From Escherichia coli (GTDB lineage: Bacteria > Pseudomonadota > Gammaproteobacteria > Enterobacterales > Enterobacteriaceae): 64,000 nucleotides of DNA. A model generated the notes under the pieces. It was given only the letters and a program-made list of their open reading frames with translations. It had not been told where the DNA came from and made no database searches. Positions 1 to 64,000 of this stretch are shown piece by piece. Position numbers and translations under genes: made by a program. Positions within the stretch are counted from its first letter, which is position 1. The number at the start of each line of letters is the position of its first letter. The stretch is taken from the NCBI RefSeq assembly GCF_003018235.1, contig NZ_CP027439.1; one strand, 5' to 3'.

Positions 1-1
1 C

Positions 2-1996
2 GGCATACTCAGTGCGCTGGGATACTCCATCAATACCCTGACAATGTTCGGGATGGTGCTGGCCATCGGCCTGCTGGTTGATGACGCCATTGTGGTCGTG
101 GAAAACGTTGAACGCGTAATGGCTGAGGAAGGGCTAAAACCCCGCGCTGCAACACGAAAGTCTATGGAGCAGATCCAGGGGGCGTTGGTCGGCATTGCGC
201 TGGTCTTATCGGCAGTGTTTATTCCTATGGCCTTTTTTGGTGGCAGTACGGGGGTTATCTATCGACAGTTCTCCATTACGATTGTCTCGGCGATGGTGCT
301 GTCAGTGCTTGTTGCCCTCACCCTGACGCCTGCGCTTTGCGCCACTATACTGAAGCCGGTAAAGCCCGGTGAGCATGCCAAAAACCGTGGATTTTTTGGC
401 TGGTTTAACCGCCGTTTCGACGCCAGTAGCTCGCATTATTCACGTGCTGTCGGTCGTATGCTGAACGGAACAGGACGCTACTTAATCATATACGGCGTGA
501 TTGTCCTGGGTATGGCCTGGCTGTTTGCACGTCTGCCAACCGCATTCTTGCCTTCAGAAGATCAGGGCGTATTGGCTACGCAGGCCGTCCTACCCGCAGG
601 CGCGACTCAGGAGCGTTCTCAGCTTATTCTGGATCAGATTAATGACTGGTATCTCAATAAGGAGAAGCAAAACGTTGCTAACGTCCTGACGGTCAATGGT
701 TTTGGGTTCGCCGGTCGCGGGCAGAATATTGGTATTGCCTTTATCGGCCTGAAAGACTGGTCTAAGCGTGAAGGTAGTGAAAACAGCGTTGACGCCATCG
801 CGGCACGCGCTAATGAAGCCTTCTCTAAGCTCATCGATGCGCAAATCGCCGCGTTCAACTTGCCGCCAATTATTGCACTGGGTAACGCAACCGGCTTCGA
901 TTTTGAACTGATTGATCAAGCTGGCCTGGGGCATGAAAAACTCATGGAAGCCCGCAATACCCTGCTCCAGATGGCGCAGCAGCACCCTGACGTATTGATG
1001 GCCGTAAGGCCGAACGGCATGGAAGATACGCCTCAATATCGGATCAATATCGACCAGCAAAAAGCATCAGCACTGGGCGTTTCTCTGGAGGATATTAACA
1101 CCACGCTAAGTACCGCCTGGGCAGGAAGTTACGTCAATGACTTTATGGACAGAGGCAGGGTTAAAAAGGTTTATGTGATGAGCGATGCGTCTTGGCGCAT
1201 GATGCCGGACGATCTCAATAACTGGTACGTTCGCGCCGGTAACGGTAAAATGGTTTCCTTCGCAAGTTTTGCTGACGCTCAGTGGATTTATGGCTCGCCG
1301 CGCCTTGAGCGGTTCAATGGTCTGCCGTCCCTGGAAATACTTGGACAACCTGCACCGGGTCGAAGCTCAGGCGAAGCTATGGCTCTTATGGAGCAGTTAG
1401 CATCGCAGTTACCGAAAGGTATCGGTCACGACTGGACCGGGATGTCATATCAGGAACGCCTGAGTGGTCAGCAGGCTCCGGCGCTTTATGCCCTGTCGTT
1501 GATTATCGTTTTCCTGTGTCTGGCAGCGCTGTATGAAAGCTGGTCTATTCCATTTGCTGTGATGCTGGTAGTACCGCTAGGCGTCGTTGGTGCGTTGCTC
1601 GCAACGACCTTGCGTGGTCTCAATAACGACGTCTATTTCGTTGTCGGCCTGCTTACAACCATCGGTTTATCGGCGAAGAACGCGATCCTGATCGTTGAAT
1701 TTGCCAACGACATGATGGTGAAGGAAGGAAAAGGTCTAATTGAAGCAACGCTTGAGGCAGCACATATGCGTCTGCGCCCGATATTAATGACCTCACTGGC
1801 CTTTATACTCGGGGTTCTGCCACTGGCATTAAGCCGTGGAGCTGGGTCTGGCGCACAGAATGCCGTTGGGACTGGTGTCATTGGTGGGATGGTCGCGGCA
1901 ACGCTGCTGGCGATCTACTTTGTGCCAGTGTTCTTTGTCGTTGTACGCCGTCGTTTTACTGGCAAGCGTGTCAATGATGACGAGGATGATGAGTAA
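2..1996 (+). CDS. RND multidrug efflux permease, AcrB family (5'-partial; C-terminal ~650 aa in window)
   Basis: Frame is open from position 2 ([38 protein letters not shown]...), colinear with AcrB-type transporters to the C-terminus; no start codon in window. Confidence 0.9.
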
Positions 1997-2001
1997 TCAA
2001 A

Positions 2002-2031
2002 ATCACCGGAGCCCCTGCTCCGGTGATTTTT

Positions 2032-2033
<2 letters not shown>
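2002..2033 (+). terminator. Rho-independent terminator after RND gene
   Basis: GC hairpin caccggagc/gctccggtg followed by T-run (attttttc) right after stop codon. Confidence 0.6.
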
Positions 2034-2955
<922 letters not shown>

Positions 2956-3067
2956 TTAATCATGAGAAGGGTTCATAGACGCAATCATTTTAGCCTCGTT
3001 ACTCTCAATAATCACAGTTGATACACTTCTTCACAGTTAAATTCTCCAATTGCTCAGCAGGTTTATA

Positions 3068-3838
3068 ATGAAGGTTTTAATTGTCGGTGCGACCGGCAGT
3101 ATTGGTCGTCATGTTGTAGAAATGTCGATAGAAATGGGACATCAATCGAAAGCCCTGGTCCGTTCCCCAAAAAAAAGAAAATTGTTGCCACAGGGAATTG
3201 AGATTGTTTATGGCGACGTCTCTGTCCCGGAAACATTGACCGGCATTGGAGATGATATCGATGCCGTTATTTTCACCCTGGGATCAGATGGATTAGGCCG
3301 CATTGGTGCTCGGGCAGTGGACTATGGCGGGGTGAAAAATATTCTTCAACAACTTAAGCATCGGCGAGTCAGAGTTGCGCTGATGACTGCCATCGGCGTG
3401 ACAGAAAGAGAAGGTTCGTATAACCGCCAGACGGAAGCGCATGACTGGAAACGTCGTGCGGAACGCCTGGTTCGTGCCAGCGGTCACCCCTATACCATCG
3501 TCAGGCCTGGTTGGTTTGATTACAACAAACCGAATGAACAACAAATCGTCATGTTACAGGGAGACAGACGTCATTCAGGCACACCGATCGATGGCGTGAT
3601 TTCCCGTAAACAAATAGCCAGAGTACTGGTTAGCGCATTAACAGACGATGATGCTAAGAATAAAACGCTTGAACTCATTGCCGAAAAAGGGAAAGAGCAA
3701 CAGAATCTCACCCCACTTTTCTCAGCCCTGCAACAGGACCGCGCAGATAAAAACGATGGTATTCATGATTTAAACAACATGCCCATGGACTCAGAGCCTG
3801 AGTGCGTTGTTCGTGATCTTAATGCAATGACGCAATAA
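3068..3838 (+). CDS. NAD(P)H-binding oxidoreductase, NmrA-like/atypical SDR
   Basis: Rossmann motif MKVLIVGATGSIGRHVV at N-terminus; start chosen at internal ATG of ORF 3050..3838. Confidence 0.75.
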   Translation: MKVLIVGATGSIGRHVVEMSIEMGHQSKALVRSPKKRKLLPQGIEIVYGDVSVPETLTGIGDDIDAVIFTLGSDGLGRIGARAVDYGGVKNILQQLKHRRVRVALMTAIGVTEREGSYNRQTEAHDWKRRAERLVRASGHPYTIVRPGWFDYNKPNEQQIVMLQGDRRHSGTPIDGVISRKQIARVLVSALTDDDAKNKTLELIAEKGKEQQNLTPLFSALQQDRADKNDGIHDLNNMPMDSEPECVVRDLNAMTQ

Positions 3839-3848
3839 GATAAATATA

Positions 3849-3878
3849 AAAAAGGCGGTATATTCTACCGCCTTTTTT
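3849..3878. terminator. Bidirectional hairpin terminator between convergent genes
   Basis: aaaaaaggcggta-tatt-ctaccgcctttttt, stem flanked by A-run and T-run. Confidence 0.65.
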
Positions 3879-3880
3879 AA

Positions 3881-4936
3881 TTACGCCTTCAATGAGGCCA
3901 TATCGATCACAAAGCGATATTTTACATCACTCTTTAGCATCCGCTGCCAGGCCGTGTTAATATCCGAAATATTAATCAACTCAATATCAGACGTTATCTG
4001 ATGCTTTGCACAGAAATCGATCATTTCCTGTGTCTCCGCAATCCCACCAATGACCGAGCCAGCCACCGATTTTCGTCCTAAAATCAGCGGCGCGCTGTTC
4101 AGCATCGGATTCAAGTCTCCCAGATACCCCACAAGCACCAGTGTTCCGCTCAGCGCCAGCGTCGGAATATAGGGATTCAGATCATGCACATAAGGAACCG
4201 TATCGATAATCAAATCAAACTGGTTATGTGCTTCCTGCATCTGCTTTTCATCGGTTGAAATAACAATATGCGTGGCCCCCAGACGGCGAGCATCGGCCTC
4301 TTTGTTCGGCGAACGACTGAATAACGTGACTTCCGCACCCAGCGCTTTGGCTAATTTTATCGCCATATGCCCCAGACCACCCAACCCAACGACCACAACT
4401 TTGCTGCCCGGGCCAACATTCCAGTGACGAAGCTGTGACCAGGTGGTGATACCCGCGCACAGCAGCGGTGCTGCACCTTTTAAATCCAGCGTATCAGGTA
4501 CTTTGATAACGAATTTTTCGGTGACCACAATCTTGTCCGAATAGCCGCCATAGGTTGGCATATGGTCATGCCTGTCAATGTCGTTATAGGTTAAGGTATT
4601 GCCCTCTTCACAGTACTGCTCCAGCCCCTGCTCACAGGGCTTACAATGCTGGCAGGAGTCCACCATGCAACCTACACCGGCATAGTCGCCCACGCGGAAT
4701 TCGGTCACCGCCTTGCCAATCTGAGTCACTCGGCCAATGATTTCATGCCCCGGCACCATCGGATATTTTACACCGCCCCAGTCATTAAACGCATTGTGGA
4801 TGTCTGAGTGACAAACGCCGCTGTATAAAATCTCGATAACCACATCGTTATCGCGCGGATCGCGGCGAACAAAATTGTGTGGTACTAAATCCTCTTTCGC
4901 GGCAAAAGCGGCATAACCTTTCACATTTAAGGTCAT
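3881..4936 (-). CDS. Zinc-type NAD(P)-dependent alcohol dehydrogenase (YahK/cinnamyl-ADH-like)
   Basis: GVCHSDIH zinc motif, GHEIIGRV, GLGGLGHMAIK Rossmann motif; start at ATG 4936 (MTLNVKG) preceded by GGAG. Confidence 0.9.
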   Translation of the reverse strand: MTLNVKGYAAFAAKEDLVPHNFVRRDPRDNDVVIEILYSGVCHSDIHNAFNDWGGVKYPMVPGHEIIGRVTQIGKAVTEFRVGDYAGVGCMVDSCQHCKPCEQGLEQYCEEGNTLTYNDIDRHDHMPTYGGYSDKIVVTEKFVIKVPDTLDLKGAAPLLCAGITTWSQLRHWNVGPGSKVVVVGLGGLGHMAIKLAKALGAEVTLFSRSPNKEADARRLGATHIVISTDEKQMQEAHNQFDLIIDTVPYVHDLNPYIPTLALSGTLVLVGYLGDLNPMLNSAPLILGRKSVAGSVIGGIAETQEMIDFCAKHQITSDIELINISDINTAWQRMLKSDVKYRFVIDMASLKA

Positions 4937-5013
4937 CGTTGAATCTCCGAATAAGAAATGAAACGACATGATGGTCACACGGCGGCCATCATGTCCTTGG
5001 AAGAGTAAGAGGG

Positions 5014-5412
5014 TTATTGCGGGCGTAATTCGCCATATTTATAAGATGCCGTTGCGCCGCCATCAATCAGCAGATCGCTGCCGGTAATGTAGGTACCATT
5101 AGGCCCAAACAGAAACTCTGCCAGCGCACCAATCTCATCCGGCGTGCCTCCCCGCCCTGCCGGCGATTTATCAAGCATATTGCGATAAAACGCACCCCGT
5201 TCTGCGCTATTAAGCTCGTCATAGGCTAGGGGCGTAAAGATGATCCCGGCACTGATGCAGTTAATTCGCGCCCCACGTTTGCCCCACTTCACTGCTTCTG
5301 ACATGACACGGAGTGCATTACAACGCTTGGAAATCTGGTAGGCGTATAAGCTGTCTTCAATATCTTTCATCAGTGGCAACTCGAGCAGTTCCTCCGGCGG
5401 TAACGGGAGGGC
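5014..5412 (-). pseudogene. Truncated SDR oxidoreductase (C-terminal ~130 aa only), paralog of the gene at 6366..7193
   Basis: Translation LPLMKDIEDSLYAYQISKRCNALRVMSEAVKWGKRGARINCISAGIIFTPLAYDEL... aligns to the C-terminal half of the intact SDR; N-terminal half absent. Confidence 0.8.
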
Positions 5413-5535
5413 AGAATTTTCAAGATGTAGGCGTTTTATTTTATGGTTAATAATCACCGCCACTCTTATGGTGAGAGCATAAAAAAGCCCCCACGGGCTT
5501 TATTACTAAATTCAATACAAACAACAAATTATGCT

Positions 5536-5573
5536 CTTAACGTACGTTTTCGTTCCATTGGCCCTCAGACCCC
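5536..5573 (-). repeat. Tn3-family 38-bp terminal inverted repeat (solo end)
   Basis: Reverse complement GGGGTCTGAGGGCCAATGGAACGAAAACGTACGTTAAG matches the Tn3-family IR consensus GGGGTCTGA...TGGAACGAAAAC...CGTTAAG. Confidence 0.8.
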
Positions 5574-6270
5574 TCATACGGCTCTCGATGTATTCGTGGC
5601 AATCGGTTGGAATAGCAAAGGGTAACTGGTTATCCCGTAATGATTTGTCAAAATCGCCAGATGGGATCAGATAATCATCGAAATTCCTGTATCGGCGAGA
5701 TCCCTTTACCCAGATGTCACCTGAACGCAAGACTCCCTTCAGCTCATTCAGCACGCAAAATTCGTAATATTTTCGGTCAATGCCGGTGGGAGTGATCACC
5801 ACCTTTCTCCAGCTTTCCGGGATAAACCTGGTTGGCGCGGAAGGTGGTACTTTTCGGAGTTGTTTTCGATACATCTCTCTGACGGTATCAAGCGCGTCAC
5901 TGAGCTGCATTGCGGTAGGTGCAGCCCTGAACTGCAACGCGGACAGCATCCGGGGGGCGTATTTACGCAGCGTACTGTATTTTTCTGTGATTAGATGCAA
6001 CGGGTCGAAGTTGTCCTTACGTGACAGGAGCCGCGTCTCTTCCACACTGTTGATAAATTCCTGCCAGGGAAGGACGTCTTCTATTGCGGCCCAGGGATCT
6101 TCACCGGATTCTCTGGCATTAAGCAATGCCTGCCCGACGGTAACGTATTGCTTCAGCTTACTCTGAATCAGCTTTCCCGTTTGCTGGAGTCGTTCGGCCT
6201 GCGTGCGTTTTGCCCTGCTGAACAGACTGCCCAGAATACGCTCGTGCAGATCAATAACTTCGTCAGTCAG
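5574..6270 (-). pseudogene. Internal fragment of a Tn3-family transposase (TnpA), truncated at both ends
   Basis: ORF 5512..6306 translation (LSALQFRAAP, KYYEFCVLNELKGVLRSGDIWVKGSRRYRNFDDYLIP) resembles the middle part of Tn3-type TnpA; ~230 aa of an expected ~1000. Confidence 0.5.
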
Positions 6271-6336
6271 CGTTCTAATGATACTGACGATTAATATAAA
6301 TAACATAGCCCAGCCAGAAGGCTGGGCTAACAGGAA

Positions 6337-6364
6337 GGCAGACTATTCACGTGTAGATAGTCTG
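6337..6364 (-). terminator. Hairpin downstream of SDR gene
   Basis: gcagactat-N10-atagtctgc, 9-bp stem immediately 3' of the minus-strand stop. Confidence 0.4.
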
Positions 6365-6365
6365 C

Positions 6366-7193
6366 TTATGGCCTGAGTTCCCCGTATTTATAAGAGGCCG
6401 TCACGCCGCCATCAATCAGAATGTCACTCCCGCTGATATACGTCCCGGCTGGCCCGAAAAGGAGTTCGGCTAATGCACCTATTTCATCCGGGGTTCCACC
6501 TCGTCCGGCTGGCGATTTTTCAAGCATATTCCTGTAAAACTCTCCACGCTCCGGACTCGTTAATTCGTCATAGGCCAGAGGGGTGAAAATAATCCCTGCA
6601 CTGATACAGTTAATGCGCGCTCCGCGTTTACCCCATTTCACGGCTTCCGCCATCACGCGCAGTGCGTTACCACGTTTGGATATTTGATAGGCGTAGAGGC
6701 TGTCATCAATTTCTTTAACGAACGGCAAATCCAGTAATGCCTCAGGTGTCAGCGTGGCTAATGCATCGGCCTGTGACTGGGTCAGGGCATCAACATTCAG
6801 ACGATGACTGGATTGTGAACCGATCACCACAGCGGAGCCTCCGGGGGCAATAACCTTACCAAATTCTTCAAATACGACAGCAGTCCCATATAAATCAACC
6901 CGAAGAATATCTTGGGCTTTGGCCTGTGAGGGGGAGAGCCCCGCTGTATGGATGACGCCTTTTATGTCCCCCAGCTCGGTGGCCGTGCGGACCAGGTTCT
7001 GGACTGACTGTCGGGAACTGACATCAACGACAGCGGTACTGATCGTAAAGCCTGCTTTTGACAGAATTTCTTCGGCTGACTGCGCACTTTCAGCCTTAAT
7101 ATCAGCCAGTAAAATATGCTTACCCACACTGACTCTGCGCGCAATCGCCTGCGCAATTGAGCCACTTCCAATGACCACAATGATCTCTTTCAT
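6366..7193 (-). CDS. Short-chain dehydrogenase/reductase (SDR) family oxidoreductase
   Basis: 275 aa; N-terminal glycine-rich motif IIVVIGSGSIAQAIARR and SDR catalytic YxxxK (YAYQISK). Confidence 0.85.
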   Translation of the reverse strand: MKEIIVVIGSGSIAQAIARRVSVGKHILLADIKAESAQSAEEILSKAGFTISTAVVDVSSRQSVQNLVRTATELGDIKGVIHTAGLSPSQAKAQDILRVDLYGTAVVFEEFGKVIAPGGSAVVIGSQSSHRLNVDALTQSQADALATLTPEALLDLPFVKEIDDSLYAYQISKRGNALRVMAEAVKWGKRGARINCISAGIIFTPLAYDELTSPERGEFYRNMLEKSPAGRGGTPDEIGALAELLFGPAGTYISGSDILIDGGVTASYKYGELRP

Positions 7194-7259
7194 GCGATGT
7201 TCCTTATTGTCGGTGGATCAGTGCGGCCTGATTACAGGCCGCAATCTCACTGGTTGATA

Positions 7260-8408
7260 CTACAATGCGAGTTTAAGGATTGTGGTTAACACATCCGGGG
7301 TGTAGGTCTCAGCCAGCCCGAACCAGCGGGTATTCCCTTCCAGGTTTTCCAGGATACGGGGAAAGTCTGCCTCCGTTATTCCCAGTTGTGACAGACGAGT
7401 TGGGGTACCAATTTTATCAAACCATTTTTCAAGCGCCAGGATGCCTTGTTCAGCGGTTTTCAAACCGAACAGATGCTGCGCAAAACGCTCAAACTGAGAA
7501 GGATTCTGGCTGTGGTACCACTTCATCCATGCAGGCATTACAACGGATAACCCTGCACCATGGGGAACATTAAAGAGGGCTGACAGAGAATGCTCAATCA
7601 TGTGATTAGGGTAGCTGAATCCTGACGTTCCGGCATAGATCAGGCCATTAAGTGCCAGCGTTGCTGCCCATGCAAATTCCGCCCGGGCGTTGTAGTCGCC
7701 CGCATCTGCCAGCAACATTTCCGTCGTCTCCATGACCGTTGCGATAACCGATTCAACCAGACGTGACTGGATTTTCGGCTGCACCGCTGCTGTGAAATAA
7801 CCTTCAATGGAATGGGCGATAATGTCCGCTGCCGAATAGACAAGATAGTCCCGGGAGACCGTCTGCATCAGTGCCGGGTTCACAACGGAGACTTTCGGAA
7901 ACGTATGCACGGAATGCAGAGCAAATTTTTCCAGCGTGGCGTCATTGGTGACAACGGCACCACCGTTCATCTCACTGCCGGTCGCGGCAAGAGTCAGAAC
8001 AGAAAACACGGGTAAGGCAGCTTCGATTTGTCCTTTACCGATAAACAAATCCCAGACGTCGTTCTCATAAAGTGCGCCTGCCGCGACAGATTTCGCACTA
8101 TCCAGTACAGAACCGCCGCCCACGCTTAAAATGGCATCAACCTGGTGAGCACGCGCCAGCTGAATACCTTCTCTGACCTTAGAAATCAGCGGGTTGCTGA
8201 CTATCCCGCCAAACTCTACATACTGAATGCCGTGCTTTGTCAGGCTGTCGCTGATAGTGCTGAACAAACCATCTCGCTTGATGCGGTCACTGCCAAACGC
8301 CAGCAGAACTTTACTGACTTTCTGCTCTGCTAGGATCTGGCCGATCAGCTTTTCTTTGTCTGCACCAAATTCAATTCGGGTCGGGTTATAAAAACTGAAA
8401 TTATCCAT
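7260..8408 (-). CDS. Iron-containing alcohol dehydrogenase (YqhD/BdhA-like aldehyde reductase)
   Basis: 382 aa, N-terminus MDNFSFYNPTRIEFG typical of Fe-ADH family. Confidence 0.85.
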   Translation of the reverse strand: MDNFSFYNPTRIEFGADKEKLIGQILAEQKVSKVLLAFGSDRIKRDGLFSTISDSLTKHGIQYVEFGGIVSNPLISKVREGIQLARAHQVDAILSVGGGSVLDSAKSVAAGALYENDVWDLFIGKGQIEAALPVFSVLTLAATGSEMNGGAVVTNDATLEKFALHSVHTFPKVSVVNPALMQTVSRDYLVYSAADIIAHSIEGYFTAAVQPKIQSRLVESVIATVMETTEMLLADAGDYNARAEFAWAATLALNGLIYAGTSGFSYPNHMIEHSLSALFNVPHGAGLSVVMPAWMKWYHSQNPSQFERFAQHLFGLKTAEQGILALEKWFDKIGTPTRLSQLGITEADFPRILENLEGNTRWFGLAETYTPDVLTTILKLAL

Positions 8409-8541
8409 CAGTCACCTCTGTGAAATTAAGTCTGTGAATGCTGTTCTGTGTAACAACACTATAAGCAACTGACTCACAACCAACCAGATGGTAATATGAT
8501 GAATCAGTTACAACTAAATGATGTAAATAAGAGTACTGCTC

Positions 8542-9498
8542 ATGATTAATGAACTGCGTTCAGTGACCACCTTTATCCGGACTGTTGAGCTGGGAAGTCT
8601 GAGTAAAGCTGCTGAAGCCCAGCAAATATCACCTCAGGCGGCGAGTAAGGCCTTAAAGCAACTCGAAAGCTCTCTGGGCGTGAGGCTGTTTCACCGCACA
8701 ACACGGAGTATGTCGCTCACTGAGGAAGGGCAACGGTTTCTCGAAGCAGCCAAACCAGCACTGACCGGGTTACAGCAGGCTTTTGCTTCTGTCCGGCAGA
8801 CGCGGGAGGGGTTTTCCGGGCCATTGCGCATAGTGGCTCCGCGTTCTGTTGTACAGCATATTATTCACCCTGTGCTGATTGAATATTGTCGGCTTTACCC
8901 GGAAGTTCAGCCTGATGTCCAGCTTGATGACGGGGTGGATAACTGGGTTGAGAAGCGCGTGGATGTTGGTTTTCGGATTGCTGTTTCACCGCAGGATGGG
9001 CTGATTGCCAGACGCCTGTTTCCGTTGCAACTGATTATATGCGCATCGCCTGCATATCTTCGCAAATATGGTATGCCGAAATCACTGCATGACCTCAGTA
9101 ATCACCGCTGTAATACATTTCGACATGCCGCAACCGGGCGATTACTTCCCTGGACTGTGAAGGAAGGAGACAACATACAGGAGCACTATGTTAAGCCTGC
9201 CATGTCGACAAATGATGAGATGCTGGAATTACATGCCGTCCTTGCCGGAGAAGTTATTGCTCAGGTTGCAGCACCGACAGCAGCGCAATACATACGATCA
9301 GGTCAGCTTGTGCCACTGTTACTGGAGAATATCGCTGATGTCCACAGCCTGTTTCTCTATTATGGGAGCCGGGTCGCTCAGCCACTTCGTATTCGCCGTT
9401 TTATTGACCTTGCTGTTGAGCGCCTGGCCAGTAGAAAGGGCTTTGTTTTTTCCTCAGAAGAACTGAGACAGGCACATATTGAAGGTATTGCAATGTAA
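8542..9498 (+). CDS. LysR-family transcriptional regulator
   Basis: HTH region plus LysR effector domain; divergent from Fe-ADH; paralog of 12146..13105. Confidence 0.9.
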   Translation: MINELRSVTTFIRTVELGSLSKAAEAQQISPQAASKALKQLESSLGVRLFHRTTRSMSLTEEGQRFLEAAKPALTGLQQAFASVRQTREGFSGPLRIVAPRSVVQHIIHPVLIEYCRLYPEVQPDVQLDDGVDNWVEKRVDVGFRIAVSPQDGLIARRLFPLQLIICASPAYLRKYGMPKSLHDLSNHRCNTFRHAATGRLLPWTVKEGDNIQEHYVKPAMSTNDEMLELHAVLAGEVIAQVAAPTAAQYIRSGQLVPLLLENIADVHSLFLYYGSRVAQPLRIRRFIDLAVERLASRKGFVFSSEELRQAHIEGIAM

Positions 9499-9717
9499 CA
9501 GTACTGTTCTTCCCGGTATCGAAGTTAATACCTTCAATAAATCCATCACACTGGATGACTTTCTCCCAGATGCACTTCCCTCTCTCACACACAACTCGTT
9601 TGTATAATGTTGCGTGGTGCGAGGGACATCTGCTCCCGCAGCGACCGGAAACATCCCTGCCGTCAGGCAGAGAGCGAGGGACGCTGCCAGACCCTGCATT
9701 TTTTTGTCTATTTTCAT
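9454..9717 (-). CDS. Possible small secreted protein (signal-peptide-like N-terminus)
   Basis: MKIDKKMQGLAASLALCLTAGMFPVAAGA looks like a signal peptide; overlaps the 3' end of the LysR gene by 45 bp; no other support. Confidence 0.2.
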   Translation of the reverse strand: MKIDKKMQGLAASLALCLTAGMFPVAAGADVPRTTQHYTNELCVREGSASGRKSSSVMDLLKVLTSIPGRTVLLHCNTFNMCLSQFF

Positions 9718-9823
9718 ACAGATTTCCTGATACAGGAACGCCCGATTCCTGTCTGTGAATACGTCATGCCAACGAACAGAGAAAAACGGCCCCTGTACGG
9801 AGCCGTTAGCATGGTAAAACAGG

Positions 9824-10600
9824 TTATGACAGGTTACCGGCGTAGACCTGTGTCTGGCCGCCGTCGATGGTAAGATTTATACCGTTGATAAAACTGCTGG
9901 CGTCGGATGCCAGGAACACGACGCCGTCCCCGATCTCATCAGCACGACCAACACGTCCGACGGGGATCTCCGCTGCACATTTGGCGGCGAAGGCTTCAAC
10001 CTCCTCCGGGGTCATACCCTGCACGGTTTCATAGCCTTCAGTCGGGATAGCCCCTGGACTGATAACATTCACGCGGATATTGCGTGTCTTGAGCTCAGTG
10101 GTCCAGACTCGCGCCATGCCGATAACTGCCGCTTTGGTCGCGGCGTAAGTCGTGTATTCCGGCAGACCAATAAAGGCGGTCATGGAGGACGTCAGAATGA
10201 TTGAACCGCCAGCATTCATAATGGGCAGCATGGCTTGTACGGTGAATAACTGCCCCTTAAGGTTGATGTTCAGCATGTTGTCGAAAAACTCTTCGCTCAC
10301 GTCCTCTAGTTTCTTGCCTATGTAGTAGCCGGCATTAGAGAAAATGATGTCCAGATGACCTTTTTCCAGCTGAATGACTGAGGCGACATTCACCATGTCT
10401 TCCTTGCGGGAGACATCGGCAACGATGGCACGGGCATTTGGGCCAATCTGTTTAATCGCCTCATCCAGGACGTCCTGGCGGCGGCCCACTATATAGACAA
10501 AAGCACCTTCTTCAGCAAGGCGCTTTGCGCCCCCCAGACCGAGTCCCGTTCCGCCACCCGTGACCAGTGCCACTTTACCTTTTAACGTTTGAACCGACAT
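9824..10600 (-). CDS. SDR family oxidoreductase
   Basis: 258 aa; KVALVTGGGTGLGLG cofactor motif and NAG motif. Confidence 0.9.
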   Translation of the reverse strand: MSVQTLKGKVALVTGGGTGLGLGGAKRLAEEGAFVYIVGRRQDVLDEAIKQIGPNARAIVADVSRKEDMVNVASVIQLEKGHLDIIFSNAGYYIGKKLEDVSEEFFDNMLNINLKGQLFTVQAMLPIMNAGGSIILTSSMTAFIGLPEYTTYAATKAAVIGMARVWTTELKTRNIRVNVISPGAIPTEGYETVQGMTPEEVEAFAAKCAAEIPVGRVGRADEIGDGVVFLASDASSFINGINLTIDGGQTQVYAGNLS

Positions 10601-10630
10601 AAATATTCCTCTGTTTGTAATACAGGTGGC

Positions 10631-10924
10631 TTACGCGATCGTCTGCACGACGCTCATGCAGGAGAGATCGATAATGTCTTTGATTTTCTCTCCGAGGGCC
10701 AGATGATCAGGGGCGCGCATATAGCGCTCCCAGTCCTCCCGGGAATCGAACTCGGCAATCAGCACCACTGCCTGGGTTTCTGACCAGTCGAGTGTCTTTT
10801 CAACGCTGAAGGCTTTGATCCTCGGGACGATGGAGGGCAATTGGCGAAGGATGTCCACTACAGCAGACAGCTCGGCCTCAGTCTTACCTGGATATGTTTT
10901 GCCTATGAAAATATGTTTCAACAT
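10631..10924 (-). CDS. Dabb-family stress-responsive alpha/beta-barrel protein
   Basis: 97 aa; size and sequence pattern typical of Dabb domain proteins co-transcribed with oxidoreductases. Confidence 0.6.
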   Translation of the reverse strand: MLKHIFIGKTYPGKTEAELSAVVDILRQLPSIVPRIKAFSVEKTLDWSETQAVVLIAEFDSREDWERYMRAPDHLALGEKIKDIIDLSCMSVVQTIA

Positions 10925-10935
10925 TCGGGGCTCCT

Positions 10936-11997
10936 TCAGGCATTTTTCAGCGTAGACATGTCAATAGAGAAACGATATTTGACGTCACCCTTTTCCAGGC
11001 GGACATAAGCTTCATTAATCTCCTGGATGCCGATGACTTCCACATCGGATGTGATGTTGTGCTGACCGCAGAAATCGAGCATTTCCTGCGTTTCAGCAAT
11101 CCCGCCAATAAGTGACCCGGACAGGCTACGGCCGCCAAAAATAAGGCTGTAGGCTGAGACATCAATTTTGTCAGCAGAAGCGCCAACCAGCGTCAGATTA
11201 CCTTCCGGATGCAGCATATTGAGGTAAACATTCAGATCATGTGGAGCGGATACGGTATCGAGAATAAAATCAAACGTACCGGCGTGAGCCTGCATCTCTT
11301 CCGGGTTTCGTGACACCACTACTTCATGAGCACCAACACGGAGTGCATCTTCTTTCTTGGATGGAGATGTGGTGAAGAGAACCACATGTGCGCCCAGGGC
11401 GCGGGCAAATTTTACGCCCATATGTCCTAGTCCGCCCAGACCAACGATACCCACTTTCTGACCGGCCTTTACACCCCAGCGACGGATAGGGGAATAGGCA
11501 GTGATGCCCGCACATACCAGCGGAGCAACACCTGCCAGATCGAGATTTTCCGGTACCTGAAGAACAAAATGCTCATCCACCACAATGCTTTCGGCATAAC
11601 CACCGTAGGTCACCGGAGCAGTACCGTAATTATCCGGTGAGTTATACGTCAGCACCTTGGTAGGGGAATACTGTTCACGATTCGCTTTACAGTGAGGGCA
11701 GGTTGGATCGGCATCGACCAAGCAGCCCACAGCGACAATATCGCCAGCCTTGTGTTTTGTCACCGCCGTGCCCACCGAGATAACCCGGCCTACAATTTCA
11801 TGACCCGGAACAATCGGGTAAATGGTTGGCATGGCGCTGCCGAACTCATCACGCACATGGTGAATGTCAGAGTGGCAAACCCCGCAGAACAGAATATCAA
11901 TCCGGACATCGTGCTCATTCGGATCACGACGCGGGATCGATAACGGTGCAAGTGGGGATGTTGCGGACGTGGCCGCATAAGCTTTGGTTACGTACAT
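10936..11997 (-). CDS. Zinc-type NAD(P)-dependent alcohol dehydrogenase
   Basis: GVCHSDIH, GHEIVGRV, GLGGLGHMGVK motifs; paralog of 3881..4936. Confidence 0.9.
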   Translation of the reverse strand: MYVTKAYAATSATSPLAPLSIPRRDPNEHDVRIDILFCGVCHSDIHHVRDEFGSAMPTIYPIVPGHEIVGRVISVGTAVTKHKAGDIVAVGCLVDADPTCPHCKANREQYSPTKVLTYNSPDNYGTAPVTYGGYAESIVVDEHFVLQVPENLDLAGVAPLVCAGITAYSPIRRWGVKAGQKVGIVGLGGLGHMGVKFARALGAHVVLFTTSPSKKEDALRVGAHEVVVSRNPEEMQAHAGTFDFILDTVSAPHDLNVYLNMLHPEGNLTLVGASADKIDVSAYSLIFGGRSLSGSLIGGIAETQEMLDFCGQHNITSDVEVIGIQEINEAYVRLEKGDVKYRFSIDMSTLKNA

Positions 11998-12145
11998 TCT
12001 TTGCTCCCGTTGATCCCGGCCAGAAGTGCCGGGAAGTGCGACTACTATAGGGAGCTAATTATCAATATAATAGATAGTAAATCATTGAAGCTGTTGCAAG
12101 TATTAATTGATAATAATGTGAGTTATCCTGATAGGGAAAGGCATC

Positions 12146-13105
12146 ATGCTGACAAAAGACATTCGCGCGATAGATATACTGGCGAAAGCTGTGGAACTGG
12201 GCAGCCTGCGCCAGGCCGCTCTCGCAAAAGGGGTGACCTCACAGGCCGCCAGCCAGACACTCGCTCAACTTGAAGACTCACTGGGGGTGCGCCTTCTGCA
12301 CCGCACAACTCGCAGCCTCTCTCTGACAGAGGAGGGCAGGCAACTGCTGGAAGCCACACAACCGGCACTGGCGGTACTGGACCGTGCCCTTACGCGTGCA
12401 CGGCAGGCAAAGGACGAGGTTGCCGGTCCGTTGCGTATTGTTGGTCCCCGATCGGCCTTCACACCGGTTTTATGGCCAGTCATTGACGAATACTGCCGGC
12501 GCTACCCGGACGTTCAGCCAGAAGTGCAGCTTGATGACAACGTGGGGGACTGGGTTCTTGATCGAGTGGACGTGGGGTTTCGGTTTGGTTCTCCGCCTGC
12601 AGAGGGGCTTATCGCACGCCCGCTGTTCCGTGCGCAACTGATTATCTGTGCATCACCGGCATACCTCCGCACGCATGGTGTACCCCGTTCGCTGGAGGAA
12701 CTAGCGTACCACCGCTGCAGCGTCTTTCGCCATCCGGGAACGGATGCAATATTTCCCTGGTACGTAAATATAGGGGGAGAAATCCAGACACGAGAGTTTC
12801 CTCCAACCGTGGCAACAAACAGCACAGACATAGAAGTTGAGGCCACGCTGACCGGACAGGTCATCGCACAGCTCTCATCATTGTCCTCAGCTGCGCTGAT
12901 CCGCGCAGGCCGTCTTGTGCCCTTACTAACAGAGCATGTGGCCAGCCACCTTCATCTGTACGCTTACTACGGGAGCCGCAAAGCGCAGCCGCTGCGGGTC
13001 AGAAAATTTATCGAGCTCGCCGTCGAACGGTTAACGGACAACCGGGAGCTGACTCTGACTACAGATGAACTGCAGACGTATTCTGCTGAAAGGCTGAACC
13101 AGTAA
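12146..13105 (+). CDS. LysR-family transcriptional regulator
   Basis: 319 aa, HTH plus effector domain; divergent from the ADH gene. Confidence 0.9.
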   Translation: MLTKDIRAIDILAKAVELGSLRQAALAKGVTSQAASQTLAQLEDSLGVRLLHRTTRSLSLTEEGRQLLEATQPALAVLDRALTRARQAKDEVAGPLRIVGPRSAFTPVLWPVIDEYCRRYPDVQPEVQLDDNVGDWVLDRVDVGFRFGSPPAEGLIARPLFRAQLIICASPAYLRTHGVPRSLEELAYHRCSVFRHPGTDAIFPWYVNIGGEIQTREFPPTVATNSTDIEVEATLTGQVIAQLSSLSSAALIRAGRLVPLLTEHVASHLHLYAYYGSRKAQPLRVRKFIELAVERLTDNRELTLTTDELQTYSAERLNQ

Positions 13106-13725
13106 GTGACATGTACGAAAACGCCCTTTGTGAAAACAAGACGGGATTCAGATTCATAACCCAGTCAGATATGTCTGCTCCTGACACTTAGCTGACTTTT
13201 AACGGGAGAACAGCCTGGCGGGCTTATATATACAGTTATCGCAATAATTTGCGTGATTTCCTGTGCTGGGGACAATAATCCGCTCAGCACAATAATCGTT
13301 CTTAATTAGTGCCCCTCATTCATCAATCCCTCTCATCTTCTCCGCAGATCCGAAAACCTCCAGAGTAGGATCTTGTCTCACCCTACCGGCGCTGCACACC
13401 ACGACAACACAAGATGTAGCGGCTCTGTCAACTGCCTTGGCTACCAGATGTTGTGTTTATCTCTTCGTTCTGTGAGGGGCGCTGCACGCCGGAAAACGGA
13501 GCTTTGCTCAGGGCGTAATCGTGCTACACTTCCGGAAAGTCGTGAATACGTGAAAAATCGGATCACCTGAAAACCGCCATCCGTTAATTTAATCCAGTGG
13601 TTATCAGGCTGCTAATTATCAGACAAAGAAAACATCATGGCAGGGAAAGTCCTGTGTGTGATAGTCAGGTGAGTTAGCGGTGGTGAGGTAATGATTGCGG
13701 TTTGTGATTATTTATTGGAAAAGGA

Positions 13726-14070
13726 TTGCGGAAGGAATACGTGGACGAACAAAAACTTTTTGATGAGCTGAATGAGAATGGCCACCGGTTCGTGTGGTAT
13801 CTCTGCGAACCTGGTCTTGTACATCCGGACGGGATCTCCCCTGATACTCAGTTCATCGTTGATCAGAACGGGAAGGAACTGGCCCGCCGGTTAAATATTC
13901 ATGAACAGTCAGAAGATGGCTGGCGAATCGACACCTGGCACGCCAGAGATTTTGGAGGGCTGCCGGAAAGTGCTCTGAAGGTGGATTTGCATCTGCTGTT
14001 AACCCGGATTCTTATCGGAGAAACGGGTTCGATGTTTTCGTGGCCCTTTTTCCTGTCCGAAGAAGAGTGA
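13726..14070 (+). CDS. Hypothetical protein (TTG start in ORF track)
   Basis: 114-aa ORF directly upstream of and same strand as the IS-disrupted gene; no recognisable motifs. Confidence 0.3.
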   Translation: MRKEYVDEQKLFDELNENGHRFVWYLCEPGLVHPDGISPDTQFIVDQNGKELARRLNIHEQSEDGWRIDTWHARDFGGLPESALKVDLHLLLTRILIGETGSMFSWPFFLSEEE

Positions 14071-14108
14071 TCATAATGATGGGCAGGATTTCTCTTTAAG
14101 GAAAAAAC

Positions 14109-15839
<1,731 letters not shown>

Positions 15840-15842
15840 CAG

Positions 15843-16020
15843 ATATCAGCATTCACGGCTTGGGATGCGTGCCGTTTTACTGGCCAAACGATTGAGGAAG
15901 CTTAATGGTATGCCTTCCTCAAATCTTGATAATGGCAGTTGCTGGTCTGTACAACATGTATTGTGGACTGAGTGGAGGAAACAACGAAAATCCAGAGCCA
16001 GAATGGCATGCCCGGGTACC
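15843..16020 (+). pseudogene. 3' part of the IS-disrupted gene
   Basis: After removing the IS and one CAG copy, the 14109 frame continues to a TAA at about 16018..16020. Confidence 0.5.
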
Positions 16021-16086
16021 TAACTTTTTCAGATGCAGGGATGCGGACAGATCATAAATCTTCATGTAATGTTTCAGGAGTCAGTT

Positions 16087-16521
16087 ATGGAAAATATGAT
16101 GAAAACTATGCGTGAGTATTTCCCCACGCGAACAGTAGTGTTCGAACAGTCTCTGGATATGTTTGGTATCACCCGGGGTAAGGATGGGAAGCTCATATTT
16201 CCCCGTCATTCTGATAACCGTTTCCCGATCGGGCGTATCCGCAAACGTCTGGCAGCTTATGGCTGGCGCGGAGAACGTCTGAATCAGGAAGTAGCGCGTA
16301 TCGTCGCGGGTCCTGGTGTTCTTCCTGAAAGAAATGATTACAGCATATTTTTTCCTTACGGATGGGAACGTAACCAGCTTACCCCTGAGATGCGGAGAAT
16401 GTTTCCCCGGAAGACTGGTCGCCGCGTGCTGCTTATGCTGGATGAGCTCCATTATATTCATGACGCCGGGGAGCGTAAGTCGTTTTCACCAGAAAGTAAT
16501 GAAGCACCCGAGGTATCATGA
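16087..16521 (+). CDS. Hypothetical protein, translationally coupled to the downstream recombinase
   Basis: ATG at 16087 preceded by CAGGAG; stop overlaps recombinase start (ATGA). Confidence 0.6.
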   Translation: MENMMKTMREYFPTRTVVFEQSLDMFGITRGKDGKLIFPRHSDNRFPIGRIRKRLAAYGWRGERLNQEVARIVAGPGVLPERNDYSIFFPYGWERNQLTPEMRRMFPRKTGRRVLLMLDELHYIHDAGERKSFSPESNEAPEVS

Positions 16522-17300
16522 ATTACCCTTCTCTTCCCGGACAGGCCTACGCCCCGGAAAAAGTGCATCTACCTATGGCCATCGATTACCCGGCAGCGCT
16601 GGCCCTGCGTCAGATGGCAATCGTCCAGGACGAACTGCCGAAATACCTGCTGGCCCCGGAAGTGAGCGCCCTGCTGCATTATGTCCCCGATTTGCACCGC
16701 AAGATGCTGCTGGCCACGTTGTGGAATACCGGTGCGCGCATTAACGAAGCGCTGGCCCTGACCCGGAGTGATTTTTCGCTGGTGCCACCCTACCCGTTTG
16801 TGCAACTGGCCACGCTGAAACAGCGGGCGGAAAAAGCGGCCAGAACAGCAGGAAGAACGCCTGCCGGCAGCCAGGCGCATCGCTTGGTACCGCTGTCAGA
16901 TAAACAGTACGTCAGCCAGCTGGAGATGATGGTGGCCACGCTGAAAATTCCCCTCGAACGCAGGAATAAACGTACTGGCAGAACAGAGAAAGCACGCATC
17001 TGGGAAATTACCGACCGCACGGTCCGTACCTGGCTCAGCGAAGCGGTTGAAGCGGCAGCGGCTGACGGGGTGACGTTCTCCGTGCCGGTGACACCGCATA
17101 CATTCCGTCACAGCTATGCCATGCACATGTTGTACAACGGTATTCCGCTGAAAGTGCTGCAGAGCCTGATGGGACACAAGTCAGTCAGTTCGACAGAGGT
17201 GTACACGAAGGTGTTTGCACTGGACGTAGCTGCGCGACATCGGGTGCAGTTCCTGATGCCCAGTGATGATGCTGTGGCTATGCTCAGGGGAAACACCTAA
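16518..17300 (+). CDS. Tyrosine site-specific recombinase (phage-integrase family, plasmid resolvase-like)
   Basis: 260 aa; catalytic residues in GARINEALAL, HTFRHSYAMHML and GHKSVSSTEVYTKV. Confidence 0.85.
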   Translation: MNYPSLPGQAYAPEKVHLPMAIDYPAALALRQMAIVQDELPKYLLAPEVSALLHYVPDLHRKMLLATLWNTGARINEALALTRSDFSLVPPYPFVQLATLKQRAEKAARTAGRTPAGSQAHRLVPLSDKQYVSQLEMMVATLKIPLERRNKRTGRTEKARIWEITDRTVRTWLSEAVEAAAADGVTFSVPVTPHTFRHSYAMHMLYNGIPLKVLQSLMGHKSVSSTEVYTKVFALDVAARHRVQFLMPSDDAVAMLRGNT

Positions 17301-17430
17301 GTGGTAAAACAACTGAAGATTACTCCAGTGTGGTCACTTAGCGATTGAGGCTAAGTTCCAGAGTGGTGGCGTTCAGTTATACCCAAGTGTGACAGGCTGA
17401 CGCGCCCGTCGGGCTTGTCCAACCCTTCGC

Positions 17431-17455
17431 CTGCTCAGATCCAAGATCTGAACAG
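17431..17455. promoter_or_regulatory. Candidate recombinase core site (imperfect palindrome)
   Basis: CTGCTCAGATCCAAGATCTGAACAG: 9-11-bp inverted arms around a short spacer, ~130 bp downstream of the recombinase stop. Confidence 0.3.
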
Positions 17456-17615
17456 ACTCACGGTTTGCGCGGTGGGTCAACAAAATTAAATACGATCACC
17501 AGAAATATTTTCTGGACACTTTTTCCGATAGTGCCGAATTGTCCAGGTTGGAAAGCATTTTTTGTGCGTTGTTGAAGGGCCGCGACGAGTGGAGCAAGGT
17601 GACAAAAATAATGCT

Positions 17616-17639
17616 GGACAGAAAAACCTGAACGTCCAA
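17616..17639 (+). repeat. Conserved inter-cassette site, copy 1
   Basis: GGACAGAAAAACCTGAACGTCCAA; consensus GGACAGAATAACCTGAATGTCCAG. Confidence 0.7.
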
Positions 17640-18129
17640 TATGGGGAAAGGATTACGTGACGGGGCGGGTTTGCTAGCAGTTCTGCGAACGTACCAGCGC
17701 ATCGAGGACTGGTAATGCCAGCAGGCTATTACGTCCGGGCTGGAAAATCGAGAGTTGCGATGATGACGAGGCAAGGGGATCGCAGACATTAACCTCTGCA
17801 ATAGAATATCTATTGCGTGATTTATTATAAATGTTATCCCTTTATTGTTTTCCAATTATCCCCGCAGTTGAAGAAATCAGCACTGAATAAAATTTTCAAA
17901 ATTTTATTCATGATGCTTACAAATAAATTAATGTAGATGAATCATCGGGATAGACTATTCTACATCAACTGCATTCTTAATTTTACGTCAAAATCAAGCG
18001 TTGCACTAAAATAAATCCTTACTAGAATAGCTATCCAGAAGAATCACCATGTATTCTTCAGTCTGACCCTCGGGCGCAGATTCTTGTTGTATTAAAATAT
18101 TGGGAAAATAAATCAGGAGTGAAAATGCA

Positions 18130-18441
18130 GTGACAGAGACACGTTACACAACGTCTGAAAGCAAAAAAGCCCTGAATAATCAGAGCTTTATTACTGGATT
18201 GGAAATGACGGCCATCAAATCCAATTCAAAACACACCAAAGGCATGTCCTCAAGTGATGAAGATAATAGAAAACTATTCAATCTACGTCAACCGAATGCC
18301 TGCGGTAACAATCCCAAAGCCGTTATCGGAGGTACGATTATGTTGCCATTGCTCAACACGTTCATGAATGCCCCTCTTCTGAGTCAGGGGGCTACTATCC
18401 TGTTTCTTGGGCTTCTTATCCTTGCGCTCAAGAACCAGTGA
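18130..18441 (+). CDS. Small protein with C-terminal transmembrane tail (family A)
   Basis: C-terminal hydrophobic stretch IMLPLLNTFMNAPLLSQGATILFLGLLILAL; shares FNLRQ...GG...LL.Q pattern with 19121..19450; start codon uncertain. Confidence 0.5.
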   Translation: MTETRYTTSESKKALNNQSFITGLEMTAIKSNSKHTKGMSSSDEDNRKLFNLRQPNACGNNPKAVIGGTIMLPLLNTFMNAPLLSQGATILFLGLLILALKNQ

Positions 18442-18476
18442 TCGCACTGAGCTGGCTTCGGCCAGCTTCTTTACTT

Positions 18477-18500
18477 GGATAGAATCACCTGAACGTCCAG
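18477..18500 (+). repeat. Conserved inter-cassette site, copy 2
   Basis: GGATAGAATCACCTGAACGTCCAG, 36 bp after stop of 18130..18441. Confidence 0.7.
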
Positions 18501-18595
18501 TCGGGCGCTAATTTATAATAAATGACCGTAGAAGGGCCATTTCTACGGCAAAGTTCTGGAGATGATAAAATAAGGGCCTTAAACAATAAAAGGGC

Positions 18596-19003
18596 TTGCT
18601 TATGACACTGGACCAACTGCTTGAAATCCACGACTGCGCTGGGCTGAGCACCTATGAACAGGAAACAATTATATCTTTCATTAACCAGCGGCGAGGTGAC
18701 TTTGGTGTAAAAGCGTTTCCGGAAATTATGCCTCCAGTATCTTGCGGCTGGATCTCCAGAAGAACAAAACAACGTTCTCAGGAGCAGGCAGACGAAAATA
18801 GCTGGAATTATTATAAACAGAAGATTCAGGAATGGATAACGCTAATCGAATTGCATGAGGCATCACTTACTAGGGGGGAAAAGCTAAAGCGCTTTGTGGG
18901 AAAGCATAAATGGTGGTTAGGAGGCACTTGCGCAGTTATCGCATCAATTACAAGCACTGTGATAGCTAGCTGGATTCTTTCGTTATGGACTTGGGCTAAC
19001 TGA
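18596..19003 (+). CDS. Small protein with C-terminal transmembrane segment
   Basis: 135-aa ORF; C-terminal WWLGGTCAVIASITSTVIASWILSLW. Confidence 0.5.
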   Translation: MLMTLDQLLEIHDCAGLSTYEQETIISFINQRRGDFGVKAFPEIMPPVSCGWISRRTKQRSQEQADENSWNYYKQKIQEWITLIELHEASLTRGEKLKRFVGKHKWWLGGTCAVIASITSTVIASWILSLWTWAN

Positions 19004-19005
19004 CG

Positions 19006-19030
19006 TGACAGAAGCTGCGTTACGTCCAAG
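19006..19030 (+). repeat. Conserved inter-cassette site, degenerate copy
   Basis: GTGACAGAAGCTGCGTTACGTCCAAG directly after stop of 18596..19003. Confidence 0.5.
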
Positions 19031-19120
19031 TTGATAAAAAGTTGTTATCCACAGAGAACAGGGCGGTCATCCGGCGGGTTCAATAATATGATATTATTAC
19101 AGCACCTTAAAAAATAAGGA

Positions 19121-19450
19121 TTGCGGACGGATGATATATTGATAAAGGATACTCATGCGTGTAAAACGCAAAATACCCTGAGTAATCAGGGTATTAAACG
19201 CGGAAAAGTAAAGGTTGAGCGCTTTACATTTTCCATTCACACCAGAGGCGTGACTAAATCTAAAATTGATTCTACGGCAACGTTCAATCTACGTCAAATC
19301 GCCAATGGTTTTCCTGTTATGAAAATTACCGGAGGCTTCATGTTGTTAACCATCATCGACACCTATCTTCATGCTTCATTACTGACACAGATACTGGTAA
19401 TCCCGTTTATCTGTGCGGTGGTGTGGGCGGTAAAGAAAATCCGGGTATAA
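19121..19450 (+). CDS. Small protein with C-terminal transmembrane tail (family A paralog)
   Basis: ATFNLRQIANGFPVMKITGGFMLLTIIDTYLHASLLTQILVIPFICAVVWAV parallels the C-terminus of 18130..18441. Confidence 0.5.
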   Translation: MRTDDILIKDTHACKTQNTLSNQGIKRGKVKVERFTFSIHTRGVTKSKIDSTATFNLRQIANGFPVMKITGGFMLLTIIDTYLHASLLTQILVIPFICAVVWAVKKIRV

Positions 19451-19504
19451 CTTAAACATGGCTGGCTGAGAGGCCAGCCATGTTCAGTGAGTTTTGTTTC
19501 GAAT

Positions 19505-19529
19505 GGACAGAATAACCTGAATGTCCAAG
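19505..19529 (+). repeat. Conserved inter-cassette site, copy 3
   Basis: GGACAGAATAACCTGAATGTCCAAG. Confidence 0.7.
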
Positions 19530-19645
19530 TTTGCAAGGAATTGTGATCGTACTACAACCAGTGTCAACCTTCCTATAATGCAGATAATCTTCTATAATTT
19601 CTTTTAATTCTGTGGCGATGTCATTAAGGAAAAGAGGTATTATTT

Positions 19646-19903
19646 ATGGGAAATAAACACATCAGCGCCAGTGAAGCTAAAAAGATTAGTTCTTCAGTGA
19701 TACCTGATGCAGACAAAACACTTGATATGATATTTGGAGGAATAAAGCTCCAAGCAAGATTGGGCCAGACATCCTTTATTTATCCTGTCCATGAAAACAT
19801 TCTTGAGCAAGTGGTCAAGGTTCTAAGGGAATCTGGTTATAGGATTAACTCATCGAAGGCTAATGAGAATAACAAATTTATTATTGAAATTAGCTGGCAG
19901 TGA
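19646..19903 (+). CDS. Hypothetical small soluble protein
   Basis: 85-aa ORF with GAGG-like RBS (aaaagaggtattatttATG). Confidence 0.5.
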   Translation: MGNKHISASEAKKISSSVIPDADKTLDMIFGGIKLQARLGQTSFIYPVHENILEQVVKVLRESGYRINSSKANENNKFIIEISWQ

Positions 19904-19962
19904 AATAGAATCCGCTTTGTCTTTATTTTACCCTTGAAGCCACCCATTAGTGTGGCTTTTTT

Positions 19963-19986
19963 TGACAAGATTACCTGAATGTCCAG
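19963..19986 (+). repeat. Conserved inter-cassette site, copy 4
   Basis: GACAAGATTACCTGAATGTCCAGG. Confidence 0.7.
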
Positions 19987-19998
19987 GTAACGCGGGGA

Positions 19999-20445
19999 TT
20001 AATGAGAAGAATAGGTAGTTGGTATATTTAGCTTGAGTCCAATCTCCTTTATGAGATTGTAGGTATTTTCCTTACTGTTGCCAGCAAGTATTGAGGTGAT
20101 CTCATTAAGGTTTTGTGCTGCACCAAGAACTTCACCCTTTGATGGTACAAACTTCATACCTAAATAGCTTCTTTTTAGGCTACCAGGCAAGGCTGCATAC
20201 TTTGCCATTAACTGAGAAGCAGCATCTTTCAAATCGTGGATGGTTTCATGATTAGCTCTGAAATTTGTGATCGTCGCTTGCTCACGTAATAAAAGCGCTG
20301 TAATCCTCCCTAATTGTTCTCTGAATGATATATAAGGCTCAATGAATCTTTTTGCGATGAGTTGACCAACAACAAAAACGGTTACGCCGGTCAGAACAGT
20401 TACGGCAGCAGACGAACTCATAATTGTACCTAGTGACTGAATCAT
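19999..20445 (-). CDS. Hypothetical protein with N-terminal transmembrane helix
   Basis: 148 aa; N-terminal AAVTVLTGVTVFVVGQLIA; divergent from 20563..21042. Confidence 0.5.
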   Translation of the reverse strand: MIQSLGTIMSSSAAVTVLTGVTVFVVGQLIAKRFIEPYISFREQLGRITALLLREQATITNFRANHETIHDLKDAASQLMAKYAALPGSLKRSYLGMKFVPSKGEVLGAAQNLNEITSILAGNSKENTYNLIKEIGLKLNIPTTYSSH

Positions 20446-20483
20446 GGGGGTTATCCTATCTGGAGGGCAACAGCCTGTCTACT

Positions 20484-20507
20484 GTACAGAAAATGCTGTA
20501 TGTCCAG
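20484..20507 (+). repeat. Conserved inter-cassette site, divergent copy 5
   Basis: GTACAGAAAATGCTGTATGTCCAG between the divergent ORFs. Confidence 0.5.
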
Positions 20508-20562
20508 TCTGTGCTGGAATTATAATGGCAACCATGATCATCACAGGAAGAACGAGTAACAG

Positions 20563-21042
20563 ATGGCAACTGCGTGGGTGGATGTGGCTGATAATGCCGT
20601 AAAAATAGGTTTGGGGTCGTTGTTGACTATTTTAGGGGGGTGGCTGACTCTTAAGCTAACACAAAAGCACGAATTAAAAAAAGAAGCGGCAGTACAGGGA
20701 TTAAAAGATAAAGAAATAAAAACCAAACGATATGTGGAGTTTCTGACCTTGTCTCAATCTCTCATGCAAAAATATTTATATGAGCAGTGTGAAGCAAATA
20801 ACGATGATTATCTTGCCTATCTTCGCATACATAATGAGATAACGATCACGTCAGGTTTAGCCATAAGGAAAGCAGCATTTAAACTCCAGTTTGATGTTTC
20901 TACTTTCATTTTCTACAACAAAATACACGACACAGAACTCATTAATGCACTGAGGGATAAGGCTAGAAATTCTGTTTCCATGTTTCAGGCCATTGTGAAT
21001 GAGGAAATCTGCAACGGAAAGTTTGGCACAGCAAGCCAGTAG
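20563..21042 (+). CDS. Hypothetical protein with N-terminal transmembrane helix
   Basis: 159 aa; N-terminal IGLGSLLTILGGWLTLKL. Confidence 0.5.
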   Translation: MATAWVDVADNAVKIGLGSLLTILGGWLTLKLTQKHELKKEAAVQGLKDKEIKTKRYVEFLTLSQSLMQKYLYEQCEANNDDYLAYLRIHNEITITSGLAIRKAAFKLQFDVSTFIFYNKIHDTELINALRDKARNSVSMFQAIVNEEICNGKFGTASQ

Positions 21043-21046
21043 CGCT

Positions 21047-21071
21047 GGGCAGAATAACCTGAATGTTTAAC
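21047..21071 (+). repeat. Conserved inter-cassette site, copy 6
   Basis: GGGCAGAATAACCTGAATGTTTAAC, 4 bp after stop. Confidence 0.6.
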
Positions 21072-21299
21072 TGCCGGAGGAATTAACCGAGGGGCGTGAA
21101 AAGGCCGCTTACGCGGCCTCAGTTTTCTCTTGAACTCCTGAAGTCTATGTAGTCGATAAACTCAAGAATATAGTAGGCAATCACGCCTGTACCTACATAG
21201 ATAGCTCCGAATATCAGTGACTCACTCATTGAAGTGTACTCCTGAATAACACTCTATTGCACATAGCCGCAAGCCAGATCCCTCGCATCCAGTATAACC

Positions 21300-21490
21300 G
21301 GACTTACTCCACTGCAGTTTCAGAAACAACTACGTCTACAGGAAGCCAGACGATTGATGTTACGAGGTTCAGATGCCAGTATTGCCGGGTACAACGTTGG
21401 ATATGAAAGCACAAGTCAGTTCTCCCGGGAATATAGACGTTACTTCGGCTATCCCCCCAAAAAGGACATTGCACGATTACGCGAAACATA
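21300..21490 (+). pseudogene. AraC-family regulator, C-terminal HTH fragment only
   Basis: Translation ...[30 protein letters not shown] matches the second HTH of AraC/XylS proteins; no upstream body. Confidence 0.6.
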
Positions 21491-21529
21491 AACATCTTTG
21501 ACATTCGCGACGTCCGACCAGCCGAACAG

Positions 21530-21554
21530 GATAGAACACCCTGAACATCTCGGC
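21530..21554 (+). repeat. Conserved inter-cassette site, copy 7
   Basis: GGATAGAACACCCTGAACATCTCGG. Confidence 0.5.
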
Positions 21555-21653
21555 TGACTGTGCTTTCATTTTTAGTCGGTTAAGCAGACGCTTTTCTGTA
21601 ATTTCTTTCAGTTCAATGTAGCTGATACTTAACTTTTTGAAATAACTAATATT

Positions 21654-21941
21654 TCACCTCATTCGTTCGCTGGCAAGATTATAAACATCACTACGTTCAC
21701 GTTTCCCTACAGCAACAACAGCGATAACTAATTGATCATCAATCACCTGATAAACCAGGCGGAAGCCAGACGCACGAAGTTTAATTTTGTAGCAATCCTT
21801 TATCCCACGCAGTTTTGCTGATGGGATATGTGGATTTTCACTGCACTTCTTTAGCTTTTTAGCAAACTGCTGCTGAATTGCCTTATCCAGTTTTTGCCAT
21901 TCTTTCAGTGCATCTTCCCTGAATCTGACTGTGTAAGTCAT
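21654..21941 (-). CDS. RelE/StbE-family type II toxin
   Basis: 95 aa; ...CYKIKLRASGFRLVYQVIDDQLVIAVVAVGKRERSDVY resembles plasmid StbE/RelE. Confidence 0.85.
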   Translation of the reverse strand: MTYTVRFREDALKEWQKLDKAIQQQFAKKLKKCSENPHIPSAKLRGIKDCYKIKLRASGFRLVYQVIDDQLVIAVVAVGKRERSDVYNLASERMR

Positions 21942-22189
21942 AGGTAGCTATCCAGATCTACATCGTGCAGCTTCTGGTTGCTGCGTTCGGCGACCAGATT
22001 AACCAGTTCCTGATCGTCTAGGGCATCGAGCATCTTTTCATACAGTTCTGCGGGGACACAGTAAAAGGCGGGCTGGTTACGGTTCAGAATCGCGACTGGG
22101 TAACCATCACCGGCACTGACTGTCGCCATCGGGTTTTTTTTCAGTTCGCTGACACTGGCGCTAGTGTCACTCAGAATAATGTGGGGCAT
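21938..22189 (-). CDS. Phd/YefM/StbD-family antitoxin
   Basis: 83 aa, overlaps toxin start by 4 bp; classic antitoxin-toxin order. Confidence 0.8.
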   Translation of the reverse strand: MPHIILSDTSASVSELKKNPMATVSAGDGYPVAILNRNQPAFYCVPAELYEKMLDALDDQELVNLVAERSNQKLHDVDLDSYL

Positions 22190-22271
22190 AGGGCACCTTT
22201 AGAGACTATTTAACAGGTCTTTATAGTGTTCTAAAAAAGACCTCTTAACAAGTCTTTTTGTCATTTTACTC

Positions 22272-22316
22272 AATGTGCCGTAAAGCCCCGCCCTTCAGGG
22301 CGAGGAGGATGTCAAA
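22272..22316 (+). repeat. 45-bp direct repeat with hairpin, copy 1 (second copy at 26028..26072)
   Basis: AATGTGCCGTAAAGCCCCGCCCTTCAGGGCGAGGAGGATGTCAAA. Confidence 0.7.
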
Positions 22317-22412
22317 TAATAGGACCCCGAAAGGATTAGTAATGTGGCGTCTTTGCTACACAGGTGCTTTTGTAATATGTTGTATAGCGTACTCACTACA
22401 CAGGAGATGTGT

Positions 22413-22952
22413 ATGGCATTGTCACAGATCAGCGTTCGTATTGATGATGAACTCAAACAACGCACGGATGAAAAAATGAAACTGCTGAGAACCAACCCCA
22501 CGCAGGCCATTACGTTGCTCTATCAGTATATTGCTGAAAATGGGAAACTTCCCTTTACTGTCAGCACCCAACTCTTCACTTCAGAGGATTACACCCAAAA
22601 ATTAATCACCACAGTCAGATCTATTTATGAATACTGGCGCGCGCTTTCTGAGACATCAGCAACAACCAGAACGAAAAGTGGAATGGCCTATTCAATGGCA
22701 ATGGCAGCACATGTTTCGAAGCTGCACAGCGATCTGATACACAACTGCGGCACCTTGAGTGGTGAAGAAGTTGCCTCATTAATGATTGTTATGGAGGACA
22801 TTCTTTCTACGCCGCCATCTTTTTATCGCGGAGAAGCGCCCGATCAGGTGTTTCAGGATAAATTAAACGCTGCTGACCAAACTATTCTGATGATTGAAAA
22901 ATGTCATGGTATGAATGTTCAACGCGGGGAAAATTTTTACGCTCTCAGATGA
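22413..22952 (+). CDS. DinJ/RelB-like ribbon-helix-helix N-terminus with ~130-aa C-terminal extension
   Basis: N-terminal MALSQISVRIDDELKQRTDEKMKLLRTNPTQAITLLYQYIAENGKLPF resembles DinJ antitoxins; C-terminal domain unrecognised. Confidence 0.5.
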   Translation: MALSQISVRIDDELKQRTDEKMKLLRTNPTQAITLLYQYIAENGKLPFTVSTQLFTSEDYTQKLITTVRSIYEYWRALSETSATTRTKSGMAYSMAMAAHVSKLHSDLIHNCGTLSGEEVASLMIVMEDILSTPPSFYRGEAPDQVFQDKLNAADQTILMIEKCHGMNVQRGENFYALR

Positions 22953-22999
22953 ATGCACTGAATATGCAACAGCCCGTAAGGGTTTTTTTTGTGTACGCA

Positions 23000-23022
23000 G
23001 GACAGTTAATCCTAGTGTCCAG
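23000..23022 (+). repeat. Conserved inter-cassette site, copy 8
   Basis: GGACAGTTAATCCTAGTGTCCAG. Confidence 0.5.
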
Positions 23023-23085
23023 TGTGGAGCGGAAGTTACGTAACATTTGACGTAAGTATTTTTGGGATACTTATGAACTGAAATA

Positions 23086-23105
23086 AGATTTCGCATGCGA
23101 AATCT
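23086..23105. promoter_or_regulatory. parS-like palindrome 1
   Basis: AGATTTCGCATGCGAAATCT perfect palindrome. Confidence 0.6.
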
Positions 23106-23306
23106 ATTGCGTATCATTATTGATACTCTATGATTTCTCTGTATACTGTTCATATTGTCATGAACGTATGGCAACAAACGCAGTAGTAGATAGCTGCTTC
23201 TGCATCTTGGCGCAACGCCTGACTCACAGGAGTGTGTATGAAATACCGCAATGAATTCATATCATTACAGCAATACTTTTTCAATCCGCGCCGCCCCCTC
23301 TCAAAC

Positions 23307-23322
23307 ATTTCGCATGCGAAAT
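23307..23322. promoter_or_regulatory. parS-like palindrome 2 (parA operator position)
   Basis: ATTTCGCATGCGAAAT 15 bp upstream of the parA start. Confidence 0.6.
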
Positions 23323-23337
23323 CTTAAGGACTGTTAC

Positions 23338-24204
23338 ATGACACTGAAAATTGGACCTATCGGAAAATTAATCGTTATATGTAGCCAGAAGGGCGGAATC
23401 GTAAAATCGCAGTCATCCAGCGAAATAGCATATGATCTTCGAGAATCAGGTTTTCGTGTGCTTGAAATTGATATGGACTGGACTACTGGTCTGACAGAGA
23501 GAGCTTTCCCCGATAGCTTACCCTATGAGATAGAGCGCGAACCTTTAAGTAACAGTTTTACACCCGGCGAAGCGAATACATATCAGCTTTTCTTCCCGGA
23601 CACTGAAGTTCGACCGATTGAGCTTCCTGGCGGGCGTTTTTTTATTGGCGCTACCAGTGAGCTTAATGAAATTAACTACCGCAACAGCGACTGTATGTTC
23701 GACTTCAGAGACCGTATTGAAGAACTGAAGAAACAGTTTGATTTTATTATTGCTGATTCAGCGCCATCATATTCAAACGTTATGATCGCCGCACATATGT
23801 CAGCTGACTATCTTCTGATCCCTACTCTGTTGGAGAAGCAGGCCCGAAATGCAGTTGGTAAACAGCTTACTTACATGCAAAAAATAAAACGGAACTATAA
23901 TCCATCGTTGCAGTTTATGGGCACTTATGTGACCCAAACACCGGTAAAAAATTATAAAAAGCCGCTTAAAGAAGGGTATTTGGGACCTATTGATACACTG
24001 AATCTGAATCTACTCATTGAGATCCTTCAGGGAAAAGGATATTCCGAAGAGTACATTCTTGCCTATATATCATTTGTACCTGCTGCTGCCAAAGAAGCGA
24101 TAGAACTTGGCCTCTCATTTGATGAATATGATCCTAAGTGTCTTCCTGCAATTCAGTATAAAGAGCTTACCCAGAAAATTATTCAGATCGCAGGAGATAA
24201 ATAA
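23338..24204 (+). CDS. parA: ParA-family partition ATPase
   Basis: Deviant Walker A (ICSQKGGIVKSQ); overlaps parB start (TAATG). Confidence 0.8.
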   Translation: MTLKIGPIGKLIVICSQKGGIVKSQSSSEIAYDLRESGFRVLEIDMDWTTGLTERAFPDSLPYEIEREPLSNSFTPGEANTYQLFFPDTEVRPIELPGGRFFIGATSELNEINYRNSDCMFDFRDRIEELKKQFDFIIADSAPSYSNVMIAAHMSADYLLIPTLLEKQARNAVGKQLTYMQKIKRNYNPSLQFMGTYVTQTPVKNYKKPLKEGYLGPIDTLNLNLLIEILQGKGYSEEYILAYISFVPAAAKEAIELGLSFDEYDPKCLPAIQYKELTQKIIQIAGDK

Positions 24205-25235
24205 TGGCCAAGAAACCGTTTATGAAACGACTCAAGGCGCAGCAGGAAATGAAAAAAAACTCTGCTGTTGTCTCTGATATTGAACAAGTCATTGCAAATA
24301 AACAGCCAGATGAGAAGAGCCATGACGTATCTGCGCACCAGATTTTGACAGATATTTCCCGCCCGGTTCTTGAACCTGATGGACAGATAATCCGCGTCGA
24401 TATAAACCTGGTTTATGCTGAGGAACAAGTACGACCTGAAGAAGATTTCGATGAAGAGGTTATCGATGGTATGGCAGATACTTTCGAAACCATAGGGATG
24501 CTTACCCCGCCTCGTTGTTATCCCCGCGACAGACGTGGATACCAGATATGGTTAGGAGAAACACGAGTTCGTACTGCACGTAAACGTGGTGATACCCATA
24601 TTGATATTTATGTCGGTAAACCACCACGAGAAAGAAAAGAACGAATCATTGGTCAGCTCATTGAAAACCTTCAGCAATCGGGTTTAAAACCATTAGCGAC
24701 TGCAAGATCGTTCTATGAACTTAAGCATCACTTCAATATGACGGGTGAACAGATCGCAAAAACGATGGGTAAACCAACCTCATTTGTCAGTAAACATCTT
24801 CGTCTCATTGATGCTCCAGAGAATGTTACCGCCCTTCTCCGGGATAAAGTGACATCCGATATTGATTTGGCTTACACACTAATACAGGTAAATGAAAGGG
24901 CTCCTGAAGAAGCCGAGAAGCTTATTGCAGCTGCGCGGGAATCTGGTATTTCACGCGCGCAAGTTAAAGCTGTTCTTGATGAGGTTAAGAACAAAAGCAA
25001 CCGTGAGATTTCGCATGCGAAATCTAAAGCTCAGAATAAAAGGCCATCCAAGTCTCTTAATAACAATTCAGATGTAAAAAGCTGGCAGGTAGTTGTCGAG
25101 ATTGACGGTCAGCAGGGAGTAATAATGACCGACCGTGCGCCAGAGGAAGATGGCTATGTGTGGGTTAAATTAGATATTGGTGAAATATCCGTCGAGGCTT
25201 CAGAGGTTCGTGTCAAGGGAATGCGGTCTTTGTGA
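24204..25235 (+). CDS. parB: ParB-family partition protein
   Basis: 343 aa downstream of parA; ParB/Spo0J-like HTH region (GEQIAKTMGKPTSFVSKHLRL). Confidence 0.75.
   Translation: MAKKPFMKRLKAQQEMKKNSAVVSDIEQVIANKQPDEKSHDVSAHQILTDISRPVLEPDGQIIRVDINLVYAEEQVRPEEDFDEEVIDGMADTFETIGMLTPPRCYPRDRRGYQIWLGETRVRTARKRGDTHIDIYVGKPPRERKERIIGQLIENLQQSGLKPLATARSFYELKHHFNMTGEQIAKTMGKPTSFVSKHLRLIDAPENVTALLRDKVTSDIDLAYTLIQVNERAPEEAEKLIAAARESGISRAQVKAVLDEVKNKSNREISHAKSKAQNKRPSKSLNNNSDVKSWQVVVEIDGQQGVIMTDRAPEEDGYVWVKLDIGEISVEASEVRVKGMRSL
25006..25025. promoter_or_regulatory. parS-like palindrome 3 (inside parB)
   Basis: AGATTTCGCATGCGAAATCT. Confidence 0.55.
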
Positions 25236-25672
25236 TGAAATCAACCCCATTCACTGAAATGGCCACTGCATTCCGTGGCCAAATTGTCCGTCTCTGGGCG
25301 CTTCGATATCCCGGAACTCAATCCGAAGCAGCTGCTGCATTAACAGAAGCTGCTATCAATCTTGGATACGTTACAAGAAGTAGACCTGTGCCTGGAGCAG
25401 CCTTATTATCATGGTTATCGAATCCCGCTGAAACGCCTCTGTGGGCGGCTCAGACCGCATTAACGATGATGCTCAAGATTGGCTGGAAGCCAGAGAGTAA
25501 TCAAGAATGGTGTGGGATGTCGGCACTGATATTCAGAGCTAATCGTAAACTTTCACTTGAACTGTTAGTTGCATCCTTGCCTGATAGTATAGACAGGCAA
25601 ACTGCTACAGGATGGTTTGTGGCTGCAATAGAAGAAGATGCCCACTACCGTTATAACAGGAAATTCAGATGA
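25232..25672 (+). CDS. Hypothetical protein
   Basis: 146-aa ORF overlapping parB stop. Confidence 0.5.
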   Translation: MMKSTPFTEMATAFRGQIVRLWALRYPGTQSEAAAALTEAAINLGYVTRSRPVPGAALLSWLSNPAETPLWAAQTALTMMLKIGWKPESNQEWCGMSALIFRANRKLSLELLVASLPDSIDRQTATGWFVAAIEEDAHYRYNRKFR

Positions 25673-25992
25673 CCTTTCAGGAGCTTGATGCTTGTATTGC
25701 TGGCTCTGGTAGGCGTTCTATCGCTTCAGCGTTAATCGCTTTTATTCTCGATGCGTTTGATGATGGACAGGACGGAGTTGATCTTGATTCTTTCCAGAGC
25801 CAGATGCGCTTCGTTCGCAACAATGTAACAACCGTAGCCAACTATCTGCAGCGACAGGGGGTTCTCCATATACTGTATTACCGTGATGGTGCCGCAGAAC
25901 GTCAGTATGAGACCGTTAATAATTATGGACGATGGGCAAAACAGCACTATCGTCCTTCTCAGGCACTTATTCAGTTGCACCGCCGTAATTAA
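25669..25992 (+). CDS. Hypothetical protein
   Basis: 107-aa ORF, overlapping start/stop with the upstream ORF. Confidence 0.5.
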   Translation: MTFQELDACIAGSGRRSIASALIAFILDAFDDGQDGVDLDSFQSQMRFVRNNVTTVANYLQRQGVLHILYYRDGAAERQYETVNNYGRWAKQHYRPSQALIQLHRRN

Positions 25993-25994
25993 AG

Positions 25995-26020
25995 CAAAGA
26001 TTTCGCATGCGAAATCTTTG
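25995..26020. promoter_or_regulatory. parS-like palindrome 4 (26-bp perfect palindrome)
   Basis: CAAAGATTTCGCATGCGAAATCTTTG. Confidence 0.6.
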
Positions 26021-26027
26021 CTTACCT

Positions 26028-26072
26028 AATGTGCCATAAAGCCCCGTCCTTCTGGACGGGGAGGATGTCAAA
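26028..26072 (+). repeat. 45-bp direct repeat with hairpin, copy 2
   Basis: AATGTGCCATAAAGCCCCGTCCTTCTGGACGGGGAGGATGTCAAA; stem shows compensatory changes relative to copy 1. Confidence 0.7.
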
Positions 26073-26074
26073 GG

Positions 26075-27349
26075 TCATCGTATCATTGCCACCGGGAGGT
26101 CAGTCCAGCGTGTCGTATATGCTGGTGACAACATTTCGCGCTTCATTTGCCACTCAGGAGCTATGCCTCGCCCCGCAAACCACACTTTCCCAAGTCCAGA
26201 ATGGTTAATACCGTCCACGACTTTCATCAATTGATTACTGTTGCTTCGGGGCAGAGTATCATCAAACAGATTCAACTGTGAAACTCCGGTCGGCGTAAAA
26301 TCGTTCAGCATGCAGCCTGCCCTTACATAGCGGTGGCCATTCACCCAGATCCTGTCCAGGGCTTTGACGGCAGCGGCAATGATGTCCGGTGTATCCTGCG
26401 TGGGGATGAGCAGCTTTTCACTGGCCAGATTACCGTAGTAGGGCTCATTTACGGCAAACGGCGATGTTTTCACAAATACGACAATATGCCTGCAGAACTG
26501 CCGTTCGCCGCGCAGCTTTTCCGCAGCACGCTCAGCGTACTGACAGACTGCCTGACGCAGGGCTTCATACGTTGTGATACGCTCCCCAAAAGACCTGCTG
26601 CAGACAATCTGCTGTTTCGGCGGGGGAGCTTCTTCAAGCGAAATACAGCTTTCTCCGTTGAGTTCCCGGACCGTTCTCTCCAGTACAACGTTGAAATTCT
26701 TCCGGATAAATACGGGGTTCGCGCGCGCCAGCTGCAGTGCAGTGGTGATGCCCATTGTGCTTAGTTTCCTGGATATCCTGCTGCCAACTCCCCAGATTTC
26801 TTCCACCGGCTGCAGTGAAAGCAGTTTCTCCGTTCGTTTCGGATTGTGTGATGTCAGGGCAAGCACACCACCGAATTGTGGCCATTCCTTGGACGCCCAT
26901 TGCGCGCTTTTAGCCAGCGTTTTGGTTGGCCCCATCCCGACACCTATTGTCAGCCCCGTTCCTGAGCGCACGTGTTCGCGTAGCTGCCGCCCAAAGTCCT
27001 CATAGTCGATGCAGTTGTCTATACCACGGATATCGAGAAACATCTCATCGATGCTGTACTGTTCCACACGTGGCGCCAGCTCTTCTAGGTGAGTCATCAC
27101 CCTGTTAGACATGGACGCGTACAGCTCGTAATTGCTTGAGAACACGATGATCTGCTCAGAGAATTCCGCCTTCTTCAGTTGAAACCACGGCACTCCCATT
27201 TTGATACCCAGCAACTTCGCTTCTTTTGAACGGGCGATAACGCAACCATCATTGTTACTGAGTACCACAACCGGCTTGTTTCGCAAATCAGGTCGAAATA
27301 CTTTCTCGCAGCTGGCATAAAATGAATTCACATCAGCGAGCGCAAACAT
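26075..27349 (-). CDS. umuC: Y-family translesion DNA polymerase V catalytic subunit (UmuC/MucB-type)
   Basis: 424 aa; N-terminal [41 protein letters not shown]. Confidence 0.9.
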
Positions 27350-27771
27350 CAGCGTACCTCACGCGTCTTGTGTATGAATGCCGTCACTACCCCGAAAATC
27401 TGCAGATCTTCCGGATAGAGGGTGGGGTAGGCTGGATTCATCGGCAGCAGGGCAATACGGGGCTTAAGCTGCAGGCGTTTGACAGTAAACTCGCCGTCAA
27501 TTTCAGCAATAACGATGTCCCCCTGCAGTGGTTTTTCAGCTTTATCGACCACCATCAGATCACCGGAGTGCAACCCCATATTCTGCATCGAATCACCTAT
27601 GGCCCGGACAAAGAAAGTTGCAGCCGGACGTCGGATACAGTAGGCATTCAGATCCAGTTCGTCTTCGGTGTAGTCTGCGGCCGGTGACGGAAAACCTGCT
27701 GGGCAACGTTCGGTGAAAAGTGGTGCGGTAGATAGTTCTGGTTCAGGTGCCGCTGGAACAAAAAGGATCAT
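27349..27771 (-). CDS. umuD: UmuD/MucA-type protein (LexA-like self-cleaving peptidase)
   Basis: GFPSPAADY and GDSM...K motifs; start MILFVPAAP; stop overlaps umuC start. Confidence 0.85.
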
Positions 27772-27793
27772 GGTATACTTCTTTAAATACCTG

Positions 27794-27809
27794 TTTATAT
27801 ATACAGTAT
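27794..27809. promoter_or_regulatory. LexA (SOS) box upstream of umuDC
   Basis: CTGTTTATATATACAG = CTGT-N8-ACAG, ~25 bp upstream of umuD start. Confidence 0.8.
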
Positions 27810-27892
27810 AATTTAAGATATTTTCCATTCCGCAAGCTGAATTTTACGCTGCCATGCCAGGTGATTGTTCTGGCGAACAAAACAGATGCGTG

Positions 27893-27901
27893 TTATCCAC
27901 A
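27893..27901. promoter_or_regulatory. DnaA box
   Basis: TTATCCACA exact consensus, upstream of the iteron cluster. Confidence 0.6.
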
Positions 27902-27974
27902 GAACCGGTGCATAACCCTGTGAGTTGATATCCGCTCTGCTCTGAAGGACAGGGTTTTTCGGCGGATTAGGTAA

Positions 27975-28220
27975 AGTCTACTGTATGCGACATTTTGATT
28001 TAGTTTTTTCCACTGGCTAGATCCAATAAATATATCCATATAGACCCTTAGAGATCCTAGAAGATCCCCGATCGCTGCAGGCCGCTCCGTTACTGGTCTC
28101 ATAGATGATTAATGTCTACTGTGTGCTACATAATGTCTATTGTATGCGACATAATATCTATTGAGTGCTACAAAAGGTCTACTATGTGCTACCATAAGGT
28201 CTACTGTGAGCTACTAAGAT
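27975..28220. repeat. RepFIB-type upstream iteron cluster
   Basis: Repeated ~21-bp units TCTACTGTGTGCTACATAA / TCTATTGTATGCGACATAA / TCTATTGAGTGCTACAAAA / TCTACTATGTGCTACCATAA / TCTACTGTGAGCTACTAAG plus nearby GATC sites. Confidence 0.8.
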
Positions 28221-28251
28221 ATTTTTTGTTCACACTAAACAGGGAAATAAA

Positions 28252-29139
28252 ATGTCTAATAAAATCAATGAACAATTCCTGAATATCAAGGAAATTAACA
28301 AGCGAACGGGAGAAGAGCTCACGCTTATATCCACAAGTGAGTCCAGTGTTCAGGTAGTTCCGTTGATGCGCCTTGGTGTTTTTGTCCCGACTCTTAAAGG
28401 GACCGATAAAGCTAAAATTACCCGCAATACCGTTGATGCTTCGAAAGATTTTAATACGCTTTCGCTCTACAGCTCTGAGGGATTCGAGAAGGTCATTATT
28501 AGTGGTCCCCGACTTGATATGGACACTGATTTTAAAGTTTGGGTTGGCATAATTTCCGTTCTGACAGACAGTGATCATCCGATCACCAAAGAAGGAAAAA
28601 TCGTGATACCTTTCAGCGAATTTGCGCATCGCTGCGGATTCCCACGGGGGAGGATGAAACAGGAACTTCGCACTCGCCTGAAAGACTCGATAAAGAAGAT
28701 TATGTCCACAATTGTCGAATTTTCGAAAGACTCCGGGAAACCAACAGAGAAGACGCAGATGGTGCAACTCATGGGGGAGTCCACAATAGACATTGGTAAT
28801 GATCTTGTTCTGCTTACACCCAGTATGTCTTTAAAAGATCTTTACGCCAGTGAGTATAAAGTCCTGCTCAAGCTAAAAGCGCTAAAAAGCCTGGCTCGTA
28901 AGGAGTCTGCTCAGGCTCTGTATCTCTATTTGGAAGGTCTGCCCACAAATCCTGCTCCAGTTAGTATTAAGCGTTTTCGCGAACGTCTCAACCTTACATC
29001 CAGAACTGCACTGCAGAATGCCACCATTAAGAAAGCTCTAAAGCAGCTGGAAGAAATTGGTTATCTGGAATATCAGGAAATGAGGAGTGGCAGGGACATC
29101 GCGTTTAATATCATCAAACGTAATCCGAAGCTTCAGTAA
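28252..29139 (+). CDS. repA: Replication initiator RepA of a RepFIB-type (iteron) replicon
   Basis: 295 aa; PVALMRLGVFVP-like N-terminus, ITGPRLDMDTDFKVW and NPKL C-terminus match RepFIB RepA. Confidence 0.85.
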   Translation: MSNKINEQFLNIKEINKRTGEELTLISTSESSVQVVPLMRLGVFVPTLKGTDKAKITRNTVDASKDFNTLSLYSSEGFEKVIISGPRLDMDTDFKVWVGIISVLTDSDHPITKEGKIVIPFSEFAHRCGFPRGRMKQELRTRLKDSIKKIMSTIVEFSKDSGKPTEKTQMVQLMGESTIDIGNDLVLLTPSMSLKDLYASEYKVLLKLKALKSLARKESAQALYLYLEGLPTNPAPVSIKRFRERLNLTSRTALQNATIKKALKQLEEIGYLEYQEMRSGRDIAFNIIKRNPKLQ

Positions 29140-29245
29140 GCTACTGTATGCTACATATTGTCCCATTATCTTGAGCGATAACTCCCAAAGTATTCATCTC
29201 GCTGTTATGAGACATTTGTTAATAGCATACAGTAGACATTTCAGT
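29140..29245. repeat. Downstream iterons of the replicon
   Basis: GCTACTGTATGCTACATATTG and inverted ATAGCATACAGTAGACATTTC after repA. Confidence 0.6.
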
Positions 29246-29560
29246 TATGTGGCCTCAGCGTCGTGTGCGGGCTGTGCCGTGCCTCCAACTTAGCCGGGTT
29301 GGCGTTGATGCAAGGGTACGCTTCGCCGCTGCGGTCACCCGGTCCCTCCTTCCCGTCTGCCGTGATTTTCCGGTCGTTCACCCGCTCAGATTTCGCGGTA
29401 TCACCCTCCAACTCCCGTCAGCCGAGTGCGTCAGGCTGCGGCTTCCCTTGCGCCCCTGCATCCCCGCCTTATCGCCCGGCTTTTATGGAGGCACGGCACC
29501 GCCCGGTGTCGCGGAATATGTGAACAACGGAGGAAATCCCATGCAGTATGCGAAACTCCC

Positions 29561-29986
29561 ATGCAGTATGCGAAACCTGTCACTCTGAACGTTGAAGAGT
29601 GCGACCGTCTGTCTTTTCTGCCTTACCTGTTTGGCCTGGATTTTCTGTATGCCGAAGCGTCTGTATACGCGCTGGCGAAACAAATGATGCCGGAATATCA
29701 GGGAGGTTTCTGGCACTTCATCCGCCTGCCGGACGGTGGCGGTTACATGATGCCGGATGGCGACCGTTTCCACATGGTGAACGGTGCAAACTGGTTTGAC
29801 CGTACCGTGAGTGCTGATGCCGCAGGCATCATTCTGATTTCCCTTGTGATTAACCGCCAGTTGTGGCTGTACCACGACAGCGGGGATGCAGGACTGACCC
29901 AGCTTTACCGGATGCGCGATGCGCAGTTGTGGCGTCACATCGAATTTCACCCTGAATGCAACGCGATTTACGCGGCACTGGACTGA
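29561..29986 (+). CDS. klcA: KlcA/ArdB-family anti-restriction protein
   Basis: 141 aa; LSFLPYLFG...[19 protein letters not shown]...[13 protein letters not shown] pattern. Confidence 0.75.
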
Positions 29987-30032
29987 TTAACGGACGGGGC
30001 GGCAATGCCGCCCCTGTAAAGGAGACGAGAAC

Positions 30033-30455
30033 ATGTACTGTACTGTTAAAGAAATTATCCGCGAAGTGCTGGATACAGACGTGCCGGACAGTGAATGCGT
30101 TTTTGCCGTGGTGCTGACACGTGGGGATGTGCGTCACATAGCCCAGGACTGGAGTCTGACAGACGATGAGCTGGAAGCCGTCATGCAGCGGCTGGACGAT
30201 GCCTTTGAGCATGGTGCGGATGTCAGCATTGTTCACGACGTTGTTCGTGAACTGATGGAGGAAAAGCGCGCCAGCCGTCAGGTGACAGTCCCGGCGGTGA
30301 TGCTGGAAAAAGTGATGGCGCTGGCAGGCAGTGAAATGAAGCGCCTGTATGCCGTCGGGAGTGAGAACGGGGGCGACGGTGACGCATTCGTCAGGGAGGA
30401 ACGCGAAGCAATAAACGTTGTGTTACAGGCGCTGGACGGGGAGCACATGTCATGA
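30033..30455 (+). CDS. Hypothetical leading-region protein
   Basis: 140-aa ORF between klcA and the Frpo-like repeat. Confidence 0.5.
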   Translation: MYCTVKEIIREVLDTDVPDSECVFAVVLTRGDVRHIAQDWSLTDDELEAVMQRLDDAFEHGADVSIVHDVVRELMEEKRASRQVTVPAVMLEKVMALAGSEMKRLYAVGSENGGDGDAFVREEREAINVVLQALDGEHMS

Positions 30456-30643
30456 ATATCAGCACGGAAACCCGCGAAATTCTGCGCAATTACAAAGCCG
30501 TGATTAATGCGTGGCGTCGTGAAATGGGACAGAAACCGCTCACCACCGCACAGATTGTTGATGAAATCTGCGATTTTGTGGCGAATCAGCAGGCGGTTTT
30601 CCTCGGTGGTCACTACATCCTTCAGGGCAGCAGAAACAGGTGA
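30452..30643 (+). CDS. Hypothetical small protein
   Basis: 63-aa ORF overlapping the upstream stop. Confidence 0.35.
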   Translation: MNISTETREILRNYKAVINAWRREMGQKPLTTAQIVDEICDFVANQQAVFLGGHYILQGSRNR

Positions 30644-30867
30644 TACAGGGGCAGGCGGTGGAGGCCGCCTGTCAGCCCGCGCGAAAACCCCTGGCAGGCT
30701 GACGCCTGCCGGAAGGGAAGCGGGCCACGCTGACGCGTCGCCCGTTACCCTTCCTGTTTGTGATGTGCCCGGAATGTTTTTTTCTGATGTTATTTTTCTG
30801 TGGTTACCGTGCTTGTTATTGTTCTTCTTCTTTTTCCTCTTCCTCTTCTTTCCGTTCCTCTCCTGTT

Positions 30868-31395
30868 TATGGCTTTTCCGGGCGTCCCCCTGACGGGGCG
30901 GGCTGTCGTGAACGGAGCCAGCGAAGCTGTCTCCGCCCTGGCGGGCTTCCATCCCTGACGCGAAACCCTGGCTTGCAGCGACCGTTCCGGTCGCGCCGCC
31001 TCTGTCGCGCCGTGGCCTGCGCTCCTGGCATCCCGGCAAAAGGCCGCCGGGATGTAAGGGGCAACGCCGTTTCGCGCACGCGCTCTCCGTCGTTGCGGCG
31101 GGCCCCTGCTCATTGCCTGCCGGGTGCCACACACCCGTATGAGTCCCTGTCGCCGGGGGCTGAGACAGCCACAACCTGCCGCACTGACTGTCCAGGGTAA
31201 ATGAACAGCCCACAAAATTTTTTACCCAAAAACCGGTAAAAAATTTTGCGTTCTGCCCAGGACAGGTGCGTCAGGCCGTGGCAGTGATGCCCCTTGCGGC
31301 GAAGGTTCTCAAACGGGTGAAGTTCATACCACAGGGAATACAGCAGCAGGTTCCCGCGAAACGTCAAAACCGCGGCTCCCGAAACTCAACGGGTG
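30868..31395 (+). repeat. Frpo/ssi-like leading-region repeat, copy 1
   Basis: ~500-bp GC-rich element shared with 34163..34700 and 39676..40128; contains hairpin AAAATTTTTTACC-N8-GGTAAAAAATTTT. Confidence 0.75.
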
Positions 31396-31907
31396 ATGTT
31401 CTTTAAAAATCAGGATTTATTTCAGCCTCCGGCAATACGCATTTATTTGTTCTGTCAGTCATCCGGCTGACAGGTAATGAGAACGCAGGAACAGAAGGAG
31501 GAAAACACCGGAAAGCGTCAGATGCAGATATGAAAAAAGCAGGTCAGGGACCTGCTTAATCCATGCCGCAGAGACTGCACGAACAGTTTTTGCGGCTCCA
31601 GTCAATCGTCATAAGAGGCTAAATTATGACAATAAGTATTGTTTCACCTTCCGCAGCGGCTGTAAAGCCCCGCCGTCATCCCCGTTTCAGACGCGAAGAC
31701 ATCCCCGCGCCGGAAATTGACCCCGTGCTGAAAGCCTTCGGGCGACACATAGCCCGGAGTTTTCACCGGGGGCGTGGTGCACACATCCCCGCCATGAAAA
31801 ACACGGCCTTCGGGCAGGTGCTCCGCACACTCGAACTGAAACGCGCTTTTAACTGATGAGGTGAGCCGCCCCGCGAGGGGCGGCAACAGACGGAAGGAGA
31901 ACATTTT

Positions 31908-33269
31908 ATGACATTAGCAGCAATCACCATGACCGCCCCGGAAGCCGCCAGCCCTGTGCAGATGTACCGCGCGACCTACTCACCGGATGACAACAAACTG
32001 CGCCTGTATGCCGCGTCACGTCTTGACCCGGAGACGTATAAGAAAGTCCATGATGCCGGTTTCCGCTGGGCACCAAAACAGGCGCTGTTTGTCGCGCCAG
32101 CTTGGACACCGGGCCGGGAAGATGTGCTCCTCTCACTTGCCGGAGAGATTGAGGATGAAGACAGCACACTCGCTGAACGTCAGGAAGCACGGGCGGAGCG
32201 GTTTACTGGATACAGCGGAAAGCGGGCCAGTGAATCCGCACAGGCACTTGATGAAGTGGAAAGACTGGCCGCGATGATCCCGCCCGGTCAGCCCATTCTT
32301 GTGGGGCATCACAGCGAACGCCGCGCCCGTCGTGATGCGCAGCGTATTGAAAACGGCATGAAACGTGCTGTGATGCTCTTTGAACGTGCAGAATACTGGG
32401 AAGAGCGGGCGCGCTCGGCACTGCTTCACGCGAAGTATAAAGAACGTCCGGACGTTCGCTGGCGTCGTATCAAAAAAATCGAAGCTGATTTGCGCAAGTC
32501 TGAAAAGACCATCGCGCAGTCGCAGAAATATCTGACGATGTGGCGGGCTGAATCGCTGGATCTGAATATGGCAAAACTCATCAGCAGTCATGACCATATC
32601 AGCGCCTGTTTCCCGCTGGATACGTATCCGCGCCCGGCAGAAAAAAGCCAGTATGAAGGAAGTCGCTCGTTATGGTCGGCCCTGGATGATGACATCATCA
32701 CCACGGAGCAGGCCCGTGAAATTGCGATCCGCTGTCATGAACGGCAGATTCAGCGTCAGCAACGCTGGGTTAACCACTATCAGAACCGCCTGATCTATGA
32801 GCGTGCCATGCTGGACGAAAGCGGCGGCGTGGTTACCCGGACACAGGATTTTGAGCCGGGCGGACAGGTTTTCAGCCGGGGTGAGTGGCTGACCATCATC
32901 CGCGTGAACAAAAGCAACGGGGCGGTGAGTTCAGTCACAACGCCAAATTACAGTTTTCTCGGGTACAGCGGCACGATGAAAGTGACGCCCGATCGCATCA
33001 CGGACTACAAAGCACCATCGGCAGAAGAGGCTGCCGTCGCCAGCCAGGCCGCGAAGCGTCCGCCGGTAGTCAACTATCCGGGGGAAGGTTTCCGGGAAAT
33101 GACAAAGGCACAGTGGGCCGCCCTGCCCCGGGACTGTAAGGCCGTGCGCAGTGTGGCAGAAGCAGAAGACCACGGGGCATACCGCTACCGCCGCACAATG
33201 GACAATAATTTCCGTCTGGTGAATGTGTATATCACCGACATGAAAATTACGGAAATCCCACAGAAATAA
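31908..33269 (+). CDS. Hypothetical leading-region protein
   Basis: 453-aa ORF with GGAAGGAG RBS, first gene after Frpo-like copy 1. Confidence 0.7.
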   Translation: MTLAAITMTAPEAASPVQMYRATYSPDDNKLRLYAASRLDPETYKKVHDAGFRWAPKQALFVAPAWTPGREDVLLSLAGEIEDEDSTLAERQEARAERFTGYSGKRASESAQALDEVERLAAMIPPGQPILVGHHSERRARRDAQRIENGMKRAVMLFERAEYWEERARSALLHAKYKERPDVRWRRIKKIEADLRKSEKTIAQSQKYLTMWRAESLDLNMAKLISSHDHISACFPLDTYPRPAEKSQYEGSRSLWSALDDDIITTEQAREIAIRCHERQIQRQQRWVNHYQNRLIYERAMLDESGGVVTRTQDFEPGGQVFSRGEWLTIIRVNKSNGAVSSVTTPNYSFLGYSGTMKVTPDRITDYKAPSAEEAAVASQAAKRPPVVNYPGEGFREMTKAQWAALPRDCKAVRSVAEAEDHGAYRYRRTMDNNFRLVNVYITDMKITEIPQK

Positions 33270-33315
33270 GGTATATCCCCCCGGGAAATCCCCGGGGGAT
33301 GACGGAGATAATGAC

Positions 33316-33879
33316 ATGCACAGTCAGTTAAAAGAACGTATCCGGCTGATGCGCGCAAGGCTGGATAACGCCGCGCCGGTTGCTGAAATCCGGGCTGAAT
33401 CTCAGCTTTTTGTGACTCCTGCCCCGGTCTGTGATCGCCTGGTGACGCTGGCGGAGATCAGCAACCGTGATCACATTCTGGAACCCTCTGCCGGCACCGG
33501 GGCCATACTGCGGGCGATTCGGGATACCGCGCCGGGGGCCATGTGTGATGCGGTGGAAATCAACAGCGGGCTGGTCCGGTATCTGCGGGAAAATTTTAAC
33601 GGTGTCAGGGTTCAGTGTGGCGACTTCATGGAATGGCAGCCGGTGCAGTATTACAGCCGGGTTATCATGAATCCGCCGTTCAGCCACGGGCAGGATATCC
33701 GGCATATCCTGCGGGCCTTTTCCCTGTTGCGTCCGGGTGGCGTGCTGGTTGCCGTCTGTCTGAACGGGCCGCGCCAGCAGGAGAAGCTGTTACCGTTTTC
33801 TGACGTCCGCGAGGAGCTGCCACGCGGCACGTTTGCTTATACCGATGTTCCGACGATGATTATTCGTCTGCGTGCCTGA
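33316..33879 (+). CDS. Orphan SAM-dependent DNA methyltransferase (N6-adenine type)
   Basis: SAM-binding EPSAGTGAIL and catalytic NPPF motif; no adjacent restriction enzyme. Confidence 0.75.
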   Translation: MHSQLKERIRLMRARLDNAAPVAEIRAESQLFVTPAPVCDRLVTLAEISNRDHILEPSAGTGAILRAIRDTAPGAMCDAVEINSGLVRYLRENFNGVRVQCGDFMEWQPVQYYSRVIMNPPFSHGQDIRHILRAFSLLRPGGVLVAVCLNGPRQQEKLLPFSDVREELPRGTFAYTDVPTMIIRLRA

Positions 33880-34060
33880 TGACTCCGGGCAGGCGGGAGG
33901 ACAAATGCCCGTCTGCCCGCGCCGGGAAAAGACCGCGCGCCGGTGGCGCTGAAAGGGGCCGCGCTCACGCGCCGCCCCTTACATTACGCGGACATTCTGC
34001 TGTGGGCTTCTGTCTTTTCAGACCTGTCATTTGTCTGTTACTGATGATGTTGTTGTTCCT

Positions 34061-34108
34061 GCTACTGCTACTGCTACTGCTACTGCTACTGCTACTGCTA
34101 CTGCTACT
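34061..34108. repeat. Hexanucleotide tandem repeat (GCTACT)x8
   Basis: Eight perfect tandem copies read directly, followed by a CT-rich tract. Confidence 0.9.
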
Positions 34109-34162
34109 GTTCTTCTTTTTTCTGCTGTTCTGATTACTGCCTGTTTTGTTGTTCTCCTGCTT

Positions 34163-34700
34163 ATGCCTTTTCCGGGCGTCCCCCTGGCGGGGCGGGCTGT
34201 CGTGAACGGAGCCAGCGAAGCTGTCTCCGCCCTGGCGGGCTTCCATCCCTGACGCGAAACCCCGGGCTTGCAGCGACCGTTCCGGTCGCGCCGCCTCTGT
34301 CGCGCCGTGGCCTGCGCTCCCGGCATCCCGGCAAAAGGCCGCCGGGATGTAAGGGGCAACGCCGTTTCGCAAACCGCGCTTCACGTCGTTGCGGCGGGTC
34401 CCTGTCCGTTGTTGTGTCCGGTGCCATTCACCTGTTTAAGCCCCTGTCGCCGGGGGCTGATACAGCCACAACCGTCTCCGCCAGTCCAGGGGTGAAATGT
34501 ACATCCCGCAAAACTTTTTGCCCAAAAGCAGGCAAAAACTTTTGCGGTCTGCCCCCGGACAGTCGTTTCCGGCCGTGGCAGTGATGCCCCTTGCGGCGAA
34601 GGTTCTCAAAAAGGTGATGGTGAATACCGGAGGGAACAAAAGGCAGGTCCCCGCAAAACGTCAAAACCGCGGCTCCCGAAACTCAAAAGATGATGGGGGC
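34163..34700 (+). repeat. Frpo/ssi-like leading-region repeat, copy 2
   Basis: Near-identical blocks to copy 1 (GCGTCCCCCTG...GGCAACGCCGTTTCGC) and copy 3. Confidence 0.75.
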
Positions 34701-34728
34701 TGAAAACATCAACAGAAGGAGGCACATC

Positions 34729-35558
<830 letters not shown>

Positions 35559-35621
35559 GAGAGGTGCCGGACGGGAACGCGTCCGGCAGACATACAACCA
35601 TCCCGGTCAAAGGAGAAATAT

Positions 35622-37580
35622 ATGTCAGTTACAGAGTCTAAGACAAAAACGGAGCGTAAATCCAGCCGTAAACCTGCAAAAACGCAGGAAACAGTCCTGT
35701 CTGCCCTGCTGGCGCAGACGGAGGAAGTGAGCGTGCCGCTGGCCTCACTGATTAAATCACCGCTGAATGTGCGCACGGTGCCGTATTCTGCGGAGTCCGT
35801 CAGCGAACTGGCGGACTCCATTAAAGGCGTCGGCCTGTTACAGAATCTGGTTGTTCATGCCCTGCCAGGTGACCGTTACGGTGTCGCCGCAGGTGGTCGC
35901 CGACTGGCTGCACTCAACATGCTGGCAGAGCGTGGCATCATTCCGGCTGACTGGCCTGTCCGTGTGAAGGTCATTCCGCAGGAGCTGGCGACGGCGGCAT
36001 CAATGACTGAAAACGGTCATCGTCGGGATATGCACCCTGCTGAACAGATTGCCGGATTCCGCGCAATGGCGCAGGAAGGCAAAACACCTGCACAAATCGG
36101 TGATTTGCTGGGCTATTCACCCCGCCATGTCCAGCGAATGCTGAAACTGGCAGATCTTGCGCCTGTCATCCTCGATGCGCTGGCAGAAGACCGCATCACC
36201 ACCGAACACTGTCAGGCGCTGGCACTGGAGAACGACACCGCGCGTCAGGTGCAGGTGTTTGAAGCCGCCTGCCAGTCAGGATGGGGTGGAAAACCGGAAG
36301 TGCAGACCATTCGTCGTCTGGTGACCGAAAGTGAAGTGGCGGTGGCGGGGAACAGTAAATTCCGCTTCGTGGGGGCTGATGCCTTCTCGCCAGATGAACT
36401 GCGCACCGATTTGTTCAGCGACGACGAGGGTGGCTATGTGGACTGTGTTGCGCTCGATGTCGCCCTGCTGGAAAAACTCCAGGCTGTCGCAGAGTTCCTT
36501 CGGGAAGCCGAAGGCTGGGAATGGTGCGCCGGACGTATGGAGCCTGTTGGTGAGTGCCGTGAGGATGCCGGAACATACCGCTGTCTGCCGGAGCCGGAAG
36601 CGGTGCTGACGGAGGCGGAAGAAGAACGCCTGAACGAACTGATGGCACGTTACGACGCGCCGGAAAACCAGAGTGAGGAATCCGACCTGCTGGAAGCCGA
36701 AATGAAGCTGATGCGCTGCATGGCGAAGGTCAGGGCGTGGACGCCGGAGATGCGTGCCGGAAGTGGCGTGGTGGTGTCCTGGCGTTATGGCAACGTGTGT
36801 GTCCAGCGTGGTGTGCAGTTGCGCAGTGAGGATGATGTGGCTGATAACGATTACCGCACGGAACAGGTGCAGGAGAAAGCCTCAGTGGAGGAAATCAGTC
36901 TGCCGCTGCTGACGAAAATGTCCTCAGAGCGCACGCTGGCAGTCCAGGCGGCACTGATGCAGCAATCAGACAAATCCCTGGCACTTCTGGCATGGACACT
37001 CTGTCTGAATGTATTTGGCAGTGGAGCGTACAGCAATCCCGCCAGAATCCGCCTGGAATGTGAGCATTATTCGCTGACCAGCGATGCGCCGTCAGGGAAG
37101 GAAGGTGCCGCATTCATGGCGATGATGGCAGAAAAAGCCCGTCTTGCCGCCCTGCTGCCGGATGGATGGGCACGGGATATGACGACGTTCCTGTCACTCA
37201 GTCAGGAGGTGCTGTTATCACTGCTCAGTTTCTGCACCGCGTGCAGTATCCACGGTGTCCAGACCCGTGAGTATGGTCACACGTCACGCAGTCCGCTGGA
37301 TTCGCTGGAAAGCGCCATCGGCTTTCACATGCGCGACTGGTGGCAGCCGACAAAAGCAAACTTCTTCGGACACCTGAAAAAGCCGCAGATTATCGCAGCC
37401 CTGAATGAGGCAGGACTGTCCGGTGCTGCACGGGACGCGGAGAAGATGAAGAAAGGCGATGCGGCTGAACATGCAGAGTTCCACATGAAAGACAACCGCT
37501 GGGTGCCTGGCTGGATGTGTGCACCACGCCCACAGACGGATGCCACTGAACGCACCGATAACCTGGCTGATGCCGCCTGA
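35622..37580 (+). CDS. ParB-like nuclease domain protein (F-type leading region)
   Basis: 652 aa; N-terminal ParB/Srx motif (SLIKSPLNVRTVPYS...GLLQNLVV...GGRRLAALNML). Confidence 0.8.
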   Translation: MSVTESKTKTERKSSRKPAKTQETVLSALLAQTEEVSVPLASLIKSPLNVRTVPYSAESVSELADSIKGVGLLQNLVVHALPGDRYGVAAGGRRLAALNMLAERGIIPADWPVRVKVIPQELATAASMTENGHRRDMHPAEQIAGFRAMAQEGKTPAQIGDLLGYSPRHVQRMLKLADLAPVILDALAEDRITTEHCQALALENDTARQVQVFEAACQSGWGGKPEVQTIRRLVTESEVAVAGNSKFRFVGADAFSPDELRTDLFSDDEGGYVDCVALDVALLEKLQAVAEFLREAEGWEWCAGRMEPVGECREDAGTYRCLPEPEAVLTEAEEERLNELMARYDAPENQSEESDLLEAEMKLMRCMAKVRAWTPEMRAGSGVVVSWRYGNVCVQRGVQLRSEDDVADNDYRTEQVQEKASVEEISLPLLTKMSSERTLAVQAALMQQSDKSLALLAWTLCLNVFGSGAYSNPARIRLECEHYSLTSDAPSGKEGAAFMAMMAEKARLAALLPDGWARDMTTFLSLSQEVLLSLLSFCTACSIHGVQTREYGHTSRSPLDSLESAIGFHMRDWWQPTKANFFGHLKKPQIIAALNEAGLSGAARDAEKMKKGDAAEHAEFHMKDNRWVPGWMCAPRPQTDATERTDNLADAA

Positions 37581-37634
37581 TGAACAACCACACCGCCCCG
37601 CCGGAGACGGGGCGGCAGCAAGGGAGATACCGTG

Positions 37635-38069
37635 ATGAAAACTGAACTGACCCTGAATGTATTACAGACCATGAACGCACAGGAATATGAAGATATCCGG
37701 GCTGCCGGAAGTGATGAACGCCGTGAGCTGACTCACGCCGTGATGCGGGAGCTGGATGCGCCGGATAACTGGACGATGAACGGCGAGTACGGCAGCGAGT
37801 TTGGCGGCTTTTTCCCCGTCCAGGTCCGTTTCACGCCTGCCCACGAACGTTTTCACCTGGCGTTATGTTCACCGGGCGATGTCTCTCAGGTCTGGGTGCT
37901 GGTTCTGGTGAATGCCGGTGGTGAGCCGTTTGCGGTGGTTCAGGTACAGCGGCGGTTTGCACCGGAAGCCGTCAGCCATTCACTGGCACTGGCGGCGTCA
38001 CTGGATACGCAGGGGTACAGCGTTAACGACATCATCCATATCCTGATGGCGGAAGGAGGTCAGGTATGA
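37635..38069 (+). CDS. psiB: Plasmid SOS inhibition protein B
   Basis: [40 protein letters not shown]... matches F PsiB. Confidence 0.95.
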
Positions 38070-38785
38070 GCGTACGTTCACAGGCACTGGTTCCCCTCAG
38101 CACAGAGCAACAGGCCGCATGGCGGGCGGTGGCGGAGACAGAAAAACGCCGCCATCAGGGTAACACGCTGGCGGAATATCCGTATGCGGGGGCGTTTTTC
38201 CGCTGTCTGAACGGAAGCCGCAGGATATCGCTGTCTGACCTGCGATTTTTCATGCCGTCCCTGACCGCAGAAGAACTGCACGGCAACCGTCTTCAGTGGC
38301 TGTATGCAGTCGATGTGCTGATTGAAACACAGGGCGAGGTCTGCCTCCTTCCCCTTCCCGGTGATGCAGCAGAGCGGTTGTTTCCGTCGGTGCGGTTTCG
38401 TGTCAGGGAGCGCAGTCGCCATAAATCCGCGCTGGTCATGCAGAAGTACAGCCGCCAGCAGGCACGGGAGGCAGAGCAGAAAGCCCGTGCGTACCAGGCG
38501 CTGGTCGCTCAGGCTGAAATCGAACTGGCATTCCATTCGCCGGAAACAGTCGGAAGCTGGCATGCACGCTGGAGTGACCGGGTGGCAGAGCATGACCTGG
38601 AAACCCTGTTCTGGCAGTGGGGCGAGCGTTTTCCGTCACTGGCCGGAATGGAACGCTGGCAGTGGCAGGATATGCCGTTCTGGCAGGTTATTGCGGAAGC
38701 CAGTCTTGCAGCAAGAGAGGCCGGTCACGCTGTCCGTGAGATGGAGCGGTGGATGGTGCCGAACAAACTCCGGGAGGCTGCGTGA
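38066..38785 (+). CDS. psiA: Plasmid SOS inhibition protein A
   Basis: 239 aa immediately after psiB with ATGA overlap; matches F PsiA. Confidence 0.9.
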
Positions 38786-39006
38786 TGCGGCAACAATCAC
38801 ACAGATTACCCGTAAACAGCCTGAATGAGCGGGTTATTTTCAGGAAAAGTGAGTGTGGTCAGCGTGCAGGGATATGGGCTATGATGTGCCCGGCGCTTGA
38901 GGCTTTCTGCCTCATGACGTGAAGGTGGTTTGTTGCCGTGTTGTGTGGCAGAAAGAAGATAGCCCCGTAGTAAGTTAATTTTCATTAACCACCACGAGGC
39001 ATCCCT

Positions 39007-39219
39007 ATGTCTAGTCCACATCAGGATAGCCTCTTACCGCGCTTTGCGCAAGGAGAAGAAGGCCATGAAACTACCACGAAGTTCCCTTGTCTGGTGTGTG
39101 TTGATCGTGTGTCTCACACTGTTGATATTCACTTATCTGACACGAAAATCGCTGTGCGAGATTCGTTACAGAGACGGACACAGGGAGGTGGCGGCTTTCA
39201 TGGCTTACGAATCCGGTAA
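39007..39219 (+). CDS. mok: Mok, overlapping leader reading frame of the hok/flm locus
   Basis: 70-aa frame overlapping hok in another frame, as in hok/sok-type loci. Confidence 0.6.
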
Positions 39220-39223
39220 GTAG
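39065..39223 (+). CDS. hok: Hok/FlmA-family type I toxin
   Basis: Manual translation [52 protein letters not shown] (52 aa); Sok antisense RNA expected on the opposite strand just upstream. Confidence 0.9.
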
Positions 39224-39675
39224 CAACCTGGAGGCGGGCGCAGGCCCGCCTTTTCAGGACTGATGCTGGTCTGACTACTGAAGCGCCTTTATAAAGGGGC
39301 TGCTGGTTCGCTGGTAGCCCCTTTCTCCTTGCTGATGTTGTACGGGCATGAACAACCTGACTTCAGGAAGATCGTTTCCCTTCAGGAACGGGGATGAACG
39401 CGCGCCTGCGGCGCCCGTTCTTTTCCCCCGCCTTCTCTGGTTATGGCCTGTCAGAAATCACATCACCTTCCCTGTGATTATTCTCTTTTTCTTCCTGCTC
39501 TGATTCTGACTACTGCAGTGTTGTCCTGTCTGCTAGGCGCACCTTCGGCTCCCGGCTGCCTGGCGGCATCCGGTCGTCAGGCCCGACTCCGACAGGCAGC
39601 TGCTGGCGCACCTGCCAGTCTCCGCCGAACCCGCTGGCGCGGTTTCGGGCTGTCGCTACGGTCCGATGCGTGAAA

Positions 39676-40128
39676 ACCACAGGCTTGCAGCGACCGTTCC
39701 GGTCGCGCCGCCTCTGTCGCGCCGTAGCCTGCGCTCCCGGCATCCCGGCAAAAGGCCGCCGGGATGTAAGGGGCAACGCCGTTTCGCAAACCGCGCTTCA
39801 CGTCGTTGCGGCGGGTCCCTGCCCGTTGTTGTGTCCGGTGCCATTCACCTGTTTAAGCCCCTGTCGCCGGGGGCTGATACAGCCACAACCTGCCGCACTG
39901 ACTGTCCAGGGTAAATGAACAGCCCACAAAATTTTTTACCCAAAACCCGGTAAAAAATTTTGCGTTCTGCCCAGGACAGGTGCGTCAGGCCGTGGCAGTG
40001 ATGCCCCTTGCGGCGAAGGTTCTCAAACAGGTGATGGTTAATACCGGAGGGAACAAAAGGCAGGTCCCCGCAAAACGTCAAAACCGCGGCTCCCGAAACT
40101 CAACAGATGATGGGGGCTGAAAACCAGA
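39676..40128 (+). repeat. Frpo/ssi-like leading-region repeat, copy 3
   Basis: Shares the 3' block with copy 1 and the central block with copy 2. Confidence 0.75.
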
Positions 40129-40137
40129 GAAAGCAGG

Positions 40138-40425
40138 ATGAGTACCCGAAATATCCACGTTAACACCGCGTCGTACACGCTTCTTGTTGCCGGGAAGAAA
40201 AAAAACACCGGGGAAGAGTGGGACGTCCTGGAATTCAGCAGCCTGACTGAGCTGAAAAAATATCGCAAAAGCCACCCGGAAAAGATGGCCTTCAGCTATA
40301 GCTACGCGCTCAGCCAGGGTGTGGATACGCAGTTCCGCCATATCAACATTGCGGAAGCTGATCACTTCAAACAGTTCCTGCGTCAGATTAAGCGTGCCGG
40401 CCTCGATATCCGGGCGATCTGCTGA
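40138..40425 (+). CDS. Hypothetical leading-region protein
   Basis: 95-aa ORF immediately after Frpo-like copy 3. Confidence 0.6.
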   Translation: MSTRNIHVNTASYTLLVAGKKKNTGEEWDVLEFSSLTELKKYRKSHPEKMAFSYSYALSQGVDTQFRHINIAEADHFKQFLRQIKRAGLDIRAIC

Positions 40426-40542
40426 CCGGATGTGATGAATATCCCTCCTGATTGTTGCAATGTTGTTAATGGAGAACGGGGGGATGATATTAAGCGGAAA
40501 AATTTTTTATTAAATTTATTCTTTCATAAAGGAGTAGCTGTT

Positions 40543-41364
40543 ATGCGATTAGCTTCCCGTTTTGGTCGGTATAATTCCATCCGCCGTGAACGTCCTTTAA
40601 CGGATGATGAATTAATGCAGTTCGTGCCTTCGGTATTTTCCGGTGATAAACATGAGTCCCGGAGTGAACGTTATACGTATATTCCAACAATCAATATCAT
40701 CAATAAGTTACGTGATGAAGGTTTCCAGCCATTCTTTGCCTGTCAGAGTCGGGTTCGTGATTTGGGGCGTCGGGAATACAGTAAATATATGTTACGTCTT
40801 CGTAGGGAAGGGCATATTAACGGGCAGGAAGTTCCTGAAATTATCCTGCTTAATTCACATGATGGTTCATCCAGTTATCAGATGATCCCGGGAATTTTTC
40901 GTTTTGTCTGCACAAATGGCCTGGTGTGCGGAAATAATTTTGGCGAAATCCGCGTTCCACATAAAGGTGATATTGTCGGGCAGGTTATCGAGGGAGCGTA
41001 TGAAGTGCTCGGTGTCTTTGATAAGGTCACTGATAATATGGAGGCAATGAAAGAAATTCATCTTAACAGTGACGAGCAACATTTATTTGGCAGAGCTGCC
41101 CTGATGGTCAGGTATGAAGATGAAAATAAAACGCCGGTGACGCCTGAACAGATAATTACTCCCCGTCGTCGGGAGGATAAACAGAACGATCTCTGGACAA
41201 CCTGGCAGCGGGTTCAGGAGAATATGATAAAAGGTGGATTATCGGGGCGAAGTGCCTCCGGGAAAAATACCAGGACAAGAGCCATTACAGGTATTGATGG
41301 TGATATAAGAATCAACAAAGCATTATGGATGATTGCCGAACAGTTCAGGGAGTGGAAGTCATGA
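40543..41364 (+). CDS. DUF932-like plasmid protein
   Basis: 273 aa from MRLASRFGRYNS with AAAGGAG RBS; resembles DUF932 family. Confidence 0.6.
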   Translation: MRLASRFGRYNSIRRERPLTDDELMQFVPSVFSGDKHESRSERYTYIPTINIINKLRDEGFQPFFACQSRVRDLGRREYSKYMLRLRREGHINGQEVPEIILLNSHDGSSSYQMIPGIFRFVCTNGLVCGNNFGEIRVPHKGDIVGQVIEGAYEVLGVFDKVTDNMEAMKEIHLNSDEQHLFGRAALMVRYEDENKTPVTPEQIITPRRREDKQNDLWTTWQRVQENMIKGGLSGRSASGKNTRTRAITGIDGDIRINKALWMIAEQFREWKS

Positions 41365-41415
41365 TAATATAAGTAAAGCCCCGAAAAATTTTTCGGGGCT
41401 TTACTTATATTATCA
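41362..41415. terminator. 54-bp perfect palindrome, bidirectional terminator between convergent genes
   Basis: TGATAATATAAGTAAAGCCCCGAAAAATTTTTCGGGGCTTTACTTATATTATCA. Confidence 0.7.
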
Positions 41416-41660
41416 TCCTGCGGCATTGCTATGTCGTCTGATATGCCTCAATTTCATCAACTGGCTTTTCGGTAGTATGTAAATATTGTGCCCGCGAAAA
41501 ATGGTCTGGCAGGAGGCTGCGCAGTTACCGGATATATATAAGATGGGTTCCCGCTTTGCGGGGCTTCGGCCAGTCAGTATTGTCACTCATATGATATTTT
41601 TGTGTGTGGCCTTCCATGCCGCTTTTGCGGCATAACCGATATCTGACAATGTCTGTAAGA

Positions 41661-42170
41661 TTAATTGTTCTGCACGCTGTTAATTTCCGGAAGTGATTTC
41701 TTCGTGGTCGGAACCTGGATGCCTTTACTGCTCTTTATCCCGGTATAAATCCGGTAAACCTCTGATGCGTAGGCAAGACGTCTCTGGTTCTGGCGTTCGG
41801 TCTTCCTGAATCCAGCATTGTATGCACCAACGGCCTCCCAGGAGACGCCCCATTTTTTAAAGGCTATTGCCAGATAATAAGCACCGGTATAAATGTTCAT
41901 GCAGGGATCTGTTGTCAGATGTTCCGGCTTAATTCCATAGCGGGCCAGTTCGTTAAAATGCTGGGAATCTACCTGCATCAGTCCGCTGCCATATCCCGTT
42001 ACCGGATTAATACCGATGGCATTAACCCGGTAACGGGATTCTTTCCATGATATTGCTCTCAGTAAATCAGGATCTATTTTGTAATCCCGGCCTGCAAGAT
42101 CAAAGCAATCAGTGGCATGGCAGATCTCATTTATAAACATCAGGCAGATGGCTAACATCCATTTTTTCAT
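41661..42170 (-). CDS. Lytic transglycosylase (F orf169 / gene X type)
   Basis: 169 aa from [12 protein letters not shown] (signal peptide) with Slt-domain motifs; location next to oriT as in F. Confidence 0.85.
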
Positions 42171-42199
42171 TTTTCCACCTCTGGTGACTTTATCCGTAA

Positions 42200-42540
42200 A
42201 TAATTTAACCCACTCCACAAAAAGGCTCAACAGGTTGGTGGTTCTCACCACCAAAAGCACCACACCCCACGCAAAAACAAGTTTTTGCTGATTTTTCTTT
42301 ATAAATAGAGAGTTATGAAAAATTAGTTTCTCTTACTCTCTTTATGATATTTAAAAAAGCGGTGGTACTGACTATTTTTATAAAAAACATTATTTTATAT
42401 TAGGGGCGCTGCTAGCGGCGCGGTGTGTTTTTTTATAGGATAACGCCAGGGGCGCTGCTAGCGGTGCGTCCCTGTTTGCATTATGAATTTTAGTGTTTCG
42501 AAATTAACTTTATTTTATGTTCAAAAAAGGTAATCTCTAA
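42200..42540 (-). other. oriT: Origin of transfer (oriT), F-type
   Basis: Minus strand carries the F nic-region sequence (GGTGTGGTGCTTTTGGTGGTGAGAACCACC...); direct repeats GGGGCGCTGCTAGCGG upstream of traM. Confidence 0.8.
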
Positions 42541-42923
42541 TGGCTAAGGTGAACCTGTATATCAGCAATGATGCTTATGAAAAAATAAATGCGATTATTG
42601 AGAAGCGTCGACAGGAAGGGGCAAGGGAAAAAGATATCAGTTTTTCAGCAACAGCTTCAATGCTTCTTGAACTGGGGCTTCGTGTACATGAGGCTCAGAT
42701 GGAGCGTAAAGAGTCTGCATTTAATCAGACTGAGTTTAATAAATTGCTTCTTGAATGCGTTGTAAAAACACAATCATCAGTAGCGAAAATTTTGGGTATT
42801 GAGTCTCTCAGTCCTCATGTCTCCGGAAATCCAAAGTTTGAATATGCCAATATGGTTGAAGATATCAGGGAGAAGGTATCATCTGAGATGGAGCGATTTT
42901 TTCCAAAAAATGATGATGAATAA
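42540..42923 (+). CDS. traM: Relaxosome protein TraM
   Basis: 127 aa, near-identical to F TraM (MAKVNLYISNDAYEKINAIIEKRRQEGAREKD...). Confidence 0.95.
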   Translation: MAKVNLYISNDAYEKINAIIEKRRQEGAREKDISFSATASMLLELGLRVHEAQMERKESAFNQTEFNKLLLECVVKTQSSVAKILGIESLSPHVSGNPKFEYANMVEDIREKVSSEMERFFPKNDDE

Positions 42924-43034
42924 AAGAAATTTGACTTCGTTCAAATATCAGAGTTTTTATGATTTAAAAGGGTGACAGTACGAAAGATAATTAGTATATT
43001 AATTACGTGGTTAATGCCACGTTAAAATTTGAAT

Positions 43035-43113
43035 TTGAAAATCGCCGATGCAGGGAGTTCACGTCTCCCTGCATCGACTGTCCATAGAATCCTTTGTGAG
43101 GAGGTTCCTATGT
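43035..43113 (-). ncRNA. finP: FinP antisense RNA (approximate coordinates)
   Basis: Stable hairpin GATGCAGGGAG-N8-CTCCCTGCATC in the traJ leader; position matches F finP; ends not determinable. Confidence 0.4.
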
Positions 43114-43799
43114 ATCCGATGGATCGTATTCAACAAAAACATGCTCGTCAAATAGATCTGCTGGAAAATCTGACGGCAGTTATTCAGGATTATCCAAATC
43201 CAGCCTGTATCAGGGACGAAACTGGAAAATTTATTTTTTGCAATACGCTGTTTCATGAGTCATTTCTTACACAAGATCAAAGTGCTGAAAAATGGCTTCT
43301 GTCGCAGAGAGATTTTTGTGAATTGATCTCTGTCACAGAGATGGAAGCATACAGGAATGAGCATACGCATCTTAATCTTGTAGAGGATGTTTTTATTCAG
43401 AACAGATTCTGGACAATATCTATTCAGTCATTTCTTAATGGACACAGAAATATCATTCTGTGGCAATTTTATGATGCTGCTCATGTTCGTCATAAAGACA
43501 GTTATAATCAAAAAACGATTGTCAGTGATGATATCAGAAATATAATCAGAAGAATGAGTGATGATTCTTCTGTATCATCATATGTAAATGATGTCTTTTA
43601 CTTATATAGCACCGGAATCAGTCATAATGCTATAGCAAGAATATTAAACATATCCATCTCCACATCAAAGAAACACGCGTCTCTGATATGCGACTACTTC
43701 TCTGTTTCTAATAAAGATGAGTTAATCATCTTACTCTACAATAAAAAGTTTATTCATTATTTGTACGAGAAGGCTATGTGTATCATAAATACGCGTTAA
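43110..43799 (+). CDS. traJ: Transfer operon activator TraJ
   Basis: Start MYPMDRIQQKHARQIDLLENL with GAGG RBS; position between traM and traY. Confidence 0.85.
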   Translation: MYPMDRIQQKHARQIDLLENLTAVIQDYPNPACIRDETGKFIFCNTLFHESFLTQDQSAEKWLLSQRDFCELISVTEMEAYRNEHTHLNLVEDVFIQNRFWTISIQSFLNGHRNIILWQFYDAAHVRHKDSYNQKTIVSDDIRNIIRRMSDDSSVSSYVNDVFYLYSTGISHNAIARILNISISTSKKHASLICDYFSVSNKDELIILLYNKKFIHYLYEKAMCIINTR

Positions 43800-43897
43800 T
43801 AAAGTGTTAATAAAATATAGACTTTCCGTCTATTTACCTTTTCTGATTATTCTGCAAACATAAGTAGTAACCAGAAGATAAACAGCGGGAGGTGTTA

Positions 43898-44293
43898 TTG
43901 AAAAGATTTGGTACACGTTCTGCAACAGGTAAGATGGTAAAACTAAAATTACCTGTAGATGTGGAAAGTCTATTAATTGAGGCAAGTAACAGAAGCGGAA
44001 GAAGTCGATCGTTTGAGGCAGTAATAAGACTTAAAGATCATCTTCACCGCTATCCAAAGTTTAACAGGGCAGGGAATATCTATGGTAAGTCGCTGGTTAA
44101 GTATCTGACAATGCGTCTGGATGATGAAACTAACCAGCTACTTATTGCAGCCAAAAATCGTAGTGGATGGTGTAAAACAGATGAGGCTGCAGACAGAGTT
44201 ATTGATCATTTGATCAAGTTTCCTGATTTTTATAACTCGGAGATATTCAGGGAGGCAGATAAAGAGGAAGATATAACATTTAATACACTCTAG
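43898..44293 (+). CDS. traY: Relaxosome accessory protein TraY (TTG start)
   Basis: (M)KRFGTRSATGKMVKLKLPVDVESLLIEASNRSGRSRSFEAV... with GGGAGG RBS before TTG. Confidence 0.85.
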   Translation: MKRFGTRSATGKMVKLKLPVDVESLLIEASNRSGRSRSFEAVIRLKDHLHRYPKFNRAGNIYGKSLVKYLTMRLDDETNQLLIAAKNRSGWCKTDEAADRVIDHLIKFPDFYNSEIFREADKEEDITFNTL

Positions 44294-44325
44294 TTTTATT
44301 CATTTATCCGAAATTGAGGTAACTT

Positions 44326-44685
44326 ATGAATGCTGTTTTAAGTGTTCAGGGTGCTTCTGCGCCCGTCAAAAAGAAGTCGTTTTTTTCTAAATTCACTCGT
44401 CTGAATATGCTTCGCCTGGCTCGCGCTGTGATCCCGGCTGCTGTTCTGATGATGTTCTTCCCGCAACTGGCAATGGCAGCACAGGGCCAGGACCTGATGG
44501 CAAGCGGTAACACCACGGTTAAGGCGACCTTCGGTAAGGACTCCAGTGTTGTTAAATGGGTCGTTCTGGCTGAAGTTCTGGTCGGTGCGGTCATGTACAT
44601 GATGACCAAAAACGTCAAGTTCCTGGCCGGTTTTGCCATCATCTCTGTATTTATTGCTGTGGGTATGGCCGTCGTTGGCCTCTGA
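44326..44685 (+). CDS. traA: F-pilin precursor TraA
   Basis: 119 aa with long leader; mature part [50 protein letters not shown]. Confidence 0.95.
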
Positions 44686-44699
44686 CAGGAAATAAAACG

Positions 44700-45011
44700 A
44701 TGTCGGGAGACGAGAATAAACTTAAGAAATATCGTTTCCCGGAAACACTGACCAACCAGAGCCGCTGGTTTGGCCTGCCACTGGATGAACTGATCCCCGC
44801 AGCAATCTGTATTGGCTGGGGTATCACAACATCGAAATATCTGTTCGGTATTGGTGCAGCGGTTCTGGTTTATTTCGGGATTAAAAAACTGAAAAAAGGG
44901 CGGGGCAGTTCCTGGTTACGTGACCTGATTTACTGGTATATGCCAACAGCCCTGCTGCGCGGTATTTTTCATAATGTTCCCGATTCGTGTTTCCGGCAGT
45001 GGATTAAATAG
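44700..45011 (+). CDS. traL: Pilus assembly protein TraL
   Basis: F tra operon order and size (103 aa). Confidence 0.85.
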
Positions 45012-45032
45012 AACTGATACCAGGATTGTTAT

Positions 45033-45599
45033 ATGGAACACGGTGCCCGTTTAAGTACCAGTCGTGTAATGGCCATCGCCTTTATATTTATGTCAGTGCT
45101 TATTGTTCTCAGCCTCTCTGTTAACGTCATTCAGGGGGTGAATAACTACCGTCTTCAGAATGAGCAACGCACTGCCGTGACGCCAATGGCATTTAATGCC
45201 CCCTTTGCCGTGTCACAGAACAGTGCCGACGCCTCTTATTTACAGCAGATGGCGCTGTCATTTATTGCCCTCCGTCTGAATGTTTCATCAGAAACCGTCG
45301 ATGCCTCACATCAGGCGCTTCTGCAATATATCCGCCCGGGTGCACAGAACCAGATGAAAGTTATTCTGGCTGAAGAAGCGAAGCGTATTAAAAACGATAA
45401 CGTGAACTCAGCCTTTTTCCAGACCAGTGTTCGTGTCTGGCCTCAGTATGGCCGTGTGGAAATTCGTGGTGTGCTTAAAACCTGGATTGGTGATTCAAAA
45501 CCTTTCACTGATATCAAACATTACATCCTTATTCTGAAGCGGGAAAACGGGGTGACCTGGCTGGATAATTTCGGGGAAACAGACGATGAGAAAAAATAA
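45033..45599 (+). CDS. traE: Pilus assembly protein TraE
   Basis: 188 aa with N-terminal TM; F order. Confidence 0.85.
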
Positions 45600-46314
45600 T
45601 ACAGCAATAATATTCGGCGGCCTGTTTTTTTCCTGCAGCGTGATGGCCGGAGCCGGTACGCTGGCACCCACCGTGGTGCCAATGGTGAACGGTGGTCAGG
45701 CCAGTATTGCCATCAGCAATACCAGCCCGAATCTGTTTACCGTTCCCGGTGACCGGATTATCGCCGTGAACAGTCTGGATGGTGCCCTGACCAGTAATGA
45801 GCAGACCGCCTCCGGCGGTGTGGTGGTTGCCACCGTCAACAAAAAGCCCTTTACGTTCATTCTGGAAACAGAACGTGGTCTGAATCTTTCCATTCAGGCC
45901 GTTCCCCGTGAAGGCGCGGGGCGTACCATTCAGCTGGTCAGTGACCTGCGCGGAACCGGAGAAGAAGCCGGTACGTGGGAAACGTCCACGCCTTACGAAT
46001 CCCTGCTTGTGACCATCAGCCAGGCCGTCCGTGGCGGAAAATTACCCGCAGGCTGGTATCAGGTCCCGGTGACAAAGGAAACCCTGCAGGCCCCGGCGGG
46101 GCTGTCTTCAGTGGCAGATGCCGTATGGACGGGGAATCACCTGAAGATGGTCCGCTTTGCCGTGGAAAATAAAACGCTGTCTGCCCTGAATATCCGGGAA
46201 AGTGACTTCTGGCAGCCGGGAACCCGTGCCGTGATGTTCAGCCAGCCTGCCAGCCAGTTACTGGCAGGTGCGCGCATGGATGTGTATGTCATCCGTGACG
46301 GGGAGGGCAACTGA
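45586..46314 (+). CDS. traK: Secretin-like protein TraK
   Basis: 242 aa with signal peptide; F order. Confidence 0.85.
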
Positions 46315-47741
46315 TGGCCAGTATCAATACCATTGTGAAACGCAAGCAGTACCTGTGGCTGGGGATTGTGGTTGTCGGTACAGCCTCCGCGATTGGTGGG
46401 GCACTGTATCTGTCTGATGTGGACATGTCCGGTAACGGTGAAACCGTGGCTGAACAGGAGCCTGTGCCGGATATGACCGGTGTGGTGGATACGACCTTTG
46501 ATGACAAGGTGCGTCAGCATGCCACCACAGAGATGCAGGTGACGGCAGCGCAGATGCAGAAGCAGTATGAGGAAATCCGTCGTGAGCTGGATGTTCTGAA
46601 CAAACAGCGCGGTGATGACCAGCGTCGTATTGAAAAGCTGGGACAGGACAATGCCGCCCTGGCAGAGCAGGTAAAAGCCCTGGGTGCTAATCCCGTCACG
46701 GCGACCGGTGAGCCTGTACCGCAGATGCCTGCCTCACCGCCCGGCCCGGAAGGCGAACCACAGCCAGGAAACACACCCGTATCTTTCCCGCCGCAGGGCA
46801 GCGTTGCTGTTCCACCGCCGACGGCGTTTTATCCCGGGAATGGTGTCACGCCACCACCACAGGTGACGTACCAGTCTGTGCCGGTGCCTAACCGGATACA
46901 GCGTAAGGTGTTTACCCGTAATGAGGGAAAACAGGGACCCTCGCTGCCGTACATTCCGTCAGGAAGTTTTGCGAAAGCCATGCTGATTGAAGGGGCGGAT
47001 GCCAATGCCTCTGTCACTGGTAATGAATCCACGGTGCCGATGCAGCTGCGTATCACCGGCCTGGTGGAAATGCCGAACAGCAAAACGTATGACGCAAAGG
47101 GATGTTTTGTGGGTCTGGAAGCCTGGGGGGATGTCTCCAGTGAGCGTGCCATTGTACGTACCCGCAATATCAGCTGCCTGAAGGACGGCAAAACCATTGA
47201 TATGCCGATTAAGGGGCATGTCAGCTTCCGGGGTAAAAACGGTATTAAGGGCGAAGTGGTGATGCGTAACGGCAAAATCCTCGGCTGGGCATGGGGCGCG
47301 GGATTTGTTGACGGTATCGGTCAGGGAATGGAGCGTGCTTCCCAGCCGGCTGTCGGGCTGGGTGCCACTGCTGCTTACGGGGCCGGCGATGTCCTTAAAA
47401 TGGGTATCGGTGGCGGCGCATCGAAAGCCGCACAGACGCTCAGTGACTACTACATCAAACGTGCCGAACAGTATCACCCGGTGATACCGATTGGTGCGGG
47501 CAACGAAGTGACCGTGGTGTTCCAGGACGGCTTCCAGCTGAAAACCGTGGAAGAGATGGCGCTGGAGCGCACGCAGAACAGAGCGGAAGAAGATAATCCG
47601 GAAAGTCCGGTTCCTGTTCCGCCATCAGCTGAAAGTCATCTTAACGGCTTTAATACTGACCAGATGCTGAAGCAGCTGGGCAACCTGAATCCGCAGCAGT
47701 TTATGTCCGGCAGCCAGGGAGGAGGCAACGATGGCAAATAA
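46314..47741 (+). CDS. traB: T4SS core protein TraB (VirB10-like)
   Basis: 475 aa, N-terminal TM, coiled-coil and proline-rich region. Confidence 0.9.
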   Translation: MASINTIVKRKQYLWLGIVVVGTASAIGGALYLSDVDMSGNGETVAEQEPVPDMTGVVDTTFDDKVRQHATTEMQVTAAQMQKQYEEIRRELDVLNKQRGDDQRRIEKLGQDNAALAEQVKALGANPVTATGEPVPQMPASPPGPEGEPQPGNTPVSFPPQGSVAVPPPTAFYPGNGVTPPPQVTYQSVPVPNRIQRKVFTRNEGKQGPSLPYIPSGSFAKAMLIEGADANASVTGNESTVPMQLRITGLVEMPNSKTYDAKGCFVGLEAWGDVSSERAIVRTRNISCLKDGKTIDMPIKGHVSFRGKNGIKGEVVMRNGKILGWAWGAGFVDGIGQGMERASQPAVGLGATAAYGAGDVLKMGIGGGASKAAQTLSDYYIKRAEQYHPVIPIGAGNEVTVVFQDGFQLKTVEEMALERTQNRAEEDNPESPVPVPPSAESHLNGFNTDQMLKQLGNLNPQQFMSGSQGGGNDGK

Positions 47742-48318
47742 TATGTCGTCCCGTCAGGCGTGCCATGCCGCCCGGTATGTTGTCGCCCGGGTTCTGCGAG
47801 GACTGTTCTGGTGTCTGAAATACGCCGTCATTCTGCCACTGGCCACAATGGCCCTGATGGCTCTGTTTGTTTTATGGAAGGACAACACCACGCCGGGAAA
47901 ATTGCTGGTTCAGGAGATCGAGTTTGTAAGGGGCAGAACGCCAGCGGGGTTATATCCGGTCCGATACTGCTCGAACAGTTTTGGTTCCGATTTAGCGATG
48001 CCTCCGTCTGTAACGTGCGGTTTTCGCCGGGGGGATGCTGCAGAATATGCCAGGGAGACTGACCGGTCACTGATGCAACTGTTCACCGCATTATGGGCAA
48101 CGCTGGCACTGATGTATGTCTCGCTGGCGGTGATCTCCGGAAAATGTCCGATGCGACCCGGAAAAATGAAATGTGTCCGGGTGGTAACCGCAGATGAACA
48201 TCTGAAGGAAGTTCTTACGGAAGATGCTTCCCTGCCGGAAAAAATCAGGAAATGGCCTGTTTATCTTCCTGATGACAGAACAAACAGAAACAACGGAGAT
48301 AAAAATGAACATGCGTAA
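47731..48318 (+). CDS. traP: Conjugal transfer protein TraP
   Basis: 195-aa membrane protein in F position. Confidence 0.75.
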   Translation: MANNMSSRQACHAARYVVARVLRGLFWCLKYAVILPLATMALMALFVLWKDNTTPGKLLVQEIEFVRGRTPAGLYPVRYCSNSFGSDLAMPPSVTCGFRRGDAAEYARETDRSLMQLFTALWATLALMYVSLAVISGKCPMRPGKMKCVRVVTADEHLKEVLTEDASLPEKIRKWPVYLPDDRTNRNNGDKNEHA

Positions 48319-48625
48319 TATTAATGTTATTACAGCCCTCTCTGTGCCGGGTAAAACCGTGTCAGATGATTTTATTCATGCTGTTCTCAGTAACTGCGCC
48401 ACAAGAATCGTACTTCCTGCACCGGAGAAATTCGGTTCTGAGTCATTGCCGCACAATTTTAATATGGCTGCTGTCGGTGTGATGAAGAAGGGTATGTCGA
48501 TGAGCTTATTTTCTTCTCCGGGGCATATTGTGGTTGCCGGACAATCCGGTGACGGAAAATCTGTTCCGGTGAAAGAACTAATCGACAGAATTATTCAGAA
48601 ATATAAGGAACCCTTCGATGAATAA
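48305..48625 (+). CDS. trbD: Conjugal transfer protein TrbD (by position)
   Basis: 106-aa ORF between traP and trbG. Confidence 0.55.
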   Translation: MNMRNINVITALSVPGKTVSDDFIHAVLSNCATRIVLPAPEKFGSESLPHNFNMAAVGVMKKGMSMSLFSSPGHIVVAGQSGDGKSVPVKELIDRIIQKYKEPFDE

Positions 48626-48869
48626 GCTGGTTTCTGATGGCAGCGTCAAAAAAATAAATTATCCGGTGCTGTATGAGTCCGTAATAACACCTCCGTTATG
48701 TGAAGTCAGTGCACCAGAACCTGATGCGGGTGGGAAACGCATTGTGGCATATGTTTATAAATCATCACGGAATACGGTTTTTGAAAATCCTGACATTGTA
48801 AAAACCTGTACGGTCAGGGATTTGAAGAATGATTTTGTGAACTGCGATGAGAAAGGTGAGGGACAATGA
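48618..48869 (+). CDS. trbG: Conjugal transfer protein TrbG
   Basis: 83-aa ORF in F position. Confidence 0.65.
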   Translation: MNKLVSDGSVKKINYPVLYESVITPPLCEVSAPEPDAGGKRIVAYVYKSSRNTVFENPDIVKTCTVRDLKNDFVNCDEKGEGQ

Positions 48870-49381
48870 AACAGATTTCTTTATTTATTCCTCTGCTGGG
48901 GACCTTATTACTTTCCGGCTGTGCCGGAACCAGTACGGAATTTGAGTGTAACGCCACCACATCCGATACCTGTATGACGATGGAGCAGGCCAATGAGAAG
49001 GCCAAAAAACTGGAGCAGTCCTCAGAAGCAAAGCCGGTTGCGGCATCACTGCCGCGCCTGGCTGAAGGGAACTTCCGGACAATGCCGGTGCAGACCGTCA
49101 CCGCGACCACTCCGTCCGGCAGCGGGCCTGTAGTGACTGCACTTCCGGAGCAGAAACTGCTGGCACCACGCCCGCTGTTTACCGCTGCCCGGGAAGTGAA
49201 AACGGTTGTTCCGGTCAGCTCAGTTGCGCCGGTAACGCCTCCCCGTCCGTTAAGAACGGGTGAGCAGACGGCAGCATTATGGATAGCACCATATATTGAT
49301 AATCAGGATGTTTATCATCAGCCATCCAGTGTGTTTTTTGTTATTAAACCATCTGCGTGGGGAAAACCACGTATTAATTAA
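48866..49381 (+). CDS. traV: Outer-membrane lipoprotein TraV
   Basis: Lipobox LLLSGCAG; 171 aa; F order. Confidence 0.9.
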   Translation: MKQISLFIPLLGTLLLSGCAGTSTEFECNATTSDTCMTMEQANEKAKKLEQSSEAKPVAASLPRLAEGNFRTMPVQTVTATTPSGSGPVVTALPEQKLLAPRPLFTAAREVKTVVPVSSVAPVTPPRPLRTGEQTAALWIAPYIDNQDVYHQPSSVFFVIKPSAWGKPRIN

Positions 49382-49515
49382 CTGGCCCTGAAGTTGTATA
49401 TCAGCCGGCAATGCCGGCGGGCTTTCTGTATTCAAAATCTGCCTGTAAAACGAGTGCCCTGTGCGTGAAAAGGGATGGGCGGTAGCGTGTCAGAACATGT
49501 CGGGAGGAATATTCC

Positions 49516-49737
49516 GTGAGTGATGAAGCCGATGAAGCATATTCAGTGACAGAACAGATGACCATGACAGGAATAAACCGGATACGCCAGAAAATAAATG
49601 CTCATGGTATTCCTGTTTATCTCTGTGAAGCATGCGGTAATCCTATTCCGGAAGCCCGGCGGAAAATATTTCCCGGTGTGACGTTATGTGTTGAATGTCA
49701 GGCGGATCAGGAAAGGCAGAGGAAACACTATGCATAA
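49516..49737 (+). CDS. traR: TraR (DksA/TraR C4 zinc-finger family)
   Basis: 73 aa with CEACGNPIPEARRKIFPGVTLCVEC zinc finger. Confidence 0.9.
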   Translation: MSDEADEAYSVTEQMTMTGINRIRQKINAHGIPVYLCEACGNPIPEARRKIFPGVTLCVECQADQERQRKHYA

Positions 49738-50203
49738 ATCAGAAACTGAAAAAATAGATTCTATCCTGGATGAACATCAACAGATATATCGCAGACATAA
49801 CCGAATAGATAACATCCTGGCGTTTTTTGCGTGTATTGCATGGATTCCCTGTATTATTGCTGCGTTCGGCGTTGATGGTATATATCTGAAAATCCTGTTT
49901 GCGGTCCTTGCCTGCTGTGGTGCGGTATGCTTTTTTATTTTCTTCTTCACCCTCCTGCCGGAATCACTCATGGTCCTCAGCCGTCAGAGCCTGCTTCAGC
50001 TTATGCGTCTGACTGAAGACGTACCGGATGCGAGACAGGAACTGCTTAACCGTCTGCTGTCCGGTAAAAAACTGACTGGTCGGAATGAAAAGGATATCCG
50101 GCGTCTCTGGCAGGATAAAGTGGATGCAATGCAGGAGTCTGCCACCCGTCAGCGTGAACAGGATACCATTCGGAAGTTTGCTGAAGAGAGTAAATCTGAA
50201 TGA
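49730..50203 (+). CDS. Hypothetical membrane protein inserted between traR and traC
   Basis: 157 aa from MHKSETEKID; two predicted TM helices; no counterpart in canonical F order. Confidence 0.55.
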   Translation: MHKSETEKIDSILDEHQQIYRRHNRIDNILAFFACIAWIPCIIAAFGVDGIYLKILFAVLACCGAVCFFIFFFTLLPESLMVLSRQSLLQLMRLTEDVPDARQELLNRLLSGKKLTGRNEKDIRRLWQDKVDAMQESATRQREQDTIRKFAEESKSE

Positions 50204-50527
50204 AAATCTGCTGTGTTTTATAACCTCATAAGTTAACTGAAGGAATATTCAGTGATTAATATTTAACTGGAGGTAATAAAGAATGCATACCTTTATCTTT
50301 CTTGTGCTGATGAAAAATGTTGGCGGTGGTGGTATCTGGAATATTACACCCATGCCAAATACGGATGTATGTGCACAGATCCTTCGGAGAATAGAAGCGC
50401 GTGGAGGCAGGGCTTAGGAAATTCAGGGGAGTGTATTGAAGTTAAAACAAATGAACCTTTGAACAACGTGATGGAAACACTGAATGGTGATGGGCAATGA
50501 GTGCTTACTGCTTCGAAGGAAAATGAA

Positions 50528-50890
50528 ATGAAGTCGATATATTTAAAATCTGTTCTGGCTTTTATATTTGTTGGCGTTATGGCTATGTTGATATGTGGTC
50601 TTTTTTACAATGATTACCTTGAGCAACAACCTGCAACACCAGAACAACTGACAGAGATTACACAGGATATCCCCTGTGCAGCAGAAGCATTTAAGGAAGC
50701 TATTAAGTCTGACACATCTGATTATCAGCCTGAACCTTTAAGTCTTGGTAAGGCAAAAGAGCTTGCATCAGCGTGTAGAGAAAGAAACGAAATGGCAGAG
50801 GTGAAACGGGTAAGAGAAAATGAGCGCAATAAGATTCGCGAAAAACAAATTCAGGCATTAAATGATGCTCATTCAGTAAAGGAACGTTAA
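50528..50890 (+). CDS. Hypothetical protein with N-terminal TM/signal segment
   Basis: 120 aa from MKSIYLKSVLAFIFVGVMAMLICG; no counterpart in canonical F order. Confidence 0.5.
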   Translation: MKSIYLKSVLAFIFVGVMAMLICGLFYNDYLEQQPATPEQLTEITQDIPCAAEAFKEAIKSDTSDYQPEPLSLGKAKELASACRERNEMAEVKRVRENERNKIREKQIQALNDAHSVKER

Positions 50891-51015
50891 TCCTGGTTTC
50901 CTGTTAAAAGCCTCCATCTCTTATTTGTGCTGTGGTTTCAGGAATGGCACTGCGTGATATATCCACGGCCACAGACTGATATTTTCCTTTTTTAAACGCA
51001 CTAAGGAATACTCAT

Positions 51016-53646
51016 ATGAGTAATAACCCACTTGAGGCCGTCACTCAGGCGGTTAACTCCCTCGTCACAGCACTGAAACTGCCTGACGAATCAGCAAAGG
51101 CCAATGAAGTGCTGGGCGAAATGAGCTTCCCGCAGTTCAGCCGTCTGCTGCCGTACCGTGATTACAACCAGGAATCCGGTCTGTTCATGAATGACACCAC
51201 GATGGGCTTTATGCTGGAAGCCATTCCCATCAATGGGGCGAATGAGTCCATTGTGGAGGCCCTCGATCATATGCTGCGCACCAAACTGCCGCGCGGTATT
51301 CCGTTGTGTATCCATCTGATGTCCAGTCAGCTGGTTGGTGACAGGATTGAATACGGGCTGCGTGAGTTCTCCTGGTCTGGCGAACAGGCCGAACGGTTTA
51401 ACGCCATTACCCGTGCCTATTATATGAAAGCGGCAGCGACACAGTTTCCGCTGCCGGAGGGGATGAATCTGCCCCTGACCCTGCGCCATTACCGGGTGTT
51501 TATCTCGTACTGTTCTCCCTCGAAGAAAAAAAGCCGGGCTGACATTCTGGAAATGGAAAATCTGGTGAAAATCATCCGTGCCTCTTTTCACGGCGCAAAA
51601 ATCACCACACAGACAGTGGATGCACAGGCTTTCATCGAGATTGTCGGGGAGATGATTAACCATAATCCGGACTCTCTGTACCCGAAAAGACGTCAGCTGG
51701 ACCCGTATTCTGATCTGAATTATCAGTGTGTGGAGGACAGTTTTGATCTGAAGGTCCGGGCGGATTACCTGACGCTGGGGCTGCGTGAGAACGGCAGGAA
51801 CAGCACAGCCCGTATCCTGAATTTCCATCTGGCCCGTAACCCGGAAATCGCCTTCCTGTGGAACATGGCCGATAACTACAGCAATCTGCTGAACCCGGAA
51901 ATGTCCATTTCCTGCCCGTTCATCCTGACGCTGACACTGGTGGTGGAAGATCAGGTGAAAACCCACAGTGAAGCCAACCTGAAGTACATGGACCTGGAGA
52001 AAAAGTCGAAGACCTCCTATGCCAAATGGTTTCCGTCCGTGGAGAAAGAGGCGAAGGAGTGGGGGGAACTGCGCCAGCGGCTGGGCTCCGGTCAGTCTTC
52101 TGTCGTGTCCTACTTCCTTAACATCACAGCATTCTGCAAGGATAACAATGAAACGGCTCTGGAAGTGGAGCAGGACATTCTGAACAGCTTTCGTAAAAAC
52201 GGTTTTGAGCTGATTTCACCGCGCTTTAACCACATGCGCAATTTCCTGACCTGCCTGCCCTTTATGGCCGGGAAAGGGCTGTTTAAACAGCTGAAAGAGG
52301 CCGGTGTGGTTCAGCGCGCAGAGAGCTTTAATGTGGCCAACCTGATGCCGTTAGTGGCGGATAACCCCCTGACACCGGCAGGCCTGCTGGCACCCACCTA
52401 CCGTAACCAGCTGGCGTTTATCGATATCTTCTTTAAGGGGATGAATAACACCAACTACAACATGGCGGTCTGTGGCACCTCCGGGGCCGGTAAAACCGGG
52501 CTGATACAGCCACTTATCCGCAGCGTGCTGGACTCCGGGGGCTTTGCCGTGGTGTTCGACATGGGGGATGGCTACAAGTCTTTGTGTGAGAACATGGGGG
52601 GCGTATATCTGGACGGTGAAACCCTGCGCTTTAACCCGTTTGCGAACATCACTGATATTGACCAGTCAGCGGAGCGTGTCCGTGACCAGTTGTCGGTGAT
52701 GGCCAGCCCCAACGGTAACCTGGATGAAGTGCATGAAGGTCTGTTGCTGCAGGCGGTCAGAGCCTCCTGGCTGGCTAAAAAGAAGCAGGCGCGCATTGAT
52801 GATGTGGTGGATTTCCTGAAAAACGCCCGTGATAACGACCAGTATGTCGAGTCACCGACCATCCGCAGCCGTCTGGACGAAATGATTGTGCTGCTTGACC
52901 AGTACACTGCCAACGGCACTTACGGCCGGTATTTTAACTCTGATGAACCGTCCCTACGGGATGATGCCAGAATGGTGGTGCTGGAGCTGGGCGGACTGGA
53001 AGACCGTCCGTCACTGCTGGTTGCGGTGATGTTCAGCCTTATCATTTACATCGAGAACCGGATGTACCGCACGCCGCGTAACCTCAAGAAACTGAACGTC
53101 ATTGATGAAGGCTGGCGTCTGCTGGACTTCAAAAATCGTAAAGTTGGTGAGTTTATTCAAAAAGGTTACCGCACCTGTCGCCGTCATACCGGTGCCTATA
53201 TCACCATCACACAGAACATCGTCGACTTTGACTCTGACAAGGCATCCAGCGCAGCCCGTGCGGCATGGGGTAACTCCTCCTACAAAATTATCCTCAAACA
53301 GAGTGCGAAGGAGTTCGCGAAATATAACCAGTTATTCCCGGATCAGTTCCAGCCACTGCAGCGCGACATGATTGGTAAGTTTGGTGCGGCCAAAGACCAG
53401 TGGTTCAGTTCCTTCCTGCTGCAGGTGGAAAACCATTCCTCCTGGCACCGTCTGTTTGTGGACCCGTTAAGCCGTGCCATGTACAGCTCTGACGGCCCGG
53501 ATTTTGAGTTTGTGCAGCAGAAACGCAGAGAGGGTATGAGTATTCATGAGGCGGTGTGGCAGCTGGCGTGGAAGAAATCGGGGCCGGAGATGGCTTCGCT
53601 GGAGGCCTGGCTGGAAGAACATGAGAAATACAGGAGTGTTGCATGA
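51016..53646 (+). CDS. traC: T4SS ATPase TraC (VirB4-like)
   Basis: 876 aa; Walker A GTSGAGKTG. Confidence 0.95.
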   Translation: MSNNPLEAVTQAVNSLVTALKLPDESAKANEVLGEMSFPQFSRLLPYRDYNQESGLFMNDTTMGFMLEAIPINGANESIVEALDHMLRTKLPRGIPLCIHLMSSQLVGDRIEYGLREFSWSGEQAERFNAITRAYYMKAAATQFPLPEGMNLPLTLRHYRVFISYCSPSKKKSRADILEMENLVKIIRASFHGAKITTQTVDAQAFIEIVGEMINHNPDSLYPKRRQLDPYSDLNYQCVEDSFDLKVRADYLTLGLRENGRNSTARILNFHLARNPEIAFLWNMADNYSNLLNPEMSISCPFILTLTLVVEDQVKTHSEANLKYMDLEKKSKTSYAKWFPSVEKEAKEWGELRQRLGSGQSSVVSYFLNITAFCKDNNETALEVEQDILNSFRKNGFELISPRFNHMRNFLTCLPFMAGKGLFKQLKEAGVVQRAESFNVANLMPLVADNPLTPAGLLAPTYRNQLAFIDIFFKGMNNTNYNMAVCGTSGAGKTGLIQPLIRSVLDSGGFAVVFDMGDGYKSLCENMGGVYLDGETLRFNPFANITDIDQSAERVRDQLSVMASPNGNLDEVHEGLLLQAVRASWLAKKKQARIDDVVDFLKNARDNDQYVESPTIRSRLDEMIVLLDQYTANGTYGRYFNSDEPSLRDDARMVVLELGGLEDRPSLLVAVMFSLIIYIENRMYRTPRNLKKLNVIDEGWRLLDFKNRKVGEFIQKGYRTCRRHTGAYITITQNIVDFDSDKASSAARAAWGNSSYKIILKQSAKEFAKYNQLFPDQFQPLQRDMIGKFGAAKDQWFSSFLLQVENHSSWHRLFVDPLSRAMYSSDGPDFEFVQQKRREGMSIHEAVWQLAWKKSGPEMASLEAWLEEHEKYRSVA

Positions 53647-54029
53647 CCACAACGCAAAAAACGACTGACGTTACAGCCCGTCGACGCAGCCACTGGTGGT
53701 GGACGGTGCCGGGATGCCTGGCAATGGTGTTACTGAACGCAGCCGTCAGTTACGGCATTGTCAGACTGAACGCACCAGTGACTGTCGCCTTCAACATGAA
53801 ACAGACCGTGGATGCGTTTTTTGACAGCGCCAGTCAGAAACAACTGTCAGAAGCACAGTCAAAAGCCCTTTCAGCGCGTTTTAATACGGCACTGGAAGCC
53901 AGCCTGCTGACGTGGCAGCAGAAACACCACGCGGTCATTCTGGTTTCGCCTGCCGTGGTACAGGGGGCACCGGATATCACCCGGGAAATCCAGCAGGATA
54001 TTGCCCGGCGGATGAGGGCGGAGCCATGA
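53643..54029 (+). CDS. trbI: Conjugal transfer protein TrbI
   Basis: 128 aa with N-terminal TM; F order. Confidence 0.85.
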   Translation: MTTTQKTTDVTARRRSHWWWTVPGCLAMVLLNAAVSYGIVRLNAPVTVAFNMKQTVDAFFDSASQKQLSEAQSKALSARFNTALEASLLTWQQKHHAVILVSPAVVQGAPDITREIQQDIARRMRAEP

Positions 54030-54658
54030 GATGCCGGGGGCTGATTGCCCTGCTGATATGGGGGCAGAGTGTGGCCGCAGCCGATCTTGGCACCTGGGGC
54101 GATCTGTGGCCGGTGCAGGAGCCGGACATGCTGACGGTGATCATGCAGCGCCTGACGGCACTGGAGCAGTCCGGTGAGATGGGCCGGAAAATGGATGCCT
54201 TTAAGGAGCGGGTGATCCGCAACAGCCTGCGGCCCCCTGCCGTTCCCGGAATCGGACGCACGGAAAAATACAGCAGCCGGTTGTTTGACCCGTCCGTCAG
54301 ACTGGCTGCGGATATCCGGGATAACGAAGGGCGGGTGTTTGCCCGTCAGGGAGAAGTGATGAATCCGCTGCAGTATGTCCCTTTTAACCAGACGCTGTAT
54401 TTCATCAATGGCGATGATCCGGCGCAGGTGACCTGGATGAAACGCCAGACGCCGCCCACACTGGAGAGCAAAATTATCCTCGTGCAGGGCAGTATCCCGG
54501 AGATGCAGAAGTCTCTGGACAGCCGTGTTTACTTTGACCAGAACGGTGTGCTCTGCCAGCGCCTCGGCATTGATCAGGTCCCGGCACGGGTGAGCGCCGT
54601 TCCCGGCGATCGCTTCCTGAAGGTGGAATTTATTCCGGCAGAGGAGGGCAGAAAATGA
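54026..54658 (+). CDS. traW: Pilus assembly protein TraW
   Basis: Start MRCRGLIALLIWGQSVAA (signal peptide); F order. Confidence 0.85.
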   Translation: MRCRGLIALLIWGQSVAAADLGTWGDLWPVQEPDMLTVIMQRLTALEQSGEMGRKMDAFKERVIRNSLRPPAVPGIGRTEKYSSRLFDPSVRLAADIRDNEGRVFARQGEVMNPLQYVPFNQTLYFINGDDPAQVTWMKRQTPPTLESKIILVQGSIPEMQKSLDSRVYFDQNGVLCQRLGIDQVPARVSAVPGDRFLKVEFIPAEEGRK

Positions 54659-55647
54659 AGCGAAGCCTGTGGCTGCTGATGTTATTCCTTCTCGCCGGTC
54701 ATGTCCCTGCAGCGTCTGCGGATTCTGCCTGTGAGGGGCGTTTTGTAAACCCGATCACGGATATCTGCTGGAGCTGTATTTTCCCGCTCTCGCTGGGCAG
54801 TATCAAAGTCAGTCAGGGTAAGGTCCCCGACACAGCGAACCCGTCGATGCCCATTCAGATTTGTCCGGCACCGCCGCCGCTGTTCAGGCGTATCGGGCTG
54901 GCCATTGGTTACTGGGAGCCGATGGCGCTGACGGACGTCACCCGATCACCGGGATGCATGGTTAACCTGGGCTTCAGCCTGCCGGCTTTTGGTAAAACGG
55001 CACAGGGAACGGCGAAAAAGGATGAGAAGCAGGTGAACGGGGCGTTCTATCACGTTCACTGGTACAAATACCCGCTGACGTACTGGCTTAACATCATCAC
55101 ATCGCTGGGCTGTCTGGAAGGTGGTGACCTGGATATCGCTTATCTTTCTGAAATCGACCCCACCTGGACGGACAGCAGCCTGACCACCATTCTCAATCCG
55201 GAAGCTGTCATCTTTGCCAATCCGATAGCACAGGGGGCCTGTGCAGCAGATGCCATTGCCAGCGCCTTTAATATGCCTCTCGATGTTCTGTTCTGGTGTG
55301 CCGGTTCGCAGGGCAGTATGTACCCGTTCAATGGCTGGGTGAGTAATGAGTCCAGTCCGTTGCAGTCCTCCCTGCTGGTCAGTGAACGCATGGCGTTCAA
55401 GCTGCACCGTCAGGGCATGATTATGGAAACCATCGGGAAAAATAACGCCGTCTGTAATGAATATCCGTCCCCAATCCTGCCCAAAGAACGCTGGCGTTAC
55501 CAGATGGTGAATATGTACCCGGACAGCGGACAGTGCCACCCGTTCGGGCGCAGTGTGACCCGCTGGGAAACCGGGAAAAATCCGCCCAATACAAAGAAAA
55601 ACTTCGGCTACCTGATGTGGCGTAAACGTAACTGTGTCTTCCTGTGA
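54655..55647 (+). CDS. traU: Conjugal transfer protein TraU
   Basis: 330 aa with signal peptide; F order. Confidence 0.9.
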   Translation: MKRSLWLLMLFLLAGHVPAASADSACEGRFVNPITDICWSCIFPLSLGSIKVSQGKVPDTANPSMPIQICPAPPPLFRRIGLAIGYWEPMALTDVTRSPGCMVNLGFSLPAFGKTAQGTAKKDEKQVNGAFYHVHWYKYPLTYWLNIITSLGCLEGGDLDIAYLSEIDPTWTDSSLTTILNPEAVIFANPIAQGACAADAIASAFNMPLDVLFWCAGSQGSMYPFNGWVSNESSPLQSSLLVSERMAFKLHRQGMIMETIGKNNAVCNEYPSPILPKERWRYQMVNMYPDSGQCHPFGRSVTRWETGKNPPNTKKNFGYLMWRKRNCVFL

Positions 55648-55652
55648 GGTGA

Positions 55653-56294
55653 ATGATGAAGCTGAGTATGAAATCTCTGGCAGCACTGCTGATGATGCTG
55701 AACGGGGCGGTTATGGCGTCAGAAAACGTGAACACTCCTGAAAACCGCCAGTTCCTGAAGCAGCAGGAAAATTTAAGCAGACAACTGCGTGAAAAACCTG
55801 ACCATCAGCTGAAAGCCTGGGCGGAGAAGCAGGTGCTGGAAAACCCCCTTCAGCGTTCAGATAACCATTTCCTGGATGAGCTGGTTCGTAAACAGCAGGC
55901 TTCGCAGGACGGGAAACCCCGGCAGGGTGCTCTGTATTTTGTGTCGTTTTCCATTCCCGAAGAGGGGCTGAAACGAATGCTGGGCGAAACCCGGCACTAC
56001 GGTATACCCGCCACACTGCGGGGCATGGTGAACAATGACCTGAAGACCACCGCTGAAGCCGTGCTGTCCCTGGTGAAAGACGGCGCGACTGATGGTGTTC
56101 AGATCGACCCGACGCTGTTTTCACAGTATGGCATTCGCAGTGTACCGGCACTGGTGGTGTTCTGCAGTCAGGGATACGACATCATCCGGGGAAACCTGCG
56201 GGTCGGCCAGGCGCTGGAGAAAGTGGCCGCCACGGGTGACTGCTGGCAGGTGGCTCATGATTTACTGGCAGGGAAAGGAGATTCCGGGAAATGA
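55653..56294 (+). CDS. trbC: Pilus assembly protein TrbC
   Basis: 213 aa with signal peptide; F order. Confidence 0.85.
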   Translation: MMKLSMKSLAALLMMLNGAVMASENVNTPENRQFLKQQENLSRQLREKPDHQLKAWAEKQVLENPLQRSDNHFLDELVRKQQASQDGKPRQGALYFVSFSIPEEGLKRMLGETRHYGIPATLRGMVNNDLKTTAEAVLSLVKDGATDGVQIDPTLFSQYGIRSVPALVVFCSQGYDIIRGNLRVGQALEKVAATGDCWQVAHDLLAGKGDSGK

Positions 56295-58099
56295 AACGTA
56301 TTTTACCTCTGATACTGGCTCTGGTTGCCGGCATGGCACAGGCTGACAGCAACAGTGATTACCGGGCCGGCTCTGATTTTGCTCACCAGATCAAAGGACA
56401 GGGAAGCAGCAGTATTCAGGGCTTTAAGCCACAGGAGAGTATCCCCGGCTATAACGCGAATCCGGACGAGACAAAATACTACGGTGGCGTGACTGCCGGC
56501 GGGGATGGCGGCCTGAAAAATGACGGCACCACGGAATGGGCGACCGGTGAAACCGGAAAAACCATCACAGAGTCATTCATGAACAAGCCGAAAGACATTC
56601 TTTCACCGGATGCACCGTTTATCCAGACCGGCAGGGATGTGGTGAACCGGGCTGACAGCATTGTGGGAAACACCGGGCAGCAGTGCAGTGCGCAGGAGAT
56701 TAGCCGGAGTGAATACACGAATTACACCTGTGAGCGGGATTTACAGGTGGAGCAGTACTGCACACGAACTGCCCGTATGGAGCTGCAGGGGAGTACCACA
56801 TGGGAAACCCGGACGCTGGAGTATGAAATGAGTCAGCTACCTGCACGTGAAGTGAATGGTCAGTATGTTGTCTCCATTACCTCTCCCGTTACCGGTGAAA
56901 TTGTCGATGCGCATTACAGCTGGAGTCGTACTTACCTGCAGAAGAGTGTACCTATGACAATTACAGTACTGGGAACCCCACTGAGCTGGAATGCCAAATA
57001 CTCAGCAGATGCCTCATTTACACCAGTACAGAAAACACTGACTGCCGGTGTTGCTTTTACGTCATCTCACCCCGTCCGGGTCGGGAATACAAAATTCAAA
57101 CGTCATACGGCAATGAAGCTGCGTCTGGTTGTCAGGGTAAAAAAAGCCTCGTACACCCCGTATGTTGTCTGGTCTGAAAGCTGCCCGTTCAGCAAGGAGC
57201 TGGGGAAACTGACAAAAACAGAATGTACGGAGGCTGGCGGGAACAGGACGCTGGTGAAAGACGGTCAGTCATACAGCATGTACCAGAGCTGCTGGGCATA
57301 CCGGGACACGTATGTCACGCAGTCAGCAGACAAGGGAACCTGTCAGACCTACACCGACAATCCTGCCTGTACCCTGGTGTCGCACCAGTGCGCCTTTTAC
57401 TCCGAAGAAGATGCCTGTCTGCATGAATATGCCACGTACTCCTGCGAGTCAAAAACATCCGGGAAAGTGATGGTCTGTGGGGGAGACGTCTTCTGTCTCG
57501 ATGGCGAATGCGATAAGGCTCAGAGCGGGCAGAGTAATGATTTTGCCGAAGCCGTTTCTCAGCTGGCGGCACTGGCCGCTGCAGGTAAGGATGTCGCGGC
57601 GCTGAACGGGGTGGATGTCCGTGCTTTCACCGGACAGGCGAAATTTTGTAAGAAGGCTGCAGCCGGATACAGCAACTGCTGTAAGGACAGCGGCTGGGGA
57701 CAGGATATTGGGCTGGCCAAATGCAGCAGTGATGAAAAAGCCCTGTCTAAAGCAAAATCAAACAAACTGACCGTCAGCGTCGGGGAATTCTGTTCGAAGA
57801 AAGTGCTGGGTGTCTGTCTGGAGAAAAAACGCAGCTACTGTCAGTTTGATTCGAAACTGGCGCAGATAGTCCAGCAGCAGGGGCGCAACGGGCAGCTACG
57901 TATCAGTTTTGGTAGTGCGAAGCATCCTGACTGTCGGGGAATTACGGTTGATGAACTGCAGAAAATTCAGTTCGACAGACTGGATTTCACTAACTTCTAC
58001 GAAGACCTGATGAATAACCAGAAAATCCCTGACAGTGGCGTTCTGACGCAGAAAGTGAAAGAGCAGATTGCTGAACAGCTGAAACAGGCAGGACAGTAA
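56291..58099 (+). CDS. traN: Mating-pair stabilisation protein TraN
   Basis: 602 aa, signal peptide, cysteine-rich C-terminal half. Confidence 0.9.
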   Translation: MKRILPLILALVAGMAQADSNSDYRAGSDFAHQIKGQGSSSIQGFKPQESIPGYNANPDETKYYGGVTAGGDGGLKNDGTTEWATGETGKTITESFMNKPKDILSPDAPFIQTGRDVVNRADSIVGNTGQQCSAQEISRSEYTNYTCERDLQVEQYCTRTARMELQGSTTWETRTLEYEMSQLPAREVNGQYVVSITSPVTGEIVDAHYSWSRTYLQKSVPMTITVLGTPLSWNAKYSADASFTPVQKTLTAGVAFTSSHPVRVGNTKFKRHTAMKLRLVVRVKKASYTPYVVWSESCPFSKELGKLTKTECTEAGGNRTLVKDGQSYSMYQSCWAYRDTYVTQSADKGTCQTYTDNPACTLVSHQCAFYSEEDACLHEYATYSCESKTSGKVMVCGGDVFCLDGECDKAQSGQSNDFAEAVSQLAALAAAGKDVAALNGVDVRAFTGQAKFCKKAAAGYSNCCKDSGWGQDIGLAKCSSDEKALSKAKSNKLTVSVGEFCSKKVLGVCLEKKRSYCQFDSKLAQIVQQQGRNGQLRISFGSAKHPDCRGITVDELQKIQFDRLDFTNFYEDLMNNQKIPDSGVLTQKVKEQIAEQLKQAGQ

Positions 58100-58122
58100 G
58101 GTAGGGAAAATAACCGGGGGAA

Positions 58123-58383
58123 ATGATGAAAGTCATATTCACGTCGAACCGTTTTATTGATTTTCTTATCCGGCTTTTGATTACAGCGATTGTCATTTCC
58201 CCGGTAATTATCTGGTCGTGGGATACGGTAAAAGAAACCACTGCAGGTGAGATACTTGCTGCTGCTTTCGTTATTTTTTACTCCGGTGTGCTCCTGTTTA
58301 TTCTGTATTTTTGTTTTTCTGCCCTGACTGACCTGCAGAAACCTGATGAAAGAAAAAGTGATGAAAGGAATGAAGATGAATAA
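58123..58383 (+). CDS. trbE: Conjugal transfer protein TrbE
   Basis: 86-aa membrane protein between traN and traF. Confidence 0.75.
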   Translation: MMKVIFTSNRFIDFLIRLLITAIVISPVIIWSWDTVKETTAGEILAAAFVIFYSGVLLFILYFCFSALTDLQKPDERKSDERNEDE

Positions 58384-59119
58384 AGCATTACTGCCACTGT
58401 TACTCTGCTGCTTTATTTTTCCGGCGTCAGGAAAAGATGCAGGCTGGCAGTGGTATAACGAGAAAATAAATCCGAAGGAAAAAGAAAATAAACCAGTACC
58501 TGCAGCCCCCCGTCAGGAGCCGGACATTATGCAGAAACTGGCCGCACTGCAGACGGCAACAAAGCGGGCGCTGTACGAAGCCATTCTGTATCCCGGTGTG
58601 GATAATTTTGTGAAATATTTCCGTCTGCAGAATTACTGGACTCAGCAGGCCGGGCTTTTCACCATGAGCGCCAGAAAGGCCATGCTGGCACATCCTGAAC
58701 TGGACTATAACCTGCAGTACAGCCATTACAACGGTACGGTACGGAACCAGCTGGCAGCAGACCAGGCGCAGCAGCGACAGGCCATTGCGAAACTGGCTGA
58801 ACACTACGGCATCATGTTTTTTTACCGGGGGCTGGACCCTATTGACGGGCAGCTGGCGCAGGTCATTAATGGCTTCAGGGATACCTATGGTCTGAGTGTT
58901 ATTCCCGTATCCGTGGATGGCGTGATTAATCCGCTGTTGCCGGATTCCCGGACTGACCAGGGGCAGGCGCAGCGCCTCGGCGTGAAATATTTCCCGGCCA
59001 TGATGCTGGTTGACCCGAAACAGGGCAGTGTTCGCCCGTTATCATACGGCTTTATTTCGCAGGATGATCTGGCAAAACAGTTCCTGAACGTTTCTGAAGA
59101 TTTTAAACCAAATTTTTAA
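58376..59119 (+). CDS. traF: Pilus assembly protein TraF (thioredoxin-like)
   Basis: Start MNKALLPLLLCCFIFPASG; F order. Confidence 0.9.
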   Translation: MNKALLPLLLCCFIFPASGKDAGWQWYNEKINPKEKENKPVPAAPRQEPDIMQKLAALQTATKRALYEAILYPGVDNFVKYFRLQNYWTQQAGLFTMSARKAMLAHPELDYNLQYSHYNGTVRNQLAADQAQQRQAIAKLAEHYGIMFFYRGLDPIDGQLAQVINGFRDTYGLSVIPVSVDGVINPLLPDSRTDQGQAQRLGVKYFPAMMLVDPKQGSVRPLSYGFISQDDLAKQFLNVSEDFKPNF

Positions 59120-59134
59120 TCGCGGATTTGATTT

Positions 59135-59482
59135 ATGAGTGAAGATTATTTGAAAATGTTTACAGGTGTTTTTCTGTTAATATTTGTCATTATTGCCGGT
59201 TATTTCTTTTCTGAGCGTAATGACAGGAAAATGTTTCTCCTGAGCTCACTGGTTTTCCTTGTTATTAATATCGCGTGTTTATATGTGCTTACCGCCAGTC
59301 TCTGGTTTCTGTGTGGTGCAATTATGAATCAGGGCGCAGCAATGGTTGTTCCAATGGTTATTGGCTCATTACCGGACGTTACGAGCTTCGACAGGTTCAG
59401 AAGAATATTTGTCTGTATTATGTTGTCATCAGTATGGTCCGGAATGATGTGGTTTTTTATAAGGGGGCTTATGACAGGCTAA
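59135..59482 (+). CDS. trbA: Conjugal transfer protein TrbA
   Basis: 115-aa polytopic membrane protein in F position. Confidence 0.75.
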   Translation: MSEDYLKMFTGVFLLIFVIIAGYFFSERNDRKMFLLSSLVFLVINIACLYVLTASLWFLCGAIMNQGAAMVVPMVIGSLPDVTSFDRFRRIFVCIMLSSVWSGMMWFFIRGLMTG

Positions 59483-59600
59483 GTCATATAAAACGGTAAT
59501 AAAAACCATACAAAATAATGAGGTTGAACTGATTAATATCACACAAACGCGAATATTACAGACATAAATACTCTCATGTAAATAATAACCGGAGTTTAAC

Positions 59601-59885
59601 ATGATAAGTAAACGCAGATTCTCTTTACCCCGGCTTGATATTACGGGAATGTGGGTATTTTCCCTGGGTGTCTGGTTTCATATCGTCGCCCGTCTTGTTT
59701 ACAGCAAACCCTGGATGGCTTTTTTTCTGGCGGAGCTGATTGCGGCCATCCTTGTGCTGTTCGGCGCATACCAGGTGCTGGATGCATGGATTGCCCGTGT
59801 CAGCCGGGAAGAGCGTGAGGCACTGGAAGCCAGGCAACAGGCCATGATGGAAGGGCAGCAGGAGGGCAGACATGTCTCTCATTAA
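59601..59885 (+). CDS. traQ: Pilin chaperone TraQ
   Basis: 94-aa membrane protein; F order. Confidence 0.8.
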   Translation: MISKRRFSLPRLDITGMWVFSLGVWFHIVARLVYSKPWMAFFLAELIAAILVLFGAYQVLDAWIARVSREEREALEARQQAMMEGQQEGRHVSH

Positions 59886-60417
59886 ATCACTGTTGTTCAC
59901 CCTGTTGCTGGCATCCGCTGCCGTGCAGGCCTCCACCCGGGATGAAATTGAACGACTCTGGAATCTGCAGGGCATGGCCGCGCAGCCTGCACAACCGGCA
60001 GCAGGCACGTCAGCCAGGACAGAAAAGCCAGCCCCCCGCTGGTTCCGCCTCAGCAACGGCAGGCAGGTTAACCTGGCCGACTGGAAGGTGGTGCTGTTTA
60101 TGCAGGGGCATTGCCCTTACTGTCACCAGTTTGACCCGGTACTGAAACAGCTGGCACAGCAGTACGGCTTTTCCGTTTTTCCCTACACCCTGGATGGTCA
60201 GGGGGATACCGCCTTTCCGGAGGCATTGCCGGTGCCACCGGACGTGATGCAGACCTTCTTCCCGAATATCCCGGTGGCCACACCGACTACCTTCCTGGTC
60301 AACGTCAACACGCTTGAGGCATTACCGCTTTTACAGGGGGCAACGGATGTTGCCGGTTTTATGGCGCGGATGGATACCGTTCTGCAGATGTACGGAGGGA
60401 AAAAAGGTGCGAAATAA
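59872..60417 (+). CDS. trbB: Thiol:disulfide interchange protein TrbB
   Basis: Signal peptide plus CPYC thioredoxin motif. Confidence 0.9.
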   Translation: MSLIKSLLFTLLLASAAVQASTRDEIERLWNLQGMAAQPAQPAAGTSARTEKPAPRWFRLSNGRQVNLADWKVVLFMQGHCPYCHQFDPVLKQLAQQYGFSVFPYTLDGQGDTAFPEALPVPPDVMQTFFPNIPVATPTTFLVNVNTLEALPLLQGATDVAGFMARMDTVLQMYGGKKGAK

Positions 60418-60709
60418 GCAGGTGGTGTTACTCATTGCCGGAATATCCGGCATCGCGACGGGAATAATCGTCAGCCTGAATATCCCCTTTATCCATCAGG
60501 GGCTTTTTTATCCCGCCAGCCCTGTAGAAATTGTCGTTTCGCTGTGCCTTACCTTTTCTGTTTCTGTTGTGTTTTTTGTGGGGGCAATTGTGGGATGGAT
60601 TTCGGTGTCTGAAATATATTACAGCCGCAGGACTGGACGGAAATATCGGGATATTCCTGCTGAAATGTCGTATGCGCCGGGAGAACACATTAAGGGAGGG
60701 CAAGAATGA
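60407..60709 (+). CDS. trbJ: Conjugal transfer protein TrbJ (GTG start)
   Basis: GTG at 60407 after GGAGGG RBS; ~100-aa membrane protein; F order. Confidence 0.6.
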   Translation: MRNKQVVLLIAGISGIATGIIVSLNIPFIHQGLFYPASPVEIVVSLCLTFSVSVVFFVGAIVGWISVSEIYYSRRTGRKYRDIPAEMSYAPGEHIKGGQE

Positions 60710-62082
60710 TGCCACGCATTAAACCTCTTCTGGTTCTTTGTGCTGCTTTACTGACGGTCACACCCGCAGCGTCAGCGGATGTGAACAGCGACATGAATCA
60801 GTTCTTTAACAAGCTGGGCTTCGCCTCCAATACCACACAGCCGGGCGTCTGGCAGGGGCAGGCCGCCGGTTATGCTTACGGTGGCTCCCTGTATGCCCGT
60901 ACTCAGGTCAAAAATGTTCAGCTGATTTCCATGACGCTGCCGGATATCAATGCCGGATGTGGCGGCATCGACGCCTATCTCGGCTCGTTCAGTTTTATTA
61001 ATGGCGAGCAGCTGCAGCGTTTTGTTAAGCAGATTATGAGCAATGCTGCCGGTTACTTTTTTGACCTTGCCCTGCAGACAACGGTGCCGGAAATCAAAAC
61101 CGCAAAAGACTTCCTGCAGAAAATGGCAAGCGACATTAACAGTATGAACCTCAGTTCCTGCCAGGCGGCACAGGGGATTATCGGCGGGCTCTTCCCCCGG
61201 ACGCAGGTGTCCCAGCAGAAAGTCTGTCAGGACATTGCCGGTGAGAGCAATATTTTTGCTGACTGGGCGGCTTCCCGGCAGGGATGTACCGTTGGCGGTA
61301 AATCTGACAGCGTCAGGGATAAAGCCAGCGACAAGGATAAGGAGCGGGTGACCAAAAACATTAACATCATGTGGAATGCGCTTTCCAAAAACAGAATGTT
61401 TGACGGCAACAAAGAGCTGAAAGAGTTTGTGATGACGCTGACCGGCTCACTGGTGTTTGGTCCCAACGGCGAAATCACACCGCTGTCAGCCAGAACCACT
61501 GACCGCTCAATTATCCGGGCCATGATGGAAGGCGGCACAGCAAAAATTTATCACTGCAACGATTCTGATAAATGCCTGAAAGTGGTGGCAGACACACCGG
61601 TGACCATCAGCCGGGATAATGCACTGAAGTCTCAGATTACTAAACTTCTGGCCAGCATTCAGAACAAGGCGGTCAGTGACACGCCTCTGGATGACAAGGA
61701 AAAAGGCTTTATTTCCAGTACCACCATCCCCGTCTTCAAATACCTGGTTGACCCGCAGATGCTCGGTGTTTCCAACAGTATGATTTACCAGCTGACGGAC
61801 TATATCGGTTACGACATCCTGCTGCAGTACATTCAGGAGCTGATACAGCAGGCCCGGGCGATGGTGGCCACAGGAAATTATGACGAAGCAGTTATCGAAC
61901 ATATTAACGACAACATGAATGATGCCACCCGGCAGATTGCGGCGTTTCAGTCACAGGTGCAGGTACAGCAGGATGCGCTGCTGGTTGTCGATCGTCAGAT
62001 GAGCTACATGCGTCAGCAGCTTTCCGCCCGCATGCTCAGTCGTTACCAGAACAACTATCACTTCGGAGGGAGCACGCTGTGA
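60706..62082 (+). CDS. traH: Pilus assembly protein TraH
   Basis: 458 aa with signal peptide; F order. Confidence 0.9.
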   Translation: MMPRIKPLLVLCAALLTVTPAASADVNSDMNQFFNKLGFASNTTQPGVWQGQAAGYAYGGSLYARTQVKNVQLISMTLPDINAGCGGIDAYLGSFSFINGEQLQRFVKQIMSNAAGYFFDLALQTTVPEIKTAKDFLQKMASDINSMNLSSCQAAQGIIGGLFPRTQVSQQKVCQDIAGESNIFADWAASRQGCTVGGKSDSVRDKASDKDKERVTKNINIMWNALSKNRMFDGNKELKEFVMTLTGSLVFGPNGEITPLSARTTDRSIIRAMMEGGTAKIYHCNDSDKCLKVVADTPVTISRDNALKSQITKLLASIQNKAVSDTPLDDKEKGFISSTTIPVFKYLVDPQMLGVSNSMIYQLTDYIGYDILLQYIQELIQQARAMVATGNYDEAVIEHINDNMNDATRQIAAFQSQVQVQQDALLVVDRQMSYMRQQLSARMLSRYQNNYHFGGSTL

Positions 62083-64000
62083 ATGAAGTTTATGTGATTG
62101 CCGGTGGTGAGTGGTTGCGGAATAACCTGAACGCCATTGCCGCTTTTATGGGAACCAGGACGTGGGATTCCATTGAAAAAATTGCGCTCACATTGTCTGT
62201 TCTCGCGGTGGCCGTGATGTGGGTACAGCGGCACAACGTGATGGATTTGCTGGGCTGGGTGGCCGTGTTTGTGCTTATCAGCCTGCTGGTTAATGTCCGC
62301 ACATCGGTGCAGATTATTGATAACAGTGACCTGGTCAAAGTTCACCGGGTGGATAATGTGCCGGTCGGACTGGCGATGCCACTTTCACTGACGACCCGTA
62401 TCGGGCATGCAATGGTGGCCAGTTACGAGATGATCTTCACGCAACCGGACAGTGTCACCTACAGCAAAACGGGGATGCTGTTTGGCGCAGAACTGGTATC
62501 AAAAAGCACCGACTTTTTGTCCCGGAATCCGGAAATCGCCAATCTTTTCCAGGATTATGTGCAGAACTGCGTGATGGGGGATATTTACCTGAACCACAAA
62601 TATACGCTGGAGGAGCTGATGGCCTCCGCTGATCCCTACACGCTGATTTTTTCCCGCCCCAGCCCGCTGCGGGGCGTTTATGACAGCAATAATAATTTCG
62701 TAACCTGTAAGGACGCTTCGGTTTCGCTGAAAGACAAGCTGAATCTGGACACACAGAGTGGCGGAAAAACCTGGCATTATTATGCCCAGCAGCTATTTGG
62801 CGGACGCCCTGATCCTAACCTGCTGTTCAGTACGCTGATTGGCGACAGTTACAGTTACTTCTATGGCTCAAGTAAATCAGCCAGCCAGATCATCCGCCAG
62901 AATGTCACCATCAATGCGCTGAAGGAGGGGATCACCAGTTATGCCGCACGTAATGGTGATTCGGCCAGCCTGGTGAATCTGGCCACCACATCATCGATGG
63001 AGAAGCAACGTCTGGCACATGTCTCCATCGGTCATGTGGCGATGCGGACACTGCCCATGACGCAGACCATCCTGACGGGGATCGCCATCGGTATTTTCCC
63101 GCTCCTGGTACTGGCGGCTGTCTTCAACAAACTGACGCTGTCCGTCCTGAAAGGCTATGTGTTTGCCCTGATGTGGTTGCAGTCATGGCCAATGTTGTAC
63201 GCCATTCTGAACAGCGCCATGACATTTTATGCAAAGCAGAATGGTGCACCGGTGGTGCTCTCGGAAATTTCACAGATACAGCTGAAATACTCCGATCTGG
63301 CTTCCACTGCCGGGTATCTTTCCATGATGATCCCGCCATTATCCTGGATGATGGTCAGGGGGCTCGGGGCAGGATTTTCCAGTGTGTACAGCCATTTCGC
63401 TTCCTCTGCTATCAGCCCGACCGCCAGTGCAGCAGGCAGTGTGGTTGACGGTAATTACTCCTACGGCAACATGCAGACGGAGAACGTTAACGGCTTCAGC
63501 TGGAGCACCAACAGCACCACGTCGTTTGGTCAGATGATGTACCAGACCGGCAGTGGCGCAACCGCCACACAGACCCGTGACGGTAATATGGTGATGGATG
63601 CAAGCGGAGCGATGTCCCGGTTACCGGTCGGCATCAATGCAACGCGTCAGATTGCGGCGGCACAACAGGAAATGGCCCGGGAAGCATCGAACAGAGCAGA
63701 AAGTGCCCTGCATGGGTTCAGCAGCAGTATTGCCAGTGCCTGGAACACGCTCAGTCAGTTTGGTTCTAACCGGGGGAGCAGTGATTCTGTCACCGGTGGT
63801 GCTGACAGCACGATGAGTGCTCAGGACTCCATGATGGCCAGCCGTATGCGCAGTGCAGTGGAAAGCTATGCGAAGGCGCATAATATCAGTAATGAGCAGG
63901 CGACTCAGGAACTGGCATCAACAAGTACCAGGCTATCTGGTGGAATGTATGCTGATGCTCATGCTGAATGGGGGGTTAAACCTAAAATTCTTGGTGTTGG
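62079..64000 (+). CDS. traG: Mating-pair stabilisation protein TraG, N-terminal part (3'-partial)
   Basis: GTG start overlapping traH stop; translation (M)NEVYVIAGGEWLRNNLNAIAAFMGTRTWDS... open to window end. Confidence 0.9.
   Translation, partial: MNEVYVIAGGEWLRNNLNAIAAFMGTRTWDSIEKIALTLSVLAVAVMWVQRHNVMDLLGWVAVFVLISLLVNVRTSVQIIDNSDLVKVHRVDNVPVGLAMPLSLTTRIGHAMVASYEMIFTQPDSVTYSKTGMLFGAELVSKSTDFLSRNPEIANLFQDYVQNCVMGDIYLNHKYTLEELMASADPYTLIFSRPSPLRGVYDSNNNFVTCKDASVSLKDKLNLDTQSGGKTWHYYAQQLFGGRPDPNLLFSTLIGDSYSYFYGSSKSASQIIRQNVTINALKEGITSYAARNGDSASLVNLATTSSMEKQRLAHVSIGHVAMRTLPMTQTILTGIAIGIFPLLVLAAVFNKLTLSVLKGYVFALMWLQSWPMLYAILNSAMTFYAKQNGAPVVLSEISQIQLKYSDLASTAGYLSMMIPPLSWMMVRGLGAGFSSVYSHFASSAISPTASAAGSVVDGNYSYGNMQTENVNGFSWSTNSTTSFGQMMYQTGSGATATQTRDGNMVMDASGAMSRLPVGINATRQIAAAQQEMAREASNRAESALHGFSSSIASAWNTLSQFGSNRGSSDSVTGGADSTMSAQDSMMASRMRSAVESYAKAHNISNEQATQELASTSTRLSGGMYADAHAEWGVKPKILGV

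Follow-up and report, generated by a model that had tools for sequence, protein, structure and literature searches.

We believe that the four palindromes lying in and around the parAB operon of this plasmid are the cognate parS sites of the ParB protein encoded between them, a member of the branch formed by KorB and the ParB of IncC plasmids. Judging from the sequence, we put the probability of this reading at about 0.85; the same four sites are probably operators, too. The system is ordinary in kind, since it belongs to the known KorB/IncC-like ParABS class, although the cassette itself is uncharacterised. The site sequence was previously unrecorded for this cassette, which is widespread in Klebsiella and E. 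coli.

The 16-mer ATTTCGCATGCGAAAT has four exact matches in the window, i.e., the whole 64-kb stretch of DNA that was analysed (23088-23103, 23307-23322, 25008-25023 and 26000-26015; palindromic, no strand). All of them are found inside 2.9 kb, so that repeated palindromes are present in cis near the operon, as is usual for ParABS. No further copy occurs in the 64 kb at up to 3 mismatches. Shuffled controls gave a mean of 0.41 matches at this threshold, and none of the 100 shuffles reached four. The copies are located where the earlier note had placed them: upstream of the operon, before parA, inside parB and after the two downstream ORFs.

Site 1, a putative parS or operator (23086..23105), is the perfect 20-bp palindrome AGATTTCGCATGCGAAATCT positioned 250 bp upstream of the parA start. 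Site 2 (23307..23322), with the same putative role, is a 16-bp palindrome in the parA 5' leader; it ends 15 bp before the ATG at 23338, which is the spacing given in the earlier note. The putative parS inside parB, site 3 (25006..25025), is again the perfect 20-bp AGATTTCGCATGCGAAATCT. Site 4, a putative parS directly after the last gene, has its 16-mer starting 7 bp past the stop of the second downstream ORF (orf107). The perfect palindrome here had been described as 26 bp long; it actually spans 32 bp (25992..26023), AAGCAAAGATTTCGCATGCGAAATCTTTGCTT. This extension is lineage-specific and unconserved, the corresponding length in relatives being 16-22 bp. The core is common to all four sites and the differences are confined to flanking bases, with AGA/TCT as the flanks in the window.

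The palindromes surround all four genes of the operon, which follow in the order parA, parB, orf146, orf107. The product of parA (23338..24204, plus strand) is a Walker-type ATPase of 288 aa with the motif KGGIVKS and Pfam matches to AAA_31 (1.3e-21), MipZ and CbiA; no N-terminal HTH or DNA-binding domain was found in these 288 aa. The start of the gene is the one annotated in RefSeq relatives, and its stop overlaps the parB start. Thus, a Walker-type ParA stands beside parB in one operon, as expected for ParABS.

The KorB-like ParB (343 aa; parB, 24204..25235, plus strand) consists, from the N- to the C-terminus, of a basic peptide, ParB_N with the motif GETRVRTA, a KorB-type HTH, a variable linker and a putative KorB_C domain. 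Residues 178-263 match Pfam KorB (PF08535) at 1.5e-16 and 60.6 bits (cutoff 22.3), as expected for the DNA-binding domain of the KorB subfamily. Both ParB_N (27.9 bits, cutoff 26.3) and the helix-turn-helix (HTH_ParB, 38.9 bits) are recognised, together with TIGR00180 (75.6 bits); the KorB_C match, at 25.0 bits, is exactly at its cutoff of 25. Searches against PDB sequences returned Spo0J (6sdk, 3.8e-17), Noc (7ng0) and KorB (8qa8/1r71). GETRVRTA aligns to GERRFRAA of Spo0J with the first Arg replaced by Thr; considering that the CTP-pocket motif is therefore not GERRxRA, clamp behaviour of this ParB is an assumption.

The other two genes of the operon are conserved as well. The third, orf146 (25235..25672, plus strand), is predicted to encode an all-helical protein. 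It has no Pfam or NCBIfam match, and a Foldseek search of its AlphaFold2 model against the PDB found no structural match despite the confident prediction (pLDDT 91.7). The gene is kept across clade A, is detectable in two Vibrio loci and is absent from two loci discussed below (L014 and L015). The fourth gene, orf107 (25669..25992, plus strand), is predicted to encode a winged-helix protein (pLDDT 94.6) with no match in Pfam and with weak Foldseek matches to winged-helix regulators of the MarR/ArsR/HlyU type (best E 7e-3, TM 0.5-0.57). Based on this model, it is a plausible second DNA-binding protein of the operon. The Pfam/NCBIfam search of the accessory ORFs revealed no family and, in particular, no gene of the korA/TrfB family that could be the partner of a KorA-type system.

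The sites are selectively conserved. The comparison covered 13 related loci with 66 sites and a ParB identity of 44-100%; the genera are Escherichia, Klebsiella, Enterobacter, Kluyvera, Pantoea, Izhakiella, Mixta, Providencia, Morganella and Serratia. TTCGCATGCGAA is kept in all 66 sites and the 14-bp core in 65 of them, while the surroundings drift; no decayed copy was found among the 13 loci. The only core variant, site 1 of Klebsiella pKPN-332, is a symmetric double change (AATTCGCATGCGAATT) that preserves the dyad. The positions are also stereotyped: sites are found ahead of the predicted, conserved promoter, 15 bp short of the parA start, within parB, and just past the last gene. Site 1 is retained throughout clade A. 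Each clade-A locus also has a site directly in front of parA, a feature shared with the IncC plasmid and most distant relatives; wherever the sequence of a clade-A locus reaches far enough, a site immediately follows the operon, as it does in many distant relatives. In the intergenic alignment, identity forms islands that coincide with site 1, the -35 and -10 hexamers and site 2.

The site inside parB deserves separate mention, a precedent being the first parS of B. subtilis, which was located within spo0J. Codons 269-273, for the residues I-S-H-A-K, spell site 3 and fall in the linker joining the DNA-binding and C-terminal domains. In a codon alignment of 12 parB genes, 5.2% of the codon columns are nucleotide-identical; the five site-3 codons are the sole nucleotide-invariant run longer than one codon, and they fall where the protein varies most. 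Serratia pSm3-1 has a different linker and no site inside parB.

Two lineages separate the palindromes from the accessory genes. Morganella L015 and a metagenome-assembled genome (L014) encode ParAB with 8-9 sites and have no homologue of orf146 or orf107 within 5 kb on either side; therefore, the sites go together with ParAB. A related CATG-centred palindrome accompanies ParBs of about 30% identity, lying just upstream of parA, often with another one after the operon; these distant relatives have no orf107 homologues. Among viral sequences, the same 18-mer is present in five copies in an unrelated phage contig of 28% GC, which indicates that the motif also occurs outside this ParB family; a search of 18.5 kb of the 46.9 kb of this contig detected no ParAB. 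In the IMG/VR viral collection, no ParB relatives were found, and the 16-mer matches were mostly single copies at about the chance rate.

The predicted sigma-70 promoter of the operon (23120..23147, plus strand; TTGATA, a 16-bp spacer and TATACT) scores 10/12 and is the best promoter-like match in the region. Its two hexamers are kept across lineages that have diverged elsewhere. A second candidate near site 2 (23238-23265, 9/12) was rejected as not conserved. The 20-bp palindrome of site 1 ends 14 bp upstream of the predicted -35, and the corresponding distance for its 16-mer core is 16 bp. A loop joining sites 1 and 2 was also considered and rejected: their spacing is 204, 218, 219 or 230 bp depending on the lineage, so that the helical phase is unconserved.

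A second inverted repeat, IR2 (23106..23131, no strand; ATTGCGTATCA-TTAT-TGATACtctat), overlaps the -35. Its right arm is degenerate in this plasmid, perfect in locus L011, and part of a 38-bp perfect palindrome in Providencia (L004). IR2 occurs once per locus at a constant position and is missing from L014 and L015, the loci without orf146 and orf107. It is a candidate operator for another regulator.

The leader contains an unannotated ORF of 29 codons (23238..23327, plus strand; MKYRNEFISLQQYFFNPRRPLSNISHAKS and a stop) with a conserved AGGAG Shine-Dalgarno sequence. Its frame runs through site 2, and its TAA stop overlaps the Shine-Dalgarno sequence of parA. The same frame and stop are found in 11 of the 14 clade-A loci, where the ORF is 24, 29 or 31 codons long; the encoded peptide shows little conservation. 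At the other end, a GC-rich hairpin (26042..26061, no strand; CCCCGTCC-TTCT-GGACGGGG) was read from the sequence in the gap separating the par operon from umuC, which is convergent with it; this hairpin is a probable terminator and is distinct from site 4.

The closest characterised system is parAB053 of the IncC plasmid R55 (NAR 2024, PMC10954446). Its ParB, with ParB and KorB domains, was shown by EMSA to bind 22-bp repeats with the core TTTCACATGTGAAA, including one at the promoter of parA; on its own, the 14-bp core was unbound, and the flanks mattered (PMC10954446). We found the same core 49 bp upstream of parA in the IncC plasmid pNDM10505. The two cores share the form TTTC-N-CATG-N-GAAA and differ in one symmetric base pair, G/C in the cassette and A/T in IncC; accordingly, the window sites match TTTCACATGTGAAA only with 2 symmetric mismatches, and the IncC core with its flanks is not found, the IncC flanks being AAAC/GTTT versus AGA/TCT here. 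The proteins are homologous: ParB is 30% identical to the IncC ParB over the N-terminal and DNA-binding domains (E 9e-20) and 47% identical in a C-terminal block of 36 aa, and ParA is 23% identical (E 2e-12). Both systems have a short ParA lacking an HTH, extra small gene(s) after parB, and a site located in the promoter or leader of parA, here sites 1 and 2. They differ in that IncC carries 14 sites scattered over its backbone, whereas the cassette has four, all inside it and one within parB. Furthermore, the IncC gene after parB, 053, encodes an HTH protein unrelated to orf146 and orf107; hhalign of orf107 with 053 gave no similarity (probability 0.9%).

The sequence difference between the sites may have a counterpart in the recognition helix. 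Clade-A ParBs have K197 and R200 there, and Halomonas ParBs, whose sites are also G:C, have R192; the ParBs with A:T sites of the IncC type have T, S, I or A. An association of these residues with the choice of G:C or A:T, which is confounded by phylogeny, is suggestive only.

The likeness to RK2/RP4 (IncP-1) concerns the KorB DNA-binding domain, a C-terminus that appears similar to KorB_C and the flexible linker between them, although in sequence ParB is less similar to the KorB structures than to Spo0J or Noc. KorB of RK2 acts as a CTP-dependent sliding clamp, represses from sites distal to the promoter, and serves as both centromere binder and repressor; its partner ParA (IncC) is short and HTH-less, as in the cassette (PMC11790492). 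RK2 has 12 OB operators, a gene of the korA/TrfB family and a plasmid-wide site regulon; the cassette lacks the latter two, and the operator OB (TTTAGCSGCTAAA) is absent from the window. At up to 2 mismatches, TTTAGC(G/C)GCTAAA has a single match elsewhere in the window, as expected by chance. RA3 (IncU), compared by description, has the order korA-incC-korB-orf11-parS and shares with the cassette a KorB-type ParB, an accessory ORF after korB and a centromere-like site directly downstream of the last gene of the operon; in contrast to the cassette, it has the autorepressor KorA at the operon promoter and OB operators in other modules (PMC7414963). Among solved structures, the best matches to ParB are the chromosomal proteins ParB/Spo0J and Noc. 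A half-site of the chromosomal parS TGTTTCACGTGAAACA is resembled by TTTC-C of the cassette; however, its centre is CG versus CATG, the cassette dyad is 2 bp longer, and the C-terminal domain of ParB is KorB-like.

These data agree with the earlier note, which saw in the palindromes a centromere and/or operator set of a partition system: a ParB with a KorB-type HTH is encoded next door, the core remains near-invariant in relatives whose ParB is as little as 44% identical, lineages devoid of both accessory ORFs still carry the sites, and a homologous ParB binds a near-identical core. From them we infer binding, clamp formation, spreading, centromere activity and autorepression as follows. ParB dimers would recognise the 16-20-bp dyad via the KorB-type HTH domain and, by analogy with Spo0J and KorB, would close as CTP-dependent clamps. 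The clamps would spread from the four loading sites over the cassette of about 3 kb, and the ParA ATPase would move the ParB nucleoprotein complex, resulting in plasmid partition. The complexes at the sites probably also repress the par operon, since the only conserved promoter predicted lies between sites 1 and 2 and ParA itself lacks a DNA-binding domain.

The flanking of the sole conserved promoter by sites 1 and 2 would also suit palindromes that are operators only, for ParB or for ParB together with orf107, the true centromere being elsewhere or limited to a subset such as site 4. Other plasmids offer parallels: according to reference 84 as cited in PMC10954446, partition of RK2 needs just one of the 12 KorB sites (OB3) and the others are regulatory, and RA3 keeps parS apart from its OB operators (PMC7414963). 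We nonetheless consider this improbable, as conservation is no less strict at sites 3 and 4, which lie 1.7-2.9 kb downstream from the promoter, than at sites 1 and 2, the common core suggests no division of labour, and neither another repeat nor a known centromere was found in the window (searched for chromosomal parS, the F sopC inverted repeat, the IncC core and RK2 OB). The confidently predicted winged helix of orf107 and the phage contig that carries the motif without a detected ParB raise the question of whether another protein, orf107 or a host regulator, binds the motif while ParB recognises something else. This is distinctly less probable still: L014 and L015 keep their sites and ParAB without the accessory genes, the distant relatives lack orf107 homologues, the homologous IncC ParB binds a core differing by one symmetric base pair, and IR2 at the -35 is a better candidate site for orf107. 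As for a host factor, the motif accompanies the plasmid cassette in ten or more genera, which speaks against one.

The two remaining explanations seem to us hardly credible. Each site can fold as a perfect hairpin, site 2 lies within the upstream ORF just before parA, site 4 follows the last gene, and a terminator scan gave a minus-strand hit at site 1; hence the palindromes could act in RNA, terminating, stabilising or gating translation of the par mRNA. Against this, the primary sequence itself is invariant, with no compensatory drift that keeps the pairing alone, and transcripts of the operon would not include site 1, which is upstream of the predicted promoter. Site 4 is followed by no T-run and has the separate GC hairpin nearby, and folding of the predicted 197-nt leader is not better than that of shuffled sequences (z = -1.19). 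An Rfam match to HgcC over site 4 and the terminator hairpin is sub-threshold (32 bits, cutoff 50), implausible, and regarded as spurious. The palindromes could also be the recombination or mobility ends of a mobile par cassette, considering that homology to about 600 plasmids begins at window position 23082 or 23017 and stops at 26029, that the limits of shared homology fall within 6-14 bp of sites 1 and 4 (the left and right edges of the cassette), that flanking contexts vary between lineages, and that Kluyvera L009 has an inserted gene followed by two more sites. Yet the conserved unit has no recombinase or transposase, two of the four sites lie inside the cassette, every site is palindromic by itself and not half of a pair of terminal repeats, and the coincident boundaries are explained just as well if selection retains the terminal parS sites.

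Starting from the preferred reading of the sites as parS, it is tempting to propose that the cassette is a self-contained module of silencing and partition similar to KorAB. Protein orf107 on IR2 would capture at the promoter the ParB clamps arriving from sites 1 and 2, in parallel with KorA latching KorB; translation of parA would be coupled to the upstream mini-ORF read through site 2; and occupancy of the centromere would thereby gate both transcription and translation of parA. We regard this extension as speculative and rather unlikely.

The cassette is carried by about 600 of the 72,556 PLSDB plasmids, mostly large Klebsiella plasmids of the IncFIB or IncFIB/IncHI1B type, the latter combination being typical of pLVPK-like virulence plasmids. 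It is also found on E. coli plasmids with genes for type III secretion effectors, and in the plasmids examined it is the only annotated partition system. All four sites are inside the cassette, both in the 64-kb window and in a 60-kb sister plasmid, of which 50 kb were examined, so that a dispersed regulon is not seen there.

The earlier note could not assign the palindrome to a named parS, and indeed no paper in the searchable literature prints the core sequence or mentions the RefSeq protein accessions of the cassette. The same literature contains no reports on binding, ChIP, stability or incompatibility for this cassette; on partition in Klebsiella, pLVPK or pK2044 it yielded only papers that are F-Sop-related or unrelated. 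The partition system of the pESBL IncI plasmid was considered and set aside as an unrelated type Ib system with octamer repeats.

If the sites are indeed the centromere, its exact sequence, cloned as a 20-bp site, would be a small handle for plasmid curing or incompatibility vectors, and fluorescent tagging with ParB/parS would become possible, orthogonal to the P1, pMT1 and F systems. The symmetric G:C versus A:T difference from the IncC parS may represent a natural specificity switch, which could be used to map site discrimination by KorB-type HTH domains. With the site known, par-mediated incompatibility among co-resident Klebsiella plasmids may become predictable.

The 16-mer ATTTCGCATGCGAAAT has four exact matches in the 64-kb window, starting at 23088, 23307, 25008 and 26000; no further copy was found there at up to three mismatches, and dinucleotide-preserving shuffles yielded a mean of 0.41 matches at this tolerance and never four. 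The placement described in the earlier note is borne out: site 1 (23086-23105, a 20-bp perfect palindrome) is found 250 bp 5' of parA, 15 bp separate the end of site 2 (23307-23322, 16 bp, perfect) from the parA ATG at 23338, site 3 (25006-25025, 20 bp, perfect) lies within parB, and the 16-mer of site 4 begins 7 bp past the stop of the second downstream ORF. The length of 26 bp proposed for site 4 was too small, since this site extends to a perfect palindrome of 32 bp (25992-26023). An ATG at the centre of site 2 (23314-23316) is in frame with parA, and the frame is open in most lineages (MRNLKDCYM-TLK...); a start there would add an 8-codon N-terminal extension to ParA, but the annotated start is more likely, since this ATG has no Shine-Dalgarno sequence before it. 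A sub-threshold Rfam match to the archaeal HgcC RNA (25909-26084, plus strand; 32.2 bits, gathering score 50) covers site 4 together with the following GC hairpin and is most likely an artefact of these two stems.

The sites bracket an operon of four closely packed genes. parA (23338-24204) encodes a 288-aa Walker ATPase, whose ATPase domain begins at residue 10, so that it has no N-terminal DNA-binding domain. parB (24204-25235) encodes 343 aa with the ParB_N, HTH_ParB, KorB DNA-binding (60.6 bits) and KorB_C (exactly at the cutoff) domains; of the solved structures, those of CTP-bound Spo0J, Noc and KorB match it best by sequence. The conserved accessory genes 3' of parB, orf146 and orf107 (25235-25992), match no Pfam or NCBIfam family. 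Their AlphaFold2 models are confident (pLDDT 94.6 for orf107): orf107 is predicted to be a winged helix with weak MarR/ArsR-type structural matches, and the predicted all-helical fold of orf146 has no match in the PDB. An orf146 homologue is also found 3' of parB in two Vibrio loci (L017 and L020). On the left, a terminator-like hairpin (22971-22984) follows a RelB/DinJ-like gene; on the right, a GC hairpin (26042-26061) precedes the convergent umuC. The stretch directly 5' of the cassette (21654-22952) carries a RelE/ParE-Phd/YefM toxin-antitoxin pair on the minus strand, and the RelB/DinJ-like ORF there is oversized (202 aa in the ORF list; RefSeq relatives have a shorter one), with no annotated toxin gene adjoining it.

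Related loci were gathered from PLSDB and a scan of species-representative genomes. The conservation set comprised 13 loci from Escherichia, Klebsiella, Enterobacter, Kluyvera, Pantoea, Izhakiella, Mixta, Providencia, Morganella and Serratia, with ParB 44-100% identical to that of the window. They contain 66 sites; the 12-mer TTCGCATGCGAA is present in all of them and the 14-mer TTTCGCATGCGAAA in 65, with A/T favoured at ±1 and a weaker preference for G..C and A..T farther out. The sole variant, site 1 of Klebsiella pKPN-332 (AATTCGCATGCGAATT), differs by two symmetric changes, which leave the dyad intact, and no decayed copies with one or two mismatches occur in the 13 loci. The layout is stereotyped in the Escherichia-to-Providencia lineages (about 200-230 bp upstream, directly before parA, in parB and immediately past the fourth gene); in Serratia pSm3-1 there are six upstream sites, one downstream and none in parB, and the Morganella locus has nine in all.

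The strongest single test is provided by site 3. In a codon alignment of 12 parB genes only 5.2% of the columns are identical in nucleotides, and the only identical run longer than one codon is ATT TCG CAT GCG AAA (ISHAK), i.e., site 3, which falls in an otherwise variable linker that joins the DNA-binding domain to the C-terminal one. This invariance is selection on DNA and not on protein. Judging from these alignments, strong selection acts on the sequence of the sites. The phage contig IMGVR_UViG_3300019754_000113 (28% GC) also has AATTTCGCATGCGAAATT in five exact copies, which lie between genes close to an integrase and a CI-like repressor (L056, 2694-2711; L057, 1777-1794, 2785-2802, 4956-4973 and 5143-5160); the 18.5 kb analysed of this 46.9-kb contig showed no homologue of ParA, ParB, orf146 or orf107. 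Either the same palindrome is used there independently, or the contig encodes an unseen ParB.

Considering that orf107 is a plausible DNA-binding protein, the scenario that the earlier note named as refuting, in which another regulator binds the motif, was put to the test. Morganella L015 and L014, a related MAG contig, have genes for ParA and ParB (60% identity) together with 8-9 sites, including one in parB; no orf146 or orf107 homologue occurs within 5 kb on either side. Since the sites are kept there, they go with ParAB, which agrees with their earlier assignment to the adjacent partition system. The gel-shift data on the IncC plasmid R55, whose parA-parB-053 operon is the closest characterised system, also count against a different binding protein: its ParB, with ParB and KorB domains, binds inverted repeats of 22 bp built around the invariant core TTTCACATGTGAAA. 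Fourteen of them are scattered across the backbone, one over the parA promoter; this ParB no longer binds when 4 bp are inserted at the centre, nor does it bind the 14-bp core by itself (PMC10954446). The ParB of the window falls in a subfamily that binds dyads of this kind. We believe, with a probability of roughly 85%, that the four palindromes are parS sites bound by ParB.

Other explanations appear less suitable. If the sites acted as RNA hairpins, pairing would suffice, but the sequence itself is invariant; moreover, site 1 lies upstream of the predicted promoter, and the leader fold is unremarkable. The positions of the outer sites could suggest the ends of a mobile cassette; however, the cassette has no recombinase, two of the sites lie inside it, and every site is self-symmetric. 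Individual sites may serve as operators only, although the 64-kb window offers no alternative candidate for a centromere.

The cassette would resemble IncC ParAB/parS and RK2 KorB with its OB operators in the mode of working, while the site sequences differ, the accessory genes are unrelated, no KorA-family gene is present, and the sites are confined to the cassette and not spread as a regulon; it is neither system in the strict sense. The window ParB is 30% identical to the IncC one over the N-terminal and HTH domains (E 9e-20), the C-terminal block being common to both; ParA is 23% identical. The IncC core, confirmed 49 bp upstream of parA in pNDM10505, differs from the window core in one symmetric pair (A:T there, G:C here). 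This G:C at core position 5 coincides with extra basic residues in the recognition-helix region of ParB (residues 190-200, window 24771-24803): K197 and R200 in this clade and R192 in Halomonas, against T/S/I/A in ParBs with IncC-type sites. These residues are candidate specificity determinants, in a pattern confounded by phylogeny.

In relatives at about 30% ParB identity, parA is closely preceded by a CATG-centred palindrome, and a second one often follows the operon. Their cores are TTTCACATGTGAAA (Marinomonas, Thiothrix, Alcanivorax, Photorhabdus, Edwardsiella), TTTCGCATGCG(A/T/G)AA (Halomonas, Vreelandella), TTACGCATGCGTAA, TTTTGCATGCAAAA (Vibrio, Enterovibrio) and TTGCACATGTGCAA (Kistimonas). 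Related cores and the same plan make the window sites one allele of a family-wide parS design. An Edwardsiella anguillarum plasmid has seven TTTCACATGTGAAA cores in tandem with a 48-bp period (L045, 67-368) and four more dispersed; the tandem is a sopC-like array made of parS of the KorB/IncC-type family. In the searched literature no paper names a ATTTCGCATGCGAAAT-type site or characterises the cassette, in line with the earlier reluctance to assign the palindrome to a named parS. As far as the defining ParABS features are testable in silico, the cassette has them.

Upstream of parA, the intergenic alignment shows islands of identity in drifted surroundings: site 1, a predicted TTGATA-16-TATACT promoter (the single conserved one, between sites 1 and 2), a short hairpin, AGGAG-ATG, site 2 and the parA Shine-Dalgarno sequence. 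The spacing of sites 1 and 2 is not conserved in helical phase, which argues against a strict looping geometry. A second inverted repeat, IR2 (23106-23131, ATTGCRTATCA-N4-TGATAYGCAAT), overlaps the predicted -35; it is degenerate in the window, perfect in L011, a 38-bp perfect palindrome in Providencia L004 (2409-2446), and missing from L014 and L015, the two loci without orf146 and orf107. We speculate that IR2 is the better candidate site for an accessory regulator, possibly the operator of the orf107 winged helix. An unannotated mini-ORF (23238-23327, plus strand, 29 codons) with the conserved AGGAG Shine-Dalgarno sequence is present in 11 of 14 related loci. It reads site 2 as I-S-H-A-K, in the frame used for site 3 in parB, and its TAA stop overlaps the parA Shine-Dalgarno sequence; in Providencia and Mixta the frame and stop are the same, with 24 or 31 codons and a different peptide. 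This arrangement suggests translational coupling to parA; ParC before ParA in pMF1 is a loose analogy (PMC7843461).

In the mechanism that we propose, the KorB-type HTH domain would anchor ParB dimers to each dyad; the dimers would take up CTP, form closed clamps and slide from the loading sites, as Spo0J and KorB do (for KorB, PMC11790492), with the caveat that the CTP motif of the window ParB is GETRVRTA versus GERRxRA. Four sites spaced by 219, 1701 and 992 bp would keep the whole 3-kb cassette coated, and the basic N-terminal peptide MAKKPFMKRLK of ParB would stimulate ParA on the nucleoid, leading to partition. Since ParA lacks a DNA-binding domain and the sole conserved promoter, a predicted one, lies between sites 1 and 2, ParB is probably the autorepressor, like its counterparts in IncC and RK2, and orf107 may assist; we incline to the view that the sites also mediate autorepression. 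A KorAB-like clamp-and-latch circuit through orf107 and IR2, together with translational coupling through the mini-ORF spanning site 2, seems quite unlikely.

The window comes from a plasmid. Three E. coli plasmids share the cassette at 99.8% identity, and the two of them that were examined have virulence-associated genes (autotransporter, T3SS effector genes); the cassette is plasmid-borne in each of the 35 among 5,426 complete E. coli genomes that have it. About 600 PLSDB plasmids carry it at 80-90% identity, mostly large Klebsiella plasmids, two of which were typed as IncFIB and IncFIB/IncHI1B. Homology to these diverged plasmids sets in 6 bp (or 71 bp) ahead of site 1 and stops 14 bp past site 4, so the unit moving between plasmids is bounded by the outer sites. 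In Kluyvera (L009, 3937-5344; likewise L008) an inserted 457-aa gene separates site 4 from umuC. With ...GVISHAKSGYSDDEF at its end, this gene contains another in-frame parS, one more site follows 45 bp later, and the terminal parS appears to have been duplicated together with the insertion. The cassette is useful to know because it is common on clinically important plasmids of Klebsiella and E. coli.

Follow-up and report, generated by a model that had tools for sequence, protein, structure and literature searches.

The window, the whole 64,000-nucleotide stretch of Escherichia coli DNA that we analysed, very probably contains an intact DNA polymerase V (pol V) operon of the samAB type, which forms a discrete module of cargo within an F-type conjugative plasmid. 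The operon consists of a umuD/samA-like gene and a umuC/samB-like gene, both of them full length, with a sequence resembling a LexA operator directly upstream. Operons of this kind are already known. This is an ordinary and routinely annotated feature of enterobacterial F-type plasmids, and nothing about it is conceptually new. We describe here the lineage to which the operon belongs, the plasmid that carries it and the state of its proteins, and we weigh how strongly it is likely to act in its host.

The gene pair and its lineage

Both proteins fall clearly into pol V families. The 424-aa protein matched the UmuC subfamily model NF002955 over residues 1-421 with 801.9 bits (cut-off 431), and the 140-aa protein matched NF007621, the model of the autoproteolytic subunit of pol V, with 147.1 bits (cut-off 110). 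DinB (pol IV) models on the larger protein and LexA and HumD models on the smaller one all stayed under their own NCBIfam cut-offs. In Pfam, the polymerase contains IMS (PF00817), IMS_C (PF11799) and DUF4113 (PF13438, E = 1e-20), and the small subunit contains Peptidase_S24 (PF00717). The small protein also aligned with the solved UmuD/UmuD' structures 8gmt, 1umu and 1i4v at E values from 1e-33 to 1e-38 (best 8.5e-38). A search of the PDB by sequence for a solved UmuC or pol V structure found none and returned DinB/Dpo4-type polymerases only. Judged from these matches, the 424-aa protein is the catalytic subunit of pol V, in the UmuC/MucB/SamB subfamily of Y-family polymerases, and the 140-aa protein is an autoproteolytic accessory subunit of the UmuD/MucA/SamA type with the peptidase S24 fold. 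The UmuD/UmuC pair that a preliminary description of this DNA had claimed is thus upheld by both models.

The genes lie on the minus strand, and their positions, like that of the LexA box, are as previously described. The umuC/samB-like gene occupies 26075..27349 and the umuD/samA-like gene 27349..27771, and neither reading frame contains a frameshift or an internal stop. The stop codon of the umuD-like gene and the start codon of the umuC-like gene overlap by 1 nt (TGATG), the same junction as in umuDC of E. coli K-12. A mechanical ORF list proposes a longer umuD of 159 aa that begins with an ATG at 27828. We rejected this start: the ATG is ACG or ACA in relatives, the operator would fall inside the coding region, and the RefSeq annotation of a near-identical plasmid has the 140-aa start.

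Several likenesses connect the operon to samAB of pSLT, the 60-MDa cryptic/virulence plasmid of Salmonella Typhimurium on which samAB was first described (Nohmi et al.). SamA and SamB are 87.1% and 88.0% identical in amino acids to the window proteins, they have the same lengths of 140 and 424 aa (423 and 1275 nt), and their genes overlap by 1 nt. Like the window operon, samAB is convergent to parAB and follows it immediately, and it is preceded by a homologous SOS box (TGCTGTATATAAAAACAGGC) and by about 160 bp of upstream sequence common to the two. The identity of 87-88%, the same lengths and the same place after parAB together make the window operon a member of the samAB lineage. The two are nevertheless distinct. 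The operons are about 80% identical in nucleotides, and their operators differ at 5 of 20 positions (the first base and positions 2, 12, 19 and 20). The carrier in the window is an E. coli F-type plasmid, the adjoining parAB is of a different type, and the other neighbour of the window operon is a Rep_3 replicon.

The other two systems in our lineage comparison, which covered SamAB, UmuDC and MucAB, are less similar in sequence. Chromosomal umuDC of K-12 has the same operon architecture, 1-nt overlap and LexA box position, and its catalytic and clamp-binding residues are all common to the window proteins. However, identity is only 50.7% for UmuD and 63.6% for UmuC, the aligned cleavage site is Cys-Gly in K-12 and Ala-Gly in the window, and the window copy is plasmid-borne. 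mucAB of pKM101/R46 (DNA polymerase RI) is a plasmid-borne pol V homologue that also has an Ala-Gly cleavage site, and its SOS box lines up with that of the window. Identity is lower still (43.1% for MucA and 55.1% for MucB), the overlap of the two mucAB genes is 13 nt long and the backbone is IncN. The operon, called umuDC-type in the preliminary description, is thus of samAB descent and not umuDC proper, which is only 51% and 64% identical.

The expression signals of the operon are weak. A standard promoter scan with stricter thresholds found none upstream of umuD. The top hexamer pair of a looser scan is a candidate sigma-70 promoter (27805..27835, minus strand) made up of TTGCGG (27835..27830), a 19-nt spacer and TATACT (27810..27805), and it may serve as a weak promoter of the operon. 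The -10 hexamer of this candidate shares bases with the left half of the LexA box. We aligned eight upstream regions, among them those of samAB-type operons, umuDC and mucAB, and found the TTG of the candidate -35, about 20 nt upstream of the box, to be invariant. The Shine-Dalgarno sequence of umuD is AAGAAG in the window and AAGAGG in most relatives, a change of G to A.

Two hairpins lie beyond the 3' end of the operon, and RNA folding of the interval that holds both (25985..26085, minus strand) gave -38.9 kcal/mol, with z = -7.15 relative to shuffles. The first begins 14 nt past the umuC stop codon and is a GC-rich hairpin, CCCCGUCC-AGAA-GGACGGGG, followed by CUUUAU (26042..26061, minus strand); from its predicted fold it is likely the terminator of the operon. 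The second is a perfect palindrome of 32 bp with a 14-bp stem, followed on the minus strand by UUUAAUU (25992..26023), and is probably a bidirectional terminator between umuC and the convergent genes on the par side. A standard terminator scan at its own thresholds reported none after umuC. Three more copies of the palindrome are present in a plasmid of Salmonella Newport (L005, at 1537-1569, 2971-2993 and 5567-5594), where they bracket a RES-domain gene and an SRAP-umuDC module and stand at the module boundaries. It has the look of an element reused as a module boundary or as a bidirectional terminator.

Plasmid setting, relatives and expected output

The operon had been placed between the partition module and RepFIB iterons, and most of this placement holds. 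On one side are a ParA-like gene (23251..24204) and a ParB/KorB-like gene (24204..25235). On the other side, iterons of about 21 bp, at 27978, 28116-28215 and 29141, flank a gene for a Rep_3 initiator (28252..29139, plus strand). The initiator, however, is only 45.6% identical to RepA2 of the pSLT RepFIB replicon and about 35 residues shorter, and nothing in it corresponds to the C-terminal 47 or so residues of RepA2. At this level of identity the replicon is probably RepFIB-like and not RepFIB proper, and by sequence it would be classed as a divergent RepFIB-like type. MOB-suite assigns sister plasmids to IncFIA or IncFIC. Between parAB and the operon are two overlapping ORFs on the plus strand (25232..25672 and 25669..25992, encoding 146 and 107 aa) in which we found no Pfam or NCBIfam match. 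In plasmids of both E. coli and Salmonella these two ORFs accompany the same parAB, and they may be partition or stability accessories.

Past the replicon is an F-type leading region, with an anti-restriction gene, ssb (34729..35259), psiB (37635..38066) and psiA (38066..38827), and then the tra region. The plasmid thus encodes the SOS inhibitor PsiB, which would be expected to curb RecA-dependent activation of the UmuD-like protein during conjugative entry. At the other end of the window, positions 1..13400 hold metabolic cargo: alcohol dehydrogenases, SDR oxidoreductases, LysR regulators, part of an RND efflux pump and IS100. Klebsiella plasmids are about 88% identical to this segment and one E. 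coli plasmid is 99.6% identical, a mixture that indicates a mosaic plasmid.

The copies in Salmonella and Enterobacter are homologous to the window over 26072..27932 only, so the operon together with about 160 bp upstream behaves as a discrete module. The proteins of those copies are 89% (UmuD-like) and 92% (UmuC-like) identical to those of the window. In the Salmonella and Enterobacter plasmids, an SRAP/YedK-like gene (SOS-response-associated peptidase) immediately precedes umuD and has its orientation (4880..5551 in L005 from Salmonella and 4864..5535 in L006 from Enterobacter) and forms with umuD and umuC a three-gene damage-tolerance cluster. A tblastn search of the window for a remnant of the SRAP/YedK-like gene found none (best E = 1.4).

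The best DNA match is plasmid pDEC5B-4 of E. coli O55:H7 (NZ_CP038392.1), which is 99.6% identical over 2201 bp. It has the same flanks (parAB, the two hypothetical genes and the Rep protein WP_000066222.1) and differs by G93D in UmuD and by V188I, P321R and R404H in UmuC. Plasmids of ETEC O169:H41 are about 94% identical. In the comparison with one ETEC plasmid, LR882991 (L004, 4004..5700), dS is 0.019 for umuD and 0.33 for umuC, a disparity that implies a recombination breakpoint within the operon or at the gene junction. Matches in PLSDB number 1309 plasmids, mostly from Klebsiella and Salmonella, and in 838 of them the match extends over 80% or more of the query. A match is present in 111 of 5426 complete E. 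coli genomes, and 119 of the 122 places are plasmid-borne. PGAP already annotates all of these as 'umuD' and 'Y-family DNA polymerase'. None of the titles and abstracts listed in our literature search was about the samAB-type clade of E. coli F-type plasmids. Of the three closest relatives, two, pPE164 (L007, 3094..5669) and NZ_CP072314.1 (98.7-99% identity), have an IS3-family element within umuC and an intact umuD. The operon would therefore seem dispensable in the hosts of these plasmids, and loss of the gene is tolerated there.

How much mutagenesis might such an operon cause? The named systems span a wide range: mucAB is a strong mutator and samAB reportedly a weak one, a system found to mutate poorly at its native expression (PMC7092418). 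One possibility, to which we give rather less than an even chance, is that the window operon is intact and SOS-regulated but, as with samAB on pSLT, has a nearly silent mutator phenotype at the copy number that F-type plasmids have. Such an operon would persist by hitch-hiking or through a non-mutagenic role, for example damage tolerance, a checkpoint of the UmuD2C type or a safeguard for the newly transferred plasmid. The long spacer and weak -35 of the candidate promoter, the weak ribosome-binding site, the tolerated IS3 disruption of umuC in the nearest relatives and the small fraction of complete E. coli genomes that have this type of operon all agree with this possibility. In addition, E. 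coli as a host already has umuDC on its chromosome.

The selective record of the two proteins points the other way. By the method of Nei and Gojobori, and relative to the copies on ETEC, Salmonella Newport and Enterobacter plasmids, dN/dS is 0.05-0.09 for umuC and 0.07-0.16 for umuD. Values this low place both genes under strong purifying selection, which argues for some retained function of both proteins, that is, the proteins do something selectable. SamA' and SamB, moreover, are active once they are expressed: under a lac promoter they promote chemical mutagenesis (PMC7092418). A near-silent phenotype would be a matter of how large the effect is, and it does not conflict with an intact pol V. 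The likeliest state of affairs, in our view, is therefore that the pol V is intact and its phenotype modest at native copy number, and a strong mutator effect of the window operon should not be assumed.

A more ambitious reading, which we consider unlikely, is that the operon is an active second pol V timed by PsiB, such that RecA-dependent cleavage of the UmuD-like protein is blocked at conjugative entry and released under antibiotic stress. If this were true, the plasmid would bring about a measurable and transferable rise in the rate at which its host evolves resistance. The Rum polymerase of the SXT/R391 elements has recently, it is reported, been found to raise the rate of resistance evolution.

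Integrity of the two proteins

Key residues were located by aligning the two proteins with UmuD and UmuC of K-12, MucA and MucB of R46 and their plasmid relatives. The reference cleavage sites are Cys24-Gly25 in UmuD and Ala26-Gly27 in MucA, and the catalytic dyad of UmuD is S60 and K97. In the UmuD-like protein (27349..27771, minus strand), the cleavage site is Ala25-Gly26, of the MucA type, and the dyad is made up of the nucleophile Ser61 (in GDSM) and the general base Lys98 (in TVKRL), both of which align with the corresponding residues of UmuD and MucA. In E. coli UmuC, the catalytic carboxylates are D6, D101 and E102, the steric gate is Tyr11 and the clamp motif is QLNLF. The UmuC-like protein has Asp6, Asp101 and Glu102, the steric gate at Phe10/Tyr11 and the beta-clamp motif QLNLF at residues 358-362. 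The columns of D6, D101 and E102 are invariant among 143 diverse full-length UmuC representatives drawn from a library of 1.84 billion proteins. Mutated residues at the UmuD cleavage site were the defect that the preliminary description had named as a sign of a non-functional operon; the site, the Ser61/Lys98 dyad and the catalytic triad of the polymerase are all intact.

The sole lineage-specific oddity is Pro321 of the UmuC-like protein. All 14 of the other sequences read from the 90% cluster have Arg at this position, as do SamB, UmuC and MucB. The structural place of residue 321 was assessed by conservation alone. Among the 143 diverse representatives, the column holds Arg in 40, Pro in 32 and Leu in 19. 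The exact UmuD-like and UmuC-like proteins of the window occur on 28 and 14 public contigs, respectively. We rejected R321P as an inactivating lesion on two grounds: Pro is the second commonest residue at the column, and the exact allele is present on 14 contigs.

It is for these reasons very improbable that the operon is a decaying pseudo-operon, inactivated by R321P together with a weakened ribosome-binding site. The fixation of Arg321 in close relatives and in the named polymerases, the G-to-A change in the umuD Shine-Dalgarno sequence and the IS3 insertions in umuC of sister plasmids are what one might expect of decay. Against them stand reading frames of full length, a residue that is evidently a tolerated state, catalytic residues that are all intact and an allele that is found on 14 independent contigs.

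The predicted operator and mode of action

The reference form of the SOS operator is TACTG(TA)5CAGTA, a sequence of 20 bp. The predicted operator of the window, TACTGTATATATAAACAGGT on the coding strand (27789..27808, minus strand), agrees with the LexA consensus TACTGTATATATATACAGTA at 17 of 20 positions; here and below, operator similarity is given as mismatch counts. Its core is CTGTTTATATATACAG (27791..27806), and the 64-kb window has no second CTGT-N8-ACAG. Such a core is expected by chance 0.64 times per window and occurs at least once in 47 of 100 shuffles, so the core alone is not significant. The full 20-mer is a different matter: none of 100 shuffles contained a match with 3 or fewer mismatches, the number that the window operator has. 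The box is 18 nt upstream of the umuD ATG. When the eight upstream regions are aligned, it falls in register with the K-12 umuDC operator (TACTGTATATAAAAACAGTA), which differs from it at 3 positions, and with the R46 mucAB operator, and nearly all of its columns are invariant. With a heterology index of 2.77, the K-12 umuDC box is reported to rank with the strongest sites bound by LexA (PMC2994835).

The notion that AT-rich promoter DNA produced the motif by chance, and that the operon is free of LexA control, draws on the frequency of the 16-mer core in random sequence but is barely credible given the rarity of the 20-mer, its position before the start codon, its alignment with the proven umuDC and mucAB operators and its near invariance among copies whose synonymous sites are near saturation (dS 0.7-0.9). 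The LexA box had been claimed to occupy an operator position, and the agreement with the consensus, the distance to the start codon and the register with known operators bear this out. We infer that LexA controls the operon through this predicted operator.

By analogy with umuDC and mucAB, the operon should behave as a LexA-repressed and RecA-activated pol V. In an undamaged cell, the LexA protein of the host would sit on the operator overlapping the candidate -10 and keep the operon off. DNA damage would give rise to RecA nucleoprotein filaments, LexA would cleave itself and both genes would be transcribed. The TGATG overlap would couple translation of the UmuD-like and UmuC-like proteins. 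On a RecA filament, the UmuD-like dimer would then remove its first 25 residues at Ala25-Gly26 by means of Ser61 and Lys98. The shortened dimer, joined with the UmuC-like polymerase, RecA-ATP and, through QLNLF, the beta clamp, would be expected to bypass lesions and leave mutations behind.

The value of this analysis is that the lineage can be named as samAB-type, that the copy is intact and that its mutator phenotype is a quantity to be measured rather than assumed. Homologues of pol V on plasmids can make stress-induced mutagenesis transferable, and transferable stress-induced mutagenesis bears on the speed of resistance evolution.

Follow-up and report, generated by a model that had tools for sequence, protein, structure and literature searches.

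A tandem 20-bp duplication at the klcA start of one F-like plasmid lineage, with a predicted strong loss of KlcA translation

The question raised by this locus is what becomes of an anti-restriction gene when the segment that carries its start codon is present twice. In the 64-kb stretch of DNA analyzed here (the window), the 20-nt unit TCCCATGCAGTATGCGAAAC occurs at the start of klcA as two identical copies in exact tandem, in the order ACGGAGGAAA / TCCCATGCAGTATGCGAAAC / TCCCATGCAGTATGCGAAAC / CTGTCACTCTGA, the last of these beginning CTGTCAC. The original prediction of a tandem 20-bp duplication at this point is borne out by reading of the sequence, by Tandem Repeats Finder (period 20, 2.2 copies, score 81; the extra 0.2 copy is an imperfect GAAA ahead of copy 1), and by a separate repeat search of the window, which returned the same pair. 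The coordinates first proposed (29538–29577) and the 19-mer quoted with them were one base off, the true extent being 29537–29576 with a 20-nt unit. An exact 20-nt tandem repeat is expected by chance about 6e-8 times in 64 kb; thus, the pair represents a duplication event rather than a coincidence. The bases flanking the pair are unmatched, and the repeat is not extended on either side, by which the junction is seen to lack microhomology. The features of the start region are as follows:

29529–29534, + strand: Shine–Dalgarno (SD) sequence GGAGGA, kept in 12 of 12 aligned homologous loci
29537–29556, + strand: copy 1 of the unit, holding ATG1 (29541–29543)
29557–29576, + strand: copy 2 of the unit, holding ATG2 (29561–29563), the authentic klcA start codon
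29541–29588, + strand: out-of-frame open reading frame (ORF) of 15 codons made by the duplication (the uORF), with its TGA stop at 29586–29588
29561–29986, + strand: klcA, encoding a KlcA/ArdB antirestriction protein of 141 aa (PF03230; PDB 2KMG)

The reading frames had been correctly anticipated: the first ATG, near the SD, opens a 15-codon out-of-frame peptide ending at 29588, and the second is in the KlcA frame and opens the 141-aa ORF that runs to 29986. The uORF and klcA overlap by 28 nt. The distance from GGAGG (29529–29533) is 7 nt to ATG1 and 27 nt to ATG2.

That ATG2 is the authentic start follows from the near end-to-end alignment of the product, including its N-terminus, to a protein of known structure: residues 5–141 align to residues 6–142 of RP4 KlcA (2KMG_A; E = 1.9e-17). 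The product also aligns to the ArdB structure 2WJ9, and it matches the Pfam family PF03230 (Antirestrict, ArdB/KlcA family) with 89.7 bits against a cut-off of 25 (E = 1.4e-25). PGAP places the start of klcA in the relatives at the equivalent ATG. Compared with other KlcA/ArdB genes (RP4 KlcA, 2KMG; ArdB, 2WJ9; and the F plasmid protein WP_001198920.1), the window gene is a full-length member, and it shares with the F klcA/ardB homologue (WP_001198920.1) its position in the leading region, its orientation, and a DUF1380 neighbor. It differs from other KlcA/ArdB genes in that the start region is duplicated in this lineage only, such that the conserved SD is uncoupled from the start codon. At position 29838, a private change (ATT) gives its product Ile93 in place of the Thr93 (ACT) of the relatives in pE105-3, pDEC5B-4, and F. 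The exact product is on record at NCBI as WP_106907083.1, "antirestriction protein [Escherichia coli]". A tblastn search of the 64-kb window found no second klcA homologue, the gene being single-copy, and a compensating paralogue in the window was rejected on this ground.

The single-copy arrangement is the ancestral one, in which the SD lies 7 nt from the klcA ATG. When klcA 5′ regions were compared across plasmids, as had been suggested, a single copy was found in each of the 13 comparators whose start region was read, namely F, pE105-3, pDEC5B-4, and ten draft E. coli assemblies. The single-copy sequence of pE105-3, GGAGGAAATCCCATGCAGTATGCGAAACCTG, has flanks identical to those of the window, whereas F and pDEC5B-4 share the sequence GGAGGAAAACATCATG; the ten draft assemblies, which carry the DUF1380 allele of the window, have the same SD in every case (10/10). 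Both the SD and the start codon are thus kept in F, pDEC5B-4, and these ten drafts. Searched with a 261-nt probe, at least 5000 PLSDB plasmids and 4928 RefSeq complete E. coli replicons gave a top match of 92% identity, a ceiling that corresponds to the 20-nt gap. A 61-nt junction probe was covered to at least 80% by no record among 72,556 plasmids and 20,395 E. coli replicons; a match to this probe needs a 28-nt exact word, so that the search is blind to independent duplications in divergent klcA lineages. A 30-mer junction pattern had no exact match in GTDB representative genomes, nor in JGI metagenomes.

The public drafts differ in their klcA calls, some giving 100 aa (from Met42) and others 141 aa; in the draft loci L006, L007, L010, L011, L014, and L015 the gene is called at 2152–2454. 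The shorter calls were considered as further 5′ lesions and rejected, their sequence being identical to that of the 141-aa loci through the start region and up to about codon 45, and they appear to reflect inconsistent gene calling, by which surveys could be misled. Entries labeled "Antirestriction protein (x2)" were likewise set aside as an unrelated adjacent pseudogene fragment.

None of the curated complete plasmids and genomes that were searched has the duplication, which would be consistent with a sequencing or assembly artefact. However, the identical duplication is present in the Logan contig SRR18191694_202, a read-based assembly of SRA run SRR18191694 made with a different pipeline, and this one contig encodes the identical KlcA protein. 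The contig is 100% identical to the window over 26561–30055, including the private positions 29288, 29299, and 29838; the non-synonymous change at 29838 is common only to these two sequences. Over 30056–30843, the two differ at 24 sites and by one 3-nt gap (~3% divergence), with the contig mostly following the pE105-3 haplotype. Because a separate set of reads and a separate assembler yielded the same duplication, on a second and mosaic background, an artefact is unlikely, and the long tra ORFs present in the window argue against an indel-ridden assembly. An exact 20-nt tandem duplication is, moreover, an untypical error for short-read or long-read platforms. We therefore regard an artefact, which according to the original prediction would be betrayed by absence from the reads, as extremely improbable, and the duplication as very probably real and heritable. 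The isolates behind the two datasets may be related, or the Logan contig may be a chimera. Judged from sequence, the allele is confined to one lineage, with a unique KlcA sequence; because it has persisted long enough to stand on two haplotypes, it is at least tolerated. The switch of haplotype just downstream of klcA, recorded at 29890–30056 between the window and the contig, is itself an observation that may reflect either recombination in the leading region or a chimeric contig.

The position of the duplication within the plasmid bears on its consequences. The window is part of an F-like plasmid and is collinear in its leading region with F 9452–11610. The gene order is a Rep3-family rep (28252–29139, iteron-flanked), klcA, the DUF1380 gene, a 63-aa ORF, ssb, and psiB with related genes; oriT and traM lie near 43 kb of the window, and a tra region with long ORFs is also present. 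klcA and its neighbors point in the direction of tra, as do leading-region genes whose transcription template is the transferred strand (PMC11541004). The features around the gene are:

29268–29505: large imperfect hairpin in the klcA leader, with arms at 29268–29298 and 29475–29505
30033–30455, + strand: DUF1380 gene with its own SD, downstream of klcA and co-oriented
30452–30643, + strand: 63-aa ORF overlapping the end of the DUF1380 gene

The DUF1380 gene and the 63-aa ORF are probably operon partners of klcA. The klcA leader (29245–29536, ~290 nt) shares 95.2% identity with the F sequence that precedes the klcA/ardB homologue. In F, this element has been described as a "class 2" single-strand DNA promoter (Wen et al., NAR 2025, PMC12672017) and as the single-strand DNA promoter "Frpo3" (Shaw et al., bioRxiv 10.1101/2025.04.03.647016). 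In transconjugants, the klcA operon and klcA homologues are induced early (PMC12672017), and leading-region anti-restriction genes bear signs of selection for translational efficiency (bioRxiv 10.1101/2025.04.03.647016). The window leader resembles Frpo3/class 2 in homologous sequence, in its long hairpin (arms of 31 nt each, 84% complementary), and in having no conventional promoter consensus for double-stranded DNA: a linear search for a sigma-70 consensus found none in 29100–30100. Folded as single-stranded DNA, the + strand of the leader reaches −82 kcal/mol (z −4.5), and its − strand −68.5 kcal/mol (z −2.9). By homology, the leader is a counterpart of the Frpo3/class 2 single-strand DNA promoter, and a putative promoter here. 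The duplication lies outside this element, ~30 nt past the 3′ arm of the hairpin, and falls on the ribosome-binding site of klcA, the first gene after it. In contrast to the Frpo3/class 2 elements of the compared plasmids, the duplication lineage has private substitutions at the left arm of the hairpin (29288 and 29299), neither of which is found in pE105-3, pDEC5B-4, or F; 29288A replaces a T that would pair with A29485.

With an ATG in each copy, and a unit of 20 nt that is not a multiple of three, the conserved SD now serves ATG1 and the out-of-frame 15-codon peptide. ATG2 has no SD of its own, as no purine-rich tract lies upstream of it (GCGAAACTCCC). The expected effect on initiation was approximated by a rough Salis-type thermodynamic calculation, which is crude in that the 5′ end of the mRNA is assumed and kinetic terms are omitted:

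Ancestral klcA ATG: dG_total 2.1 kcal/mol, relative initiation 1
ATG1 (uORF) after the duplication: dG_total 5.1 kcal/mol, 0.26x the ancestor
ATG2 (klcA) after the duplication: dG_total 14.9 kcal/mol, 0.003x the ancestor

On this rough model, initiation at the klcA ATG is predicted to be ~300-fold lower after the duplication. In RNA fold predictions, the two copies cross-pair (CAUGC with GUAUG) in a hairpin that buries both AUGs, and the local minimum free energy moves from −9 to −17 kcal/mol with the second copy. The structure is no better than that of shuffled sequence (z −0.7), which indicates a by-product of the duplication rather than a selected structure.

These elements suggest the following course. 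A single event in one F-like (IncFIA/FIC-related) plasmid lineage would have placed the duplication exactly over the translation-initiation region of klcA, which would be the first gene expressed from the class 2/Frpo3 single-strand promoter. The authentic ATG2 would be left 27 nt from the SD and inside the footprint of ribosomes starting at ATG1, so that the two starts would compete, and it would also be held within the new inter-copy hairpin. A strong loss of KlcA synthesis is predicted, amounting to a hypomorphic to near-null allele, the size of the loss being that given by the model; residual KlcA would be a trickle at most, supplied by SD-independent initiation or by backward re-initiation after the uORF stop. 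The in vivo activity of KlcA/ArdB depends on expression level (PMC11602122), and so a large drop in KlcA should matter: the plasmid may be less able to alleviate type I restriction on entering a new host. In addition, ~400 nt of untranslated klcA mRNA could expose the downstream genes to Rho-dependent polarity. Attenuation of klcA expression, one of the effects envisaged at the outset, is thus the reading that the modeling upholds, with a severe rather than a mild effect predicted. We consider it likely that the duplication strongly lowers KlcA, and hold with reasonable confidence to the combined reading of a real, heritable lineage allele with a strong, hypomorphic to near-null loss of KlcA translation.

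A milder outcome, near-neutral or of slight attenuation, would require useful amounts of KlcA to be made by backward re-initiation at ATG2 or by SD-independent initiation. The strong SD drives the uORF, and many ribosomes would accordingly terminate 28 nt past ATG2; in the phage fr coat–lysis pair, as described by Adhin and van Duin (1990) in the account given in PMC10666635, re-initiation proceeds backward across a 34-nt overlap. The allele also stands on two haplotypes, and PGAP calls the protein intact. Against this, termination–reinitiation falls steeply with distance, native E. coli pairs losing 10- to 40-fold within a few to 14 nt (PMC10666635), ATG2 both lacks an SD and is paired in the new hairpin, and no other klcA locus read uses such an arrangement. 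We judge a mild effect to be unlikely overall, although some KlcA may still be made by backward re-initiation, for which phage fr offers the precedent.

Similar considerations apply to translational coupling as a purposeful arrangement, which had been raised as an alternative to attenuation. The locus resembles trpB–trpA, IncFII Tap–RepA, and the phage fr coat–lysis pair in that a short SD-led upstream ORF overlaps a downstream start on one mRNA. Functional coupled pairs are conserved, however, and typically overlap by 4 or 1 nt (PMC10666635), whereas here the overlap is 28 nt and the uORF is a private accident of the duplication that takes the only SD. All 13 comparators have one copy and no uORF, and the uORF stop (29586–29588) does not lie near the downstream start (29561). 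Coupling by re-initiation across a 28-nt overlap is unlikely, and the suggestion of coupling fares poorly, with the stop so far past ATG2 and the arrangement found in no homologue read.

Three other translational routes to KlcA were considered and rejected. A 186-aa N-terminally extended ORF, opened by the duplication, begins at a GTG (29426) that has no SD, and its product is nowhere on record. A −1 frameshift from the uORF into the klcA frame finds no slippery heptamer on inspection of the 15 codons. A hairpin of the T4 gene 38 type, which would bring the SD near ATG2, is opposed by the folding of the 27-nt spacer at only −1.1 kcal/mol; the stable two-copy hairpin, for its part, includes ATG2 itself. 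No Rfam family was matched at the duplication site, the sole match being a chance sub-threshold CrcZ at 30784–30828.

The duplication might instead be a reversible or selected expression switch, by which a two-copy OFF or low state collapses through slippage to a one-copy ON state and tunes KlcA dosage to the host. Slippage can in principle collapse a tandem duplication, this one is ideally placed to switch translation, and the allele has persisted on two backgrounds. Like contingency loci, this is a 5′-end tandem repeat whose copy number decides protein synthesis. Contingency loci, however, have many copies of 1–8-nt units that vary among close relatives, whereas the present repeat has a long, 20-nt unit that occurs just twice, and it is fixed in a single lineage and found in no other. 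Thousands of plasmids yielded no copy-number series (0, 1, 2, 3…), with the two-copy state restricted to the window and one Logan contig; the lineage has a unique KlcA protein sequence, and the junction is without microhomology. The earlier suggestion of a slipped-strand variant therefore stands insofar as the allele is genuine and rare, with two datasets showing it, but not in the sense of recurrent copy-number variation. A selected switch seems very improbable, and we give as little credence to the two-copy state being a maintained low-KlcA setting that is reversible by slippage; were it true, the plasmid would have a heritable yet reversible means of setting the dose of an anti-restriction gene under single-strand promoter control. 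More speculative is the notion of a processing scar at an RNA-primer/DNA junction just downstream of the single-strand DNA promoter, which also primes complementary-strand synthesis. The best reading of the duplication is as an ordinary mutation in one plasmid lineage, with no new regulatory device or mechanism.

The allele is relevant to annotation, in that WP_106907083.1 is recorded as an intact "antirestriction protein" although its ribosome-binding site is separated from the start codon, and surveys of plasmid anti-defense content by gene presence would count a gene that is probably silent. The one- and two-copy forms offer a ready-made isogenic contrast for KlcA dosage in F-like plasmids entering restricting hosts, and the allele also offers a test of how far bacterial ribosomes re-initiate backward.

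Several other features of the window were recorded. Upstream of the Rep3-family rep are five 21-bp iteron-like repeats (28110–28214), and just downstream of rep is a perfect 13-nt inverted repeat, CTACTGTATGCTA (29141–29153 / 29223–29235). A non-coding repeat of ~450–550 bp is present in three copies (30859–31398, 34153–34707, and 39674–40124) and matches F regions upstream of ssb (L005 11071–11622) and of the gene at L005 17033; we take these to be putative Frpo1/Frpo2 single-strand promoter regions. A perfect hexamer array of CTGCTA x 8.5 (34059–34109) encodes a poly-leucine run in an 84-aa ORF (33879–34133), just past a SAM methyltransferase gene. The array has only 1.5 units in pDEC5B-4, the 8.5-unit form is common to ~92–95-kb E. 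coli plasmids of bovine and human origin, and one record or more has a longer array; by these unit counts, it is a polymorphic microsatellite of the leading region. At the other end of the window, a cargo block (1–13100) encodes an RND efflux permease truncated at position 1, three LysR regulators, and several alcohol dehydrogenases/oxidoreductases. Positions 1–5405 are only ~88% identical to Klebsiella plasmids, and positions 5400–13363 are 99.6% identical to the E. coli plasmid NZ_CP051728.1.

Follow-up and report, generated by a model that had tools for sequence, protein, structure and literature searches.

The question raised by this locus is whether the genes lying between a replication initiator gene and a transfer origin form an island that counters recipient defences and helps a plasmid to establish itself, as an earlier note made from the letters alone had claimed, and which of them differ from those of the F plasmid. 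We addressed this in a 64,000-nucleotide stretch of Escherichia coli plasmid DNA (contig NZ_CP027439.1; hereafter the window). It is very probable that positions of about 29240-42262 are a standard F-like (MOBF/MPF_F) leading region with four hairpin-promoter operons, in which a split methyltransferase pair would work as one enzyme. This is an ordinary F-like leading region, save for the split two-part methyltransferase. Because the interpretation repeats published work, including the published island enrichment of leading regions, the anti-defence and establishment reading is already known, and the one new point is the identity of the methyltransferase as half of a split DUF3560-methyltransferase.

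Transfer polarity and gene content of the leading region

The exact F-type nic sequence GGGGTGTGGTGC (core GGGGTGT/GGTGC, 42257-42268, an exact match within TTTGCGTGGGGTGTGGTGCTTTTGG) was found on the − strand, and therefore the transferred strand is the − strand, the template of the + strand genes. The gene traM is next after the nic site, and models of FinP and of the traJ 5' UTR matched at 43005-43116. The transferred strand is the template for 15 of the 16 leading-region genes, which share one orientation (binomial P = 2.6e-4); the sole exception is the lytic transglycosylase gene X/orf169 (41661-42170, − strand; PF01464, 78 bits; 97.6% identical to F). The earlier note was right about this shared orientation but inverted its wording in placing the genes on the strand entering first, as the entering strand is the template and not the coding strand. 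Transfer would run from the nic site (42262, − strand) toward lower coordinates and, because the + strand genes are read from the entering strand, an operon would already be in the recipient when its promoter arrives.

The genes named beforehand (KlcA/ArdB, the NPPF methyltransferase, Ssb, a 652-aa ParB-like protein, PsiB, PsiA and mok/hok) were all present on the + strand at or near the positions first given to them, and family matches and the exact nic sequence confirmed that they lie between a Rep_3 initiator gene and an F-type nic site. Their description as an anti-defence and establishment island that enters first was supported, and matches published work on near-identical sequence. That list, however, omitted five genes (DUF1380, orf63, orf76, DUF3560 and DUF905) as well as three direct repeats of ~450 nt and the four single-stranded-DNA (ssDNA) promoter hairpins that divide the region into four operons. 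Its limits were also too narrow, since the leading region starts at about 29239 and reaches as far as the nic site (about 42262), and so adds ygeA, ygeB/DUF932 and gene X. The gene to the left of the leading region that had been called RepFIB (28252-29139) does encode a Rep_3 initiator, but one merely 45% identical to F RepFIB RepA, and is found in only 3 PLSDB records. The region itself has matches in more than 5000 public plasmids. Family E-values for the region genes were all 1e-8 to 1e-110, well outside what chance would give, and for 13 of the 16 proteins the F-plasmid counterpart is 88-99.6% identical, so that evidence from F transfers to the window by homology.

On the + strand after klcA lie a gene for a 140-aa DUF1380 protein (30033-30455; a weak PF07128 match of 22.7 bits, under the 26-bit cutoff; 95% identical to the neighbour in F) and orf63 (30452-30643), a conserved hypothetical that is 98% identical to an F ORF and is hypothetical in related plasmids too. 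Beyond the methyltransferase, the + strand carries plasmid ssb (34729-35262; 177 aa; NF010292/PRK13732, 367 bits; 93% identical to F Ssb), the yfjA homologue for a 77-aa DUF905 protein (35325-35558; PF06006, 116 bits; 97% identical to F), herB, the SOS inhibitor gene psiB (37635-38069; PF06290, 213.9 bits; 98.6%), psiA (38066-38785; PF06952, 133.3 bits; 99.6%) and the hok/mok/sok (flm) type I toxin-antitoxin locus (38891-39223). In this locus the Rfam sok model RF01794 matched the leader at 38891-39067 (88.9 bits), Hok (39065-39223) matched NF007279 at 122.9 bits and also PF01848, and the overlapping mok ORF (39007-39219) has 70 codons. The remaining + strand genes are homologues of ygeA (40138-40425; 95 aa; 98.9% identical to F YgeA) and of ygeB (40543-41364; DUF932, 273 aa; PF06067, 175 bits; 98% identical to F). 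By homology, KlcA/ArdB would inhibit type I restriction, Ssb, PsiB and PsiA would coat ssDNA and suppress SOS induction, and hok/sok would be an addiction system that may also protect the block from repeat-mediated deletion. YgeA and YgeB probably have an important role; deletion of ygeA in F reduces conjugation to 3.9%.

The 652-aa ParB-like protein (35622-37580, + strand; ParB_N and HTH_ParB) had been taken for a nuclease-domain protein and one of the least characterised members of the set, and both descriptions have to be dropped. It is 94% identical to F YfjB/HerB across 652 aa, gap-free, and keeps the conserved Box II GGRRLAA (residues 91-97), E130, R168, R172 and K175. Work on F (2026 preprint, PMC13370423) characterised YfjB/HerB as a CTP-binding, chromosome-associating reprogrammer of host expression, neither a nuclease nor a defence inhibitor, and we expect the window protein to reprogramme host transcription likewise. 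HerB is, strictly speaking, no anti-defence protein, and the truly uncharacterised members are DUF3560, orf76, DUF1380, DUF905 and YgeA/YgeB.

Single-stranded DNA promoter hairpins

The three ~450-nt direct repeats align with both F Frpo1 and F Frpo2, and their − strands fold into ~300-nt hairpins (z = -8.5 to -11.7), which identifies them as homologues of the Frpo/ssi class-1 ssDNA promoters. Copy 1 (30962-31413; -126 kcal/mol, z = -8.7) lies upstream of the orf76-DUF3560-methyltransferase cassette, at a position where the F plasmid has no Frpo copy. Copy 2 (34257-34710; -127 kcal/mol, z = -8.5), upstream of ssb, and copy 3 (39674-40127; -137.6 kcal/mol, z = -11.7), upstream of ygeA, occupy the positions of F Frpo2 and F Frpo1, respectively. 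No -35/-10 pair was found inside the Frpo repeats by a simple sigma-70 scan, nor could the hexamers be placed by eye. Homology and fold together point to a class-2 hairpin, the homologue of F ssp2, upstream of klcA (29261-29505, − strand). It lies in a block (about 29239 to 29560) about 97% identical to the F klcA/yfgB upstream region, and its − strand forms a hairpin of ~240 nt (z = -4.6 to -5.9) that none of the shuffled sequences equalled.

These four hairpins, three of class 1 and one of class 2, would mimic duplex promoters, so that host RNA polymerase could transcribe the operons ahead of complementary-strand synthesis, and expression would end when a hairpin is converted to duplex DNA. 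The leftmost one probably stalls that synthesis as well, giving more time for expression. The underlying observations come from F or pESBL: Frpo-dependent zygotic induction, transcription start sites and promoter classes are published, and the promoter and replication-roadblock functions of ssp2 were demonstrated solely in F. When the F ssDNA promoter upstream of yfgB, the KlcA homologue, was deleted, transfer fell 5-fold with EcoKI recipients and 36-fold with EcoGIII recipients; with wild E. coli strains as recipients the loss ranged from 21-fold to undetectable transfer (Fraikin et al. 2026, bioRxiv 10.64898/2026.01.09.698686). Counting against the model, deletion of F Frpo2, ssb or psiB did not affect transfer between isogenic strains.

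A split DUF3560-methyltransferase

The third-entering operon begins with orf76 (31626-31856, + strand), an ORF with AAGAGG 8 nt upstream of its ATG whose product is listed as hypothetical in related plasmids and has no match in Pfam or PHROG. Its 5' UTR and start codon are overlapped by the antisense small RNA AS-pc01 (31534-31631, − strand; Rfam RF02875, 109.6 bits; gathering score 79), and the − strand has a promoter-like site (31666-31638) and a terminator-like site (31557-31537) there. The genes that follow encode a 453-aa DUF3560 protein (31908-33269, + strand; PF12083, 127.6 bits), whose AlphaFold2 model (pLDDT 92.9) gave no significant or informative structural neighbour in a PDB search, and a 187-aa gamma-class (TaqI/EcoKI/DarB-like) methyltransferase (33316-33879, + strand) with MNPPF at residues 118-122. 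The latter gene is flanked by DUF3560 and ssb and has no restriction enzyme gene beside it.

The methyltransferase had been called an orphan, a label that overlooked its DUF3560 neighbour. The 679-aa pALIDE201 protein aligns end to end with both window proteins, its residues 22-458 being 46% identical to the DUF3560 protein and its residues 496-679 being 40% identical to the methyltransferase. Of the 150 cluster representatives that best match DUF3560, 102 reach a length of 560 aa or more, and in 96 of these 102 the C-terminal domain is a homologue of the 187-aa protein; the motif [ND]PP[FYW] is present in 94 of the long representatives, as NPPF in nearly all of those listed. These alignments show that the DUF3560 protein is the counterpart of the N-terminal module (~450 aa) in single-chain DUF3560-methyltransferases and the 187-aa protein that of their C-terminal catalytic half, and that what is a single ~670-aa protein in most distant relatives is split in the linker in the window. 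As the two are halves of what most relatives make as one chain, we infer that they act as one enzyme. Its DUF3560 half would provide the DNA-engaging or targeting function that a methyltransferase lacking a recognition domain cannot, and the pair would methylate the incoming plasmid DNA, its putative substrate, and so blunt restriction.

That the 187-aa protein is instead a self-sufficient orphan DNA adenine methyltransferase, with a functionally unrelated DUF3560 neighbour, seems unlikely to us, although orphan methyltransferases are a recognised leading-region class and DUF3560 genes without a downstream methyltransferase may exist. The gene does have a start codon and a ribosome-binding site of its own (GGAG, 8 nt before the ATG), and its catalytic motifs are all intact, in an order (TP helix, LEPSAGTG, MNPPF) that is invariant in 22 homologues down to 51% identity. 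The protein lacks, however, a target-recognition domain, for which M.TaqI has about 170 extra residues, and the predominance of single-chain homologues also argues against self-sufficiency. Furthermore, of the 4076 PLSDB records matching the pair junction, 3992 (98%) keep the two genes side by side, their synteny is retained at 58% identity in a Paramixta plasmid, and a separate, independent split, in which the stop and start codons overlap, occurs near a Lar restriction-alleviation gene.

We think it improbable that the enzyme methylates RNA (rRNA or tRNA, like Erm, KsgA and TrmN) or protein and alters host translation during establishment instead of protecting DNA. The protein does resemble RNA amino-methyltransferases too (TrmN, Trm11, KsgA/Erm): it has weak NCBIfam matches to Erm and KsgA (E = 1e-8 to 1e-4, far under the cutoffs) and to PrmC, Foldseek places TrmN, Trm11, Dim1/KsgA and ErmE near M.TaqI, and some sources call its homologues rRNA methyltransferases. 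But M.TaqI is its best PDB match in both sequence and fold, the N-terminal TP motif and helix are the signature of the EcoKI/TaqI/DarB clade of DNA adenine methyltransferases, and it matches residues 91-267 of phage P1 DarB (E = 6e-7). Far stronger matches (E about 1e-32) are to internal domains in PHROGs of giant phage proteins, at least one family of which is annotated as DNA methyltransferase; the protein is also homologous to phage polyvalent-protein methyltransferases.

The displaced start codon of klcA

The klcA/ardB-family anti-restriction gene (29561-29986, + strand; 141 aa; PF03230, 89.7 bits; 94% identical to its F homologue yfgB) has a 20-bp tandem duplication over its start codon (29541-29580, + strand), in which 29541-29560 is repeated at 29561-29580 and which is absent from every PLSDB and RefSeq E. 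coli match. The GGAGG at 29529-29533 now serves the ATG at 29541, which opens a 15-codon out-of-frame ORF, and the klcA ATG at 29561 has no Shine-Dalgarno sequence. KlcA may thus be poorly made in this plasmid, because the duplication moves its start codon off the ribosome-binding site. On pB10 and RIP113, deleting klcA or ardB made no measurable difference, and activity varies with expression level.

Partial decay of the region in this plasmid, to a conserved hitch-hiking backbone and not a working anti-defence island, would fit the uncoupled klcA, the loss of whole cassettes in relatives via Frpo-Frpo recombination (ssb to hok in pDEC5B-4, DUF3560-methyltransferase in F) and the neutral Frpo2-operon deletions in isogenic matings, but is improbable given that none of the 16 ORFs is broken and their identity to functional relatives is 88-100%, that the hairpins are kept, that nothing seems to be missing from the tra region on the right as far as the window end, and that deletion of ssp2 in F acts strongly in defended hosts.

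Comparison with known systems

From klcA to oriT, gene order and orientation are those of the F leading region (NC_002483, about 56.7-66.2 kb; Manwaring 1999; Couturier 2023; Samuel 2024), which has an identical nic sequence and the homologues Frpo1, Frpo2 and ssp2 at matching positions. The window differs in having an extra Frpo copy and the orf76-DUF3560-methyltransferase cassette between orf63 and ssb, the whole of which cassette F lacks, and in adjoining a rare Rep_3 replicon without F's upstream beta-class methylase module; comparison of the window methyltransferase with F's beta-class homologue gave no similarity. HerB/YfjB of F (Virolle et al., 2026 preprint) likewise has 652 aa and lies between yfjA and psiB, and the window protein differs from it by only 42 substitutions, none at the cited CTP-binding or helix-turn-helix residues.

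Plasmid pDEC5B-4 of E. coli O55:H7 (NZ_CP038392) has the umuDC-Rep-klcA junction and the DUF3560-methyltransferase cassette in common with the window, the methyltransferases being 100% identical, but lacks ssb, yfjA, herB, psiB, psiA and hok. In their place its hybrid Frpo joins the left part of window copy 2 to the right part of copy 3, and therefore points to a repeat-mediated deletion.

The single-strand-specific M.EcoGIX and M.BceJIII (Fomenkov 2020) are orphan methyltransferases that, like the window enzyme, lie in a leading region downstream of an ssDNA promoter, are oriented for expression from the entering strand and have a proposed role in protecting the entering DNA; they are, however, beta-class enzymes (DPPY) with circularly permuted motif order, whereas that of the window is gamma-class (NPPF). 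Phage P1 DarB and the polyvalent-protein adenine methyltransferases (Iyer et al. 2017) belong to the same clade as the window enzyme (TP motif, LEPSAGTG, N-x-P-F, C-terminal LPxGTF) and, as proposed for the latter, are delivered or expressed as DNA enters, DarB guarding against type I restriction. A DarB-type protein is one giant chain that holds an N-terminal LPD36 domain and a C-terminal SNF2 helicase besides the methyltransferase, whereas the window methyltransferase has a DUF3560 partner, no helicase, and a split across two genes.

Gene content and polarity of the leading region

The earlier note described the DNA between RepFIB and oriT as an anti-defence and establishment island. We confirmed the observation, and its interpretation was supported, but both restate established knowledge: F-type leading regions have already been documented as early-expressed islands of this kind, and thousands of near-identical copies of this one are known. 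The corrections that our analysis makes concern the strand that serves as template, the genes and promoters that had been missed, and the ParB-like protein, which is HerB. What is new, and the only part worth an experiment, is the proposal that the methyltransferase and its DUF3560 neighbor are the two parts of a split enzyme.

Every gene that had been named was recovered by ORF listing and family scans, all on the + strand. These were KlcA/ArdB (29561-29986), whose PF03230 domain (89.7 bits against a cutoff of 25) places it in that family and which is 94% identical to F YfgB; a class I methyltransferase of 187 aa with an MNPPF motif (33316-33879); a plasmid-type Ssb (34729-35262; PRK13732, 367 bits); a 652-aa ParB-like protein with ParB_N and HTH_ParB domains (35622-37580); PsiB (37635-38069); PsiA (38066-38785); and hok (39065-39223; PF01848, 76.6 bits; NF007279, 122.9 bits), overlapped by the 70-codon mok frame (39007-39219). 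The region thus contains the ssb-psiB-psiA core of an F-like leading region plus a hok/sok-type locus, which has the Hok ORF, overlapping mok frame and sok/leader RNA element of a type I toxin-antitoxin system, the last being a match to Rfam RF01794 in the hok leader (38891-39067, +, 88.9 bits). This sok model (157 positions) matches the + strand, which is the hok mRNA leader, and not the - strand that would give rise to a ~65-nt Sok RNA. The list was nevertheless incomplete: it lacked DUF1380 (30033-30455), orf63 (30452-30643), orf76 (31626-31856), a 453-aa DUF3560 protein (31908-33269) and DUF905 (35325-35558), all on the same strand, and stopped short of a YgeA homologue (40138-40425, +), a DUF932/YgeB homologue (40543-41364, +) and the gene X transglycosylase (41661-42170, -).

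The F nic core, GGGGTGT/GGTGC, was found as an exact match within TTTGCGTGGGGTGTGGTGCTTTTGG on the - strand at 42257-42268, with traM, traJ and matches to the FinP and traJ-leader RNA models to its right and the leading genes to its left, so that by nic-site polarity the leading region adjoins oriT on the first-transferred side. By the established rule, a nicked strand is transferred with its 5' end leading; with the nic core on the - strand, this is the strand that enters the recipient, running toward lower coordinates. Fifteen of the 16 leading genes are on the + strand and have the transferred - strand as their template (P = 2.6e-4), the sole exception being gene X, as in F. The genes had been placed on the strand that enters first; their common orientation was correctly seen, but the entering strand is their template and not their coding strand. 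Because of this geometry, each operon is already inside the recipient when its upstream promoter arrives.

To the left, the leading region is joined to a Rep_3 initiator (28252-29139) with only 45% identity to the RepFIB RepA of F. Only three PLSDB records contained this initiator, each of them with the Rep-klcA junction seen here, so that a rare replicon is combined with a widespread backbone. Just left of Rep, on the - strand and thus oriented opposite to the leading genes, is a umuD-like (Peptidase_S24) and umuC-like (Y-family polymerase) pair (26075-27828).

Putative single-stranded-DNA promoter hairpins

No promoters had been noted in the region, whereas we detected four putative ssDNA-promoter hairpins by homology and folding. 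Three are direct repeats of ~450 nt, upstream of orf76 (copy 1, 30962-31413), ssb (copy 2, 34257-34710) and ygeA (copy 3, 39674-40127), and they align with the class-1 promoters of F upstream of ssb (Frpo2) and ygeA (Frpo1). As single-stranded DNA of the transferred - strand, each copy was predicted to form a ~300-nt imperfect hairpin of -126 to -138 kcal/mol, and none of the shuffled sequences folded as well (z = -8.7, -8.5 and -11.7 for copies 1, 2 and 3). All three copies therefore combine Frpo/ssi class-1 homology with a transferred-strand hairpin. The fourth hairpin is of class 2: over the ~320 nt that precede klcA, the window is ~97% identical to F, whose segment contains the promoter ssp2, and this stretch includes a - strand hairpin of ~240 nt (29261-29505; z = -4.6 to -5.9), in agreement with the homologous elements of F and pESBL. 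A (GCTACT)n CT-rich microsatellite, which gives rise to a spurious poly-Leu ORF, is located at 34075-34130, just upstream of Frpo copy 2, and is longer in the window than in plasmid pDEC5B-4 of E. coli O55:H7 (NZ_CP038392).

Three classes of ssDNA promoter have been defined by RNA-seq with donor elimination and by 5' RACE, with class 2 located upstream of klcA and ardA (PMC12672017). In F, ssp2 drives yfgB, the klcA homologue, and also holds up synthesis of the complementary strand until it is resolved by UvrD. Without ssp2, transfer was lowered 5-fold into EcoKI recipients and 36-fold into EcoGIII recipients, and with wild strains the drop ranged from 21-fold to undetectable transfer (bioRxiv 10.64898/2026.01.09.698686). 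The promoter activity of the class-1 hairpins has been demonstrated for the F copies only, and the promoter and roadblock activities of class 2 likewise in F only. Because a sigma-70 consensus scan of 29000-42400 gave no -35/-10 pair in any hairpin, and inspection by hand yielded one TTGACG in a 5' arm and no convincing -10, it is homology with these F elements that suggests promoter activity for the hairpins of the window.

The klcA start and an antisense RNA

A 20-bp tandem duplication was observed at the start of klcA, where 29541-29560 is repeated at 29561-29580. As a result, the klcA Shine-Dalgarno sequence stands before a first ATG from which an out-of-frame ORF of 15 codons is read, and the true ATG (29561) lacks a ribosome-binding site; none of the PLSDB or complete RefSeq E. 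coli matches contained it. With the ATG and its Shine-Dalgarno sequence thus set apart, klcA expression in the window appears doubtful. Since KlcA activity depends on its level of expression, and since the F homologue matters against restriction, the duplication may weaken the anti-restriction function of this plasmid, or it may be a sequencing artefact.

Additionally, the start of the orf76-DUF3560-methyltransferase operon is overlapped by an antisense small RNA, AS-pc01 (31534-31631, -; Rfam, 109.6 bits), which spans the 5' UTR and the start codon of the first gene, orf76, and is flanked by a promoter-like site (31666-31638) and a terminator-like site (31557-31537). AS-pc01 may silence this operon after establishment, once the plasmid is double-stranded.

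The ParB-like protein is HerB

The earlier note counted the ParB-like protein among the least characterized members of the region, which is no longer the case. It is 94% identical to F YfjB, gap-free across 652 residues, and YfjB has been renamed HerB in a preprint of July 2026 that reports a crystal structure of its domains D1-D2 with CTPγS and a cryo-EM structure of D4, a novel dimerization domain (PMC13370423). The residues cited in that work are all conserved in the window protein (Box II G91-A97, GGRRLAA; E130; R168, R172 and K175), which has the CTP-binding motifs (Box II GxxR and Box III with E130), the helix-turn-helix and the HerB-specific D3 and D4. A PDB sequence search, in a copy without the HerB structures, matched canonical ParB, Spo0J and Noc chains only; the identification comes from comparison with the F gene. 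HerB forms nucleoid-associated foci, has chromosomal ChIP-seq sites and reprograms host transcription and metabolism, offsetting the cost of acquisition, and its reported properties are CTP binding and DNA association rather than the nuclease activity implied by the 'nuclease-domain' label of the earlier note (PMC13370423). It is an establishment factor, not a defence inhibitor.

The methyltransferase

The 187-aa protein has its motifs in the order of the gamma class of TaqI, EcoKI and DarB: QLFVTP at residues 30-35 (a TP motif capping a helix), LEPSAGTG at 55-62, then DF and MNPPF at 118-122. Across 22 homologues, with identities as low as 51%, these motifs varied little or not at all. The best PDB sequence match was M.TaqI (E = 1.8e-6), which was also the top Foldseek match of the AlphaFold2 model (pLDDT 87; E = 1.7e-10, 25% identity), with HsdM-type chains close behind, although the RNA methyltransferases TrmN, Trm11, KsgA and ErmE scored almost as well; the modelled catalytic fold is thus predicted to be M.TaqI/HsdM-like. 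The protein also matched internal domains of giant phage proteins (E ~1e-32) and residues 91-267 of phage P1 DarB (E = 6e-7), the archetype of an EcoKI/TaqI-like adenine methyltransferase clade of 'polyvalent' entry proteins (PMC5512222).

The protein ends ~65 residues past NPPF, leaving no target-recognition domain, and no specificity (HsdS-like) gene adjoins its gene. The earlier designation as an orphan NPPF adenine methyltransferase stands for 'orphan' and 'NPPF', while its action on adenine and on DNA can be inferred with good support. That it is a homologue of M.EcoGIX was rejected, since it belongs to another class, with no PF01555 hit and without the DPPY beta-class order, and showed no similarity; it is related neither to M.EcoGIX and M.BceJIII, both of them beta-class DPPY enzymes, nor to the 227-aa beta-class methylase of F, with which it has no similarity.

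A putative split DUF3560-methyltransferase

A search of 1.84 billion cluster representatives with the DUF3560 protein returned 3895 relatives, and 102 of the best 150 of these were at least 560 aa long. Of these 102 long relatives, 96 had a C-terminal domain with homology to the 187-aa protein (E = 1e-17 to 1e-40), and 94 had a [ND]PP[FYW] motif, which was NPPF in nearly all of those listed. That such fusions are frameshift or assembly artefacts was rejected, as they were diverse (41-57% identical), comprised 96 cluster representatives and included single genes annotated as such on complete Acidovorax, Alicycliphilus, Burkholderia, Cupriavidus and Pseudomonas plasmids. The single-chain form was also present on complete plasmids of Comamonas. 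On the MOBF/MPF_F plasmid pALIDE201, a 679-aa single-chain protein is encoded within an SSB-DUF932-…-KleA-RadC array. Residues 22-458 of this protein correspond to the window DUF3560 protein (46% identical, E = 3e-126), and residues 496-679 to residues 5-187 of the window methyltransferase (40% identical, E = 7e-33). These two alignments place the split point in the Pro/Ala-rich linker. The metagenomic contexts of fused forms contained mobile-element genes (RadC, integrase, resolvase) and nothing decisive.

In the window, both modules are present and collinear, yet as separate ORFs 46 nt apart that differ in frame, so that the single-chain family is represented here by a split variant. The methyltransferase gene has its own GGAG 8 nt before its ATG. 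The junction was uninterrupted in 3992 of the 4076 PLSDB records that matched it (~5.5% of the database), and the split pair was kept at 58-69% identity in a Paramixta plasmid, suggesting that the split form is stable. An independent split, with overlapping stop and start codons and an adjoining Lar restriction-alleviation gene, was found in a metagenomic element whose methyltransferase is 36% identical to that of the window (E = 7e-32). On a Pantoea-like contig (6839-8594), the DUF3560 module is itself broken into ORFs of 191 and 152 aa ahead of a 197-aa methyltransferase, this trio being in a leading region near SLT and TraM, with RadC and LPD29/LPD30 polyvalent-protein domains.

The AlphaFold model of the DUF3560 protein (pLDDT 92.9) combines a small α/β domain with a long helical bundle, in which invariant arginines are frequent, and with a β-rich part at the C terminus. 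Within its only lower-confidence stretch is a loop at residues 123-140, GQPILVGHHSExxAR, that was almost invariant in 67 homologues of 41-75% identity and might be a catalytic or metal-binding site. The model had no informative structural neighbor, Pfam scans of the N- and C-terminal segments gave no match, and among the few papers listed as naming DUF3560 no title or abstract points to work on its function.

We infer that the DUF3560 protein and the methyltransferase work as one enzyme, in which DUF3560 supplies the DNA engagement that the catalytic half lacks and may substitute for the missing target-recognition domain. By analogy with DarB and M.EcoGIX, the pair would be protective. Our joint reading, offered tentatively as one possibility, is that the two are subunits of a naturally split form of a widespread single-chain enzyme whose methyltransferase domain is related to P1 DarB; that they would be expressed from their own Frpo hairpin within seconds of entry; and that methylation of the incoming plasmid DNA with low sequence specificity, engaged or targeted through the structurally novel DUF3560 module, would blunt restriction. 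If true, this would assign a function to one of the commonest uncharacterized leading-region pairs (~5.5% of PLSDB plasmids). The cassette of this supposed orphan is present on ~4000 sequenced plasmids of enterobacteria, including many that confer resistance or virulence, and should be studied with DUF3560 as a two-gene unit; deleting only one of the genes, or expressing the methyltransferase by itself, could yield false negatives.

Comparison with F and related plasmids

The region was matched by more than 5000 PLSDB plasmids, and 1524 of the best 5000 records covered at least 80% of it. Relative to F (NC_002483), its proteins were 88-99.6% identical, with the exceptions of orf76, the DUF3560 protein and the methyltransferase, which F does not have. 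Plasmid pDEC5B-4, in contrast, has both the Rep-klcA junction and the DUF3560-methyltransferase cassette in common with the window, but lacks ssb through hok. In the stretch compared (21935-22800 of pDEC5B-4), its single Frpo at this site is a hybrid that joins the left portion of window copy 2 to the right portion of copy 3, and the loss of ssb through hok is a repeat-mediated deletion. This deletion took out hok/sok, which is thought to guard against exactly such events.

From this hybrid, and from the cassettes present or absent among F, pDEC5B-4 and the window, it follows that the Frpo repeats are recombination points at which 'promoter plus operon' cassettes are gained and lost. The four ssDNA-promoter hairpins thus delimit cassettes that come and go by recombination between repeats, which explains leading-region differences between otherwise similar plasmids, and such gain and loss of promoter-operon cassettes had been anticipated for F (Couturier et al.).

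Follow-up and report, generated by a model that had tools for sequence, protein, structure and literature searches.

Three GC-rich repeats ahead of leading-region operons

We wanted to know what three GC-rich repeats in the leading region of an IncF plasmid of Escherichia coli (NZ_CP027439.1) are, and how they came to share their sequence in blocks. The first-pass annotation had read them as mosaic Frpo/ssi-like elements. Frpo-type promoters time the anti-SOS, anti-restriction, and other establishment genes in the first minutes after entry of a resistance plasmid, and they are a current focus of research. We used a repeat search and a three-way MAFFT alignment on the 64-kb window, that is, the whole stretch of 64,000 nucleotides analysed. 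The three repeats were recovered as proposed, at 30868-31413 (copy 1), 34163-34710 (copy 2), and 39674-40127 (copy 3). They measure about 450-550 bp and have a GC content of 0.59-0.62, against 0.50 window-wide. No fourth copy was found across the 64-kb window.

The oriT nic-site sequence GCGTGGGGTGTGGTGCTTT was found on the minus strand at 42254-42272 (exact match, 0 expected by chance), and we take it to be the F nic/TraI site. Given the strand on which it lies, the minus strand is the transferred (T) strand and enters towards lower coordinates. The window is an IncF leading region in which every downstream gene has the minus strand as its template: the leading genes are all encoded on the plus strand and the hairpins described below are on the T strand. 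Copy 3 is located 2.2-2.5 kb from nic, copy 2 7.6-7.9 kb, and copy 1 10.9-11.2 kb.

Each repeat had been described as lying just upstream of leading-region genes. This holds for copies 2 and 3, which abut start codons, ending 20-30 nt ahead of a ribosome-binding site and start codon. Copy 2 is followed by ssb, DUF905, a ParB-like protein, psiB, and psiA (34730-38785, plus strand), the ssb start at 34730 being preceded by AAGGAGG as read from the sequence. Copy 3 is followed by a 95-aa ygeA-like ORF and a ygeB-like DUF932 protein (40138-41364, plus strand; gene names after Couturier 2023). Copy 1 is 237 nt away from its first gene, and the antisense RNA gene AS-pc01 (31534-31631, minus strand; Rfam 109.6 bits, E 1.3e-19), whose promoter and terminator were located, lies between them and overlaps the start of that gene. 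The operon concerned (31626-33879, plus strand) encodes a 76-aa ORF, a DUF3560 protein (31908-33269), and a class I SAM methyltransferase (33316-33879). In a promoter scan, none of the three operons had a consensus duplex sigma70 promoter upstream of it.

The repeats form strand-specific hairpins related to F Frpo/ssiD

All parts of the repeats are given on the minus strand. In copy 1, the 5' block A (30868-30969), common to copy 2 and holding the short palindrome CCGCCCTGGCGGG, is next to block B (30970-31058), which is near-identical in all three copies and contains the short hairpins GCGACCG..CGGTCGC and CATCCCGGC..GCCGGGATG. As defined by folding and covariation, the Frpo-like element in the strict sense, a long imperfect hairpin, spans 31059-31389 in copy 1, with tip form X and mid-stem form m1. 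In copy 2, alignment placed blocks A (34163-34262) and B (34263-34353) within 34163-34353, and the long hairpin (34354-34686) has tip Y, the allele of F ssiD/Frpo1, and mid-stem m2. Copy 3 carries an alternative 5' block A' (39535-39673), whose sequence is unlike the block A of copies 1 and 2 and which is found at position 1 or 2 in other plasmids, then block B (39674-39770; repeat search and alignment) and a hairpin with tip X and mid-stem m2 (39771-40103). The small extra hairpins of blocks A and B are upstream of the Frpo core.

The F ssiD/Frpo reference sequence was taken from Samuel 2024 (suppl. 4). Copy 2 was 96.6% identical to F Frpo1/ssiD over 589 nt, copy 3 was 95.3% identical to F Frpo2 and 95-96.6% to the F copies, and copy 1 was 86.6-93.6% identical to the F copies and aligned colinearly with the left part of F Frpo2. 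The ssiD query recovered the same loci. When folded as the T strand, each copy gave an imperfect hairpin of about 330 nt, with energies of -150.5 kcal/mol for copy 1 (30860-31420), -153.1 for copy 2, and -171.4 kcal/mol for copy 3, and z-scores of -7.7, -8.5, and -11.5, respectively. Folding of the single strand, a check called for at the outset, thus returned a Frpo-type long hairpin in all three copies. RNAalifold on 27 homologues, from which ssi1-3 of ColIb-P9/pESBL were left out as too divergent to be aligned, found 87 pairs and compensatory changes in 11 of them; independent compensatory events are few because most such changes are inherited as blocks. Over these homologues, 98.5% of the pair cells were paired, against 42-50% when partners were slid by 1-3 columns, and the covariation score was 0.141, against at most 0.050. 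The T strand was more stable than its complement in 27/27 copies, by 11 kcal/mol on average. The inverted repeats, earlier seen as consistent with single-strand promoters, therefore correspond to a conserved, covarying, and strand-specific long hairpin.

Candidate promoter boxes could be proposed near the hairpin tip, on the minus strand of each copy: TTGTGG (31215-31210), N15, TGGACA (31194-31189) adjoining the A/T-rich tip of copy 1 (31189-31215); TTGCGG (34511-34506), N17, TGGACT (34488-34483) in copy 2 (34483-34511); and TTGTGG (39929-39924), N15, TGGACA (39908-39903) in copy 3 (39903-39929). This tip-side motif, TTGYGG-N15-17-TGGACN, is kept in 25 of the 27 homologues and in ssi1-3 of ColIb-P9. 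It is one of three -35/-10 candidates, together with TTGAGA-N17-CATCAC, which lies in the invariant block, and TTGACG, which lies at the base; a good -10 hexamer is absent from all three, and the promoter scan gave no match to the linear sigma70 consensus inside any of the three copies. The tip motifs and a 40-nt block do not vary in sequence, which is more than pairing alone would need and points to sequence-specific recognition.

Altogether, homology to F ssiD/Frpo, leading-region placement on the T strand in the right orientation to nic, and a stable, covarying stem-loop of about 330 nt are the features of class 1, and they uphold the Frpo/ssi identity first suggested. We consider that the three repeats are class-1 ssDNA promoters (Frpo/ssi, alias ssp1) of the IncF leading region, with a probability of about 0.88, their role in transcription and priming being proposed by analogy with studied relatives. 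The missing sigma70 consensus inside the copies, the small number of independent compensatory events, and the distance of copy 1 from its first gene count against this reading. F Frpo1, F Frpo2, and ssi1-3 are known to be transcribed by sigma70 RNA polymerase and to prime only when single-stranded, with zygotic induction of the genes behind them. For ssi1-3 of pESBL, which are class-1 promoters, transcription start sites have been mapped, and transcripts of genes under F Frpo1 and Frpo2 are enriched in recipients (PMC12672017); priming has been demonstrated in vivo (bioRxiv 2026.01.09.698686). This element class is already known and catalogued, and this window contributes no new type of element.

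By this analogy, the minus strand would enter the recipient 5'-first from nic at about 42.26 kb, so that copy 3, copy 2, and copy 1 would arrive in that order. Each copy, once single-stranded, would fold into its imperfect hairpin and mimic duplex promoter DNA, from which host sigma70 RNA polymerase, aided by SSB, would start and transcribe plus-sense genes rightward: ygeA/DUF932 from copy 3, ssb-psiB-psiA from copy 2, and the 76-aa ORF, DUF3560, and methyltransferase genes from copy 1. The same transcripts could prime synthesis of the complementary strand, and conversion to duplex would then remove the hairpin and switch the promoter off.

Exchange of hairpin modules among the copies

Alignment of the three copies gave 95 informative sites falling in 15 runs, and 0/20,000 permutations had as few (p<5e-5). 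In the left arm, 20 of 21 informative sites join copies 2 and 3; in the hairpin tip, 32 consecutive sites join copies 1 and 3; in the right arm, the sites join copies 2 and 3 again. The mosaic announced by the first-pass annotation is therefore real, but what copies 1 and 3 have in common is the central tip of the hairpin and not the 3' end. The third switch, back to copies 2 and 3 in the outer right arm, was missing from the earlier wording.

In other plasmids, the modules were seen in the same two forms each (tip X/Y, mid-stem m1/m2, 5' block A/A'), shuffled among positions. At positions 2 and 3, all four pairings of tip alleles occurred: (Y,X), (X,Y), (Y,Y), and (X,X). Within 4/7 plasmids, positions 2 and 3 are 96-100% identical to each other, against a between-plasmid mean of 90-92%, and in one plasmid (L005) the two copies are identical across the compared region. 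Together with the block pattern, the four tip combinations and this within-plasmid identity bear out recombination among copies. F Frpo2 matches position 1 of pO157 at 57/60 sites left of the 40-nt invariant block and position 2 at every site right of it, and F is without the intervening 3.3 kb, the DUF3560-methyltransferase module. By sequence comparison, F Frpo2 is a clean position-1 x position-2 recombinant from which this module has been lost. Its mid-stem is mismatched and its fold the weakest (-85.7 kcal/mol); since it works in vivo, the outer stem is not strictly needed.

Mosaicism of this kind is ordinary for Frpo elements. We propose that it arose because direct repeats recombine and gene-convert in the double-stranded plasmid. 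The exchanged units would be nested hairpin modules: exchange of a tip segment would leave both arms matched, whereas a crossover falling within the hairpin, F Frpo2 being the example, would unmatch the arms and weaken the fold. Crossovers between copies would delete or add whole operons, of which F Frpo2 would be a product. The window thereby offers a quantitative picture of how the copies evolve, with matched exchange of hairpin modules, a folding advantage specific to the T strand, concerted evolution of positions 2 and 3, and early operons gained or lost by inter-copy crossover. 'Frpo1' and 'Frpo2' are accordingly not fixed sequences: F Frpo2 is a recombinant, and many plasmids carry the tip alleles of the ssb and ygeA positions in exchanged order or have the same allele at both.

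The difference between tips X and Y falls exactly on the candidate promoter segment (TTGTGG-N15-TGGACA versus TTGCGG-N17-TGGACT). It is conceivable, but we think it rather doubtful, that the tip, mid-stem, and 5' block are each kept in two versions throughout IncF plasmids, and that their independent exchange among the three positions by gene conversion amounts to regulatory variation and not to neutral homogenisation. If so, the tip forms could set the strength or timing of early expression for the operon behind them, and F 'Frpo2', the standard in experiments, would be a chimera produced by deletion whose stem is partly mismatched.

Simple-sequence tracts ahead of the repeats

The pyrimidine tracts and hexamer microsatellite reported before copies 1 and 2 were both found, and copy 3 too has a shorter pyrimidine-rich tract (39476-39534, 73% pyrimidine). 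The tract ahead of copy 1 (30810-30867) is 90% pyrimidine on the plus strand with a triplet (TTC/CTC) periodicity, which TRF detected at 30822-30861; the corresponding tracts of pO157 and F depart from it in length by 9 and 18 nt. Ahead of copy 2, a perfect (CTGCTA)x8.5 microsatellite (34059-34109; TRF score 102, 100% matches) is followed by a T/C-rich tract (34110-34162). The hexamer is repeated 8, 9, 8, 5, 2, 13, 4, 2, and 7 times in nine plasmids, and in a 60-record sample the matched lengths are mostly multiples of 6 apart. This range of 2 to 13 units agrees with the suggestion of slippage, and a repeat number differing between isolates is what is looked for in a phase-variable locus. The hexamer repeat is inside an 84-aa ORF and about 250 nt outside the long hairpin, and with a unit of 6 nt its change cannot shift the reading frame. 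The upstream tracts are spacers poor in A and prone to slippage, and they differ in length from plasmid to plasmid.

Other explanations of the repeats

The repeats might be priming signals only (ssi, used by RNA polymerase or a primosome) and not drive the downstream genes. ssiD was indeed originally recovered as a single-strand initiation signal, DNA synthesis is primed by its transcripts both in vitro and in vivo, and a strong -10 hexamer is not visible here. Yet the abutment of copies 2 and 3 on translation starts and the lack of a duplex promoter for these operons speak against it, and the documented cases show a single element giving both priming and expression, so that the two are not alternatives. 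Signals of the primosome (PriA) and G4 types would prime through PriA or DnaG, independently of RNA polymerase; ssiD is described in the literature as RNA-polymerase dependent. We hold the priming-only reading to be highly improbable, and put on a par with it a mainly structural role, as terminators or insulators between operons or as ssp2-like roadblocks, with promoter activity secondary. The great stability of the hairpins, the small hairpins added by blocks A and B upstream of the core, and the replication roadblock at F ssp2 (bioRxiv 2026.01.09.698686) would suit such a role. However, the same work places the roadblock at ssp2 and not at class 1, early rifampicin-sensitive conversion starts at ssp1a and ssp1b, where conversion timing is reported to reveal no stall, and the sequence invariance noted above argues for specific recognition.

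Also to be weighed is whether the repeats or their upstream tracts are protein-coding, the hexamer specifying poly-leucine in the 84-aa ORF (33879-34133). The ATG of this ORF overlaps the methyltransferase stop codon, it is intact in 7/9 plasmids at 72-94 aa with indels in frame, and small ORFs inside the repeats are annotated in several RefSeq records. Nevertheless, in-frame indels are automatic with units of 3 and 6 nt, GC-rich or pyrimidine-rich DNA is by chance poor in stop codons, and the ORF is broken in 2/9 plasmids (one frameshift, one stop codon lost). Most N-terminal substitutions between its variants alter the amino acid, with no sign of purifying selection, and a Pfam search gave no match. 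Within the repeats, a right-arm 68-aa ORF is open only in tip-Y copies, a TAA stopping it in tip-X copies, and conservation is explained by the covariation of pairs, so that a coding function is very unlikely. As to the mosaic, uneven divergence of three old duplicates without recombination could draw on the fact that invariant segments lie at some of the block boundaries, so that a boundary need not be a crossover point. This is scarcely credible given blocks of more than 30 linked differences in all combinations over positions and plasmids, the two identical copies of L005, and the single, clean change of parent in F Frpo2, besides the permutation result.

Comparison with known elements

With class-1 ssDNA promoters as the preferred reading, F Frpo1 (ssiD, ssp1a; Masai & Arai 1997; Couturier 2023) has the position of copy 3, upstream of ygeA/ygeB, and the same long T-strand hairpin, but its sequence is nearest to copy 2, including block A and tip Y. 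The ygeA-proximal copy of the window has instead tip X and block A', the alleles of positions 2 and 3 being swapped relative to F. F Frpo2 (ssp1b), upstream of ssb, shares its position, right arm, and ssb junction with copy 2, but it is chimeric, a left flank, tract, mid-left arm, and tip of the position-1 type being joined to a right arm of the position-2 type; F is without the operon of copy 1, whereas the window keeps both parental copies. The Frpo repeats R1-R3 of pO26-CRL125 and a hybrid repeat of pO111-CRL115 follow the same logic as F Frpo2, the hybrid being identical to parts of two parental repeats and marking where the intervening DNA was lost or gained (Venturini 2013, PMC3817090). 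That region is of the IncI type and the segment 9.7 kb, while here an IncF region and a 3.3-kb module are concerned.

The IncI1 class-1 elements ssi1-3 of ColIb-P9/pESBL (Bates 1999, Nasim 2004, Wen 2025) are likewise three dispersed leading-region copies, with an A/T-rich tip, TTGTGG-N16-17-TGGACN, and further small hairpins that lie, on the T strand, 3' of the main one, although their outer-stem sequence differs and their main hairpin is shorter. Class-2 and class-3 ssDNA promoters (ssp2, alias 'Frpo3', and ssp3) are also T-strand hairpin promoters of the same leading region, but do not resemble the three repeats in sequence, and class 2 has clear TTGCAT and TAAGTT boxes that are not present in the class-1 copies. 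An ssp2-like hairpin was also observed in the window, upstream of an antirestriction gene.

Three repeats of the leading region belong to the Frpo/ssi class

A repeat search of the window returned three-copy families at 30962-31413, 34257-34710 and 39674-40127 and a two-copy family at 30814-30971 and 34108-34265. Together with a three-way alignment, this bore out the three repeats that the first-pass annotation had placed in the leading region (copy 1, 30868-31413; copy 2, 34163-34710; copy 3, 39674-40127), and BLAST with the copy-2 core as query found exactly three copies in the whole window. Their GC content is 0.59-0.62, against 0.50 window-wide. Matches to the region at 80-99% identity exist in more than 5000 plasmid records, the majority of them conjugative IncF plasmids of E. 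coli, Klebsiella, Salmonella and Shigella.

The F ssiD/Frpo sequence (from Samuel et al. 2024) matches the repeat loci of the window. In the comparison with F-Tn10, copy 2 was 96.6% identical to F Frpo1 over 589 nt and copy 3 was 95.3% identical to F Frpo2; copy 3 is colinear with the Frpo1 position of F (96.6%) and copy 1 with the left-hand portion of F Frpo2. Only two copies exist in F, which lacks the 3.3-kb segment bearing the copy-1 operon. Homology to F ssiD/Frpo, gene context and structure all support the Frpo/ssi interpretation made earlier, and on these grounds the window copies are members of this class of single-stranded DNA promoters.

The element is already known. Frpo/ssiD was reportedly characterised in 1997, and three ssi copies are said to have been described on ColIb-P9 in 1999. 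[quoted passage not shown] 2023), 13,089 homologues in 6,006 elements have been catalogued (Samuel et al. 2024), a class 1/2/3 scheme with transcription start sites was published in 2025 (PMC12672017), and in vivo priming was reported in 2026 (bioRxiv 2026.01.09.698686). Such promoters are carried by 74% of PsiB-type plasmids. The module shuffling, strand-specific stability and origin of F Frpo2 described here are modest refinements, which may be more useful than surprising to specialists.

Position and layout of the repeat units

The exact F nic-site sequence is present on the minus strand at 42254-42272, and we take it to be the F nic/TraI site. Since it lies on the minus strand, this is the strand transferred (T strand), with entry proceeding toward lower coordinates; all plus-strand genes have it as their template. 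The hairpins of copies 3, 2 and 1 lie 2.2, 7.6 and 10.9 kb from nic, respectively. Copy 1 is preceded, in order, by an antirestriction gene, a DUF1380 gene and a 63-aa ORF, and followed by a 76-aa ORF, a DUF3560 gene and a SAM methyltransferase gene. Copy 2 precedes ssb, a DUF905 gene, a ParB-like gene, psiB, psiA and hok/sok. After copy 3 come a 95-aa ORF and a DUF932 gene, then an SLT transglycosylase gene and traM.

Read in the plus direction, one unit begins with a GC-rich hairpin after the stop codon of the preceding gene; only one of these hairpins, at 39402-39414, was called by the terminator scan. An A-poor simple-sequence tract of 60-130 nt follows, then a block of 100-140 nt that exists in two unrelated forms (A or A'), a near-invariant block of about 90 nt with short hairpins (block B), and the long hairpin, which in copies 2 and 3 leads directly into a ribosome-binding site and start codon. 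Copy 1 differs in having a 237-nt spacer before its first gene. In this spacer sits an AS-pc01 antisense RNA gene (31534-31631, minus strand; Rfam, 109.6 bits), with its own sigma70-like promoter (31666 to 31638) and terminator (31557 to 31537). This RNA gene overlaps the beginning of the 76-aa ORF with which the copy-1 operon opens, and the operon may be under both single-stranded DNA promoter and antisense control. Rfam had no family for the repeats themselves, its hits in the window being AS-pc01, sok and two sub-threshold matches.

Block B shows small variations between plasmids. Its short hairpin GCGACCG-TTC-CGGTCGC (for example at 34272-34288 of the window) has an inverted loop (GAA) on the same stem in the second copy of comparison plasmid L001, the first and third copies of L005 and the first copy of L008. 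The second copy of L007 has a 14-nt tandem duplication just past this hairpin.

The transferred strand of each copy folds into a conserved hairpin

When the minus strand of each copy was folded as DNA, an imperfect hairpin of about 330 nt was obtained with an A/T-rich tip at its centre. Fold energies were -150.5, -153.1 and -171.4 kcal/mol for copies 1, 2 and 3; relative to dinucleotide-shuffled sequences, the z-scores were -7.7, -8.5 and -11.5. For comparison, 27 copies were drawn from the window and nine further plasmids; at a tenth locus, from Salmonella, the match was only partial. The hairpin alignment comprised 24 distinct IncF hairpins, one Serratia homologue and two insect-metagenome homologues. 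ColIb ssi1-3 were excluded from this covariation analysis, as the divergence of their outer stems precludes reliable alignment by MAFFT. A short X/Y segment of the tip (about columns 205-230 of alignment A2) was misaligned by MAFFT, so that pair counts there are conservative.

RNAalifold predicted 87 pairs on this alignment, 11 of which stay paired through two-sided changes. Standard pairs occupied 98.5% of the pair cells, compared with 42-50% when partners were slid by 1-3 columns, and the covariation score was 0.141, compared with at most 0.050; no shuffle equalled the pairing and covariation values. The T strand was more stable than its complement in all 27 aligned sequences, by 6.6-18 kcal/mol (mean 11), owing to about 10 pairs that are G-T wobbles on the T strand. 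The long hairpins predicted for each copy by the first-pass annotation are thus conserved, covarying and strand-specific.

Candidate promoter boxes within the hairpin

A promoter scan detected no linear sigma70 consensus inside any repeat, nor a consensus duplex sigma70 promoter upstream of any of the three operons. Three sets of candidate boxes were considered. The first, TTG(T/C)GG-N15-17-TGGAC(A/T/G), lies on the 3' arm of the T-strand hairpin, adjoining the A/T-rich tip and facing the genes. It is found in 25 of 27 homologues and all three ColIb-P9 ssi copies, being the sole promoter-like arrangement common to the window copies and ColIb-P9 ssi1-3, and it agrees with the UP/-35/-10 description of Samuel et al. 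and with the geometry of an ssp2-like hairpin elsewhere in the window (see below). The second, TTGAGA-N17-CATCAC, falls within a 40-nt block without variation among the 24 distinct IncF copies aligned; its CATC sits in an internal loop, the opposing side of which varies freely. The third is TTGACG, invariant at the stem base. We infer that the boxes adjoining the tip are the most likely of the three.

The window also contains a class-2-like (ssp2, "Frpo3") hairpin at about 29200-29450, minus strand, upstream of the antirestriction (ArdB/KlcA-like) gene. On the T strand this hairpin (fold z-score -5.0) has TTGCAT...TAAGTT, the -10 falling in a mismatch loop, and these boxes lie on the same arm as the tip-adjoining boxes of the class-1 copies. 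It resembles the candidate Frpo'4 (Samuel 2024).

The copies are mosaics of exchangeable modules

Recombination among the copies had been proposed from their mosaic appearance, and this pattern held up under alignment. At 95 informative sites, copies 2 and 3 group together in the left arm, copies 1 and 3 in the tip (32 consecutive sites) and copies 2 and 3 again in the right arm. These sites form 15 runs, and none of 20,000 permutations gave as few. Both arms of the inner stem are included in the divergent tip segment, and in the mid-stem each left-arm variant pairs with its right-arm counterpart, so that a copy with matched variants keeps its base-pairing.

Across plasmids the modules reassort. 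Tip X was found at position 1 in all nine plasmids, while the tips at positions 2 and 3 were Y and X in the window, X and Y in L001 and F, both Y in L005 and L008, and both X in L006 and L007. All positions have examples of block A and of block A'. Within a plasmid, positions 2 and 3 were 96-100% identical in four of seven plasmids, and the same position differed between plasmids by 8-10% on average. This amounts to concerted evolution of positions 2 and 3. Among the best 5000 BLAST records for the ssb and ygeA positions, about 47% were at least 95% identical and about 52% were 90-95% identical, bands that are a rough allele proxy in which tip alleles are mixed with other divergence; they suggest that both tip alleles are common at positions 2 and 3.

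L005 (NZ_CP148509.1; 14146-16113) is a plasmid with four class-1 copies and an extra module between hok and ygeA containing a short ssb-like ORF and two small ORFs. Over the region compared, the second and fourth copies of L005 do not differ, an indication of recent duplication or conversion.

F Frpo2 as a recombinant of two copies

We compared F Frpo2 (19404-19734 in F-Tn10) with copies 1 and 2 of pO157, a plasmid whose flanking proteins are those also encoded by F. Of the 60 differing sites ahead of the invariant 40-nt block, F Frpo2 shares 57 with the position-1 copy, and past this block it agrees with the position-2 copy at every site. F Frpo2 is without the DUF3560-methyltransferase operon, and the switch of parent, along with the absent 3.3 kb, is what a single crossover between copies 1 and 2 leaves behind. 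On this comparison, F Frpo2 is a single-crossover chimera of position-1 and position-2 copies. Its recombinant origin accounts for a mismatched mid-stem and the weakest fold of all (-85.7 kcal/mol). F Frpo2 functions in vivo (Couturier 2023) and is the copy serving as experimental standard. A comparable hybrid repeat occurs in an IncI-type leading region (PMC3817090), and the risk of Frpo1/Frpo2 recombination was pointed out by Couturier et al., who proposed that hok/sok between repeats guards against deletion by repeat recombination. In the window, the sok antitoxin RNA (38891-39067, plus strand; Rfam, 88.9 bits) lies between copies 2 and 3.

Simple-sequence tracts vary in length

Tandem repeat analysis (TRF) identified (CTGCTA)x8.5 (34059-34109; 100% matches) and, at 30822-30861, a tract of TTC periodicity; copy 3 is also preceded by a pyrimidine-rich tract, farther upstream (39476-39534). 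The hexamer is present in 8 units in the window and in 9, 8, 5, 2, 13, 4, 2 and 7 units in eight other plasmids, the 13-unit plasmid having 6 CTGCTA and 7 CTGCTC. In a 60-record sample, most differences in matched length are multiples of 6, and pO157 and F differ by 9 and 18 nt in the length of tract 1, which precedes copy 1. These differences support the slippage suggested for the tracts in the first-pass annotation.

Coding by the tracts or repeats would be another reading, since an 84-aa ORF (33879-34133, plus strand), whose ATG overlaps the methyltransferase stop and which reads the repeat as poly-leucine, is intact in seven of nine plasmids (72-94 aa) and annotated in some records. However, its N-terminal differences mostly alter the amino acid, one plasmid has a frameshift in it and another no longer has its stop codon, indels of 3- and 6-nt repeat units preserve the frame in any case, and the ORFs in the tracts had no Pfam match. 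We consider coding unlikely and the 84-aa ORF probably not a real gene, and treat the tracts as unstructured, slippage-prone spacers. On the T strand they are T-poor and without capacity to self-pair; speculatively, this might let the neighbouring hairpins fold independently.

A RefSeq 68-aa "hypothetical protein" (34497-34703, plus strand) lies inside the hairpin right arm and has homologues in L001, pO157, L005 and L008, one E. marmotae record naming it SSB. Its frame is open in tip-Y copies only, with a TAA stop in tip-X copies, and it is most likely spurious. Finally, five tandem repeats of the 21-nt unit TAATGTCTACTGTGTGCTACA (78% matches) are found at 28110-28214, upstream of a 295-aa ORF.
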